A stretch of DNA of 64,000 nucleotides from Malacoraja senta. Taxonomy: Eukaryota. Made by a program: the position numbers and the translations under genes. The stretch lies in contig CM075988.1 of assembly GCA_038087875.1 (NCBI GenBank), forward strand, positions 15,500,001 to 15,564,000. Reading direction: 5' to 3'. The notes under the pieces are model-generated. The model made no database searches, was not told the origin of the DNA, and saw only the letters and a program-made list of their open reading frames with translations. Below are positions 1 to 64,000 of the stretch, one piece after another. Position 1 is the stretch's first letter; every line of letters begins with the position of its first letter.

Positions 1-1285
1 TAACTTTTTAAGTGTTTGGGACAAGACGCTAGCGACTGTAAAGCGATGGTGCAGTGTATCTGACACCTAGTTTAGTTCTCATACATGTACTATGTGAATA
101 TAACAAACATTTCACTGCCATGATCGTTTGATGATTAGATCATATTTCAGTTGTAACACCAAACAAGATACAAGGTTGCTCTTTGAAATTTCTGTACGGT
201 ACAGGAGTATTGAATATCATTTAGCTGCTTAATTGTGACTTTTACACCATAAAGTTAACATTACATCCCATAATGGGTGCACAGAATGAATTATGTGAAC
301 ATCATGCAGAGCAGCAGAGCAGCACAATCAAAGTGGTTGAAAGAGAAATGCCAACCAGCAACAAAGGTCGAAGGGATAATATTCAACGGCACCTTTCATT
401 CACAATGTCGCAATGTGTAATAGCATCAATGAGGGACTTCAGAAGAGAGCGTCAGTGCTGCAATGCAGCAAAATCATTAAAGAATATTTTAAGGCAACAA
501 AACAACTTCAAATGTCAAAATAAGTTAATTTCAGAAAGATTGAACCATCGCTTTTCAATGAAAGTTGGCACGCAAGCAATAGATTAACCCTTTCCCTACG
601 GGATACCTGGCTGGTAACGAGCTGGGTTTATCTGAAGGCGGGTGAAAGGATCTCGCTTGGTCGCCGCGTTGGAAGACGAAGGTGGAGATTAGAGGCTGAT
701 ACGTGAGCGCTAACTGACTTTATCAACCAATCAGCCATGAGCTGTTCTTATCAGTGGTTTCTCTGATAAATATATTTAAAAGCAGCAACAGTCAAACCCT
801 CCTTCGCAAAAATAAGTGAACGTGTTCAAGTCTTCATTTCGAGCAAATAAATTGTCAATTTAATGAAAAGTTAGAGGCTAATGGAAGATTTATAATCCAG
901 TTCTGTCATGGCCTCTGGAGTGAATGAAATACAAAGCAAATATATAGACATGATGTTAGGAACACAGCAGGCAATTTCAGTACAACAAAGTCCCAAGTAC
1001 ATCCATGCGACAATGACAAGGGATTTTTTTTTAACACGATGCTCGTTGAGGAATACTTATCGTCAAGAAGGTAGTGGAGATCCCATTTCCAAAAGGTCAT
1101 GGAATCTTTTAACCCCACCATTGTGGACTAAAAGAGTCAAGAGTGTTTAATTGTATTACGTACCGTTAACGGAACAATGAAATTCTTATTGCGACAGTAT
1201 AATAGGCCTGTAAGCACAATACACAGATGGTATATAATAAACAACAATTCAATAACCACAATGCTGGTGCAAAAGAAAGCTCAAA

Positions 1286-1870
1286 GTCCTTCTGCAGTTG
1301 TACAGAGCCCTAGTGAGACCACATCTGGAGTATTGTGTGCAGTTTTGGTCCCCTAATTTGAGGAGGGACATTCTTGCTATTGAGGGAGTGCAGTGTAGGT
1401 TTACAAGGTTAATTCCCGGGATGGCAGGACTGTCAGATGCTGAGAGAATGGAGCAGCTGGGCTTGTACACTCTGGAGTTTAGAAGGATGAGAGGTTATCA
1501 CATTGAAACATATAAGATTGTTAAGGGCTTGGACACGCTAGAGGCAGGAAACATGTTCCCGATGTTGGGGGAGTCCAGAACCAGGGGCCACAGTTTAAGA
1601 ATAAGGAGACGAGGAAACACTTTTTCTCACAGAGAGTGGTGAGTCTGTGGAATTCTCTGCCTCAGAGGGCGGTGGAGGCAGGTTCTCTGGATGCTTTCAA
1701 GAGAGAGCTAGATAGGGCTCTTAAAAATAGCGGAGTCAGGGGATATGGGGAGAAGGCAGGAACGGGGTACTGATTGGGGATGATCAGCCATGATCACATT
1801 GAATGGCGGTGCTGGCTCGAAGGGCCAAATGGCCGACTCCTGCACCTATTGTCTATTGTCTATTGTCTAT
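1286..1870 (+). mobile_element. HER1/CR1 LINE 3' fragment
   Basis: LYRALVRPHLEYCVQFWSP...TRGHSLRI; (CTATTGT)n tail. Confidence 0.9.
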
Positions 1871-1999
1871 AAAGTCATTAGTGCAACCAAAGACAGTTCA
1901 TAAAAGTTAATAGTTGGGGTTAGTGTGTGTACTGCAATGAAGTGAAGTCAGATTACTGCTACAGCAATAAGAGAGTGCCTCCAAAAGGAGATGACACTA

Positions 2000-2435
2000 C
2001 GGCACAGTGGCGCAGCAGATAGAGCTGCTGCCGCACAGCGCCAGAGACCTGGGTCCGATCCTGACCTCGGGTGCTGTCTGTGCAGAGTTTGCACGTTCTC
2101 CCTGTGACCACATAGGCTTCCTCCCACATCGCAAAAATGTGCGGGTCTGCACGTTAATTTTCCTCCATAAAATTGTCCCTAGTGTGTAGAGAGTCGATGA
2201 TAAAGTGGGATGGGTGCCTGGCATGCCTTGATTAGTCAGAGTATTGAGTATAAGAGTCAGGAAGACATGTTCCAGCTTTAGACAACTGGTGAAGCCACAT
2301 TTGGAGCATTATGTGCAGTTCTGGTTGCCTCTACAGGAAGGATGTGGGGAATGAATGGGTGATCAGTGGTCAGTGTGGACTCGGTGGGCTGATGTGCCTG
2401 CTTCCATGCTGCATCTCTGAACTAAGAAACTAAAA
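2000..2435 (+). mobile_element. HE1-type tRNA-derived SINE with internal CR1 fragment (about 2220-2350)
   Basis: ggcacagtggcgcagc head with A/B-box-like motifs, V-domain-like gagtttgcacgttctccctgtgacc, CR1-like tail. Confidence 0.8.
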
Positions 2436-3567
2436 GACTACCTCAGAACCGCACTGTACTGTCAGCCTGGAATCAGGACTCCGGTTTCTGTCATGAGGAA
2501 ACTTCTGACATTATTTTCAGTCCCTTCTTTAAGTCTCGGCATTTAACACGCCTCAACGTGATTATCCGCTGATTGCATTTAAATTTGCACGACTGGTGGC
2601 AGCTAATTATTAGAGCATCATCTGTGCAGCAGGATAGTTTATTGGGGGTAAATTCTCATTGAATTCTGCCTAAATCATCCAGAACTCACAATTAACTATT
2701 TTGATTTCCTTGCAAGAAAGTGTACGGTAAGGGCAGCAGGAGGCTGTCAGAAGGTCTGCAAGTCCGTGCAGTGAGATCAATGCTTCAATGCTGTTTTATT
2801 TGTCACATGCACAACTGCTCAATGACTGCGGAGATCTGGTCTGCTCCCTCACTTTTTATTCAAGAAATTACCATCAAATTTATCAATAATTCATAATCTG
2901 ATGATTTAAGTTTCTATGACCAATGGTTCTGTATTTCCCAGCCAAGGAAAAGCCTCTTCTCGTTCTCCAGAAATCGTCTCCCATTTTTCTAAATTCTTGG
3001 GAATATTGACCTTGTCATTTGTTGGTTTGTTTTTGCCTTGAACCTATCCATGCTAATGTATTACCCTAATTCCATGGGCCTAGTTTTGTACAATAAACTT
3101 ACTGCACCTCACGAAGCACCATCAACTTTATATTTCAGTCAGTATGAGGGATGAAGGGCTGTAATCGTGAATCAGTGGCTCATTTTAAGAATCTCATGGT
3201 AACTTCTTGAATGGTTTTCAAAAATCCCAATATATTACATCTACCGGTTTATTTAAATAATCTCCTCTCTACAACCAAACGTAAGGATAGACATAATGGA
3301 CTGATGATTCTACGAAAAATAACTTATCTTTCATAAATCTTTGTTGATTCGTGCCGATTGTTTTCCAGGGGCCCTGTTTGCTATTTCCTTATTGTTGAAT
3401 TTTAATAATATCCCGATGACTGATCTCAGGATAACAGTTACCGTTTCCTGATTTCTCTCTCCTTTCCTGAATGACTGGGTTATGGTTGCTACCTTCCATC
3501 CACAAGACCATTCTAAAACCATTCCTGGAGCTCAAACACTACAAAACTGCCATCTATGTAAGTTATT

Positions 3568-3985
3568 ATTCAAGATTCAAGTGTTTTATTGTCAAATGTC
3601 CCAAACAGAACAATGAAACTTGCAGCAGCACAACAGAATATATAAGCATAGTACTCTGTAAACAATATAAAATATGATAAAAGGTTCAATATTAATAAAA
3701 ATATATATATATTTATGTGTACATCAGCACACATAAAACAAACAAACAGTAATAGTGCAAAAGGACATAACTAATGTCCCGAAGTCTATGTGGTTCAGAG
3801 CTTATTTGAAGGTTGTAGTGTTTAACAGCCAGATGGCTGTAGGGAAGAAGCTGTTCCTGTTCTGAACGTTTCAGCCTTCGGGCTCCTGTATCTTCTTCCC
3901 GATGGTAGGAGTGAAATTAGTGTGTGGCCAGGGTGGTGTGGGTCTCTGATGATGCTGGCTGTCGTTTTGGCTGGCAGCTGGAAAT
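3568..3985 (-). mobile_element. Rex1/Babar-type LINE 3' fragment
   Basis: IIRDPHHPGHTLISLLPSGRRYRS. Confidence 0.75.
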
Positions 3986-5507
3986 ATATGTAAGCTTTGA
4001 CAGATGTACAAGACTGAAGAGGTTGTGATATCTCAACAGTCACCAAATCCCAATATCTGATAAGTGTTACACCTCCCACACACAGCCAACTGCTTGCGAT
4101 TCTAGGTGCCCGCATTACATTACCTCCTTCCTCTTCCTGTTGCATGCTTTCATTTGCATCTTTGTTATCTCTAGCCAGCATCAGTAGATGCAGCAACACG
4201 CCGTTAACTCATGTGTTATTAGATGCATTTCACTCCATCTCACTCATTGAGTCACAAGCAATGTTGCCGATTACAGGAAGCACATTTGTAGCTGAGGTTA
4301 CACTTGTTCAAATGGACTATGTGCCACTAAGGCCTATCCTTACAAAATACCATGCACCTTATATTTCAGTCAGTATGAGGGAGTGAAGTGCTTCATAATT
4401 CAGTGAGTTATTTGCAGAATCTCATGGTTTACAAATATCCCGACCTGCTTGCCATTCTGTTGGAGTTGGATAATTTGTAGTGAGTTAAAGACTGAAATCT
4501 AGTTGACAGATTCGGGAGGTTTATGTAACATGAAAAATATAAAAAATAATCCTTACGATACGGCTATTTGGGTAACAGAAATTTGCCGCTACAGAATTAC
4601 AAATCACAATCTGAATATGAGCTATGGAACAAAATTCCCTCTTACAGAATTTATGCGTCAAGTTTTATTTTAGTTTTGTCTGCATTTATTAGCATTTATT
4701 AGCCCCCCCCCCCCCCCCCATAAATTGCATCCAGGTATAATCAATACCTGGATGCAATTTACAAGCTGAAATGTAACAAAAGGGTTTGGATGCTTTATGC
4801 TTACAATCGAGACACTGGTGAGTGCGTCACAGGCTGATAAAGGGGTTAGTCATTTGTATGCAGAATATGTTCACCTTCTAGGGTTTTTGTGTGTAGCGGT
4901 GTTCAATAGGTGAAAAATGATGATACATCCTGAATTACGGTTTTATAACAAACAGCAGGGACACGTTCACACCACGTGGAAGCCACATAGCATTTATTTT
5001 GTAGTTATCAATCAAATTACAAATTAAAAACTGATTGCAGAAAATCAGTTACAATGGTTAGACAACGGCCAGTGTTGAAAAGACAAAAAGTGTGGGATAA
5101 AGATAGAAGATGCGTGAAGCCATTGGACTGAATACAGGTGGAAAGGGAGTGGTGGGGGGAGAGGGAACGAGGGATATGGGTGTAAATCCGGATGGGGCAC
5201 AGAAAAATGAGGGGGGGAAGTGAGGGGGGGGGGGGGGGAGATATTGGAGTTGTTTCTGTTTGAGCTGTTTTCACACATTCTCCATCCCTCTGTCTGACAC
5301 TCAGGCACATGGTGGAGATTGGTTTTGACATCTCGTGGAGAGTGAGTGTCCTCGATCAAAAATTTGACATTAGGAAACCGGAGTGGAGAATGTTGCACAG
5401 AGCAAGCTTGCACAAGAGATGTTTACCAAGTTCACAGCTTTGTGGAATGCCTGCAATTTCCAAAGATTCTGTGTTCCGTTTCTCCATCCCCAAATCACGT
5501 ACAAAAA

Positions 5508-5970
5508 CATGAGAGGAATAGGTCGGGTAGATGCACAGAGTCGCTTGCCCAGAGTGGGAGAATCGAAAACCAGAGAACATAGGTTTAAGGTGAGGGAGGA
5601 AAGATTTAAAAGGAACTTTTTCTCACAAAGCGTGGTAGGTGTATGTAACTCTGAACAATAATAGACCATTATCTGTTTATTTGCACCTTATCTGTTTATT
5701 TATTCATGTGTGTATATATTTATATAATGGTATATGGACACACTGATCTGGTCTGTATTCATGCCTACTATATTCTGTTGTGCTGAAGCAAAGTAAGAAT
5801 TTCATTGTCCTATTTGGGACATGACAATAAACTCTCTTGAATCTTGAATCTTGACAGGTACTTGGATAGGAGAGGTTTAGAGGGATATGGTGTAGATGGG
5901 ACACGTTGGCCGGTGTGGGCAAGTTGCGCCGAAGGACCTGTTTCCACACTGTAAGACTCTATGACTCTAT
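5508..5970 (+). mobile_element. CR1 LINE 3' fragment interrupted by a Rex1-like tail (about 5665-5853)
   Basis: TREHRFKVREERFKRN; inserted segment ends in (TCTTGAA)n. Confidence 0.7.
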
Positions 5971-6420
5971 CCCTCTGTATACTTGTGGAACTGCTCCTTA
6001 CCAGCTGTCAAACTCTCCTGATCTTTGAGCAACTGATGTGAGGGTGGGGTTGGGTGGTGATAATGCGTCTGTCAAGCAACAAACTCATTGGAGCACTCTT
6101 GGACCAAACATTGATGGTCCAGGTAAAAGGGTCCATAAATCTTGAGTGCCTGTCCCTCTGGGATTCAGCTTGGATCGAGGTACCTGCCCCTGGAAAGGGA
6201 GGACATGGTGCCCACAGGCAGGATGGAGACCTTTGTGAACAGCGAGCACGACAGGTGCTAAACTACATCCTTGCCATCTGGAATAACATTTTTAAAAAAC
6301 TTTTGTTTGCAAAATAGCGACTTAGAAAAGCGGTTCCATCAATAAAAAAGCAAAAGAAAGAGGTATGAGATAACTGAAGGTGCCCGGCGGAAAGGTGTTG
6401 GATCTCAGCTGTGCGCTCTT

Positions 6421-6483
6421 TTATATTTTCAGGCGTGGAGCAAGCTGGCTGTATTCAGAGCTCCCTCTACGATTCCTAAGATC
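6421..6483 (-). CDS. CD3 gamma/delta exon 6 (second half of ITAM, stop)
   Basis: DLRNRRGSSEYSQLAPRLKI*; acceptor gtattttctag. Confidence 0.88.
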   Translation of the reverse strand, partial: DLRNRRGSSEYSQLAPRLKI

Positions 6484-9400
6484 CTAGAAAATACCAAGAC
6501 AGTATTAACATCCAAATAATAAATATGTGACTATCTACCGCCTTAATCCTCCCATGTGTCAGGCAAGGAAACCCCGGTTGCCCCTTGCAGTTGTGGTTGC
6601 CACTTCAGGAGAAGGTTGTGAAAGCATGTGAGGGGCTGCGGAAAGGAATTCTGAGGACATTCTCGTTGTCAGTTATGTTCTGGCTGGGCTCGGCTTGTTC
6701 TCTTTGGAACAAGGGGACCTGAGGGAGATCCAGAACAAGGGCAACTGAGGGAGATCCAGAACAAGGGAGATTTGGGTGCCAGGCATGGAGAGGGGAGAGT
6801 GTTGGGTGGCAGTGGCTCCTCAAGGGATATGCGCATTAGTCAGAGTGATGGAGCAGTTGTGCTGAATTTTTGACACATTATAAATATGAAAGAGCTGGAA
6901 AGAATCAACAGGAGCTTCTCCGAAGGGAGATGAATACCTACAGAATAAGGGTTTTGACAATTGGTCAATTAGCAGAGGGACTAAGGGTTGATGAAAATTC
7001 TTCACCCGAAAGACAGTGATGGGGCAAGTGGGGAAGAGTCTAGGATTTGTTGTCTGAAAGAGTAGTGGAGAGGGAAACTCTCATAGAAGCCAGGAGGCAC
7101 CTGGATGAATCCTTGAAGAATCATAGCTTATAAAGCCAATGACCAAGAGCTGGAAAGTAGTTTTAATCAAAATGAAGGAGACATAAATGCTGGAGAAACT
7201 CTGATCAATCTGAAGAAGGGCTTGACCTGAAACGTCACCTATTGCTTCGCTCCATAAATGCTGCCTCACCCACTGAGTTTCTCCAGCATTTTTGTCTACC
7301 TTCAATTTTTCCAGCATCTGCAGTTCACTCTTAAACATTTAATCAAAATGAACTTGCTTTTGGTTGGCATGAGAAATCACAATCCGATTACAGCCCTCTT
7401 TCTGCTATAAATCTTGATGCTTCATTAATTTCTCTCTTTCTACAATATCTTATTTACTGCATGGGATCTGGATTATGAAATTACCCAGTTTGAAATCACA
7501 CTCTCAGCACTTTGCACTGAGATATCTATATTTCTCCCATCCCAGAGCAGGATAGAGAAAATTATCTCCTTCAGGAAGGACAGTTACCATGTCCATCCCT
7601 GTACATCTCTTGTGTAAGAAGGAACTGCAGATGCTGGTTTAAACCAAAGACAGACACAAAAAGCTGGAGTAACTCAGCGGGACAGGCAGCATTTCTGAAG
7701 AGAAGGAATGGGTGACATTTTGGGTCGAGACCTTCTGAGTTATTCCAGCTTTTTATGTCTATCTCCTGTACATGTCTTTATGGACACACTCGGCAGAGGT
7801 CTAGGGCCAGGTATCCTCTTCCCACTTCAACCAATAGAGCATCTTGTAAAACTGCAGTCTGCTGGTTTCGTGGAGATATCCAGTGTGTACTTGACAAATA
7901 TTTGAAGCTTTTGCCAATATTGAGGTACGTGAGGCAGATACTAAAACAACATTTAAACAGGTAGATAGATAGGAAAGGTTTACAGGGACAGCGGCCAAAC
8001 TCAGGGAGGTACAACCAGCGTAGATGGGGCATCTTGGTCAACATGGGCAAGTTGAGCTGAAGGACCCGTTTCTGTGCTGTATGACTCCTGCAGATCACTT
8101 AGGCATACCCTAGGGTGATTGGCTCCTAGGGTGGGTCAAGTCATCCTTTCTCAGCCATTAAGAGAGCAAAACTTTGTTCTCAACTGTCAGCTTACATGAT
8201 TTGGTTTCTCCTATTTAGTTCCCTGTAACCAAATCTCTCGCATATTCCCATCAACACCCCCGCTGATTTTTGTACCTCTTGTCAACACCAGGGGCAACTT
8301 ACATGAAACTGCAACACCCAGGGGAAACTCACTTGGTTGCAAACTCCACACATTCATTTGCGTGATGCTCCACATTAATAACTTAATCAAAGTCCAAAAC
8401 CCACTCAAACTCAATGAAGGCATTACTCTAGTTGATAACTGTTGACTATCCTTACCTGATACAGATCATTGTTATGGGGAACAAGGTGCTGCTCGTCAGA
8501 AGCTGGAAGAAAAGTACAAGGAAAGGAATAAGAAACTTGGAATTATCTAAGGCACGACCAATACCATTTCTATAAGGGTTGGGCTTAGGTATAACATTGT
8601 CATATGTACCAAGTTACAGAGAAAAGATTTGTTTTGCATGTTATCCAAACAGATCGGATAAACCATATATAAATCAAGTCAAATTCAAGTACAGTAGATA
8701 GAGAAAAAGGGAAAACACAGAGTGCAGAATATAGTTCCCAGCATTATAGCGCATCAGTTCCATTGACAAAAGTCTAATATCCTCAATAGGCTAGCGATGA
8801 ATCGGACAGCACCCTAACTTATGGAAGGCCTGTTCAGATATTAGAGGGGAAAAAGCTGCTGAGACATGACAAATTTATTCAGTCTCTTCAGGAAGTAAAG
8901 ATATTGCTGAGCCTTCTAGGCTGTCGCATCAATGTGCTTGGTCCGTGAAAGATCATTGTTAATACTAATGCCAAGGAACTTGAAGTTCTCAACCATTTAC
9001 ACTTCCACACCATTGATGGCTGAATGGAGCATATACTCAACTATGCTTCCTGAAGTTAATAACTCGCTCCTTTGTCTTGCTGACATTCAGGGAGCGGTTT
9101 TTGTCCTGAAACCAAATCACTAAGTTCTCCATCTCCTTCCTGTACTCTGTCTCATCATTGTTTGTGATTCGGCTCACCACAGTGCAAATCTTCAGATGGA
9201 ATTAGCGCCTAGTTTAGCCATACAGTTGTGAGAGTATGGGGAGTATAGTAAGGTACTGAGAATGCATCCTTGCATGGCTCCACGTTGAGAATTATTGTGG
9301 AGGTCTAATTATTGTCTTCTATCCTCACTGATGGGGATTCCTAGGTCCAGGATTTTGGAGATGAGTTTGGATAGGATTATGGTGTTGAAGGAAGAGCTAT

Positions 9401-12400
9401 AGTCGATACATAGGAGTCTAACATAGTTCATGTTATCTAAGTGTTCCAGAGATATGTTTAGGGCCAGGTAGATGGCACCTGCTGTAGACCTGTTGCAACG
9501 GTAAACATACTGCAGCCGATCAAGGCTGGCTGGGAGGCTGGAGTTAATATGTGCCATCGTCAGTCTATCAAAGCACTTCATGATGGTGGATGTCTGAGCC
9601 ACTGGACGATTGTCCAGCAATCTAAAATTCTCTTCCCCAAAATGTTGTAGCGTCTGGAGGTTAATTGAACCTTTCACAAGAGATCTTTTATTTTCCTAAG
9701 GGCAGCACAGTGTTCAATTGTTAGTATATCATGGTTCAGTTGCTCTTCACTCAGAAAGTTGCAAATTCAAGTTCCAATGATCTTGTATGGGATCTCCAAT
9801 TCAAGTTCCAATAATCTCATATGGGATCTCCAATACCCATTGCTGGGATATGGACATGTTTGTAATGGGCCATGAATTGACCCAACTGTATCAAGGCCAA
9901 AAGGTTGGCCAAGTACATAATGGCCTTATAGTTAGAAGAAGAAGTGGATGAGACATTCAGTACAGGTGTGGTGAGAACTAATAAAATAAATGGTAACCTT
10001 TTCTCCCCTTCGAAGATGCCACACAGTAGATCGCCAAAGCGATAAAGACAGTAGCAATAAGGTCTCCAATCACAATTCCAGAGATCGTGTTGGCATCCAG
10101 TTGCACACAATTCTTACAAACTGAAAACAAAGGTAGGACAAAAATGTATCAACATTTTATATTATATTTAACTCAATATAATTTTTTAAAAATCTATTGT
10201 TCCTGTTTTGTGCGCTCATTCTGGTGCTGCAGCTGACCACCTTCTTATGTTCACCCGGTGCTGAATTGGAGAACATAGCCCTGATGTTCAAATTCTACTT
10301 CTGTCTCGGAGAATGGTAGTCCACCACCTCTTTTGTTCCCAGCCCAATTTGGTAATGGTTCCAATGAGGAACTCAGGGTCAGGTAAGTCAGGGACAGCAA
10401 TGCAACAAAGAGCAACACTAACATCATGCCCAACTCTAGTTATCACATCTCTTCAAGTGTTACATAGAAAAGATCAACTTACGTTTGACAAACACAAAAG
10501 CTGTCGATCTCTTTTGGCCAACAGTGCAGGTATATTCTCCAGTATCGGTGTCCGAGAGCTTTATCAGTTTCATATTACCATCGTGCGTTTTCCCTGCATA
10601 GTTCACTCCGTCCTTCTCCCATTCTCCAACAATTGGACACTTCATAATGATGCCACCAGACTCTTCCTTGATCACTGAGGGGGACGAAGCACAGGAGCTG
10701 AGCAGCACTGACAGTGCTACTGACTGGAAGGTGAGCTCCCTGTTGGAATTCAAAGTCTGATTCCCAACTAGTAATTTGCGCTCAGCTTAGCTAGTGTCAA
10801 TCTTAGATCAGAATGCTGATGTTGTAAGAGAAGCCAAGGGAGAGAAAAAGGAATGGATCTTCCCACATGGGTGATGCTTGGCAATGGTTTAACATGAAAA
10901 AAGCTTGCAAGTTCACATCCCCGCATAGTTTTCTAGGCCCCTGACTCTCAGTCTGAAGAACTGAAACGTTCTCGACTCAAAAACGTCACCTATTCCTTTT
11001 CTGACCCACTGAGTTATCCAGCTTTTTGTGTCCATCTATAGTTTTCTGGAATTGCTTGCTTAAATTTGATGATTTGTAATTGAAAGGTATATAATCTTGA
11101 AAATAGCCAAGGTGTTGGAAAATTATAACTGGATCACTAATGTCCTTAAAGGAGAGGGACATTAGTCATATGCCTGAGACAAGATTAGCATTTCCAGAAT
11201 TTTAAACTCTGAATTCAAATTGACAAACTAAACTTTGGACATACAGCTCTGGATTGCTCTTTGTTGTATTTTATTTGTCTTCATGATATTTTATTATTCT
11301 GCTCAGTTGCTTATCAGTTTATTCTCGACTGCTGATCTATACTCTATGTGTAGCATGGAACTGCAGATGATGGTTTACACCAGCACAAGATAGACACAAA
11401 ACGCTGGAGTAACGGGACAGGCAGCATCTCTGGTCAGAAGGAATGGGTGAGGTTTCGGGTCGTGTTTCAGTCTGGAAAAGCGTCTCGACCCGAAACGTCA
11501 CCCATTTCTTCTCTGTAGAGATGCTGCCAGTCCCATTGAGTTACTCCAGCATTTTGTGTTTATACTATATGTGTGTTGGTAGTCGAGGAGAAACATGTAA
11601 GCAAACTATCAGGATCTCGGAAGTTTTCCGGTCTGGAAACTTGATTCACTTTCTGGGTCACATTGTTTTGCAACTTAAGTGGAGGTTCAATGAACTGAGT
11701 GTTCAGTGCTAGGAATTATCTTTACACCTTAATCTTTAACTGGCAAGCTCAAGGCAATTGCAAAGGGAAGAGGCAAACAAAGTGAAATCAAAGAAATAGC
11801 AGAGATCTGGGCAGGGAGTCACCCTAACAGCTTGATGTTAACTGCAAAGGTGGAGTAAGAAATTACCCACTTGCTCTCTTATCCATGCAATGTTTCAAAG
11901 ATAAGAAAATAAGGTTTTCATTGAAAACTCTATTAAAAACTGTGGAAAATCTAACAAATCCTAACCTTCAGTTTCTTGCTATTCATAACTCAAAGTAACG
12001 TTTAACCCCAATAATTTAAAATCAACGGCTTACCAATCATTTCTTGAGAAAACCCTAAATAGAAAGAAATTGAGAAAACAGTCACCAGGGCAGCATGAAT
12101 TTCAGTTTACAATTAAATGCAAACGCTGACAGTAAAGGCGACAGGTGTACACACACACACGCGCGCGCGATTCATGCAATCAGTAAATCCCATTATGTAC
12201 CATGATTGTCTCCACAGGGTATGGATCATATAACTGCAGTATTGTCCAAGCAATTAGAGTTGTCATGAGCTTTTGCTCTGCTCATTACCTCTTAATTTCA
12301 TAACCAGGTACTCTGTGTACATGTCCCTGAACTGTGCAACCCACAATGAAATTGGACCTCATTAGTGGGGTTGAGATATGGTTTGATTCTTCTTTTCCTT

Positions 12401-15400
12401 ACTTCAAAATAATGAACAAAATTAGTGAACAGTCGTTTAAAACAGATGTGCACAGGAACTTCTCACTGAGGGTGGTGAATCTCTGGAGTTCTCTATTAAA
12501 GAGGGTTGTCATGATGTGATAATTGGGTGTATTTACAAGTAGAAATAGAAACATTTTCAAAAGTTCAGGGAAACGGGATCTTTGAGGAAGTGGCACAACA
12601 GAGGAGATGAGTCCAGGGACAGGTCAGCCATGATCATATTGAATGGTGGACCATGCTTCTATCTGCTCATGTTCTTAACCAGGAAGTGAACTTGAAATCT
12701 GATATCCCCTCCTAGGCAGAGGTGCAGTTGATCGGTTTAGGGGCAGAAATCAATTATAAAAATGAAAAATGATTAATGAACAATTGCAGTGAGAACAACT
12801 TAATATCAAAGAGCAGATCTGGTGAGGATATGTCCTCGGATGTGACCAAAGTCCATTCAGGCAATGAACAGTGAACGACAGATGGCGCAATGGGCTAAGT
12901 GTTCGGCTGGCAACCGGAAGGTAGCCGGTTCGAATCCCGCTTGGAGTGCATACTGTCGTTGTGTCCTTGGGCAAGACACTTCACCCACCTTTGCCTGCGT
13001 GTGAATGTTGATATGTTGATCGGTTTAGGGGCAGAAATCAATTATAAAAATGAAAAATGATTAATGAACAATTGCAGTGAGAACAACTTAATATCAAAGA
13101 GCAGATCTGGTGAGGATATGTCCTCGGATGTGACCAAAGTCCATTCAGGCAATGAACAGTGAACGACAGATATCAACATATGGATATGGATAATTCTCTG
13201 TAAAGCACTTTGGTTTCAAGTGATTTGATTGAAAAGTGCTATATAAATACAAATATTATTATTATTATTATTATTATAGTTTCTCCCCTTTCTTGCTCTT
13301 GTGTTGTAAGAATAGTTTTAGTTTAGCTTTTGTTTTATTTTATTTTTAGCTTTAATTTAGTTTCCCTCCTTTCTTACTCGTGATGCAAGTATATAGACCT
13401 CAAGTCAATCTTTACATTTATCTTGACAGATATAATATGATCCTCTTACAGGCAGCTGTTTCAATGGCAAATTAGCTGCGAGTTGAGCCACAGTTTGCAA
13501 GTATGCCCTGAAGTTAGGGGTTGCCCAGGCAACTTAAGAATCACATCCGCCAATGATAAATGATAAGCAAAGCCCTACAGCTACACATAAAACATTCTTC
13601 AGATTGAAATTTATTCAGTATATAATCCCTGAAGGTGCAAAAATGTTACATATGGCCTATATTGTTCCATACATTTACCCAATCATGCACATATGAAAGA
13701 TTTAATTGTAGACAGATATACAAGAAGTTACTCCAGCACTTTTTTTGAAATACAAAAAGTTCTCATGGAAAAAGATCTAAAAAAAAATCCATCACTGAAG
13801 ATTCAGAAAAATGCCATTATTCAATTAAATGCCACTTGGATTCCCTCAGCTATGATGCAAGCAAAACATAATGCCTTAACAGAAAAACAATACAGTACAA
13901 GTGTTCATCTTTTGGCACAGGAGATAACTTGTAGTTAAAATACACCACAGAACATGCAAAGACATTAAGGAACGTTCCCAGCACCAAAATGTAGCAGCCA
14001 TCATTAAAAAATACATCAATTGCAAACTCTGTCCAAATCGTACAACTGGATTTGCTTCATTAAAAAAAAGTTATGTCCGGAAACTATAATATAGTGACCT
14101 TTACTGAACTATGGGAGCCAGTATTTTTCAAAAGTCTGAAAATATTTGGATGTGTATCCTTAATTAATATCCTCCAGTGAGCTTTATGGTGTACCATTTC
14201 TCCTCAAGGAGTATCTATGCAGTGCCATTAAGGGTCAGGCCTGCTGCAAATGATCGGTTAGCACCTCTGACCAACAAACAGGGTTCTCTGTTACATGAGT
14301 TAGCATAAGACATCCGCAAGCATAGGTGTACAAGAAACCACCATTGCCTGGGAGGAAACTGTGACAAAAGGAGAATATTTCAGATAGAAAAAGAGTTTGG
14401 GTCTGTAGTTGAGTTTGACATGTTCCTGAGCTTTCATCACAAGGCATGCCGTCAACATCCTGACCACCAAATGGGGACCTTCCTCATCTCCTGTATTATA
14501 ATAACTAAAGTATTATTATAACTATTACAACTAATAGTTGCAAGCCCACAAAGGAAATATTCTTGTTCTGCATGGACAGAGCAACATTAGGAGATGCGTT
14601 TGTTCACAAGTCACTGTACAACTTTTCAGAGGGTGAGTTCATCTCTGAAGGATCCCCATTGAATTTGTACCATTTGTGAGCATTTGGTCCAATGCTTGAC
14701 CGAGGTCATTGCATTAACAGGCAGACCGAGGGTATATGTGTATGAAAGAATTGCAGATGCTGGTTTAAATCGAAGGTAGACACAAAATGCTGGAGTAACT
14801 CAGCAGGACAGGCAGCATCTCTGGAGAGAAGGAATGGGTGACGTTTTGGGTCCAGACTCTTCCTCAAACTGTCTCGACCCGAAACGTCACCCATTCCTTC
14901 TCTCCAGAGATGCTGCCTGTCCCGCTAAGTTACTCCAGCATTTGTGTCTACCGAGGGTATACGTGTTGTGTTCACATCACTCAAGTCACATTTGGATCCT
15001 TCTTAGAAGTGCCTCATCCTTCAAGGCAAGTGAAATCCAGGGAGATGTGTCACTGAATCTTGAACTCAGAGAAGGTGAACAGCTTTTTTTTGAAAGCCTT
15101 GTCTGATTACATCCCCGGGATCATTCCCAACAGAGACTGGGATATCAGTCCTGGAATGGCCAGGACAATGGTGGAGAGCTGGCAACACACAAGCCCACCG
15201 ATGTGAAGTTAAGGGAGAGATTGATGGTAATCTCTAAAGCACTGGACCCTACACAGTGGCACTTCACAAAACTCGCACATGAAGGAGGTCTCCACTGATC
15301 TCCCGGACGCGGTTTTGCGCTTGCATCTCGAGCAATCCCGGCACACTTTCTTGCGCCCCTCTATCTTCACCATGTTGTGCGCTCTGGCATTGCTGAAACC

Positions 15401-18400
15401 CGCCTGGTATCTAGTTTCTGCCGACTAGGACAGCCTGCCCTTCCTGCTCCCTCCCGCAGAGTAATCCCCACGGAGCATCTTGGCCAGAGCCGTCCTGAAG
15501 TTGAGGTGGTCATAGCGGTTGGGGAGCGGTGGGTCGTGAGATGACCTCTTGAAGATAAGCCAGGCATTGACGATGGTAATATTCAATGAAAACCACAAAA
15601 GACATCTCCACCACTTTTTGGAAGGACGGCCCACAGGATAATAGCTCCTCATTTGATCAGAAAGATCAACACCGCCCATGTACTTATTATACTCAGTGAC
15701 CACCTGAGGTTTGATCACCCCCGAGCTGGCAATCATCTTGGTCCCTTGATTGTTTGAAAGCGTGACTACTTGTCGCTTGTCCTTCCAAATGGTTAACAAC
15801 AACGATCCCTTCTGAAAGAACCGAACGTCGCCCTGTCTCTTGAGCTTCATCTTCTTGGCTTGTGCGGGGATGCCTTTGCGGTTGAGGTGTGCGGTGGAGC
15901 ATGCCCTCGTCCCTCGCTCCTCCAGGTGCTCCAGCAGAACGGGGCTAGCGAAGAAGCGGTCAAAGTACACGTGGTGATGGCGGTGGAAGTAGGGGCGACA
16001 CAGCTCCATCACCACGTCGTGTCCGGTGCCGTGTGGCGACACCGACCTCCGCCGCCCCGTGTACACGTTGAAGTTCAGGCAGTAGCCCGTGACAGATTCG
16101 CACAGCATCCACACTTTCACACCCCACTTTGTCGGCTTGGCCGGGGCGTACTGCTTGAAATACAGCCGCCCTTTGTAAGCCACCATGCCCTCGTCCACAC
16201 TCAGGTCACGGCTCGGACGGTAACATTGGCCAAAGAGGCCGCGCACCACCTCCATCAGGCCTCGGACTTTGTACACTGGGTCGTGGTCGGGGTCCGATCT
16301 GTCGAGGGCGCCCCTGTTGTCCCGGAGGTGGAGATACTGATTTAGTTTCCAAAACCTGTCCCTGGACATGACAGAAGAGATCCATGGGCAGCGGAGGGAG
16401 GTGTCTTGGCTCCAGTACAGGGAGATGCGAGGCAGTTGCTTGATGCCCATCATGATGTTGATGGCCAGGAAAGCCTTGATTTCCTGGGACTCTGTGGGGG
16501 TCCAAGAGGAATCCCTTTTGCCTGCTTTCTCTTGGCACTGGGCAGCGTAGCGATTGGTTTCCACGGCTATGGTGTCGAACACGGTGTGTGGCCAGAGTAA
16601 CGTGAAGTAATCCAGTGGGCTGGCAGTGGCTGGAAGCTGGTGCTGAGGGCCGCTAGGTTCAGTGAAGGGCGGTACATGAATATCTTCTAGATCAGTGGTC
16701 CACTCTACACCCTGATGCCCATCTGCCTCGTTCCCAATGGACAATTCTCTCTCTCCACGTCCAATATCCTCAGAAGTCCTCACATCGCTCTCAGATTCCA
16801 TTACAATTTTAAAGAAGACGGTCAATTGGACTTTTCTTCCCCCAAACCCCAAAACGTTTGGTTCATTGATAGAACACATACAATGTTCGAAAATACCGCG
16901 CTGTGGGGATAAAAAGATGTTATAGTCAAAACGCGTATTTGATCTTTTCAATGGTGCCATGCTAGTAACCAGCGTCCAAACTGACAGAACCAGCTTACCA
17001 GTTTACGTCTAAAGAAGGGTCCCACCCGAAAATATATATTTTTCTCCATAGATACTGCTCGATCCATTGAGTTACGCCAGCACTTCGTGTCTATCTATCT
17101 ACGACAGACTTGCTGGCATTTCATTTAGAAATCTGCGAGCTACCAAATCCCACTGCAACAGTACTTCAGTACCCCAATCCCCTCAATATGGGGAAATGTC
17201 GCTAGCCTGAGGAATGCTGCAATTTTTTCTCTCGTTCATCTCAGCGAATTGCGGAATATCTTCGGTTAGAAATGCAATAAACTCACGCGGCAGCAATGGA
17301 AAGGGCAAGCGACGACACAGTGATCACCTGGAACTGGCTGATGCCCTAGTGGAGTCTCCCTCTCGGTTGCGTTTCTTCCCAACTTCGAATATCAATGCTA
17401 AAGTTTTATTTTATACTTTCATCTGCAGCGGGTAATTTGGGGAGGTCAAGATTAAGTTCTGCCTCAATGGCCTAAGATCATTGGTCTGACATGTCATCTC
17501 TCTCTCCCACAGATGCTGCCTGACCTGTTGTGTATTGACAGCACTTTGTGTTTAAAACTGTGATCAAATTGACCATGTTTGGTCTGATAGAAACATAGGT
17601 ATAGAAAATAGGTACAGACGTCGGCCATTCGGTCCTTCGAGCCATTCAATATGATCATGGCTGAACAACCAAAATCAATACCCCGTTCCTGCTTTCTCCC
17701 CATATCCCTTGATTCCGTTAGCCATAAGAGCTATATCTAACTCTCTCTTGATTCATGGATAGATTTTATGGGGTTCAAATCAATGACTTTCATTGTGGTG
17801 GGTCTGTCCTGGCCGTGGGTCGGTACATACCGAGAGAACTGAGGAAGAATCTGTAAGGTCTGATTCTATCAATAAAGCTCTGTCAAGTTTGTGATGAACG
17901 ATCTGTTGCAACGCATTAACAGGGACATTATGAAGCGGGACTGTCTTTGTGATACAATAATCCGTCTACAATGCCAAAACCAATATCACTTACTTCAATG
18001 TTTGTGTCACACTGTGTTACAAATGGTCCCAATTCTTGGCAATAACGTGGCAAACTACTTTACCTCTAAATCGCAGTATCCAGCACAGGGCACAATCGCC
18101 CGATGTTCTCCACAGACGCTGCCTGGCCGCTGAGTTACCCCAGCACTTTCTGTAAACCAGTATTTGCAGTTCTTTGATTTTGCAACAGCCCGGAGTTCAG
18201 CCGGACTCGTTCTGACTCGGTAACCGGTGAATTAACCGATGCCAGGCTCGTGTACAAATATAAAGGGTCTCGACCCGAAACATCGCCAATCTCTTTTCTC
18301 CAGAGATGCTACCTGACAAACTTTCTATGTCCTTTCGCCCAGCTCACACCTCAGTCACAGGGCAACTGTTCCCCAAGACGCAGTCAACAACTGATATCCC

Positions 18401-19513
18401 CAAAAGTTAGGGAAACGAGAATATAAACGTTGCCTTTATTTCACGCATTTTAAAATATTGCTTAGCATCTGTAATAAAATATGGCTCTTTGGTGACTTTT
18501 TGCAGAGTGGGAGAGAGAATAACTGAGAGCTGCAACTGTGAAAGGACCAAGCATTCTTGAAATCTGGATGGGGAAGGTGGAGTGGGGAGGGGGGTTAAGA
18601 GTTGAGGAGAGGAAAGGAGATAAGAGGGGAGGAGAGGGGGAGGGAAGCGGAGTTGAGAGATGGGGAGAGAAGTGGAGTGAGATGAGAGGATAGAAGAAGG
18701 GAGGGGTGGGGAGTGGAGAGGAGCGGGGCAGGGGGAGGGGGATGGGGGGGAGAGGGGGAGGGAAAGGGGAGGGGTTGAGGGTGGCGGTTTTGCGCGTGTG
18801 CATCGGGCGGCTCTCCGGAGCATTGGGGAGGTGGTGCCCGCAGCCGGTCCCGGAGCGCCCGGCACAGGGCGGCACGGGCCGTGTGCGCAGGGAATGGGTT
18901 AGAGACCAAGAACCGGGGAACCAGCGGGACTAAGTATTGAGTTAAAACTAAACTCTCAATTGCAAATAGTTTAATAGCTGCAGATATTATACATATTGCA
19001 ATTGACACCTGCGGCATTTGCTGTTCTTATACAGCAAAACCGCAAGGACAAGCTGCTGGCTTGCTCTACTTTGTAAGAAATATTTTAACTCAAAGCATGT
19101 ATTTTGTCAGGTAGCAACTGAAATTATAAGACAGATCCGGGGTCATGCAATCCAGGCACAATATTGAAATATGTTTGCAGTTTCTAAAATAAAAATCATA
19201 ATTTACAGAACATAAAAAAACATTTCTATATGCGTTGGGAAAATACTACTTAACAACTGTAGTTTGTGTTTTAAACCGTACAGTCTGTAAAGAAATCGGA
19301 CCAACTATTGTTATCAACCTAGCGTGCATGTAGGGGTTTAAAAAGTGATTAATTTATAGCTCAGAGGTTTGCTCAGGTCTGGTTACTGCTTCATTCGCCC
19401 AAGTTGTCGATCTCACTCGTACATTTATGTCAAGGACTTGCTCCGAAAGATTTTAGTTTGCCTTTAAGCGGCCCTACAACTAACTAGTGGCAAAAATATA
19501 TATCCCCCCCCCC

Positions 19514-19551
<38 letters not shown>

Positions 19552-20073
19552 GGAACCAAATATCAATCTTTTCACTTTCCAACCCTTGCATAAAATTGTT
19601 TGTCCCCCTCCTTCAAAGCAATCTCCAAATTAACGCGAAAATAGGAATTCGATCGCATTTGCTGTTGGTTCGCGTTCACCTGCCAAGCCGGAGTCTACAT
19701 TCAACGCTATGTATATATTGTTACCGCTAAAGCGAATAAACAGCCTGCCTCGTTGGCCGCTAATTTAGCGTTACAATTTCAGGGCAAAGATTTATTACAA
19801 AATATATATTCGTAAATACTAGTTGTGGAGTATTGACAGTGAATACTGACAAGTATAATTACTAATAGTAATTTTAATAAGGATCCCATTAACATTCGGC
19901 TGTATTTGTGTCGGTCCACTTACTGAAGTTAAAGCATAGCAGTTTGATATTTTGTTTAATTAATTGCAAACTCCCCCCCCCCCCCCCCAGAGTATAAACC
20001 TTTTGATATTGATCTTACCGAAGAGCAAGATTGTCGCGCCTATCGCGAACACGAGGTTCCTGTAAAACTGCAT
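6421..20073 (-). CDS. T-cell surface glycoprotein CD3 gamma/delta chain (6 coding exons, 166 aa)
   Basis: Exons 20073-20019, 12054-12034, 10674-10483, 10120-9998, 8502-8456 and 6483-6421, all GT-AG and phase-compatible (501 nt). Protein: signal peptide MQFYRNLVFAIGATILLFGFS, Ig domain (C...W...DTGEYTC), CKNC stalk motif, TM with acidic Asp (GIVIGDLIAT), SDEQHLV motif, single ITAM YQDL-x8-YSQL. No proline-rich motif, so gamma/delta type rather than epsilon. Confidence 0.9.
7177..7337. mobile_element. Penelope-type palindromic short element with 15-bp TSD
   Basis: TSD tttaatcaaaatgaa at 7162 and 7338; contains CTGAAGA...GAAACGTC. Confidence 0.78.
8456..8502 (-). CDS. CD3 gamma/delta exon 5
   Basis: ASDEQHLVPHNNDLYQ, resembling mammalian CD3G ASDKQTLLPNDQLYQ; cttttcttccag acceptor, CAG|GTAAGG donor. 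Confidence 0.9.
8575..9610 (-). mobile_element. Rex1/Babar-type LINE RT remnant
   Basis: RPVAQTSTIMKCFDRL, YVRLLCIDYSSSFNTI. Confidence 0.75.
9998..10120 (-). CDS. CD3 gamma/delta exon 4 (CxxC stalk and transmembrane)
   Basis: LCKNCVQLDANTISGIVIGDLIATVFIALAIYCVASSKGRK; the donor G|GTTACC is weak but in the required phase. Confidence 0.88.
10483..10674 (-). CDS. CD3 gamma/delta exon 3 (Ig-like domain)
   Basis: VIKEESGGIIMKCPIVGEWEKDG...DTGEYTCTVGQKRSTAFVFVK; acceptor gtccccctcag, donor C|GTAAGT. Confidence 0.9.
12034..12054 (-). CDS. CD3 gamma/delta exon 2 (21-nt microexon, GFSQEMI)
   Basis: Strong acceptor (ttttctcaatttctttctatttag) and donor (G|GTAAGC); phase 1-1; completes the signal peptide cleavage site. 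Confidence 0.7.
12727..13171 (+). repeat. Exact 157-bp direct duplication (12727-12883 and 13015-13171)
   Basis: Read directly from the sequence. Confidence 0.95.
12875..13278 (+). mobile_element. tRNA-derived CORE-like SINE with (ATT)n tail, interrupted by a local duplication
   Basis: A box (gatggcgcaatgg), B box (ggttcgaatcc), CORE-like gtgtccttgggcaagacacttcacc, tail tgtaaagcactttg...aaaagtgctatataa(att)n. Confidence 0.7.
13610..13615 (-). terminator. Candidate polyA signal of the nested piggyBac transcript
   Basis: AATAAA on the minus strand followed by GU/U-rich sequence (tgttttatgtgtagctgt), about 1.6 kb downstream of the transposase. Confidence 0.35.
14742..14949. mobile_element. Penelope-type palindromic short element with 17-bp TSD
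   Basis: TSD accgagggtataYgtgt at 14725 and 14950. Confidence 0.8.
15209..15424 (-). pseudogene. piggyBac C-terminal cysteine-rich domain, in frame behind a TAG stop
   Basis: After TAG (15425-15427) the same frame stays open for 71 codons: SAETRYQAGFSNARAHNMVKIEGRKKVCRDCSRCKRKTASGRSVETSFMCEFCEVPLCRVQCFRDYHQSLP*. Confidence 0.85.
15425..16960 (-). CDS. piggyBac-family DDD transposase (PGBD4-like), 511 aa ORF nested in CD3 intron 1
   Basis: piggyBac motifs with all three catalytic Asp: DLSVDEGMVAYKG, KPTKWGVKVW, VYFDRFFAS, YNKYMGGVDLSDQ, plus KKWWRCLL. The true start may be MESESD at 16802. Confidence 0.93.
   Translation of the reverse strand: MAPLKRSNTRFDYNIFLSPQRGIFEHCMCSINEPNVLGFGGRKVQLTVFFKIVMESESDVRTSEDIGRGERELSIGNEADGHQGVEWTTDLEDIHVPPFTEPSGPQHQLPATASPLDYFTLLWPHTVFDTIAVETNRYAAQCQEKAGKRDSSWTPTESQEIKAFLAINIMMGIKQLPRISLYWSQDTSLRCPWISSVMSRDRFWKLNQYLHLRDNRGALDRSDPDHDPVYKVRGLMEVVRGLFGQCYRPSRDLSVDEGMVAYKGRLYFKQYAPAKPTKWGVKVWMLCESVTGYCLNFNVYTGRRRSVSPHGTGHDVVMELCRPYFHRHHHVYFDRFFASPVLLEHLEERGTRACSTAHLNRKGIPAQAKKMKLKRQGDVRFFQKGSLLLTIWKDKRQVVTLSNNQGTKMIASSGVIKPQVVTEYNKYMGGVDLSDQMRSYYPVGRPSKKWWRCLLWFSLNITIVNAWLIFKRSSHDPPLPNRYDHLNFRTALAKMLRGDYSAGGSRKGRLS
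17589..17750 (-). mobile_element. HER1/CR1 3'UTR fragment
   Basis: Matches the 3' end of the other HER1 copies in the window. Confidence 0.75.
18560..18780. repeat. Purine-rich (G/A) low-complexity tract
   Basis: About 220 bp of almost only G and A with many G runs. Confidence 0.9.
19504..19549. repeat. (C)n(CA)n microsatellite
   Basis: Read directly. Confidence 0.95.
20019..20073 (-). CDS. CD3 gamma/delta exon 1 (signal peptide)
   Basis: ATG...MQFYRNLVFAIGATILLF(G), 55 nt, phase-1 donor G|GTAAGA. Confidence 0.8.
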
Positions 20074-20340
20074 CTTTCCGATCCCTTTGGAGAGGAAAAA
20101 ATCAAGGCAATGAGTTTATTTTAAAAGACTGTAATCTTAAATTTCGCAGACTAAATGTGATGCTCAGACTGTGACTTCTCCTGGGGTTGAGGAGGCGCTG
20201 TGTGCCGCAGAATCCCCTTCAGATAAACAACAGGAACCCGCGAGGTGTAGACACGAGGAACTTCACACAAACCGTGAGGACTCGGCGAGTCGCGGTTCTA
20301 CGACAGACGTCATAATGGCAGTCGCATCTGCTTTAAGGAA
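20074..20340 (-). promoter_or_regulatory. Putative CD3 gamma/delta 5'UTR and TATA-less promoter
   Basis: CpG-enriched unique sequence directly upstream of exon 1, with several GGAA (ETS-like) cores and a CRE-like GACGTCA near 20306. Confidence 0.4.
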
Positions 20341-20619
20341 CATTAACACTACATTCTTGAAGTTCTGATTCTTTTGAATTTAAGGCATCTTTAACGCATG
20401 CCACCAATACAGGCCAGACACAAAGTGCTGGAGTTATTCAGCGGGTCAGGCAGCATCTCTGGAGAAAAAAGGATGGGTGCCGGGCACCCTTCATGCTGCC
20501 CGATCCACTGAGTTACTCCAGCACTTTGTGTCTATCTTTGGTATGAACCAGCATCTACAGTTCTATGTTTCTACATCTCAGGCACACGGTGTTCAATATT
20601 CTTGGCCTTACAGACACCA

Positions 20620-21135
20620 TAGAATCAGAGTGGAAACAAGCCTTTCAGCCCAATTTGTCCATGCCGAGCAAGGTATCGAACTAAGGTCGGCCCATTTGCC
20701 AGCGATTGAGCCATATCCCTTTAAACCTTTCATATTCATTTACCTGTCCAAATGACTTTCAAAATGTCGTTATTGTACTTGTGTCAACCACTTCCGCTCT
20801 TCCACACCGTACCACCCTGGTGTGGAAATGCGGCCCATCAGGCTCTTATTAAATCTTTCCCCTCAGACTTTAAATCCTCGCCGTTTAGTTCTTGATTCCA
20901 CAACCTCGGGTAAAAGGATGTGTGCCTTCAACTGTTCTATGCTCCTCGTGATTTTATGCACCTCTGAAAGATCACCCTCAGTCTCCTACCCTCCAAGGAA
21001 TAAAGTCCCAGCCTGCCCAATCTCCCCCTTTTTACTTGGTCCCTTGACTCCTGGCAACATCTAAATCTTTTCTACACTCTTTCCAGCTTCATGGCATCTT
21101 TCCTGTGGCTCGCTGGGTGACCAAAACTGAACACC
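20620..21135 (-). mobile_element. Older CR1 LINE 3' fragment
   Basis: Degenerate RT C-terminus and CR1 3'UTR. Confidence 0.65.
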
Positions 21136-21199
21136 AATATGGGGAGAGCCAAGAATGGAAGAATGTTTATCAAGGACAGAAAAGCAGCCAGCACTGATT

Positions 21200-22660
21200 G
21201 GAAGGGGAGCTTTGAGGAATTCCACAACCTTGGAGTTTGCCCCTGTTACACCTGTCCATTAGACTATCTCATAGTAAATTATCCAGTCCCACCTCACCGC
21301 CATCCCTGACCAACAATTAGCTGAAAACACCACACACCCCATGAGACTGTTTGACGTTCTCGGGAGCTTCACTGCTGAAGTGATAAAACTTGCTGGAGAT
21401 GAAATTCAACGACATATTCACATCTTGATCTCTCGCATCTGGGGAGATGAGATAATGCCAGGGGATTCCAGGGATGTCAATGACCATATGAGCTTTAATG
21501 GTAATGGTGATTGAACGGTATTGTCTGCCACAAGGTAAGTCATTGTAAGAGATCTTGTCAATTGCCTCCTCCTAGTGGCTAAAGATCGGTTCACCAGTGG
21601 TGAGAACTGCAGGATGCTGCACTAATTACTTGACATAGTGTTTAATGACCTCATAAAAGCTTTTCACCTGGTTGGTCGAGAAGGACTGTTTGGCATCCTC
21701 ATATTTAGCTGGCCACGGAAATTTCTCTTAATTTTAACTGCTTTATCTCGGCTTGCAAGTCGTGATTTTAGCGAATGGTTCCACAATAAACCCAATTTCA
21801 CTGTAGAGTGGTGTTAGGCAAGGTTGCATCACAGTCCCAAAACTTTGGGTTGTAATTTCTTGCTACAATACCGCCCTTTGTCTCCAACAAGCTCGCTGGT
21901 GGAGAGGAACTAATCGACAGGACATTCAGGAAATCTTTCAATCTACTCACCTCCACTCATAGAGTCACACTGCATGGAAACAGGCCCTTCGGCCCAACTT
22001 GCCCACACTCTAGCTCAGTTGTTGAGTTGCAATACATCGACAACTCTGGGACATGTGCATGTTCAGAGGCAGAGCTTCAAGTCGTAACTGACTCACTCAC
22101 AAATCCAATTGAATGGATGAGCCATACACTTAACCTCAACAGAATAAAGATCCTCTTTCAAACTGTCCCCTATATACAGAACATCACCTGACAATAAAGG
22201 TTCATGATGAGACACTGGAAAATGTGGACCACTTCTCACCATCTTGAGAGCCATTTCCCAACAAATACAGGCAGTAATCTGGACATCATCATCAGCGATC
22301 ACCAGCACAATCTTTGGCTGTTGGAGAGTGTATGAAGATCAAGATCTCAAACTGGCAGAATGCTCATGGACTAAATGGCAGCAATGATTCCCACCCTCCT
22401 ACCCACTTATGAGATAAGGCCAACTTTCAATGCTCATCCTAAAGCATTACTGTCTGGGCAAGATTGTCCAATCTACTGTAGGTGGGTAAGATAAGCAGCA
22501 ACAATGTACCCTACCCTTCCTGACCAATGCCACAGCATTGAAACTTTAGTCACACTCAAAGTTGAGTCTGATGGGCAGGCCATTTCATTTGTCGGCTGAA
22601 CATCATTCACAAACCAGATACTCAACTCCAGATGAAATGTTCAAGTCTGACAACAAAGCC
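21200..22660 (+). mobile_element. Degraded RTE-type LINE
   Basis: Frameshifted RT motifs FNDLIKAF...REGL and GVRQGC. Confidence 0.55.
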
Positions 22661-23873
22661 TTCGTGAACACATGTAACATTCTCATTTTCCAATAGGAAC
22701 CCCTTCACTCTTCTCAACTCCAAGGTATACAGATGATATTATTTGTATTATTTGAGTTACTTATTTGTTTGTTTTCCTTTGTGTTTTATTTTCTTTTTAT
22801 TGCTTATAAGTTTATTTGTGTTTGTATTTTTTAACATGTTCAATAAATAAGAGAAAAAAAAAAAAGAAGAAAAAAAAACTTAATTATCTCACCTTTCTTG
22901 ATAGGACAATCCTCTAATCCCAGGGATTAGCCTGGTGAGTTTCTTCCACATACCCTCTTACCCCATTTTGCCGCACCACACCCACTCTATTTAGAGACGG
23001 ATAAGTTGATGTTGTTATTGAAACCCTACTGCATGGAGCCAAGATTCAGACCTACACAGAAAGCTTTCCTTGCTGACTAGCATTCACTTTCCAAGCTGAA
23101 ACACCCAAGTGCTGTATGACTGAGATACCTGAGGGTATGAGGGATGAAGCTTTATTACTCAGGATTACTCAGCTCCCATAGAAGTGAAAGCAAGGAAAAC
23201 CAAGTACAAAAACATAAAGGGCTTGCACTTATATGGCTCCTCAAAATGTCCTCAATCTCTTTACTTCCATAAAAAAAAGTACCTCAGGACTGTTGCCATT
23301 ACTGTAATGTAGGAAACGCAGCAGCCAGTTTGTATATTGCAAGGTTCACACCCACAGTAACACATTAAGTGTTTATTTTAGTGATGTCTGTCAAGGGGTA
23401 AGTATTGGCCAGAGCACTGGGGAGTAGGACTTGCCGTTCTTCAAAATAGTGAGGTTCAGTGGGGAAGGTAGAACAGGCCTGAGTCTGTTCCAAAAGAGGG
23501 TCACAACACTGTGATCCTTCGTATCCGAGTGGAGGTGTCAGCCTCGATTATGTGATCAAATGACCCCAGTTGTACGTTGCACTCAGAGGCACGTGTGATA
23601 TTCACCAAACAGAATTGCAGTACATGGGGCGGTTATACAGTATAAAGACTTTGACTTTGGCCAGCCCTGCTAATCTGGAACAAAGAAGCCCTGAAAAGTC
23701 AACTGACACTGGCACCTGATAGTCCCCTCTCTCTTTTTCTTTCTCTCTGGTGAGCCTGCAGTAAACTCGCTTACTCACTTGTTCAACTACAATTAAATTG
23801 AGGCTCAGATATCGTTATGCCTTTCAAATTTAAACAACCCCCCATTGAGCACTTAAAGTATGGGTTGTGTGAA

Positions 23874-23887
23874 AGTGCCATAGCAAC
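23874..23887 (+). promoter_or_regulatory. RFX X-box-like site upstream of SAXO-like gene
   Basis: AGTGCCATAGCAAC, with a perfect ATAGCAAC right half, about 170 bp upstream of the ATG; typical of ciliary gene promoters. Confidence 0.55.
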
Positions 23888-24059
23888 AGGCATACACTGA
23901 AGAGATTGGCGTATAATTAAGCATGATCAAGGAACACTGACTGACCACAGCCAGGAGGAAGTTCTTCCTGGACACGCTGTGGGACACTTTGAAAGGATTT
24001 GCTCCGTTTCTGAGCAACATTTCTCAAGGAACATATTTCAGAAAGAAACGTTTATTGAA

Positions 24060-24139
24060 ATGGCTCTGAATTATTTGAGAAAGCTAGAAGACATGGAGTT
24101 CTCGGAGTTCTCGTGCCTGTGTGAGCTGTGTGATTGTGG
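24060..24139 (+). CDS. SAXO-like exon 1
   Basis: MALNYLRKLEDMEFSEFSCLCELCDCG, donor GG|GTAAGT; in-frame stop upstream at 23898. Confidence 0.78.
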
Positions 24140-27100
24140 GTAAGTGTGTCTCCAATATAGGCAAGGTTAAATAGGTTCACAAAAATGCTGGAGAAACTCA
24201 GCGGGTGCAGCAGCATCTATGGAGCGAAGGAAATAGGTAACGTTTCGGGCCGAAACCCTTCGCCCGAAACGTTACCTATTTCCTTCGCTCCATAGATGCT
24301 GCTGCACCCGCTGAGTTTCTCCAGCATTTTTGTGTACCTTCGATTTTCCAGCATCTGCAGTTCCTTCTTTAACACAAGGTTAAATAGGTTAGTGTTTAAC
24401 ACGGCGTATTTTGTAATGTTTTCATTTCAGTCCAAAGCTTATCACAGTTGAGGGAGCACTTCTGAACTGTAACCTCTGTTGTGATATTGTAATGTACTAT
24501 GGTCAATCAGTACCGTGTGTTGAATCATGAATGAATTTGCAAGAAATATTATTACATTTAGTTTTGCCACATTCCACTTTATTGTTTAAGTGTATCCATA
24601 AACAGTAAACCCCAATCCTTCCATTCTTCAGTCCCTCAACCCCCCCCCCCAAAATCATTGTTATCCAAGCTCATCTTTTCTACCCCCACCTGAGCCTAGC
24701 ATCTCAGCATTGTACTTTCTTTTCCACCCCTTCATGTACAATGCCACACCTTTAATCTCAACGCCATTCTATCTTGTACCAAACTCTACTCCTTCCACAT
24801 TAACATTACCTGCCTACCATAGCCGCAGTTCTATCCAAAGCCGATACATTCTACTTATCACTGCAGTAACATCTACGTCCTTCTACCTGAACCCCCAAAC
24901 TCTACCTTCTATTCCATTCCAAATTCTACCCTTCTATCGAAGCAACCAGTGGCTGGGGTCCAATGCCAACAAATAAAAATCATCCCTTGCCGGCAAAGTT
25001 CAACACCAGTATTTGCTAAGGTAGCTGGTCATTGATCACCACATCTCTGACATCACAATATCAGTGACATCTCAGAATAATAGGATTCATTGAGCCAAAG
25101 GTACAACTCTTGATCACTATCGATTTGTCCTGCTGGTAAGTGTCCATGGATTTTTTAAATCTTAACCATGATGTCCCATTTGGTATGCCCTGCCTATTCT
25201 CACACTTGAATAATGGTCTTTTGAATGAGGGTGTTGGGAGGTAACCAGTCAATTTCCTCAAGTTTGGAGGAGAAACATTTTAGAACATTAGTTATTGTAA
25301 TTCTGAAGTTCTTTATTGGCCATTGAGCACTTTGAGGTATCCAGTGGGGCATGACTGGCTCGACTTACAAGATCTCTATTATGAACATTACCTCAAGTTT
25401 GAAAGAAATCCCTGGACTATCATAATACTCGCATCTTAATCCCATCCCCCTTCACCAGGAGTGTGGAAGTATTGAGCTTGGAATGGTGATGTTTCTTGCT
25501 AATTTAATGAGAACGTTGTGCCTCACTGAAGACATGACAAATAGGAGCTGCAGGTTACAGGTTATCCTTTGCAATGCTGGAAATTGAAATTGAAATTTGT
25601 GTTCTTCTGTTTCCAGACTGTCAGGTTTGGCAAGCATGCAAGTTTCTGTTAAACATTCTACTTTTTTAGGCACTCTCATTGGGTAGTGATAAGCACATCT
25701 GATTCCAATTGTTCCATGTTGATTAATATTGACAAGATGTGAGTGAACATAACTGTGAGAGACTGCACTTAATGTAGGAACCTATGACATCATCTTCATA
25801 CGACTTCACAAAGAATGATCAGAATATGTAAATGCTTAGATGCTATTAACTTCAGAAGAGAGAGATTTAGGGACACAAGTATACTATTACCTTAATTTTT
25901 AGTGACAATGTATATAAAATACATTAAACTATACAGTAACGTGGATAGAGAGAAATGGCTAACTAAGATCAGAATGAAATTGCCTGCTTCAGGTTGGTAG
26001 CTGTAACTGCTGGGATCGTATTAGGGACTTCATGATTCACAGTTCATATTAGAGATGTAATAATCTCAGTATAATCTGCACAAATTTGCTGCTAAGATGA
26101 AGGTGGCAAAGAAGCAAAGAACCTGAGAAGGAGCAAATAGGTTAAGAAAAAATTGTGGCAGATGGTATATAATGTAAGAAATATGAGGTTATGCACTTTG
26201 AGAGTAAGAGTAGCAACAAAGATTGTTGCATCAACAGAGGGAGACTATAACATACCGAGGGATGAGGGTGACGTCATATGAACCTTATCTCAGCATGCAA
26301 ATAGGAGCGAAAATGGAGTGTGACCTTTGTGGTAAAGGGCATGGAGTATATAAAAGTAGGTAAATGTCTCTATAACTGATAAGGGTTGACAATATATAAA
26401 ATGTCTGTTGTTGGTTGGTAACTAGTTTCACCTGGTTACAGCTCCCTGATGAATTCTTCCTTCTCCTCTCCTCTAGTCAACACAAATATCATCAGAATTG
26501 CAAGAAGAAGCAATCAATTCAACGGCGCTCAGTAAGCACAGACTGGCTCCTAACCAACTACCAGTCGTCCTTCAGGCGACCCCTGAGTAAGAACCTTTAT
26601 TACACTGTAATATACTTGCATATCTCCACGTTATCTTGATTAGGTGATAGCTGCCTTCTCTCGTCTCACTTAGGTTTGCTTCTGGTTTTGAGAAGCAATC
26701 TGGACTGACCCACAAGCTGGAGATAAGACTCAAATAGATTTTAGTCAAAGGGGCAATACATCATATCTTAAAATTGGGTAGATTGTTAGGCTCAGATCCC
26801 CCAATGATTTCCATGCTCCCTAAATCTTTGTTTCCAGGGTTACATTTAATAAAGGAATACACCCTTTCCCATCTACCATGCTGTATGCCAGGTCTAATAT
26901 ACACAAGGCAGATATTACTTTTGCCCCTTTATACAACCAGGCTCAGGACTACATCTCTTAAGATGTACTGGGAGTATTCAACAATTAAGGATAATTTTCC
27001 TGGATACAACTGAGAGAAAAATCCCCCCCAAAGATTGTAATTTTGAAGAAAATTCTGTTTTGGGATTTTTTTCTTTGCAAGCAGGAAGTTCTATTTATGT

Positions 27101-30100
27101 TTACAAATTTGATATTTTTTATAGATCTTTGCACAATATCTTATATTGTTTAAGATAGTAAACCATTTAAAATCAAAGGAATGCAATCAAACAAAATTTG
27201 ACACCAAGGAATGTAAAGGAACAGGCAACCAAAAGATTAGCCCAGGAGGTGAAATGGTTTTTGGGAGATATTCAAAATATTAGGCAGCTGTAGACACAGC
27301 TAACAAGGATATTGCAATCAACATCTGGGATGTGCAAAAGTTCCAGTTGAAAATATATAAATGCTTTGAAGGAGTTGGTGTTGTTTATAGGACACATTTG
27401 AAATTGTGCCAAAACTGCCAGAATTGAACCTTAAAATTTTTTTGTGTCCTCTCAACAATATCTTTACTAAAAGAACAAAGTATTTAATCCTTAGCCAACA
27501 ACATTTTGACATTTCTGATGTTTTGCAACTAATGAATCTTGTTTACAACAGTGACCACAGCACAAAGGTATTTCATAAACACCTCCATGTTGAAAATATA
27601 CTACACTGATGCACACTAAAACCAGAAAGTGCAGGAAAAAAATCAAGCGGTCAGAGTCGGTGTTTCTCCCTTCACAAACGCTATCCAACCTGCTGATTGT
27701 TTCCAGTACTTTCTGGTTTTATTTTGGATTTCCAACATCTGAAGTTTTTTATTTTCATTATAGAAAAGCTCCCTCATTTTACATTTTAAACCTAGCGTGC
27801 ATCTTTTCTCTCATGAATTCACAAGGAGCAGAGACTCAATAATTCACTTTGAATTCCATCTCAGACGTCCTGCCCCGCAGCAGCAAGAGGCCATTACGCA
27901 CTCCGCCACACCCCAACCCCCCAGCCATGCAAAGTGAAACCACACAACGCTCAGAATTTGGGCCGAGGGTCCAGAGAGAACAGACAAAAGCTGGCAACAG
28001 GGTGAGTAGAGTGTGACTGCCATGTGCTGAAATTCATTGTGGTTATGTTGTTTCGATCCTGCGGAAGGGTCCAGTGCCACAGGAGAGTGGAATGGCCAAA
28101 TTCTACATACCAGGCAAAACAGGTGCAGTATCACCATTGCCTTCCACACTGTAACATAACAAACCAAGTTCTATACTCAATTCCCTGAGTGGTGAAGGCC
28201 AACGTGCCAAAAGCCACCTTCACAATCCTATCTCCCTATCTATCTTTCAGGGAACTATGGATATGTACTCCTGGATTCTTCAGCTCTACAACACTGCCCA
28301 GGGCACTACTGTTCAGGCATCTCTGGAGAGAAGGAATAGGTGATGTTTTGGGTCAGAGGGTCTCGACTCGAAACGTCACCCATTCCTTCTCTCCAGAAAT
28401 GTTGTTACTCTCCAGCAATTTGTGCCTACCTTCAATTTAAACTAGCATCTGCAGTTCTTTCTTACAAACTTTTCTTATTTCCTGTCTAGAAATGTACAGG
28501 AAGTTAACACCTAAAGGTTCACAGATATAGTGCACAGGCCACCTGTGAGTCCATTATAGGACAGTGGCTGTTCCATACCACTGAACAAATGAAGAGATCC
28601 CAAGTGATTTCAGGCTATAGAGCTGTAGGGATTTCAGTGATAGAGCTGCTGCCTTATAGCGGCAGAGATCCGGGTTCGATCTTGACCACGGGTGCAGTCT
28701 GTACGGAGTTTGTATGTTCTTCCTGTGACTAAAGATTTTCTCCGGGAGCTCCGGATTCCTCCCACACCCCAAAGAAGTACAGGTTTGTAGGTTAATTGAC
28801 TACGGTAAAAATGGTAAATTGTCCCTAGTGTGTAGGATAGTGTTAGTGTACGGGGCAATCGCTGGTCGGCGCAGACTCGGTTGGCCAAAGGGCCTGTTTC
28901 CATGCTGTATCTCTAAAGTCTAAAAGTTATCAGGAGCTGGTTCAGGATGACAGGCAAGATTGCATCCCTAGGACTGGACCCAATCTTTCATCAACAACAG
29001 AACTTTATGTCCTGCTGTATCCACTGCATTGTGTGGGCTGATGATGGGGCTGGAATTTAGGGCATCACTGGCAGAGTGCCTGAGTGCCCAAAGCCCACTG
29101 CTAGTTTCCAGATAGACGGAGATGATGGAAAGAATCAGGAAGGTAAACGAGAGAGGCCAACATTGGGGGAAAGTTTATCTCCTTTAACCAGATTTCCCTT
29201 CCACTGACCATTTGAAATAAATCTGAGTGAAAATTTAACAAACTTTATGCTGAAAATACAAAATCAAGCAGAAAATGTCATAAAGGCTCAGCAGATCACG
29301 CAGCATCTATGGAAGGAGAAATATTAGTTAACATTTGAGGTTGAAACCCCTTTGCCAGAGTTTGTAGATCCTTCGACCTGAAAGATTATCTCAAAGATGT
29401 CTGACCTGCTGAGCATTTCCAGTATTTTCTATCTAGGATTTATGTCTGCCAATAATTATTGAATGCTGGGTTATAAATGGCACTCACTTCAAGACTCTGC
29501 ATTAATGATGAGCAAAAATTTCCATTTCTGTTCTTGTGCCTTGTTGATGGGTTATTTCACATTGATAAGCCTCTGCAGGAACAGCTTCACTCTAAATCTA
29601 TACACGCCAAGGCATTGACTCTAAAAGAACGTCCAACGACAGTCCAGAAATGTCTCAAAGGTAGCCTACCGTCGAGTCGATCGAGTTCCAGAAGCAACGC
29701 CAGCAGCAAGGGTTGGAAGCCTGAGCCTTCAGTGAGATCTGGAGAACGTTTGACCGCAGCAGGTGAAGCTCCCTAATTTTCTGAGCCATTTCCTTTAGCT
29801 TTAAGTTGTTCGCTCCTTTGTTAATGGTGTTTTTGCACACCTCATGCTTTGGAATCATATGATATGAATGGAGAGGATAGTATCAGATGCAGGAGATGCG
29901 GTAATAAGTCCAAAACTGAAAGGTGGGAAACTTTTACTGGAGGGGCATTCACAAGAAGCACTACCCTGGGATCTGCTATATTTTCATTTACATTAATGAC
30001 AGAGCAAAGGTTAGCTTATCTAAGTTTCCCACTTAGAAAAAGTGAGCTGAGAGAAGGATACAAAGTGAATATGAAGAGGTTCCGACAGTTGTTAATTGAA

Positions 30101-33100
30101 TTAGCAAGAAATTGGTAAATGGTGTATAATTCAGAGTGGCACAGTGGCGCAGTGGTAGAGTTGCTTCCTTACATCGCCAGAGACTCGGGTTTGATTCTGA
30201 CTACGGGTGCATGTCTCCTTGGAGTTTGTACATTCTCCCTGTGACCGTGTGGGTTTCTCCGGGTGCTCCGGTTTCCTCCCACACTCCAGAAATGTACAGA
30301 TTTGTAGGTTACTTGGCTTGGTATAAAGGTAAATTGTCCCTGGTGTGTGTAGGACAGTGTTAGTGTACAGGGTTCGCTGGTCAGCGTGGACTGGGTGGGC
30401 CAAAGGACCCGATCTGTATTGGATCACTGAACTAAACACTGATGTTATTCATTTTGGTGGGAAGGATGAAAGAACGGAACTTATTTTTGTCATTGATGAA
30501 AGACTAGAAAATGAGTTATTGAACTGTGCTGGGAGATAAAACACAGAGATACAGTGTGTAATTAGGAAACCAAGTGGAGGATTGGCTCATATTGCACGGA
30601 GACTGGATTGCAAGAGTAAGGAGATCTGAATATAACAAAAATGATGGAAGTACTCAGCAGGCGAGCTAGCACGTGCGGAAAGAAGCACATTTCAGACTGG
30701 TGCCCTCTCATCAAAACTGGGAAATGCTTGAAGTAAATGTGTTTAGTGATGGTGGCAGGAAATAATAAAAGGGATTGTTTGCTTTGGGATGGAAGGCAGG
30801 AGACAATGAGAGTGAGTGAGATGTTTAAAAGAAGGGAAGATTATCTCATTCAAATCAGAGGAATGTGGGTGCAAAGCTGACAAGTACATATTTTGGTTAA
30901 TAGGTGTTTGAGAATCAGGGGAGAAGGGGCTCAGATATGGGGCTTGGATGGGTGATACCTGCTGCTGTTACTTATGTTCTTATGACAATGCTAAAGAGAG
31001 GAATGTACATGGTTCAGAGGGCAGACCATTGTAAAGGGATGTAGGCAGAGTGTGTGGATGAAAATATGGCAAAAAGAATCTGATGTGGGAATGTGTAAAG
31101 TCACCTTATTCAGACAAAGGAAGATAAATAGGAACAGTGGAGACTGTAGCTCAATTACAGGACTTGCAGTCAGAAATCTGGACCATTGACCCAGAGACAC
31201 CAGTTCAAATTTCATCAGGACACAATTTAAAATAAATTTGGAATTAAATAAATATTCCCAGTGACGATACAACAACTGATTTTTGATTAAAACTCAACTG
31301 GTTTAATAATATCCGTCATCCACCTTGGCCTTTGTTTATTTCAAACCCATTAACTTGGTTGACTCTCAACTCAGTCGAGGCGAGGAGTGATATACGACAA
31401 ATGGTGAAGATGTCCACACATAATGAATAAACCTTAAGTACACAGAGTAATGGGACTTGGAGCTTAGTAGACATACATACAGTATATGTAAAATTATAAG
31501 CAAATTAAATGTTGCCATTTACCTCAAGGAGTACAGATATACTAAGAAAAAAGAAATGCTTTCGTAACATAGAATATTAGTCAGACTCTACAGTATATGG
31601 GGTACCATCATTGCCAACATATAGAAAGCAAGGAACCCAGATCTTTAACATTCTGTTTCTATTCTCTAGGATATCAATGCCCCCCATATCAGAACAATAT
31701 CCAGCAACCCACAAGAGAAGCGGAAATTCGTGAGAATTTCTGCAATATGCCAGAACGTGCAAAGCCCTTACCAGATAACTTAAAGTTCGAAGGTATGGCA
31801 AATTGAGCCACAGATAAGAGCAGGGTCCGGCAAAACAGCCCTTCTGTACACCATTCAGAGTGTACTTCAAGTGGGCTTTGTATTTCTCCATTGGTTCAAG
31901 GTCAGGGAGGTAAGAGTTGGATAATGAACAACAGTTATTCACCATAAAATAGTCCTGTGGTCGCTACACCTTGTGTTGGAAAATGCCTTATCACATCATC
32001 TTCAGTTCCAGTACAACACTGGATAGAAAAGGATTGTCTCATCAAACAACAATAACAATTTATTGCATAGCAACACTAACATTGAAAAACAAACATGGTG
32101 CTTTACAGGCAGCATCACTGGATAAAATGTATAAGTATATCTTTGGTATAAAGCAGTATCTGCAGTTCATTTTTATTACATGTTGCTTCACAGGCATGTT
32201 ATCAAACAGAATTTAACACAGATTAGTCAATTAACACAGATTAGTCAGAGGGGAAGACAGATGGTGAGAATATTGGTTTGGAGCTTACATAGATTGAATG
32301 AAGACAACGAGGCTGGTTTATAAAAATGGCACAAAGCGCTGGAGTCACTTAGCGGGTCAGGCAGCATCTCTGGAGCTTTTGGACAGGTGATGTTTTGGGT
32401 CAAAATTTGTGAAATGGAGGCACAAAAGACTGCGGATGTTGGTATCTTGAAAAAAAACTATGGACTAAATGGACAATTGACGTTTTGGGTCAGGTCCTTT
32501 AGATTGACTCCAATTCCTTCCACAGATACTGCCTGGCCTGCCGAGTTCCTCCAGCAGTTTTGTTTTTGCTGACTAAATTTGTGAATGTTCATGTTTCAGA
32601 AATGAAAGTGACTGATATCTTTAAATAGGTATAGGACTGGGTAGGCTGGGTAAAGACATGGACAGATTTGGAAAATAAGATGAGAATTTGAAAATTATCG
32701 AGGGAAATGGCACACAGGAACTAATGAAAGCTAATAGATGAGCAGTAGAGTTTACCTCAATTTCACGACATTAATGAGGCTGAAAGGGTGAAGTCAGTAA
32801 GCGGAGCTTTGAAACAGTCAGGTCTAGATTAAGAAAGGCTGGGGCTATGGTTTTAGCAGCAGACAGGATAAGGCATGAACAGAACTGGGCAGCCATAAGT
32901 GGAAATAAATGGTCACGGATATGCAGAACAATTGGTTTCAGCTGCTAGAGGGAGGAATCGAATGGAGCTTGGAGCTGGGGCTTGTGAATGGGACTTTGAC
33001 GTTGGCTTCAGCATTCATAATACATTGTGGAAGGAGGGCAGCATGGTGCCGTAGCAGTAGAGCTACTGCCTTACAGCGCCAGAGACCCGGGTTCCATCCA

Positions 33101-36100
33101 GACTATGGGTGCTTGCCTGTGTACTGCCTTGCCTCTATAGAAACATAGAAAATAGGTGCAGGAGTAGGCCATTCGGCCCTTTGAGCCTGCACCACCATTC
33201 AATATGATCATGGCTGATCATCCAACTCAGTATCCTGTACCTGCCTTCTCTCCATACCCCCTGATCCCTTTAGCCACAAGGGCCACATCTAACTCCCTTG
33301 TAAATATAGCCAATGAACTGGCCTCAACTACCTTCTGTGGCAGAGAATTCCAGAGATTCACCACTCTCTGTGTGAAAAATGTTTTTCTCATCTCGGTCCT
33401 AAAAGATTTCCCCCTTATCCTTAAACTGTGACCCCTTGTTCTGGACTTCCCCGACATCGGGAACAATCTTCCTGCATCTAGCTTGTCCAACCCCTTAAGA
33501 ATTTTGTAAGTTTCTATAAGATCCCCCCTCAATCTTCTAAATTCTAGCGAGTACAAGCCGAGTCTATCCAGTCTTTCTTCATATGAAAGTCCTGCCATCC
33601 CAGGAATCAGTACTGTGGATCGTTGGTCGGCGCATGACTCGGTGGGCCGAAGGGCCTGTTTTTGCACTGTATCTCTTAACTAAACTAAATGTGTACAGAT
33701 TCAGTGCTGAATGTTGGACAAGTAGTTGAACAATTTAGAAATGGCAGAGGAATTAAAGAAGTAATGCTGAGGTTCTGCTGGTGGTAATCAGTGTCTTTGA
33801 AGAAACCAATGTTTACCTGGAAATGTAATTGCCAACAAATTTTCTTTTCAGTTCTGGAGTTAACCTCTCAAGGATGGGAGGGACACCAGACAGCACACTT
33901 GAATACTACAAAAATGGCCAATACCCAGCCTGTTGTGACCAAGGCCTCTTTTTCAACTGAATTTTGATGCAAGACGACAATGTCTAAAATAATCATTGTA
34001 CCATTGCATCAAAACTACACTACCATATATTAGAGTGCCTAGACAACTATTTTTTTTAGATGTTTCTTAAAGGCAGGCAGTAAATGAAAATTAGGAGAAA
34101 TTAAGAATTCATTTTTGGGGTACGTTAAAAGGTAATGGCACAGATTTCCAGGTGATTCTTTGGCTTCAACTGGACAGATTATATTGGACCATGGGAGTTT
34201 TGCCATTACAAAGAACACAGCTACAGTAGGGCAAGGAGTATACTTCACCTTTGCAACACTCACTTGTGGTTTTACCATGGGCTGCTTGGAACTCCCAGTT
34301 GGGATGATCCCAGGACATGCATGATATTAGTTAGATCAGATAAGTGTTGCGACAGGTAGAACACAAAGCTTCCTCTATACTGTCCAATCACTCACAGGGT
34401 GAATACGACATGGATTTGATAAAGAATACTGTAATAGATACATAGATACATAGAAAATAGGTGCAGGAGTAGGCCATTCGGCCCTTCGAGCCTGCACCGC
34501 CATTCAATATGATCATGGCTGATCATCCAACTCAGTATCCCGTACCTGCCTTCTCTCCATACCCCCTGATCCCTTTAGCCACAAGGGCCACATCTAACTC
34601 CCTCTTAAATATAGCCAATGAACTGGCCTCAACTACAGAGAGTTCCAGAGATTCACCACTCTCTGTGTGAAAAAGTTTCTCCTCATCTCGGTCTTAAAGG
34701 ATTTCCCCCTTATCCTTAAGCTGTGACCCCTTGTCCTGGACTTCCCCAACATCGGGAACAATTTTTCTGCATCTAGCCTGTCCAACCCCATAAGAATTCT
34801 GTACATTTCTATAAGATCCCCTCTCAATCTCCTGAATTCTAGCGAGTATATGCCAAGTCTATCCAGTCTTTCTTCATATGAAAGTCCTGACATCCCAGGA
34901 ATCAGTCTGGTGAACCTTCTCTGCACTCCCTCTATGGCTATAATGTCCTTCCTCAGATTTGGAGACCAAAACTGTAAGCAATACTCCAGGTGTGGTCTCA
35001 CCAAGACCCTGTACAACTGCAGTAGAACCTCCCTGCTCCTATACTCAAATCCTCTTGCTATGAAGGCCAACATACCATTCGCTTTCTTCACTGCCTGCTG
35101 CACCTGCATGCCTACTTTCAATGACTGGTGTACCATGACACCCAGGTCGCGCTGCATCTCCCCATTTCCTAATCGGCCACCATTTAGATAATAGTCTGCC
35201 TTCCCGTTTTTGCCACCAAAGTGGATAACCTCACATTTATCCACATTATACTGCATCTGCCAAACATTTGCCCACTCACCCAGCCTATCCAAGTCACCTT
35301 GCAGTCTCCTAGCATCCTCCTCACAGCTAACACTGCCCCCCAGCTTAGTGTCGTCCGTAAACTTGGGGATGTTGCTTTCAATTCCCTCGTCCAGATCATT
35401 AATATAAATTGTAAATAGCTGGGGTCCCAGCACTGAGCCTTGCGGTACCCCACTAGTCACTGCTTGCCATTGTGAAAAGGACCCGTTTACTCCTACTCTT
35501 TGCTTCTTGTTTGCCAGCCAGTTCTCTATCCACATCAATACTGAACCCCCAATACCGTGTGATTTAAGTTTGTATCCTAATCTCTTATGTGGTACCTTGT
35601 CGAAAGCCTTCTGAAAGTCCAGATACAACACATCCACTGGTTCTCCCCTATCCACTCTACTAGTTACATCCTCGAAAAATTCTATAAGATTTGTCAGACA
35701 CGATTTACCTTTCGTAAATCCATGCTGACTTTGTCCAATGATTTCACCACTTTCCAAATGTGCTGCTATCCCATCTTTAATAACTGACTCTAGCAGTTTC
35801 CCCACTACCGATGTTAGACTAACTGGTCTGTAATTCCCCGTTTTCTCTCTCCCTCCCTTCTTAAAAATTGGGGTTACGTTTGCTACCCTCCAATCCTCAG
35901 GAACTACTCCAGAATCTAAAGAGTTTTGAAAAATTATCACTAAGGCATCCACTATTTCTGGAGCTACTTCCTTAAGTACTCTGCGATGCAGCCTATCTGG
36001 CCCTGGTGATTTATCGGCCTTTAATCCATTCAATTTACCCAACACCACTTCCCGACTAACCTGGATTTCACTCAGTTCCTCCAACTCCTTTGACCCGCGG

Positions 36101-39100
36101 CCCCCTGCTATTTCCGGCAGATTATTTATGTCTTCCTTAGTGAAGACGGAACCAATGTAGTTATTCAATTGGTCCGCCATATCCTTGTTCCCCATGATCA
36201 ATTCACCTGTTTCTGACTGCAAGGGACCTACATTTGTTTTAACTAATCTCTTTCTCTTCACATATCTATAAAAACTTTTGCAGTCAGTTTTTATGTTCCC
36301 TGCCAGTTTCCTTTCATAATCTATTTTCCCTTTCCTAATTAAGCCCTTTGTCCTCCTCTGCTGGTCTCTGAATTTCTCCCAGTCCTCTGGTATGCTGCTT
36401 TTTCTGGCCAATTTGTACGCATCATCTTTTGCTTTGATACTATCCCTGATTTCCCTTGTTATCCACGGATGCACTACCTTCCCTGATTTATTCTTTTGCT
36501 AAACTGGGATGAGCAATTTTTGTAGTTCATCCATGCAGTCTTTAAATGCCTTCCATTGCATATCCACCGTCAACCCTTTTAGAACTAATTGCCAGTCAAT
36601 CTTGGCCAATTCACATCTCATACCCTCAAAGTTACCTTTCTTTAAGTTCAGAACCGTTGTTTCTGAATTAACAATGTCACTCTCCATCCTAATGAAGAAC
36701 TCAACCATATTATGGTCACTCTTGCCCAAGGGGGCACGCACAACAAGACTGCTAACTAACCCTTCCTCATTACTCAATAATGAGGAATAATCTGTGGGTC
36801 AAGTAGACATAGAAGATAGTGATTGTTTACAGTTTTGTAGACGTTGTAAAGTTATAATACATTGAATTAAATTGTTCACAATATGTTACTGTGTCACTAA
36901 AGGTGTTCATGATTTGAATACCACTTACCAAGTCGAATTTCAGCCTTTGCCCTTTGCGAGACAGACGACAGTCAAGAAGCGACCAAAACACAAGCCTGCT
37001 CCCATGGACCTGATAAGCAGCTACCGCAAAGATTACCCTGAACACAACCAACCGAAGATGTTGTCAATAATACCAGCACAGGACAACTTGCAAGTTAACC
37101 GTCATCTGCCGTAAGATTAATGTGATGCACATTAATACCACATTGCTGAGGGGCAGTGTTGCATCTTGTAGAGGAATGTGACAAATATTAGAACTTTGTT
37201 TTCACTTTCTGAATAGTTCTTTAGAAAATTTAACTTGATCTTCTGTAACTCCCTCGCTTAACTATTTCCTGCACCATGTCACTCACCAGAAAGAAGGCAC
37301 TGGGAAATATCAATTTTCAAATATCAAGAAATATCAATTCAGGTTCTTGTCAAATAGTGGAAAACAGATATAGGAAATCTGAAATAAAAAGAGAAAATGC
37401 TGGAAACTTGGCAGCATTGTGAAAAGAAAAACAGAGCTAATGTTTCAGGTTGAGGGCCCTTCATCAGGAATGGGAAAGAGAAACCAAACTTATTTTTGCT
37501 CTCGGCCATTTCTGATGAAATTCAACCTGAAACATTAACTGTTTCTCTCTTCACAGAAGCTGCCTGACTTGCTGAGGTTTTTTTCTTCAGTACTTTGTTT
37601 TAATTTATTGCAAAGTGGTGTTGTGCAACGACAAGGTCAGATACCTTGTTGACACTCACTATTAGAGTCATAGTGTGATACAGTGTGGAAACAGGCCATT
37701 CAGCCCAACTTGCCCACACCGGCCAACATGTCCTAACTATACTAGTCCCACCTGCCTGCGCTTGGTCCATATTCTTCCAAACCTGTCCTATCTATGTATC
37801 TCTTAAACGATGGGATAGTCCCAGCCTCTACCTCCTCTGGCAGCTTGTTCCATATACCCACCACCCTTTGTATGAAAAAATTGCCCCTCAGATTCCTATT
37901 AAATCTTTTCCCCTTCACCTTGAATCTATGTCCTCTAGTCCTCAATTCCCCAACTCTGGGCAAGAGACAGTGATATTCAAACATGTGATAAAGTTCCACT
38001 GGTCTCAAAGCAACTGATTGCATTCTGTTACCAGGGAACGTTTATAGTGAAGAGTGTAAAGAATTGCACGTCATTTGATAGACTGCGTCTACACTTTGAA
38101 ACACTGGCATTAACTTTTTACATGTATTATTCAAATCAGAATATTCAACTTCATCACATTGCAGATTCTTAATTATCTTTTTCATTTAGCAAGAACCAGT
38201 CTTAAAATTCTCTGACCAGATTTCAGTCTCCCTCAATAGTGCTAAATCTCAAGCATAAATAGATGCTGCACAGCTTCCCATTGTCCACCCAGTTTGTCTT
38301 TATGCCATATACAAGATTAATGCAGTCCACATAGATGCTACCATCCAATCCTCACGTGTATAGTGCCCAAGACTCAAATTACAACAAGTACAAAGAGGAA
38401 CACTCGATAATGTTTCTTTCCCATGTTGACAAGAGAATTAAAAGTATTCATAGAACCAGTTAACTGGATCAGCCTCTGCGAATGCAGCTTGAACACAGGT
38501 CCATTTCTTTACCAGATCACCAAAGCAACTCAACGTTTGCTGCATTGATACTTCCAGTTTACAGAGCCATACACATAGTTATCATGGGTCTTTACAGTTG
38601 AGTGAATGCAGCTTAGATAGCTTAGGCCATTGGGGATACATATTTACAAATATTTAATAATTTAAGAAATGTTTTTGGAATAGCTTTGATCAATTAAGCT
38701 TATCATGTAGTATATGATGTAATATTAATGGAAAGGGTTGGAACCAAGGTGAAGGCATCTGGTCCTTGAGATTAATGTAAGGAGTGGATATGGAAAGCGT
38801 GTATTCCTGGAGCTCATTGTGAAGGGTTAGGTGGGAAGCATGTGATTTTATTGATTGATATGTGGTCTGGGTACCGGGTGACACTGAGGACTAATGTGTT
38901 GGGTTGGATCCATGTGATAATTCGGGGAAGTGTGGATTGTGTGATATGCCTTACCAGTTTGCAAACCATCTTTGAACATTTTTCAAAGCTGTAGGTGTCC
39001 TATGAATGGAATTTCTGCTGCACGAAAATAACAATGTCTTATAATCCTTAATTCCGATGCATCTTCCACATCTTGCAGTACGGACTTCAACACAATTCAG

Positions 39101-42100
39101 AAAAATTCATACATTGGCTGGGACCCCACTCAATATCCCCGCCCTGATCTCATTAAATATAAGGATCAGTTGAATGTGGAAGGTGCCATGGAGACCACCA
39201 CAGTGACAAAGGTAATTCCTCTTACTTTATCAGCCCAGTGGGTTGAAGGACGCAAAGCTCTCATTTTAGCAGTGATTTATACTGTCAACCCTGGCATGTA
39301 GCTCCATTTCCCTTCAAACCACACAACCTAATAAGAGTTCAGGTCTTCAAGGAGCTGTAAAATGTTGGAAAATAGGATAAATGTGGGTAGTTCGTGGTGA
39401 AGAACTGTAACCTGCAATACATTAAGAAATGCTCCCTCCATTCACCACTTAACCAATATACTGATCCCCGCAGGCAAACTAGCTTTTCAGATTCAGATTC
39501 AGATTCAGATTCAACTTTATTGTCATTGTGCAGTGTACAGTACAGAGACAACGAAATGCAGTTAGCATCTCCCTAGAAGAGCGACATTAATATGAGCAGT
39601 AAATAAATAAATCTAATAAATCCTGGTGGGAGGAGTGTCCGGGGGGGGGGTGTGATTGGCAGTCACCGAGGTACAGTGTTGAGTAGTGTAACCGCCGCAG
39701 GGAAGAAGCTGTTCCTGGACCTGCTGGTCCGGCAACGGAGAGACCTGTAGCGCCTCCCGGATGGTAGGAGGGTAAACAGTCTGTGGTTGGGGTGAGAGCA
39801 GTCCTTGGCGATGCTGAGCGCCCTTCGCAGACAACGCTTGCTTTGGACAGACTCAATGGTGGGGAGTGAGGAACCGGTGATGCGTTGGGCAGTTTTCACC
39901 ACCCTCTGCAGTGCTTTCCGGTCGGAGACAGAGCAGTTGCCATACCATACTGTGATGCAGTTGGTAAGGATGCTCTCGATGGTGCAGCGGTTTTATTATT
40001 TGACCTGTTGCCCTGGAAAAAAAGAGTAGAGCTACATTTTTGAAGTCATGCCACATCGAAACAGGCCTTCAACCCACTAGGTCCACACCATCATCAAATA
40101 TCCATTTATACAAAGCCTACACTCATTTCATTTATTCTCCCCATAGTTCTATCAGCTCCGTCCATATTCTACCAATTACCTATACATTAGGAGTAATCCA
40201 CAGTGTCCCATGGTGCTGGGCTGCACATCATTGGGATGCTGAAGGAAACCTAAGCATTCAGACAAAAGCCATGCTGTGGAAACTCCACACAGACGGCACC
40301 AGAGGTCAGGAATGAACCTGCGGTGCTGGAGGTACAAAACAGCAGCTCTGCTAGCTGTCACTGTGCTGCCCCCTACAGATTAATGGTGTGATATATAAGA
40401 ATCAATGGCTTTCTATAGTAGTTAGTAATTAAGCAAATAGGTCCTGGACTCCAGCTATATACAGATCAAAACAGCAAGGACAATGACTTACCTCCTCACC
40501 CCCTCTTCCTACCAAAACTCATTACCTATTGCCAGTCTGGTACTTGTTATTTTTTTTAAATTATTCAGAAACAATTATCAACATTTGCCACGTTAAGCCA
40601 GTCACTAATTTAGCTTATGTGCAAACTGTGGACCACCTGCACATTAGGAACCTTGGAGTAAAAATATATTATTTGTTCCATCTCTCCTCCAGCATCTATT
40701 CAATTTGCACAATCATGGATTCCATTTCCCTTTCTACCTCCCCCGTCCCATTTCATTCTAGTGCATACCAATATTATCCCAAATCTGTTTTTATATTCCC
40801 AATAAGTAATTGAATCCCATATGCAATAGTGGGGTGATTGGAGGGAGGCAAGTTACCTCCATTGTGTCTGCTTGACATTTCATTATGTAATTGTTCACTG
40901 CATCCCAATCTTCAATCAGTTATCTAGTCAGTGCATCTTTGACAGTTCATCAGTGGCGAGTAATAATCTGCTTACTCACCCCCATTTTACAGGAGTTAGT
41001 TTTTGCCTGTTAGTTTCATTCTTCTGTACTTTATCTCCTCAGCTTGAGTATAATATGAAACCTTCCATTAAAAAGCAAGAAATTCACCGCCCTACAACGC
41101 AGCAGACTCTTGGTGGCAAATTTGATCCAAAAACATCTTATGCAATATCCTACAAGGATTGGGACCCTAAGACCAGGATACGCTATGGTGACTCTCATGA
41201 CAAAGCCTTCGAGCCGCCATCAGTAAGCAGCCATATAAGTTAGACATAGATTAAAGCTCCTTCTATACTATTCCAACAACCGTCCACAGAGCAGGTATAA
41301 AAGAGGTTAGATACAAGGTAAAGCTCCCCCCGATCAATCGGATTGCTTCCAGATATCTCGCTACAATAATGTTTCCTGTAAAATGCATTCTTCAGCCTTG
41401 AGTGAGTATATATTTTGCTGCGTAGCACCATTTGCACCTGTACTTCCTTCTGAATCCAAAGTATGAGGAGTATGATTGAACACACATTCTGATGCTTTGA
41501 TATTCTCTACTGGTGCTGTAACTTTACCATTGTTGTTTGTATATCAGGGGAGGATTGAAAGTACATCAGTCACTGGACGTGATTTCACCCCGAAAAATGT
41601 CTGCCAGCCACCAAACTATTCACCTTTCCTGCGAAAGAATACTTCTCACCACCAAAATGCCTGCAGGTAACACAACGTTTTCGCATATCTGGAACGCTTC
41701 ACCATAATTCCTGGGATGTCAGGACTTTCATATGAAGAAAGACTGGATAGACTCGGCTTGTACTCGCTAAAATTTAGAAGATTGAGGGGGGATCTTATAG
41801 AAACTTACAAGATTCTTAAGGGGTTGGACAGGCTAGATGCAGGAAGATTGTTCCCGATGTTGGGGAAGTCCAGAACAAGGGGTCACAGTTTAAGAATAAG
41901 GGGGAAATCTTTTAGGACCGAGATGAGAAAATCGTTTTTCACACAGAGTGGTGAATCTCTGGAATTCTCTGCCACAGAAGGTAGTTGAGGCCAGTTCATT
42001 GGCTATATTTAAGAGGGAGTTAGATGTGGCCCTTGTGGCTAAAGGGATCAGGGGGTATGGAGAGAAGGCAGGTACAGGATACCGAGTTGGATGATCAGCC

Positions 42101-44406
42101 ACGATCATATCGAAGGGCCGAATGGCCTACTCCTGCACCTATTTTCTATGTTTCTATCATATGCTTTTGCAACTTCTAATAAACTATCTATTTGTGTAAA
42201 AGCCTCCTTGTGTAGAAACAGCTAAAGCGATATTTTTGAGGGTGTGAGTGATCAGGGTGTGCGTGCCTACGGTACTCTCATCCAACTTGGGAGATTGTAG
42301 TTGAAGTCCAACTCCAAAGTGTTGGGTGTAATAATGCAGACTGCCACTGAAATTCAGAAGTTAGGGCGTACTGTACTAAGCGAGGTACCGTCTTTCAAAT
42401 GAGATAAAACCAATGACCCATTTGCCCTCTCAGTTTCTTATGAAAGGTGTAATTTCAAAGAAAATAGTGTTATCACAAATGACTTACGATACAGAACTTA
42501 GAACAGAACAGCGGGCCCTTTGGCTGACAATGTCTGTCCCGAACATGATGCCAAATTAAACTAATTTCACCTACCCGCCAATGATCCATATCTCTCCATT
42601 TCCTGCATATCTGTATGCTTATCTAAAAGTCTATTAAATGCCATTACCGTATCTGCCTCCACCACCATATTCCAAACACCCATAACTGTGTTAAAATTTA
42701 CCTCATATATACCCTTAGCTGCATCAACTTGATCAATGTTAGATCAAAAAAAATATTATTATTTCACACCTCTATGTAGGACCTTGCTTTATACAAATGG
42801 TTACTGTGACCTCTATAGTAGAACAGTGAATACACTTCAAGAATATTTAAAGTACTTCACAAACTGTAAAGCGTGATGGGATAAACTAAGGCCATGTAAA
42901 AAATGATAATACAAGGATACTTTTCATTAGCTACCATTAGTGGTTAAGGGTAAGTTGTGCCATTATCCTCCCCAGGTGGGCTGTCTTGAGAGCTCCTAGG
43001 TCAAGCAAGTGCGGAGGAGAAAAACACCCCCATTAACTTCTATTTTTGAACACCATTGCAAGTCCGTTCTCTTAAACTGCCTTGAGATCCTTTAGAATGA
43101 TTTGCTCAACATACTCATTCCAGACCGTGCAACTGATTAATTATGAGTAGAAACTAGGAACTGTATGCGCTGGATAACAAAAAAAAAGACCCAGAGTACT
43201 GGAGTAACCCAGCAGGTCAGGCAGCATCCCTGGAGTATATGTATAGGACCCTTCTTCAGACTCAAAAAGGATCCATTTTGGGTTCCCAACCCAAAATGTT
43301 ACCTATCCATGTTCTCCAGGGATTCTGCCTGACCCACTGAGTTACTCCAACAATGTGGGTTGTTTTAGATTAAGGGCTCAGTCAGCTGATCCAGCTGGAC
43401 AATACATCATATGGCACTCACTCTAGATTGGGGAATTGTCCTGGCCACCTATTATTCCACCCAAGAATACATTTTCTTAGTTTTCTGTTCATGGAATGTA
43501 ATAACAACCACTGTTTTTGGCTACAGAACACTGCTACACTTAACAATAGTGAAGGGCCATAAAGTGCACAAGCAAGGAAATTATGTTAAGCATTTAAGAG
43601 TTTAAGAAGGAACTGCAGATGCTGGAAATTCAAAGGTAGACAAAAGTGCTGGAGAAACTAAGCGGGTGCAGCAGCATCTATGGAGCGAAGGAAATAGGCA
43701 ACATTTCGGGCCGAAACCCTTCTTCGCACATATTAAGGTTGGGGTTGGGGGGCAGGGGGGGGGGAGAAGAAAGGAGAAAGGAAGAGGAGGAGCCCGAGGG
43801 CTGAGGGAGAGCTGAGAAGGGGAGGAGGGGAGGAGACAGCAAGGGCTACCGGAAATTGTAGTGAGTTTAAATGCATGGGGAGTCTAAAAAACTATGATTT
43901 TCATTTTTAGATGAAAACATTCTTCTAAAATACATCCTAATTCAAATCCTACACGCTATTCAAATAAGTATTTTCCTAGCTTTTATTTATTTATTGCAAT
44001 GTTTCAAAACAAAGATCTGTAACTAGAGAGAACTCTATTTGTAATTTTATGTACTGAGCTATTGTAATCTGGATTGTACTGACAGAGTGCTGGCTACAGA
44101 TTTTAAATAACTTTCAAAGGAATATATATATATATTTGAAGGGTTATGGAGAAGGTGCAGCAGAGGGAGAGAAATTGAATTGTTTTTTTCCCCAAACGTT
44201 CCAGTACATGTACAATGGGCTGAATGTTCTTTCTCTATGGTCAACAATTATACTTTGTATCTACATCTGTTTTCTTAAAACATCTCCTCTCTCACTTTCC
44301 CAGTTCACCCTTCCCCATGTGCAAGCTGCAAGCCTACCTGATTCACCAGCATCTCAAGAACATGAACATTTCCAACCGACCTGTGCCTGTACCATGCGTA
44401 CAATAA
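24060..44406 (+). CDS. SAXO/FAM154-like stabilizer of axonemal microtubules (Mn-repeat protein), 10 exons, about 458 aa
   Basis: Exons 24060-24139, 26477-26586, 27865-28001, 29579-29762, 31670-31792, 36903-37110, 39079-39211, 41043-41222, 41548-41666 and 44304-44406 join in frame (1377 nt). N-terminal CLCELCDCG as in SAXO1 CICELCSCG; about 8 Mn-like motifs (ETTQRSEF, NTTYQVEF, ISSYRKDY, NTIQKNSY, TTVTKLEY, KTSYAISY, TSVTGRDF, LTNYQSSF). Confidence 0.8.
24178..24374. mobile_element. Penelope-type palindromic short element with 16-bp TSD
   Basis: Near-perfect hairpin; flanking direct repeat caaggttaaataggtt at 24162-24177 and 24375-24390. Confidence 0.8.
26477..26586 (+). CDS. SAXO-like exon 2
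   Basis: QHKYHQNCKKKQ...LLTNYQSSFRRPL; polypyrimidine acceptor, A|GTAAGA donor, phase 2-1. Confidence 0.75.
27865..28001 (+). CDS. SAXO-like exon 3
   Basis: NVLPRSSKRP...AMQSETTQRSEFGPR...GNR; AGG|GTGAGT, phase 1-0. Confidence 0.78.
28634..28926 (+). mobile_element. HE1-type SINE
   Basis: Same consensus as the other copies. Confidence 0.8.
29579..29762 (+). CDS. SAXO-like exon 4
   Basis: EQLHSKSIHAKAL...ERLTAA(G); phase 0-1; an alternative same-phase donor exists after 29660. Confidence 0.6.
30138..30438 (+). mobile_element. HE1-type SINE within a degraded CR1
   Basis: ggcacagtggcgcagtggtagag head; full length. Confidence 0.8.
31670..31792 (+). CDS. SAXO-like exon 5
   Basis: GYQCPPYQ...AKPLPDNLKFE(G); phase 1-1. 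Confidence 0.7.
33037..33690 (+). mobile_element. HE1-type SINE split by HER1
   Basis: Head 33037-33120, tail 33611-33690. Confidence 0.7.
33138..33610 (-). mobile_element. HER1/CR1 3' fragment inserted in an HE1-type SINE
   Basis: LIPGMAGLSYEERL...RGYGEKAGTGY. Confidence 0.9.
34436..36779 (-). mobile_element. HER1/CR1-type LINE, 5'-truncated, nearly intact RT (613-aa ORF 34633-36474)
   Basis: RT motifs YRPVSLTS, YLDFQKAFDKV, GVPQGSVLGP, FTDDTKL; endonuclease tail LGKSDHN; CR1-type 3'UTR with (TGTATCTA)n-like tail. Confidence 0.95.
36903..37110 (+). CDS. SAXO-like exon 6
   Basis: GVHDLNTTYQVEFQP...MDLISSYRKDYPEH...DNLQVNRHLP; phase 1-2. Confidence 0.82.
37665..37968 (-). mobile_element. 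CR1 LINE 3' fragment
   Basis: TRGHRFKVKGKRFNRNLRGNFF. Confidence 0.8.
39079..39211 (+). CDS. SAXO-like exon 7
   Basis: TDFNTIQKNSYIGWD...GAMETTTVTK; phase 2-0. Confidence 0.8.
39487..39990 (-). mobile_element. Rex1/Babar-type LINE 3' fragment with (GAATCT)n tail
   Basis: VKTAQRITG...HPNHRLFTLLPSGRRYRS...RNSFFP. Confidence 0.85.
40074..40372 (-). mobile_element. Diverged HE1-type SINE
   Basis: Reverse-complement similarity to the other copies. Confidence 0.6.
41043..41222 (+). CDS. SAXO-like exon 8
   Basis: LEYNMKP...GKFDPKTSYAISYKDWD...FEPPS; phase 0-0. Confidence 0.8.
41548..41666 (+). CDS. SAXO-like exon 9
   Basis: GRIESTSVTGRDFTPK...HQNAC; donor AG|GTAACA. Confidence 0.75.
41707..42156 (+). 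mobile_element. HER1/CR1 3' fragment
   Basis: MSGLSYEERLDRLGLYS...; typical 3'UTR. Confidence 0.9.
44304..44406 (+). CDS. SAXO-like terminal exon 10 (putative)
   Basis: Strong acceptor ctctcactttcccag; phase 2 gives SPFPMCKLQAYLIHQHLKNMNISNRPVPVPCVQ*; AATAAA near 44784. Confidence 0.55.
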
Positions 44407-45357
44407 GACAGCAACCAGAGCTGCTAAACCATAATCTTGGCACAGCAATACCAAGCAAAAGAGCACTTCATCCCATCGAAGATTATCTACATCATGTATG
44501 AGCCATCTGCCTTGAGGTTCTCATCTCTAGATATTCATCCCTAGCAGCAGTGTGGAAGCAATCTCATTATTCAGGGATGGTGGATACCACATATTCAAGA
44601 TTTTTGCGGGAATGTCTCTTGGACAGATCAGCTATTACATCTCGTGTTTTAATATTGGCTAATCAATGTGCATGTTTTGGGGAATTTTCTTTGTAGACAC
44701 ATATTTGCTTCTTTAAACCATGTGGGTGATCGCAGTGTGGTTATTATAATCATAGAAATCAGTAACCATGATTTTGTTCAAAAAATAAAAAGTTTTGCTC
44801 TTTTAATACACCAAACAATCTTTGTCACTGAACCCTAAATTCACCCAACAATTGAACATCAGTTGTAAGATGTGTATCATTACTGACTTGAACTTGCTGT
44901 GATGATTGTAGAATTAAAAGCAGAGGTTGCTTATATTTAATTCACCGTGGCATCATGTAGGTCAATACTCTCTTGCTTAATACATTTTAATAGCCTGTGT
45001 TAATCTTGTGTGAAAAAATGAGTTTGCTTAATGCAGATCAAAATGCAACTTAAATATTTAAAGCAGAACATTTACCAGCTGGATACAGTTCAGCCTGCAA
45101 ACAAATCAATAAAAATGAAAAGCTCATAAGAAAGACTGCTTGAAAGACCCACAATCACACAATATAAACTTTGTATTCAAAAGGACAAAATATTAACTGA
45201 TTTTAAAAACAACTTTCACTTCTCTCATGTTTCCAAAAATTCAAACGACCTTTTGCAGAGAAATGAATAAATATCTTTCAGTGAAGTCTTTTTTCATGGA
45301 GTGTTAAAGTCCCAGTGTACAAGTCTCCATGTACTGATAGCTATTATGTTTAATGGT

Positions 45358-45451
45358 TTACATATCCTCCACACTCCATTTGTATGCTATCTCTTGCACT
45401 GCTTTCTTTTCAGCTTGTCTGGCATACCGCTTCTTTTCAAACCCATTTGAC
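45358..45451 (-). CDS. BUD13: BUD13 exon 11 (terminal)
   Basis: SNGFEKKRYARQAEKKAVQEIAYKWSVEDM*. Confidence 0.95.
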
Positions 45452-48400
45452 CTGCGAATTAAAAACAAGTGTTTTGAGGTTGAAATGACTTCAAATATAT
45501 TATGTGGCAGCTATCCGTATGGCATATTTTTGTGAAATTCCTTCTCATCCATGCAAACGTGGCTATCAATGGAGAATGGAATGATTTGCATTAAAAAAAT
45601 GTTTGAAATCAAGGTTTGCCTCCAATATACAACAGCCCCATCAAATGCTTTTGGCCAGGTGCAACCTATGATGAGCATTTGTCGGCACTGGACCTGTACT
45701 CGCTGGAGCTTAGAAGAATGAGGGGGGACCTCATTGAAATGTACATAATAGTGAAAGGCTTGAATAGAGTAGATGTGGAGAGGATGTTTCCACTAGTGAG
45801 AGAGTCTAAGACTAGAGGTCATAGCCTCAGAATTAAAGGACGTTCTTTTGGGAAGGAGATAAGGATAAATTTATTGTCAGAGGGTGGTGAATCTTTGGAA
45901 TTATTTACCACAGAAAGCTATGGAGGCAAAGTCAGTTGATATTTTTAAGGCAGAGAAAGATAGATTTTGAGTAGTACAGGTGTCAGAGATTATGGGGAGA
46001 AGAGAGGAGAATGGGGTTAGGAGGGAGAGATAGATCAGCCATGATTGAATGGCGGAGTAGACTTGATGGGCCAAATGGCCTAATTCCGCTCCTATTCCTA
46101 ATGACCTTATGAATATTGATTAGATATAGAGAAGGTTCCTTCTACAATCATCCACAAAACATTGCCTGGGCAGATACAGCAAGTGGTTATTTCAGACATA
46201 ACGTGCCAATGAAACTCTTCATTCAATGTTGCTCAGGTAAAATTCAAAATGGACATCTTAGCATCTTAAAATCACAAATGAATGGTGAAATACTGGCATT
46301 TGTTTTGAACTGGGCTTCCCAAGAACTGAAATAAGACTGTTGGATGATTTCAGTTTCTGATTCACTGCAATCATTCAAAGAATTAAACTTTTTTTTTTAA
46401 AGTTCCTCCACTAAAATCTTGTAAATTATTATCATCTGATCTGTGCTCATGTGATAATTAACCAACTACTGCAACTTGTTTAAGTATCCCATTTGTAGAG
46501 GATTAAATTACTCAAAGTTACTTAACGCCGACACAAGGTTCAGTCCCAATAAAGCGCTCAGGAATGCCCCCTTCAAAAGTGGGATTTAATTTTAAATCTC
46601 TGCTCAAAATCTATAATGAATGAAATAGCTGCCTTTCAAACATTTTACAGTAAAACTTTATTGCTGGTGTAGTAAATGGAGCTGTTGATCAGCTGAGGGT
46701 ACAATAGAGAAATGTTTACACATAGAACACTCCATGGACCTGTTTCTCCTGTCCAAGTGTGGTCTTTCTGCTCAGAGTCTCTTCCCTTTCTCTTTTTATT
46801 TTTCCAATTTTATAAACCAACAACCACTCAACCCTCGAGTCTACCCTGTCACTCAATTTGACCGTGGCAACTTCATTTATGGATCTTTTCTTCATATCCT
46901 ATGCTATTTGTTTACTCCAATAGACCTTTGGTTTTAATATTTATGATTTAACTTAACATTCTTTCAGCAGCAGCCGCTTCTGATTCCATTTACACTGCAA
47001 TTTCTCCTGTTAGCTGATTATCATGAGTGAAGACTGTACATAGTTTAAAAATCTATGATGGATTAAAACTAAACCACAAAAAATTATTAAAATAGAAACT
47101 GAGCATAACCTGTCCACTCCATCCCAGCGGTACCCAGGGTACAGATTGAACCTGTTGGGAGGTGGTACAGCCCCATTGTATCGTGGCTTCTCTAAAAAGG
47201 GAAAGAAAAAAATATTCAGTCTTTATCCATAGTCAGAAACCTCATGCTTTCACAGTGCTATGGATTAAAACTATGTTTTAAATCCCCTCAGTATTAGAAC
47301 CCCATCATTTCATCATTTTGCTTAAAACTCACCATTTTTATTCTTGGCCTCCTTTTCCTTCTTCTTCTTGATTAACCCAGCCATTGGGTCACCATCCCGC
47401 TCTTTCTCACGTAAGAGGCGGTCTAAGTCTTCATCATCGATATGTCGGGCAAGTGGCTTTTGCATCTCACGAACAGCATCCTCTATGTTCTGTCTCTGCT
47501 GCTCTTGCTGAGCCAACCTGAAGCAAGTCATATCAAGAATGAGTAGGACTAGCACAAAGAAGAGAGCAAAAACAAGAGACTGGGGAAAGGAATTGTGGAA
47601 TTCGAGGCACAGTCAGGGGGTAAAGAAGCTATCTAAATATGAAATGTGTCGGGGTGGGGAGAGAGATAGGAAGACTGCTTGAAGGAGGGGGACTGCATAA
47701 CTTTGCAATTGAGGGCAAAGATAGGGTCAGGGTGAGAGGTTGGGGAAGGAAAAAAAAAGATGGCTTGAACTTATGATTGAAAGAAAAATGCACGGGGAAA
47801 TGGTGCAAAGGGATAGGAATTGTGTGATTTAGAGAAAAAGGCAACAAAATAAATTATAACATGTGAATGAAGGATGAAATGTGACAAGAAATTGGAAAGC
47901 AGATTGGTAGTGAAGGGAAAATGGACCACAGCTTATGGTAATTAAGAGATATGTCAACGTATAATCGTAAGGGACTGGAATAGACTAACCAGCTGCTGTG
48001 GAACTACTCAACTTTACTGGAGCCCATCTTACTCATTATGTTGATGTGGATTTATTATGGTTCTGCTGTACTTACCCTTTGCCCCACTGGGCATATTTTT
48101 CAAGTTTTATTGCATTCTCCTCGTTCTTCTTCTTCTGTTCAAGCCGTTCCTGTTCCAAGTCCCTCTTTTTCCCCAATTTATCTCGGAATACAGTAGTGGC
48201 ATTTCTAGCGTCATCTTTAAAATAGAGTTTAAAAATGTCAGCATCATCAGGTGGTCTGAATTGGGAATTTACAAAACACCTCATCTTGATTACCAGCCAC
48301 TCCCCGCACGGGGTTGATGCACAGGTATTTCAGATTATCGATTACAATATAGGCAGGATTATGGACTAGCACATGGCTGGAATGACGCGCAGAAGCATTC

Positions 48401-51400
48401 TTGGGTTAGTACAGGGTGTTAACAGCTGGGTAAGAGTGAGCTATCTATTGTTCCCCTCAGCTGGGAAATGTTACAAAGCACAAGGGCTTGGATGCAGAGA
48501 AACAACATGGCAAAAACCTATTCACTTTAGCCTGCAGCACTGGCTGAAGTTAAAAAGAGAACATAGTTCGGAACTAAAAAAGCATAAGATGTTGGCCCAT
48601 CAACATTTCTAGCAACAGCACACACGCTCTCCAATTATTTCAAGTTTAATGTTCGAAAAATACTATTTTCTAAATCTTTTCATTTCCTTAAAACCCTGAA
48701 GTATGGTAATCATTTGTTCCCTCCTCTTCATGTTTCCTCATCAGAGAGAAACATTTCTCTGAGAGGTGAACAAGTGATGGGAACCAAGATGGTTGCCACA
48801 ACTAACGACAAATGTTTATCCAATTTTATTTACTTCATGCCATAGAAATGCATTCTCCGTTTCAAAAATGCTCTGGTGGAATATCTCCTAGCTTCCCTTT
48901 TTACTCTCCTGGGGACAATTTTAAGTGGATAACAGCGTGTGAAATATTTCATCCATTTAGAATTATTCAATGTCAGAATTCTTCATGTTGTTAAGAGTCC
49001 TTAATTAAATTGGCACACTTCTGCTGCAGAGGGAATGCCACAAATCTCTTAATTTTTAGCATATAATCACTATTATCCAAACAAACTCTTGCTCCCTTTG
49101 ACTTTAAATAATAGAGCTGAATACTCTATTAAACTTCTACAAGTGCATGGTGTAAAACACACTGACTGGTTGCATCATGGCCTGGTTCTGAAATTTGAAA
49201 TTTCAAGAATGAAGGAAGCCACAGAAAGTGATAGACATTGCCCATTCCATCATGGGTACTGACTTCCCCACCAATGAAGTACAACATCAAGAAGGAAGCC
49301 AATATCATCAAACATCCACACCATCCAGGCCCATTCACTTCTCGTTACTACCAGCAAGGTGGTGGTACAGGAGCCAGACAATCATTACCTGCAGCTTCAA
49401 GAACAGCTTCTTTCCATCAACCATCAGGTTATTGAACCACCCTGCACAAGCCTAACCATAACCCCACTGAACCACTATGGATTTTACATTACTATGGCAG
49501 CTCTATGTACTTTTGCTATTACGCAATCATGGTCTAGTTTACTTAGAATAACTGATAATTTATTGTATATCTATTGCTGTTGTTGCTGCTGTTTCTAATG
49601 TGCATATAAAGCTGCAGCAAGTAAGAATTTCATTGTCCCATTTTATATCCAGTGCATATGAGAAATAAACACTTAACACATGTGATTTTGGACAATATTT
49701 ACAGTGACCTAACCTATGTTTTGCACAAGTTTATCACATGTTTGCACTATGAATTCCTTTATGTTTTGTTTATTGACCAATATAATTAACTTGCAATCAC
49801 CCATGAGAATTCTAGAGAGATATATAGAATAAAAGGAAAGATAAAAGCATGAAGTAATGAGAAAGCAAAAGATAGTAAAGAAAATGAAAGAGGTAATGTG
49901 GAGAGAAAGTGAAAAACAAATAACAGGAAAAGATTTAAAAAACAGATAACATTGGTCTCAGCATTAACCCTAGAGTTCTTTCACTCCCAATCTTTAATGT
50001 TATTTTAAAAATAGTTATTAATGTTAGCAAAGCAGGTTAATTTTGGGGGTTGGGGACAAATTAACTCTCATATTATTGAGCCAACAAGTCAAGAAATCCT
50101 ACACTCTCTTCCAAATCTATGTTGTATAAACTGGAGAAGGATTAATGAAGCTCAGCATCAATGGGCTACGTGAGCCATGGGCTCTGATCTTGACTCTATA
50201 TACTTAATACAACGTGCAGGTACTTAAACAAAAGATTAAGTGAAGTAACAGGCTCCATGTTGATGCCTCCACAGTAGTTGATACCTTGCTTATGCTTGCG
50301 GCAGAATTATAGAGACCTTTAGAATCAGCATTTTCAGGGGGAAAAAAAGTTCCAAATGAATGTGTAACACTACAACTGCTAGGAGATCCCTGAAGCTGCA
50401 TCGATACCTGCTAAGTGCTCGGCTGCTCGCTCCCTTTTCCTCCGGTCCTCTTTCTCTTTCCTTAATGTATCTGTCGATACCAGACCAGCCTTACCCCCAG
50501 ATAGCATCTCATTCCCTTGTGACTGAAACACAAGATTTTGTAAGTTCATTTGTTTTTTATGTTAGTAACTTAAAGACAGCAAGATTAAGAACCATCAATG
50601 GCCACATTCAACAGATAAATGATGTTTTAAAGGCCAAATGTTCCTCTTTCCACCCTCTGCCATTAGTTTTCAGCTGTAAATGGTTTGTTTGAGATATTAC
50701 ATGTTTTGGATGAATATGAAATTCCCATTAATTCAATTACGAGAAGAAATGTCGACCGTGACAATTTCAAAAATGAGTGGCATTCCTTCTTAAACTCCTT
50801 TGGAGTTTTGTGCAATCCCATAATGATTCTTTATTGCCATTCAGCCTGACTGGTCTATGCTGGTGCTTACATTCCATACTGGCCCCTTATTATTCAACAC
50901 ACAATGTCATTATTATGTCTTCCGTTCCTTTTTCATGTGATTATCCAGCCTCCCATTAAATTATTCATGGTATCTTCCAATGAGGAGGAATTTCCTTAAC
51001 CAGAAGGTGGAGGATCTTTGGAATTCTTTTCCACAGATGGCTGAAGAGCCCAAGACACTTGATTAGTAAGGACGTCACAGGAAGGCAGGAGAATGGAGTT
51101 GAAAGGGAAAAATAGATCAGCCATGATCGAATGGAGGAATAGAATTGATGGGCCGAATGGCCTAATTCTGCTCCTATGTTTTTGGGTCTATTAAGTCCAC
51201 CTAGTGGTTGTGAGTGGTACTTTCAGCATAAAGAAGTTTCCTCTGAATTCTCAATCCGATTTATAAGTAACAGGTATCAAATCAAGTGGAAATATTTGAC
51301 CACGTATAATTTACAAACCAGGGTTGTTGAAAATGTGGCCCATGGCGACTCTTGGATTGAACCTCGAAAGGGCCACCACTGTGAATGATATTATCAAGTA

Positions 51401-54400
51401 CCACTGCAGAGTTGTGGACAACTTGTACAAGGGAGAGGTGTTGTTGTGGTGGCATGTTGGAGAGAAGATCATTGCTGGAGCAGGTGTTGGTGAAGTGGGG
51501 GCTTCAGCAAGATGATTGCTGGAAACAGGATTGCAAGGGAATGACAATGGTTGGAATGAGAGGATGTGGAAAGATATGGGTGATGAGAAATTGATGGAAA
51601 TGGTGGAGTTTGTGATCAGGAAGATAAATTGGAGGGAGTTATCCATTACAATGTAAAACTAAAGGAAGTACTTATTCGGTGATTCATGACATGGACTCTT
51701 TGGTAGCAAGCAAAGTAAAGGGCCTGTCCCACTTACGTGTCCTTGGCACGCAAATTACGCGACCTCGTGGTCGCGTTGAGGCGCACGGGCATCGTGTGGC
51801 CGTGTGGGTCCCACTGAGAAGCGCGGAGGGGTATGTAGTTGTGCGCGGTATCGCGCGGGACTTCGAAATTTTTGTAGCGAACGAAATCTTCGCGCGCCAA
51901 CGGCCTGTCGCGTAACTGACGGCCAAAGTGGGACAGGCCCAAGACCCTGGCGCGACGCAACGTCTCACCTCCAACAGCAGCAGAAGCAGGCAAACGATCG
52001 CCGAACTCAGCCTGGGGCTCACGGCCGTTGCGGTCCGGATCCGCCCCCACTTCTACTCCCAGAGCAGGACCAGGAAAATTGAAGATAGACACAAAATGCT
52101 GGAGTAACTCAGCGGGTCCGGCAGCATCTCTGGAGAGAAGCAATGGGTGACGTTTCGGGTCAAGACCCTTCTTTCAGACTGAAGAAGAGTCTCGACCCGA
52201 AACGTCACCCATTGCTTCTCTCCAGAGATGCTGCCGGTCCCGCTGAGTTGCTCCTGCATTTTGTGTCCATCTTCAAATGACGTAATTCGCTCCAGACGGC
52301 TGTGCGCACGCATGAAATCGCGCGCGACCTTCGCGGGACCGTCGCGCCTCAACATGACCACGAGGTCGCGTAATTAGCGTGCCAAGGACACACAAGTGGG
52401 ACAGGGGCTTAAGGGTGAAAATGTTTAGCTTTTGTTCAAGCAGGCCTCAACCTTCATATTTGGACATGCTTTGGGCCTTCCATGCACGGCCTTCCATGTA
52501 GTTTTGTAGAAGTACAAAAAAAAGTATAGGACTTCGGCTGACCTGAAAATGGCCAAATGTTGATCACGCTTGTTATACACTCTTCCATAATGTAAGATTT
52601 ATGCAGTTCAAACCTGTCTTCGCTTTCCAAAGGAAACAGCTTTCTTTCTTTCACTTCACTATCCTGATTGCTTCCCAAAACCCTCTCCAACAAAAATCTG
52701 TTGATTGTGGGGGTTTTATATGTATATGTGCATATGTGTATATGTCTGTGTCTCTGTGTGTCTGTGTCTGTGTGTGTATAAATAATGTGTGTGTGAGTAG
52801 ATCCAAACATTTACAAATCCAAGAGAAAAATTCCTTCTCAGCTGTCTTAACTTGGAGACTCGTTATTCCAAAACCTCTAGTTCAAGAGAAACATTGCCTG
52901 AGCATCTACCCTATCAAATCTTTTTCAAAATGTTGTCTTACTAAGATTATCTCTCATTCTTCCAAACACACAGGTATTCGTCCAACCTGTTCAACCTTCC
53001 CTCATCAAACTCAACTTCTAGAATCAACCTCATGAGCATAATTTGAATTTCCTCCAGACATGATATAGATCCTTAAGAAAAATAAAACGGTAGACTGAGC
53101 TCCAAGTGTAGCATTGCAACTGTAGCCTTCCCGACAACACTCTTCCATTAGGAGAGAAAAGTGAAAGAGAAATATATTCCAAAAGTTTCACCGCCAGACC
53201 TTGGCCCTTAGGTTCCCGATTATACATCAGCCAGATCAAAATAAGGCAAATGGAAACCATGTCAGTAGATCCAATATGGAGAACACCATTTACAAAAATA
53301 AGGGGACATTGGGGCAGAGGGGAAGGGGAATAATTGATGGATTCCTATCCTGGTGTACATTGCCATCTACATTCCTGTTCAATTAACCGCACTGGGCAAT
53401 ATCAACATGACTTACAAAAAAATGCTTTAGAAGGGAAATAAATCCAATTCAATACTGCCGAGCTCCAAACCAGTTATCTACAAAGTCTCCTTTATAGACC
53501 ATATTTAATCCTCCCAAAGTGCTCCAAAGCAGCAAACAATATTGGGAGGATCTCACATAGGAATGTCAACACTGACATGACCTGCCTACTGCTCTGCAGG
53601 CTATTACTACATCATACCAGTAGATCAGCACTTGGTCCTACCTTTCTGCTCGGACTTGAGTCTCGACTGACAACTTGTCCCCTTGACGAAGCTTGCTTAT
53701 GGGTACGTTGCCTCTGCTGAGTAGGCGATGGACACGAGTTTCCCGAGGTTTGAATCTCCACCTTTCTGCGTGGTGGCGACAGGTCTGAGTCAGAGGAATG
53801 CTGACCTCCCTTTCGTGGGGGTGAAAGATCAGAATCAGAATCCTTTGCTTTCCGTGATCCTCTTGCTCTTCTGTCCTTGTCTCTCTTTGGGGACAATGCT
53901 AGGTAAGAAAGATTTTCACAATTAAAAGTCAGTATTCTTAAATATATAATTCTGCAAAACCAGGCACAAGCCAGCAACATCTAGACCTCAAGATGGAAGC
54001 CTCGGCCACCCAGGAGATGGAGCAGGCAGTTAATTTAACTATTTTGATGACTTTACATTCAACTTGCATTAAACTTAGCCTTCTTATAAGTATATGTTTG
54101 AACTGGGTAGTGCGAGTTTATACTGCATCTAATATGTGCTGCATCTATCTTAGCATTACTTGAGTTGATAGCAAATGTTAAAAGTGGGAATTGGGTTGCA
54201 GTTTTTCCAATCCAATTCCCCATCTCCTGTTTTCTCTGGGAATTATACTTTATGGGTTGGAGATAGGTTAAAGTCAAAACAGTTTTTTTGCATTTCCAGA
54301 TGATGAAAGATTTAAGGAATCATATATTTTTTCTGCTTGGGGAAATGTCAGGGAGATAATACATACTCTTTCCATGTGACAAGTCTGTTGATCTGATTGA

Positions 54401-57400
54401 TTTTTCAGAGTTTTTCTTCCTTGGAGGTGAAAGGTCAGGAGAATCGTGGTGTCCCTTCTGAAGAGGTGAAAGGTCAGGGGAATCATGCCGTCCCTTCCTA
54501 AGAGGTGAAAGGTCAGGAGAATCATGCCGTCCCCTCCGAGATGGTGAAAGGTCAGGAGAATCATTCCACCTGTCCGGAACAGGTGAAACATCTGATGAAT
54601 CATGGCGTTGTCTTCTGGCCGCGGAGTGGTCAGGTGAAACTGCTCCCACTTTTTTCTTAGAAAGCTGAGAACCGTAATTCATTCCTTTTTCTGGTAGAGA
54701 ATCAATACCTGGTAATGAACTAAAAGAAAAACACACATTTGTGTATCAAAAAATACAGGTTCTTGGTTCAATAACAATGTCAGCACTTTTACTCACTACT
54801 TTAATTATCTACACAATACTTTCTATTAGAGTTTGGCTGTAAAGCAAGTGTACAGGGTGTAAAGGCATCATGTCTTTATCCACTTCAATGCATGTGATAT
54901 GTTTGCTTCTATTCCATCATTAGAAGTCTTGCCTTCAAACATCCAAAGCTTAAGCAAAATTCTCTCTGCAATCAATTTTAGTTCTCCCTCTCCTTCAAAA
55001 AGATTATTGAAACCCAATTATTTTATCAAGGATTTAATCATCCACCCTATCATTTCTTTATCATGGTTTTATAAAGCTCCTGTGAACCATCTTGGGTTGT
55101 CTGGTGTTGTGAAAATGCAAGTTGCTATGCTCATAAAACCCCGAGCTGTAGGTTAATCAATCTATTGTAACCAGGCCCAAAGCAGGCAGTGAATGAAGAA
55201 CTGTGATATACCCATTTGAAGAATCAGCAAATTACTATAAATGCCTGCTGCACCGAAAAAGACCATCTGACTGCTAATGGTATTTACGCTCCAAATCTTC
55301 TCCTACCATCTACCTTACCGCACATTCTTCAGCTTGTTTCTCCCAGGTGTGTATATCGAGCTTCCTCTGAAAATAATCTACTCTATGTACCTCTTTGCTG
55401 ACTTTTCTGATTTCTTTTGAATATTTTAGCATTCATCTTATTTTTCATGACCTTTAGTCATGGATTTCCTCTTCCAATATTTCCCATTATTTATGATATC
55501 TAATGCCTCCAAAATTGGAGGTTTCCTTATAGGAATTAAAGCAAATATTAGATACATCAATAATAGACAAGAGAGCAGCGTCCAGCAATTCAAACTTACC
55601 TGCCAGTTTGTGTTTGTAAAAAAAGGTCTGAGCCCTGTGAGTCTGCATTTTCATCTAAAAGAAAACACAAAAGCATTAATTGCCCTTATAGCAGGCTTGT
55701 GCTTCCCTAATACTTCTTATTAATGGAGACACAAGAGTCTGCAGATGCTGGAATCTAGGGTAAATCACAAACTGCTGTAGGAATTCAGCAGGTTAGGCAG
55801 CATCTGTCGAGGGAAATGGCCAGATGGCACTTTGAATGATGACGCTTCTTCAGTTGAAGGGCCCAACATGAAAAGTCATCAATCCATTTCCCACCATGGA
55901 CACTGCCTGGCCTGCTGAGTTCCACAGCAGTTTGTTTATTACTTCCTTTTAATGGCATTTTATACATTGATAAAGGTTAACTATCGGTGTCTCTATTTGT
56001 CAATTTTCTTGAACTGAGGGGTGTGTGTTGCGGGGAAGGCAAGGAAATCACTAGAATTCACCTGGCAACGTAAATATATGTGGCACTGAATCCAAATTCA
56101 CCTTAACCTAAATGTGAGTATTTAATAAAGTCTTCAAACAAAATGATGGGGAAACACCGTAGTGCCCCAGCTCCAATTACCTGGTTGTATCCTTTAGGAC
56201 AAGAGAGTGGCCATCAAACCAAGTCTATTCGTGATCAGGACTCCAAAGTGATATGTTCAATTCTGAATGGCCCTTTGAAGTAGCCCAACACACTATTTGG
56301 TTCAAGATGGCCCATTAATACTTTGGTACCCGGGAGTGGGTAACAGATTCTGACCATGGCAGCAATGTTGACATTTCAATAATGCATTCAAAAGGGACGC
56401 TGTTGCTTTTGACAGGATTTCAAAATCCACCATGAAACTGATATACAATTATTCATAAAAGTTAACATCATGATTTTACCACATACCGCCTAAAACTTTC
56501 CACTTGCTGGATCGAAATTCTTCCATTTGCTGAATAATTACAGGTCTCTCATCAATTAATTCTGCAACCTAAGAAAGAAGGCTTGGAATGAACATGAAAT
56601 ACAATCTAACATTGACTTTCAGTAACATAATGCCTTTAATGTAGTAAAATGTTCCAAAACATTTTACAGGAACGTCACCAAAATATCTGGCACCAAGCTG
56701 AAAAAAATATTAGGAAAGATGGGGAAAGACTTTGCTTAAAGAGGTAAGTGTTAATGATTTTTTTTTTGAGAAGGGTAGAAAAGTTTAGAAAAGAAATGCC
56801 AGACCCTACAGACTATCTGATGAGAGCACAGCTGCCAGTACAAGATTTACATGAGAAAAGAACTTGAGGAATCAAAAATTAGCTGATACAAGTTAACAAA
56901 GTGGTAATGGGCAAATGGGTGGAAATTAGAATGAATGTGACAGCATTTTGAATCAGTTCAAGTTCATGGAGGGCACAAAGTTGTCCAGGAAAATATAGAA
57001 TTGATGATTCTGAAGTTAAAAAAAGTATCAATTTCTGAAGTTTAAAAAAGAATCAATGAGAATTTCAGCAGTAGATGGGTTGAGGCACAGTAGAAACAAG
57101 CAATTATGCAAAGGTGAAATTAGTTGTTATATCAGATGTTATGTAAGATGTATGCTCCCTATACAAAAAAAGGCTTGCTCCATTCCTTTCTCATCTGAGT
57201 CTGCTGGACTTGCAAGAACTCCAGTGCCCTACATGGCATTGCAATGGCAATCTGATGTTGGGAGATATAGTGCCTTTGAGTAGCAACGTTACAATCCCCG
57301 CGATCAGTGGCGCTCTAGATCTGCCCACTGCCTGTGCGTGCAACTCGAGAGGCTGTGGGGGGTGAGTAAAATGCAGGTTTTTCATTGGTTGTCAGGGAGG

Positions 57401-60400
57401 GATTTCCTCATACGACAAGCTTATGATGTAGAGGAAATCTCGTTCTGTCATCCCGTTCGTGTTTTTTTCCAAAACGTTGCTGGTCTATTGGATTGCTGGA
57501 TTTGAAAGTTGGGCTCAACTTCAACGCCTTCCTAATCACGGAATCAAGTTCAGGACAAAACAAAAGGTATGTAGGACGTTTATTTAGCATCTTATCTAGT
57601 TTTTGGTGTCATTGCATTTAAATGTGATGATGCGAAATAAGTTATTTTGGCCCTGATATCTGCATGTACTGTGGAAGTATTTAGTCATATATTAGTATGA
57701 AAATATTGATCATGGATAGACAATAACACAAAATACGGACAATTTGCATGTTCTTATGACATGATTGTGCAAAAAATAATTTTGATTATCTTGGGAGTGG
57801 ATGTTTGAGGATTTTGAACACATGTCTGTGTAAACAGCCCTTGCTCTCGATCACAGCTGTTGTGTTAAGTTAATGGAAAAACAATAGGGAACAAGATGCT
57901 AATTTCCGAGTATGAAAATGACAATAACTTTTTAAATACTGAAGATATGAAAGTGAATTGGGTATCAAATTAAAGTTTTTTTAATGCTTTACCTGATGGG
58001 ATAAAATTACAGGCTTGATTTTTTTACCTCAACATTTTGTGACATCCCTACTTTGAGAAGCATCAGGTCAAAGCTAACATGTACTGGGACATCAATCATT
58101 GCTACGTTATCATGAATAGCTGCAAGATCAATCAGCACACTTTCTCTTCTTGTTGTCAAGTTCATGGCAAATACAAAATGTGCTCCACTTTAGCTAGGAC
58201 TCAAGGAGTATGCTGAGAAAAATGTGGCACGTCATAACAAGGGCAGGATAATTCACAAACTCAAGGGATTTCCCTACATAAAGATAAATTAACTTTAAAG
58301 GGAATCATACCAGGACCATCCAAAAATCCTTTGCAGCTTTCCCATGTGCAAGGCTGACAAATACTAAGGGAATGGATTGTTCATCTGTCCTCTTCCCAAG
58401 GGAGTGATATCAGGAGGAGTGGATAAAGCAGAGATGGAGCGGACATAGAGGATAATTTTTGCCTCAAGAAGCCATGTTTATCAGTTGAAACAATTCCAGG
58501 AAAGTACAAAACAAAGGCACAACATAAAGAATAAAATATTATTGTGTTGAATTTGCTCCAACACATCTCAGGTAATTTTATACATCATCCCAATACACTG
58601 AAATAAAATAATCCTTCTCTTGCCTTTCGTAATTTTGCTCTCAACCATACAAGAAATTACAGGGATTGCGGATGTAACCCAGACCATCACGCACACCAAC
58701 CTCCCTTCCATGGACTCCATCTACACATCACGCTTCCTCGACAAGTCCAGCAGCATAATCAAGGACCAGCCTCTCCCTGTCACTCCCTCTTCTCCCCTCT
58801 CAAATCAGGCAAGAGGTACATAAGTTTGAAAATCCATACCTCCAGATTCAGGGACAGTTTTCCCCCCAGCAATTATCAGGCAACTGAACCATCCTCTCAC
58901 CAGCTAGAGTGTGGTTCTGACCTCCCATCTACCTCATTGGAGACCTTTCAACTATCCTTAATCAGACTTTATCTTGAACTAAATGTTATACCCTTTATCC
59001 TGATCTGTACACTCTGAACGGCTTGATTGTAATCGTGTATAGGTATTTTCATTGACTGGATAGCACGCAACAAAAACCTTTTAATTGTATCTTGGATCAC
59101 GTGACAATAATAAAGTAAACAAAACGAACTAACTTTTGATGAGGATACTTGGAAGGACATTTGGTAGAGAAAAAGGATATATTTTGGAATTGGTCAAATG
59201 GATGCAGCACATTTTTCAATACTATGCTTCCTGCACCATTCAGTTAGCAGCAATCTTTCAGACTACTATTAAAAATACTATTTGAGTTGCCATGTTATGA
59301 TGTGCCAAGTAAGCCTTAGGGCAGAAAGCAATTTCCAGGAGTAAAATTATCTGCCTATACATACCACAGGAGCTTCATCATCATCACCAGACTCCACCTC
59401 CAATGTATTTTCCCCTGTCGCAAGGCTCTTCCAAGTCACATCATCATCCACAATCCGCATTCTGTGTAATAACAAGGCGAGATTTTCAACTTATTGTGAG
59501 CTAATGTCAGAACCACATCATACAAATGCTTACTAAGAACAATCTTTAAATAGCAAAATAAAAATCCACCTATTACTATGGTTTCTTCCCACATGTCACA
59601 ATCTGTCTGAAGAAGGGCCCCGTCCTGAAAATGTTGCCTATCCATTCTCTCCACAGATACTGCCTGGCTCACTGAATTACTCGAGCACTCCAGTGTTTTG
59701 CTCAAGATTCTAGCATCCTTGTATACTCTCTAGTTTAAGTCCTTAAACAGTGAGGGACAGAGTCCTGGGTAACAGTCCTTCAAACACTTGAAGGATATAT
59801 TGTTCAAAGAGGCCAGACGAATGGCATTAGACAAAAATGCTGGAGAAACTCAGCGGATGCTGCCTCACCTGCTGAATTTCTCCAGCATTTTGGTCTACCT
59901 TCGATTTTTCCAGCACCTGCAGTTCTTTCTTAAAGAAATGAATGGCATTGGTGATTTGTAAATAGTATGACGTACTGATTGCACGGTAATTCTTGTATAT
60001 ATTTTAATGAGGGAAGTGTGTAGGAAGGAACTGCAGATGCTGGTTCAAACCAAAGATAGACACAAAAAGCGGGAGTAACTCAATGGGACAGGCAGCATCT
60101 CTTGAGAGAAGGAATGGGTGACGTTTCGGGTCGAGACCCTTCTTCAGAGTTTGTTTTTGAAATAGAACAACTGCACACGAGGGAAAATCCTGGGCTGAAT
60201 TGCGTCCAGTATAAGGAGCTAAGTTAATAGTGAAGAGTTATAACTGCCTCTCCCCCAGTACTGTGCCTGAACATGGGCCGTTGCCGACACCATTTAAAGC
60301 GGGCGCACCATTAACCGGTCGCAGCCGCGGGTCTCGGCAACCGACGGGGGGGGGGGGGGAGAGGGCGGGACCAGCGCTGCGTTCTTACCCCCCGCCTTTG

Positions 60401-60513
60401 ATCTTCACTTTTCTCTTTTTCCTCCCAGCTGGAAGCTCCTGGTCCCCCCGCTTCCCGGACTCGGAGCTGCTGAGGTACCGCTTCAAATACTCCTCTTTGC
60501 TGAGCGCCGCCAT
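45358..60513 (-). CDS. BUD13: BUD13 homolog (RES complex splicing factor), 11 exons, 527 aa
   Basis: Exons 60513-60389, 59461-59365, 56568-56487, 55654-55600, 54719-54367, 53898-53642, 50522-50408, 48214-48076, 47517-47333, 47191-47110 and 45451-45358 join in frame (1584 nt). MAALSKEEYLKRYLS, GMRIVDDD, RHDSPDLSP repeats, [43 protein letters not shown]. Confidence 0.97.
45652..46112 (+). mobile_element. CR1 LINE 3' fragment
   Basis: LYSLELRRMRGDLIE...TRGHSLRIKG. Confidence 0.8.
47110..47191 (-). CDS. BUD13: BUD13 exon 10
   Basis: [27 protein letters not shown]. Confidence 0.95.
47333..47517 (-). CDS. BUD13: BUD13 exon 9
   Basis: LAQQEQQ...KPLARHIDDEDLDRLLRE...GDPMA. Confidence 0.95.
48076..48214 (-). 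CDS. BUD13: BUD13 exon 8
   Basis: ATTVFRDKLGKKRDL...YAQWGKG. Confidence 0.95.
49120..49680 (+). mobile_element. Rex1/Babar-type LINE 3' fragment
   Basis: Degenerate IIKHPHHPG, FSLLP, FKNSFFPSTIRLLN. Confidence 0.7.
50408..50522 (-). CDS. BUD13: BUD13 exon 7
   Basis: SQGNEMLSGGKAGLVSTDTLRKEKE... Confidence 0.9.
51719..52409. mobile_element. PIF/Harbinger-type MITE with about 65-bp TIRs and TAA TSD
   Basis: TAA|AGGGCCTGTCCCACTT...AAGTGGGACAGGGGCT|TAA; the inverted repeat extends through acgcgacctcgtggtc; carries a nested palindromic element (52078-52276). Confidence 0.85.
52078..52276. mobile_element. Penelope-type palindromic short element nested in the MITE
   Basis: About 95-bp arms centred on cagactg; hammerhead-like motifs on both strands. 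Confidence 0.78.
53642..53898 (-). CDS. BUD13: BUD13 exon 6
   Basis: DSDSDLSPPRK...SSDSDLSPPRR; alternative same-phase donor after 53618. Confidence 0.88.
54367..54719 (-). CDS. BUD13: BUD13 exon 5 (RHDSPDLSP repeats)
   Basis: Characteristic 13-aa repeats; A|GTATGT donor. Confidence 0.9.
54415..54640 (-). repeat. Coding tandem repeat, 39-bp unit (13 aa), about 5-6 copies, in BUD13 exon 5
   Basis: ggtgaaaggtcaggagaatc recurs at 39-bp spacing. Confidence 0.85.
55600..55654 (-). CDS. BUD13: BUD13 exon 4
   Basis: DENADSQGSDLFLQTQTG; needed for phase 1-to-2 continuity; strong splice sites. Confidence 0.8.
56487..56568 (-). CDS. BUD13: BUD13 exon 3
   Basis: VAELIDERPVIIQQMEEFRSSKWKVLG. Confidence 0.93.
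58660..59120 (+). mobile_element. Rex1/Babar-type LINE 3' fragment
   Basis: LPSMDSIYTSR...SIIKD...TSRFRDSF. Confidence 0.7.
59365..59461 (-). CDS. BUD13: BUD13 exon 2
   Basis: MRIVDDDVTWKSL...DEAPV. Confidence 0.93.
60017..60150 (-). mobile_element. Penelope-type half element with the best-preserved hammerhead-like core
   Basis: Minus strand reads CTGAAGA-A-GGGTC-TC-GACCC-GAAACGTC (60147-60120). Confidence 0.7.
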
Positions 60514-60645
60514 GATAATCCCAACCAGCACCGCGCCCGTCACCTAAGCAACGTTAGCGTCATGACGTCCTCGCCACGACATCTTGGTCAAGGAGAAAGC
60601 CGTCATCATCTCCATCTAAAAGGCACCTTCGCCATCTTAGTGAAG
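60270..60645 (-). promoter_or_regulatory. BUD13 CpG-rich promoter and first exon
   Basis: CpG-dense; X-box-like GTCACCTAAGCAAC (60539-60552), CRE-like ATGACGTC (about 60562), YY1 motif CGCCATCTT (about 60630). Confidence 0.6.
60389..60513 (-). CDS. BUD13: BUD13 exon 1
   Basis: MAALSKEEYLKRYLSSSESG...KIKGGG; GG|GTAAGA. Confidence 0.93.
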
Positions 60646-61360
60646 GAGACATTGGAATTTCTCATGGTTCTGGAGTTTTACATGATCTTGTTTGATCTTT
60701 TGGCCCCTATTGCAGACATGGCAAAATAACAATCACAATGACCGTGAATAATTTCATCAGTGTGTTTTATTCCTTTTATAAAAAACTAAAAACTGGGAGG
60801 TGGAGATTGAAGACTGGATATGATATACTTAAAACACCCAAGCTCATGCTCATTCAGTTCTGATGATTTCAGAATTAAAGTAGTTTACTGTTTTACTTTC
60901 TACATAGATTGGATAACCACTTTGCAGAACCCCTTCATTCTTGCAAATTCTATGAATGTGGGAGTTTCCATGTTGTATCTCTAAACTAAAATTCTGTCCG
61001 CACCTTAACTGACACTCCCTGCTCTCTCCACAACTTAAAACATGTTTTCTCATTTTTCCCAGAACTGATCAAGGGTTTTTGACCAAAAAAAGCTAATCGG
61101 TGTCTCTCACCACAGATACTGCTTGACCCTAAATGCTTCCAGCATAGTTTTTGTTTTAAATTTCCAGAACTGGCCTAATTAATGAATAACCTCAACTCTC
61201 ACTTGAGGAAATTTGTTGTGTACAAATTGGGAATGCATTAGGCACCAATTACAAGGGTTTTTTAAAAACACCAATCAGAAAGTCAACAGATAGAATAATT
61301 TAAAAGTGTGAAGAATCCATGGATACAATCAGGAAGTTTGATCAGTTAGCATCTTAGTTT

Positions 61361-62016
61361 AGATAGCATGGAAACAGGCTCTTTGGCCCACGGAATCCAT
61401 GCCGACCATCGTTCACCCATTCATACTAAGTCTGTTATCCCACTTTCTACGCTCACAAGGGGCAATTTACCGTAGCCAACTAAAATACAAACCCGCATGT
61501 CTTTGGGATGTGGGAGGAATCTGGAGCACCCAGAGCAAACCCACGCTGTCACACGGAAACTATGCAAACTCCACACACACAGCATCCCAGATCAGGATCG
61601 AATAAGATTGTTAAGGGCTTGGACACGCTAGAGGCAGGAAACATGTTCCCGATGTTGGGGGAGTCCAGAACCAGGGGCCACAGTTTAAGAATAAGGAGTA
61701 AGCCATTTAGAACGGAGATGAGGAAACATTTTTTCTCACAGAGAGTGGTGAGTCTGTGGAATTCTCTGCCTCAGAGGGCGGTGGAGGCATGTTCTCTGGA
61801 TGCTTTCAAGAGAGAGCTAGATAGGGCTCTCAAAAATAGCAGAGTCAGGGGATATGGGGAGAAGGCAGGAACGGGGTACTGATTGGGGATGATCAGCCAT
61901 GATCACATTGAATGGCGGTGCTGGCTCGAAGGGTCGCATGGCCTACTCCTGCACCTATTGTCTATTGAACCCGAGTTGTGAGGTAGCAGCTCTACCAGCT
62001 GCACCATTGTGCTGCC
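61361..62016 (-). mobile_element. HE1-type SINE split by HER1
   Basis: Body 61361-61601, head 61967-62016. Confidence 0.75.
61602..61966 (+). mobile_element. HER1/CR1 3' fragment inserted in an HE1-type SINE
   Basis: Near-identical to 1512-1860. Confidence 0.9.
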
Positions 62017-62902
62017 CAAAGTTGGTACAAAAATATTTACAAAGTGCTGGCTCCAAGGCTTATTAAGAAGTATATATTGGCAATTGCCAACCCTATGTTT
62101 TACTTTTTTTTTAATGAATAAGATGAGGTGGTTCAAATTAAACAATTTAAAAATGAAATCAATGATTTTTGAAAAAAGAGCTGGACAAGTTTGAAAGTGA
62201 CTGAAATCTTCTATACATAAAGGTCGATGGTTTGTTGGAATATGTTGCCCTGTAAGTCACCACCTGTACTCGCCTTAAATGAGAATCTTTCCCATCTGGT
62301 CTGATCTTTTGCCTCTTTGTAGAGATCAATAGTTATGAGCGATAAGAGGTATTCAAAGATTATATTATACTAAAATGAAACCGATTCGAAGGATCAGGTC
62401 AGACTAACATGTCTAATTGGGCAAATGAAACAGATGCCCTTATCATTCAAACTTCAAGCATATTTAATTCAAGTAGAGGTCCCTCTTTTCCAGTTCTTAA
62501 AATTGGATTTATTTATTTTTCTTCCTCTGAAATAGAACAATCTGGAATGTTCATATTATGCCCAATAATGATCATTATAGGGAAAGAGCCTCAAATGCCA
62601 ACATGAAACAAATTACAGAAATTCAGTCTTCATGACAAGATTCCAAAGGACTACAGCCTTTTCAATACCAACCATCCCCTTTTCTCAATTACAAAACAGA
62701 ATAATATGACCAAGTCTAAGCCATTAATTTTCATACATCTTTTACCTAGTGGACCAGACAGAAGTCACCCTTCCATACAGACTGGAAATTCAGTCGAGTC
62801 TCTTTTAACACCTTCCATTGGTAATTTTGATCATTAACGCATTTTATTTAGATTTGGTTTTGCCAGCTGGTCAGGAGAAAAGCTACAGGTATATATTAAA
62901 TC

Positions 62903-62924
62903 TTTATTAAATATGATATTTATT
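62903..62924 (-). terminator. Candidate ZPR1 polyA signals (two AATAAA)
   Basis: tttatt at 62903-62908 and 62919-62924, about 0.8 kb past the stop. Confidence 0.4.
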
Positions 62925-63720
62925 AAATCCCTTGTGACTGAATTTTACAATTTCAAAGGGTATGAAAAGTTACAACAAAACTAGGAACATGGGGAACATT
63001 TATTAGTGGAAATAGGAACAAATTGTTTCAAACTGACAGCAAAATGTAAAGATGCTGCATGATTCAAGTATGCAGCATCTTATTGTTTTGGTTTCAGACT
63101 ATCCCAACATCTGCAATTTTTCCACTTTGTGTATATATGTACTTGGGATTTTTCACACATTTAAATAGGCAGAGTCATTTTATGCATTATAGTCTACAAA
63201 GCCAATTAGCAAATAATGTGGATACCACCTTTCAGCCACGTCTTTAAGATATGGAGGAAACCCTGCCCATTTTGAAATATAAAGTTTGAATAAGGTTATT
63301 CAAGATTAAGTCTGTGAAATAGTTCTTGGAAATCAAATTGCATAAAGTCTCCCAGCAGAATTATGCAGGATGGTTTCATTTCGGAAGCAGCGAGTAGGTC
63401 ATTGCCCGAAGGTTCCCCTCCTTTCACCCTGATCAGGAAATATACAGAGACCTTCTCCCCAAACAGGAGAGGAATGGAGCAGGAAAGATGATTGGGTACA
63501 TGTCCCAAAAAAAACCTTCTTCCATCACACATCACGCAAATGTTCAGGAACTTTGGTTTGTATCTTGTTTGAACATGTTCAGATTCATGTCATGTTCCTC
63601 TATAAATAATCCAATGTCTTGTCCTTTACTTAAATAGGGTTCCTTTGACAAGAACACATTGTCTCTTCCACTTCAACCTGCTCTCAATCCAAATTGTTCC
63701 TGCACTATTTATGCAATCTG

Positions 63721-63837
63721 TTACTGCTGATAATTTTCAGTTTTCATGTCATTCAAACCAAGTGCCTCATTATGTTCAAAGGTGCGCTCATATTTCTCAA
63801 TCTTCATTTCTGGATCAGGATCTGGGGCATACAAATT
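63721..63837 (-). CDS. ZPR1: ZPR1 zinc finger protein, last coding exon (rest of the gene lies beyond the window)
   Basis: Acceptor ttttttccctctgcag then [38 protein letters not shown], matching the ZPR1 C-terminus (human [36 protein letters not shown]); ZPR1 is the known neighbour of BUD13. Confidence 0.93.
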
Positions 63838-64000
63838 CTGCAGAGGGAAAAAAACATTCAACATTAGTAATGACAGGAGAAAAAACAATTAGGTGGATAA
63901 TTTTCTGCAGGTCCTATAATTCTCTACACTGCAAAATCTTCTTCTAGAAGATTCAGCCTTTTTACATCTAGCAGTTCAAGTTGTTACTGCAAAAGACCCA

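What the first reader, a model, noticed from the sequence alone, without database searches (positions are those of the whole stretch)
13590..17430. Candidate domesticated piggyBac transposase gene nested, sense-oriented, in intron 1 of the T-cell CD3 gamma/delta gene
Seen in sequence: a 1.75-kb piggyBac reading frame with an intact D-D-D triad and no frameshifts, lying between CD3 exon 1 (20019) and the microexon (12054) on the same strand. I find no TTAA-CCC...GGG-TTAA termini around it. Instead it has host-gene-like structure: a strong upstream donor (CGC|GTGAGT, exon end 17287), a strong acceptor (atctttttatccccacag, exon start 16900), a decayed repeat inside that 386-bp intron, and a 3' region ending at an AATAAA with GU-rich downstream sequence (13610). 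Established: domesticated PGBD genes commonly lose TIRs, and PGBD3 acts as an exon trap inside CSB/ERCC6. Inference: an immobilised, possibly selected transposase gene in chromatin that is open in T cells, and potentially a lymphocyte-expressed DNA-binding or nuclease protein in a cartilaginous fish.
Basis: partly seen in the sequence, partly recalled or inferred. Interest (0 to 1): 0.85.

Follow-up and report, generated by a model that had tools for sequence, protein, structure and literature searches.

The report
Ancient piggyBac-derived gene inside CD3 intron
A former jumping-gene enzyme (a piggyBac transposase) has sat as a single-copy, protein-conserved gene in the first intron of the T-cell CD3 gamma/delta gene of sharks and rays for hundreds of millions of years. 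In this skate it has recently gained a stop codon that cuts off its zinc-finger tail.

Summary
The minus-strand piggyBac frame runs from ATG 16801 to TAA 15209. It has no frameshift and an intact D-D-D triad, but an in-frame TAG (15427-15425) separates the catalytic core from an otherwise intact Cys-rich zinc finger.

The domestication reading is strongly supported:
- There is one ortholog per chondrichthyan species, 71-95% identical. The next relatives are about 53% identical, and the one examined is a TTAA/TIR-flanked transposon.
- In five other sharks and rays the ortholog lies on the same strand inside a CD3 gamma/delta-type gene. Two of these loci are collinear with the window.
- dN/dS is 0.10-0.19.
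- Read depth matches the flanks, so the gene is single-copy, and no TIRs are found.
- The splice acceptor at 16901/16900, the 5'UTR and the AATAAA at 13615-13610 are conserved in Narcine. The acceptor and 5'UTR are also conserved in Heptranchias.

The TAG is specific to this species. Four related species read TCG (Ser), and there is no sign yet of relaxed constraint, so the truncation is very recent.

A CSB-PGBD3-style in-frame fusion with CD3 exon 1 is excluded by a conserved stop. No RNA runs were available, so expression, splicing and T-cell specificity remain untested. I found no published description. The scan's own reader had already noted the TAG (s1-210390).

The parts
17288..17380 (-). 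Putative non-coding 5' exon of the piggyBac-derived gene. The 5' limit is inferred. It ends at the donor CGC|GTGAGT, whose intron starts at 17286. A TATAAAA-like box lies at about 17413-17407.
   Evidence: Sequence read. The block 17347-17208 is conserved with Narcine (70% identity). The motif CCAGGTGATCACTGTG is shared with Narcine, and from GTGATCACTGT on with Heptranchias, whose fetched stretch starts there. The TSS and actual use of the exon were not tested, as no RNA was available.
16901..17286 (-). 386-nt 5'UTR intron holding a fragment of a high-copy interspersed repeat (about 16934-17201). It ends in the polypyrimidine tract plus CAG acceptor.
   Evidence: Depth spikes to 630-4400 at 16934-17201. 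An inverted match to the MITE lies at 17040-17096. The repeat is absent from Narcine. The acceptor tract plus CAG is conserved in the second skate, Narcine and Heptranchias.
16802..16900 (-). Conserved 5'UTR between the acceptor and the start codon.
   Evidence: Strong nucleotide conservation across the second skate, ray and shark. A 2-nt indel in the second skate shifts the frame relative to the window, so the stretch is non-coding.
15428..16801 (-). Coding sequence of the transposase core (458 codons): acidic N-terminus, DDE_Tnp_1_7 domain, and catalytic D203, D281, D379 (16195-16193, 15961-15959, 15667-15665).
   Evidence: dN/dS is 0.10-0.19.
15425..15427 (-). In-frame TAG nonsense codon. 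It is derived from TCG (Ser) and is specific to the window's species.
   Evidence: L001 has TCG. Contigs of two samples of the window's species match the window with 0 differences. Four related species (organisms B, C, D, E) read G on the + strand at 15426, which gives TCG.
15212..15424 (-). Same-frame continuation of 71 codons encoding the intact Cys-rich zinc-finger domain (zf-Tnp_2), followed by the ancestral TAA at 15211-15209.
   Evidence: PF13842 at E=5.9e-10. All Cys/His columns are shared with Callorhinchus, shark and ray orthologs. dN/dS against the second skate is 0.04.
13590..15208 (-). Putative 3'UTR of about 1.6 kb ending after AATAAA (13615-13610). It is interrupted by a MITE-like palindrome at 14785-14943.
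   Evidence: AATAAA and its surroundings are 75% identical to Narcine, with TGAATAAA conserved. Use of the poly(A) site was not tested.
20019..20073 (-). Host gene CD3 gamma/delta exon 1: ATG plus signal peptide MQFYRNLVFAIGATILLF, phase 1, donor G|GTAAGA.
   Evidence: It is collinear with the annotated start of the CD3-type gene in Narcine (L002:7093) and Heptranchias (L003:4868).
12034..12054 (-). Host gene 21-nt microexon (exon 2), flanked by AG and GTAAGC, which keeps phase 1.
   Evidence: Sequence. The conserved block 12118-12024 is found in both Narcine and Heptranchias.
9981..10786 (-). Host gene Ig-domain exon (within 10786-10463) and the CxxC-stalk/transmembrane exon (within 10148-9981; the motif GIVIGDLIATV carries the membrane Asp).
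   Evidence: Open frames. Weak CD3 Ig hits for the single exon (PF16681 E=0.007, PF16680 E=0.018). The exon is 82% identical to the Narcine exon. The full orthologous proteins hit PF16680/PF16681.

Best explanation
This is a domesticated piggyBac transposase gene, not a transposon copy.

Shown:
- A piggyBac-like element inserted in sense orientation into intron 1 of the CD3 gamma/delta gene before sharks and rays diverged. An ortholog with the full zinc finger also exists in the chimaera Callorhinchus.
- The element lost its TTAA/TIR ends and became single-copy.
- It has since been kept under strong purifying selection, with the D-D-D(+D) catalytic residues and the C-terminal Cys-rich zinc finger intact.

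Inferred gene structure: a short non-coding 5' exon ending at 17287, a 386-nt intron, and one large exon from 16900 that carries a conserved 5'UTR, the whole ORF and a 3'UTR of about 1.6 kb ending at a conserved AATAAA (13615-13610).

Inferred mechanism: the protein acts in trans as a sequence-guided DNA-binding nuclease or recombinase-type factor. The zinc finger would target DNA and the RNase-H-like DDD core would cut or hold it, as in other catalytically intact piggyBac-derived host genes. Its place in CD3 is a frozen accident, because a nested gene cannot easily be separated from its host. That position may nevertheless give it lymphocyte-biased chromatin or expression.

Shown for this species only: a recent TCG>TAG change ends translation after residue 458. 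This species would therefore make at most a zinc-finger-less protein. I read this as a very young loss or weakening of function, not as an ancient pseudogene.
For: - Homology: Pfam DDE_Tnp_1_7 at E=2e-89 and zf-Tnp_2 at E=6e-10. The DDD residues are invariant and aligned to piggyBat 9c0f.
- Orthology: eight chondrichthyan proteins are 71-95% identical, one per species, and everything else is 55% or lower. They form one clade (SH-aLRT 100, stem length 0.47) with a batoid subclade at 100.
- Synteny: the ortholog is nested on the same strand in a CD3-type gene in five other species. The window is collinear with Narcine and Heptranchias from CD3 exon 1 through the ORF to the microexon and Ig exon.
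- Selection: dN/dS is 0.12 against the second skate (45 synonymous and 20 non-synonymous codon differences; binomial p=1e-15), 0.19 against Narcine and 0.10 against Heptranchias. The zinc-finger part scores 0.04-0.14.
- Single copy and no TIRs: depth is flat over ORF and flanks, the window has no other copy, and no termini were found. By contrast, the nearest outgroup, P0009, sits between TTAACCCTTTACC...GGGTTAA ends.
- Gene-like non-coding parts are conserved: the acceptor and 5'UTR in Narcine and Heptranchias, and the AATAAA region in Narcine.
- The TAG is derived and young. Four relatives have TCG. Branch counts are 13S:6N for the window and 16S:5N for its sister.
Against: - There is no transcript evidence of any kind. 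The only runs of this species behave like DNA, with flat depth across the intron. The promoter, splicing, poly(A) site and tissue specificity are therefore inferred from conservation alone.
- In this species the ORF is interrupted, so the protein may be non-functional here.
- The donor is strong only in the skate. The aligned positions read GTGCTT in Narcine and show a shifted GTACAC in Heptranchias.
- Non-coding similarity to Narcine runs through much of the intron, so conservation of the 3' end is only weakly diagnostic.
- Synteny in Callorhinchus could not be checked.
- Within the shark clade the tree is poorly resolved, and Callorhinchus does not branch first.
- Biochemical activity is pure inference.
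Confidence: 0.8

Rival explanations
1. In the window's species the locus is already a unitary pseudogene. The ancient domesticated gene was recently inactivated by the TAG and will decay, so nothing functional is made here.
For: The in-frame TAG removes the zinc-finger domain. That domain is the most constrained part in the other lineages, with omega 0.04-0.14. The TAG appears in contigs of two samples and is absent from four relatives.
Against: There is no second lesion. Substitutions on the window's branch are 13S:6N, like its sister's 16S:5N. After the stop the counts are 4S:1N. The stop lies in the last and only coding exon, so a 458-aa core protein could still be made. The two samples come from one study and may not be independent, so the allele may be polymorphic.
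Confidence: 0.4
2. The cassette works mainly as an intronic exon trap of CD3 gamma/delta, in the manner of CSB-PGBD3. CD3 exon 1 would splice to the conserved acceptor at 16900 and the transcript would end at the AATAAA. This would give a CD3-piggyBac chimera, or attenuate CD3.
For: The cassette is in sense orientation. A strong acceptor is conserved from shark to skate about 100 nt upstream of the ATG. A poly(A) signal is conserved with Narcine. An earlier scan note, s1-210404, proposes this reading.
Against: Exon 1 ends in phase 1. Joined to 16900, the frame stops at TGA after 12 codons in the window and in Narcine, and after 4 codons in Heptranchias. No fusion protein is therefore possible. 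The 2-nt indel between the two skates shows that the stretch from acceptor to ATG is non-coding. A separate conserved upstream exon with its own donor exists. Selection acts on the protein sequence, which a pure attenuator would not need.
Confidence: 0.12
3. It is an ordinary, recently dead piggyBac transposon copy that happens to lie in this intron.
For: It has an intronless transposase ORF, is annotated elsewhere only as 'PGBD4-like', and carries a stop codon. Its nearest outgroup relative is a real TIR-flanked element.
Against: It is single-copy by depth. No TIR or TTAA ends are present. It sits at the same nested position in five other elasmobranchs. dN/dS is 0.1-0.2. The clade is monophyletic with batoids grouped together.
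Confidence: 0.02

Closest known systems
Human PGBD4 (piggyBac-derived gene 4), and the 'PGBD4-like' label NCBI gives the shark and ray orthologs
   Same: Both have a single coding exon and a full-length transposase with D-D-D-D and the C-terminal zinc finger retained. Both lack TIRs and are under purifying selection. Ka/Ks for PGBD4 is 0.15 in PMC5381638, against 0.10-0.19 here.
   Different: PGBD4 is restricted to primates according to PMC5381638, so this is an independent and far older domestication. The nearest relatives here are cyclostome and invertebrate-type piggyBac proteins at about 50-55% identity. The name is an automatic label, not orthology. Direct comparison with human PGBD4 was not run.
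CSB-PGBD3 (piggyBac element in ERCC6 intron 5 acting as an exon trap)
   Same: A sense-oriented piggyBac ORF lies in an intron of a host gene, preceded by a splice acceptor and followed by a poly(A) signal, and is conserved.
   Different: PGBD3's acceptor is in frame with CSB exon 5 and gives a fusion protein. Here CD3 exon 1 joined to the acceptor runs into a conserved stop, and a separate upstream non-coding exon exists. PGBD3's triad is degenerate (D N D in PMC5381638). Here it is intact.
PGBD5, and Kobuta, PiggyMac and TPB2 (catalytically intact or ancient domesticated piggyBac genes)
   Same: All are ancient, vertically inherited, single-copy piggyBac derivatives under selection. In Kobuta, PGM and TPB2 the DDD and the Cys-rich domain are kept and linked to DNA cleavage or excision (PMC5381638).
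   Different: PGBD5 has several coding introns and is found in all vertebrates. This gene has an intronless ORF and was found only in Chondrichthyes, with a possible cyclostome sister. No function or DNA target is known here.
Autonomous piggyBac-like element in ENA contig L004 (protein P0009, 53% identical)
   Same: It has the same transposase architecture, with core and zinc finger.
   Different: It is flanked by TTAACCCTTTACC...GGGTTAA termini 3.1 kb apart and belongs to a cluster of 21 sequences. The window's gene has neither termini nor extra copies.

Membership tests
piggyBac transposase superfamily (protein homology) | DDE_Tnp_1_7 catalytic domain with the D-D-D triad | tested here: met
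   PF13843 at E=2.3e-89 over the full profile. D203, D281 and D379 are invariant and aligned to piggyBat 9c0f.
piggyBac transposase superfamily (protein homology) | C-terminal Cys-rich zinc-finger domain | tested here: inconclusive
   The domain is encoded intact at 15424-15212 (PF13842, E=5.9e-10). It lies behind an in-frame TAG in this species. It is part of the ORF in all relatives.
Domesticated piggyBac-derived host gene (PGBD-type) | Loss of TTAA-flanked terminal inverted repeats | tested here: met
   No inverted-repeat pair or TTAACCC/GGGTTAA pair brackets the ORF. The window has no match to the TIR of the nearest element.
Domesticated piggyBac-derived host gene (PGBD-type) | Single copy in the genome | tested here: met
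   ORF depth equals flank depth in four runs covering three species. There is one protein per species and no other fragment in the window. A whole-genome tblastn was not possible.
Domesticated piggyBac-derived host gene (PGBD-type) | Orthologs at the same genomic position in distant species | tested here: met
   Five elasmobranchs carry it nested on the same strand in a CD3-type gene. Narcine and Heptranchias show exon-level collinearity with the window. Callorhinchus synteny could not be tested.
Domesticated piggyBac-derived host gene (PGBD-type) | Purifying selection on the protein (dN/dS well below 1) | tested here: met
   NG86 omega is 0.09-0.20 in all six pairs. For window against L001, the binomial test gives p=1.2e-15.
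Domesticated piggyBac-derived host gene (PGBD-type) | Uninterrupted ORF | tested here: not met
   The window has a TAG at 15427-15425. The feature is met in every other species examined.
Domesticated piggyBac-derived host gene (PGBD-type) | Transcribed and spliced as a host gene | not testable with these tools
   No RNA run holds the locus. X1 and X2 behave as DNA. The only support is conservation of the acceptor, 5'UTR and AATAAA.
Active autonomous piggyBac-like element | TTAA target duplication plus TIRs, and several near-identical copies | tested here: not met
CSB-PGBD3-type host-transposase fusion (exon trap) | The acceptor upstream of the transposase ORF is in frame with the preceding host exon | tested here: not met
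   Exon 1 (phase 1) joined to 16900 stops at TGA after 12 codons in the window and in Narcine, and after 4 codons in Heptranchias.
CD3 gamma/delta (host gene identity) | Signal-peptide exon, microexon, CD3-type Ig domain, CxxC stalk and a transmembrane segment with an acidic residue | tested here: met
   Exon 1 is, the microexon, and the Ig and CxxC/TM frames. The single Ig exon scores only weakly against Pfam. The collinear full-length orthologs hit PF16680/PF16681. The ITAM exon was not located.

The most novel reading that the evidence does not exclude
The gene encodes a catalytically active piggyBac-type nuclease that is co-regulated with CD3 gamma/delta and acts on DNA in the lymphocytes of cartilaginous fishes. 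That would make it a second transposase-derived enzyme, beside RAG, in the oldest jawed-vertebrate adaptive immune system.

The domestication may also predate jawed vertebrates. Hagfish and lamprey proteins form the sister clade (SH-aLRT 98). Two hagfish genera share a protein that is at least 90% identical.
Probability: 0.12. Interest if true: 0.85.

Novelty: new member of a known kind. Interest (0 to 1): 0.6.

Why it matters
Domesticated transposases gave rise to RAG, PiggyMac and PGBD5. Each new ancient case with an intact catalytic site is a candidate for programmed DNA cutting in a host.

This one has kept its DDD triad and zinc finger under selection since before sharks and rays split. 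It is probably older still, given the Callorhinchus ortholog. It is physically locked inside a core T-cell receptor signalling gene.

The 2017 survey of piggyBac domestications lists eight clades and none from cartilaginous fishes (PMC5381638). My literature searches found no description.

The skate's natural zinc-finger-less allele offers a ready-made contrast for testing what the domain, and the gene, are for.

Tried and rejected
- Candidate termini. The TTAACCC at 12002 and GGGTTAA at 18592-18598 were considered as piggyBac ends. I rejected them. The count of this motif in the window is no more than chance (6 found, 8.9 expected). The sequences behind the two sites are unrelated. The 12002 site lies next to the conserved CD3 microexon.
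- A perfect 23-nt inverted repeat at 12624/17642 is part of a common interspersed repeat, not a TIR.
- RNA evidence. Both run searches returned only runs that behave as DNA or belong to related species. Splice junctions and the poly(A) site therefore could not be tested, and table 5 shows only MITE-internal joints.
- A first dN/dS script gave omega near 1 for the window. That was an artefact of mafft --keeplength shifting the back-translation. It was corrected, after timed out.
- Callorhinchus context. The protein is not on record with a contig.
- Upstream in-frame ATGs (16960, and the MCSINE... start) were rejected as true starts. The stretch is frame-shifted between the two skates, and orthologs begin at MESESD.
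- L001 looked at first like a possible transcript contig. It is unspliced and comes from a DNA run.

Full report
**What is in the sequence**

On the minus strand, an ORF from 16960 to 15425 (511 aa) matches the piggyBac transposase domain DDE_Tnp_1_7 over its whole length at E=2.3e-89. Orthologs start at the Met of 'MESESD', which is ATG 16801-16799. The stretch between the proposed acceptor and this ATG is therefore 5'UTR.

The frame is closed by TAG at 15427-15425. The same frame then continues for 71 codons (15424-15212) through a complete Cys-rich zinc finger (zf-Tnp_2, E=5.9e-10) to TAA at 15211-15209. The scan had noted this separately (s1-210390).

The three catalytic aspartates are D203, D281 and D379. 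They sit in the motifs LSVDEG, YFDRFF and GGVDLSDQ. They are invariant in a 12-sequence alignment and align to the corresponding motifs of the solved piggyBat transposase 9c0f.

No inverted repeat or TTAACCC/GGGTTAA pair brackets the ORF.

**The host gene**

CD3 exon 1 runs from ATG 20073 to 20019. It encodes the signal peptide MQFYRNLVFAIGATILLF, ends in phase 1 and is followed by GTAAGA. A 21-nt microexon lies at 12054-12034.

Further downstream are an Ig-domain frame (10786-10463) and a CxxC-stalk plus transmembrane frame with a membrane Asp (10148-9981). The Ig exon alone scores only weakly against the CD3 Ig families. However, the collinear full-length proteins of Narcine and Heptranchias hit PF16680/PF16681. 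The piggyBac ORF is therefore nested in intron 1 of a CD3 gamma/delta-type gene, in sense orientation, as claimed.

**Is it a transposon copy or a gene?** Four lines of evidence agree.

1. *Relatives.* A search of 5.8 billion proteins returned one protein per chondrichthyan species:

| Species | Identity to the window |
|---|---|
| Second skate | 95% |
| Narcine | 79% |
| Heptranchias | 78% |
| Scyliorhinus torazame | 77% |
| Pristiophorus | 76% |
| Heterodontus | 75% |
| Hemiscyllium | 73% |
| Callorhinchus | 71% |

 Everything else is 55% identical or lower. These proteins form one clade (SH-aLRT 100, stem length 0.47). The ray and the skates group together at 100.

2. *Position.* In Narcine, Heptranchias, S. 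torazame, Heterodontus and Hemiscyllium the ortholog lies on the same strand inside a gene with CD3-type products, 2-5 kb after that gene's start. blastn shows that the window is collinear with the Narcine and Heptranchias loci. The shared order is an upstream neighbour gene, CD3 exon 1, the ORF, the microexon, the Ig exon and later exons.

3. *Selection.* NG86 dN/dS values are as follows:

| Comparison | dN/dS |
|---|---|
| Window vs second skate (dS 0.145) | 0.12 |
| Window vs Narcine | 0.19 |
| Window vs Heptranchias | 0.10 |
| Among the other three sequences | 0.09-0.20 |

 Between the two skates, 45 codons differ synonymously and 20 non-synonymously, over 353 synonymous and 1222 non-synonymous sites (p=1.2e-15).

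4. *Copy number.* Contig word depth over the ORF is 32-47 in X1, 3-5 in X2, 22-34 in X3 and 6.5-14 in X5. This equals the depth of the unique flanks where those are covered. The MITE at 14656-15057 reaches millions, and the intronic repeat reaches hundreds to thousands. No other piggyBac fragment lies in the 64-kb window.

By contrast, the closest outgroup protein I looked at (P0009, 53% identical, in a cluster of 21 sequences) sits between canonical TTAACCCTTTACC...GGGTTAA ends 3.1 kb apart. The window has no match to that terminus.

**Gene-like non-coding parts**

The polypyrimidine tract plus CAG acceptor, and the roughly 100 nt between it and the ATG, are conserved in the second skate, Narcine and Heptranchias. 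A 2-nt indel between the two skates shifts the frame there, so the conservation is not coding.

The upstream block 17347-17208, which includes the end of the proposed 5' exon, is conserved with Narcine. Heptranchias shares the motif from GTGATCACTGT onward, where its fetched stretch begins. The donor is strong only in the skate.

The intron's repeat fragment is missing in Narcine, so it is a later insertion. The AATAAA at 13615-13610 and its surroundings are 75% identical to Narcine, with TGAATAAA kept. Similarity to Narcine is widespread in this intron, however, so this is only consistent with a poly(A) site and does not prove one.

**No in-frame exon trap**

I joined CD3 exon 1 (phase 1) to the acceptor at 16900. 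The result reads G|CG CGG TAT TTT CGA ACA TTG TAT GTG TTC TAT CAA TGA. The same TGA ends the frame in Narcine, and an earlier TGA ends it in Heptranchias.

A CSB-PGBD3-like fusion protein is therefore excluded. A non-productive CD3-exon-1-to-cassette transcript (the idea of note s1-210404) stays possible, but it needs RNA data.

**The stop codon**

Contigs from two samples of the window's species match the window with no differences across 14921-17450, including the TAG. The two samples are from one study, and one may be the assembly's own sample, so they may not be independent.

At 15426, four related species (organisms B, C, D, E) all read G on the + strand, which gives TCG (Ser). L001 reads the same. 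The stop is therefore derived and specific to this species.

It is also young:
- Polarised by Narcine and Heptranchias, the window's branch has 13 synonymous and 6 non-synonymous changes. Its sister's branch has 16 and 5.
- Behind the stop, the window's branch has 4 synonymous changes and 1 non-synonymous change.
- dN/dS of the zinc-finger part against the second skate is 0.04.
- All Cys and His positions are intact.

Because the ORF lies in a single last exon, nonsense-mediated decay is not expected (established knowledge). A 458-aa core protein without the zinc finger is the likely product. Whether that is a null, a hypomorph or tolerated cannot be told from sequence.

**How it most likely works**

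Shown: an ancient, immobile, single-copy, selected piggyBac-derived gene with its catalytic triad and zinc finger kept.

Inferred: it has its own short 5' exon and a spliced 5'UTR. The protein acts in trans on DNA, with the zinc finger targeting and the RNase-H-like core cutting or holding. This follows the precedent of catalytically intact domesticated piggyBac genes such as Kobuta, PiggyMac and TPB2, as summarised in PMC5381638. The nesting in CD3 is most simply a frozen insertion site. T-cell-biased expression is an attractive hypothesis, but it is untested.

**Comparison with what is known**

The 2017 survey of the superfamily lists eight domesticated clades: PGBD1-5, Kobuta, PGM, TPB2 and the teleost NeoPGBD. 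It does not mention cartilaginous fishes or CD3. Five literature searches found no description of this gene. NCBI's 'PGBD4-like' is an automatic label. PGBD4 proper is primate-restricted according to that survey.

I therefore class this as a new member of a known kind, namely a domesticated piggyBac gene. It is notable for three things: its age, its intact catalytic residues, and its conserved place inside a T-cell receptor signalling gene.

**Limits**

- There is no RNA evidence.
- There was no whole-genome search for other copies, only depth and the protein database.
- Callorhinchus synteny is unknown.
- Divergence times are background knowledge and were not computed here.
- dS to the shark is near saturation (1.2-1.4), so that omega value is approximate.

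Noticed in passing
window 14785-14943 (wider repeat 14656-15057): A MITE-like palindrome with 73-nt arms that are 95% complementary and 13 nt apart. It is inserted in the putative 3'UTR. Summed contig word depth reaches millions in four runs covering three skate species, so it belongs to an extremely abundant family. Decayed copies lie at 17040-17096, 17507-17554, 18107-18178 and 18263-18315.
   Followed up: partly
P0012 / P0123 (hagfishes) and P0028 (lamprey): Cyclostome piggyBac-derived proteins form the sister clade of the chondrichthyan gene (SH-aLRT 98). The Eptatretus and Myxine proteins fall in one cluster at 90% identity and keep the same zinc-finger pattern. This may be a conserved, possibly domesticated, gene in hagfishes too.
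   Followed up: partly
L004:3662-6781: The nearest non-chondrichthyan relative (P0009, 53% identical) is a 3.1-kb piggyBac-like element with TTAACCCTTTACCATTT / AAATGCTAAAGGGTTAA ends. It lies in a eukaryotic ENA contig among reverse-transcriptase fragments.
   Followed up: partly
window 16802-16900: The 5'UTR after the acceptor is unusually well conserved from shark to skate, for example TATTTT.GAA.AT..TATGTGTTCT.TCAATGAA. In the skates and Narcine, though not in Heptranchias, it holds upstream ATGs. This may be a regulatory uORF or RNA element.
   Followed up: no
window 23220-25657: Blocks here are collinear with a minus-strand gene upstream of CD3 in Narcine (427-aa product) and Heptranchias (472-aa product). 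That gene has no Pfam hit on record, and the neighbour was not identified.
   Followed up: no
window 18500-18999 and 19975-19995: On the + strand there is a strongly G- and A-skewed low-complexity stretch (GC skew +0.56, AT skew +0.26), which is C/T-rich on the gene's strand. It produces spurious proline-rich ORFs. A run of about 19 G on the gene's strand lies just after the CD3 exon 1 donor.
   Followed up: no
P0008 vs P0121 (Callorhinchus): The UniProt model (528 aa) lacks the first half of the zinc finger. The older RefSeq model (557 aa) has it complete. The gap is a gene-model difference, not a real deletion.
   Followed up: yes
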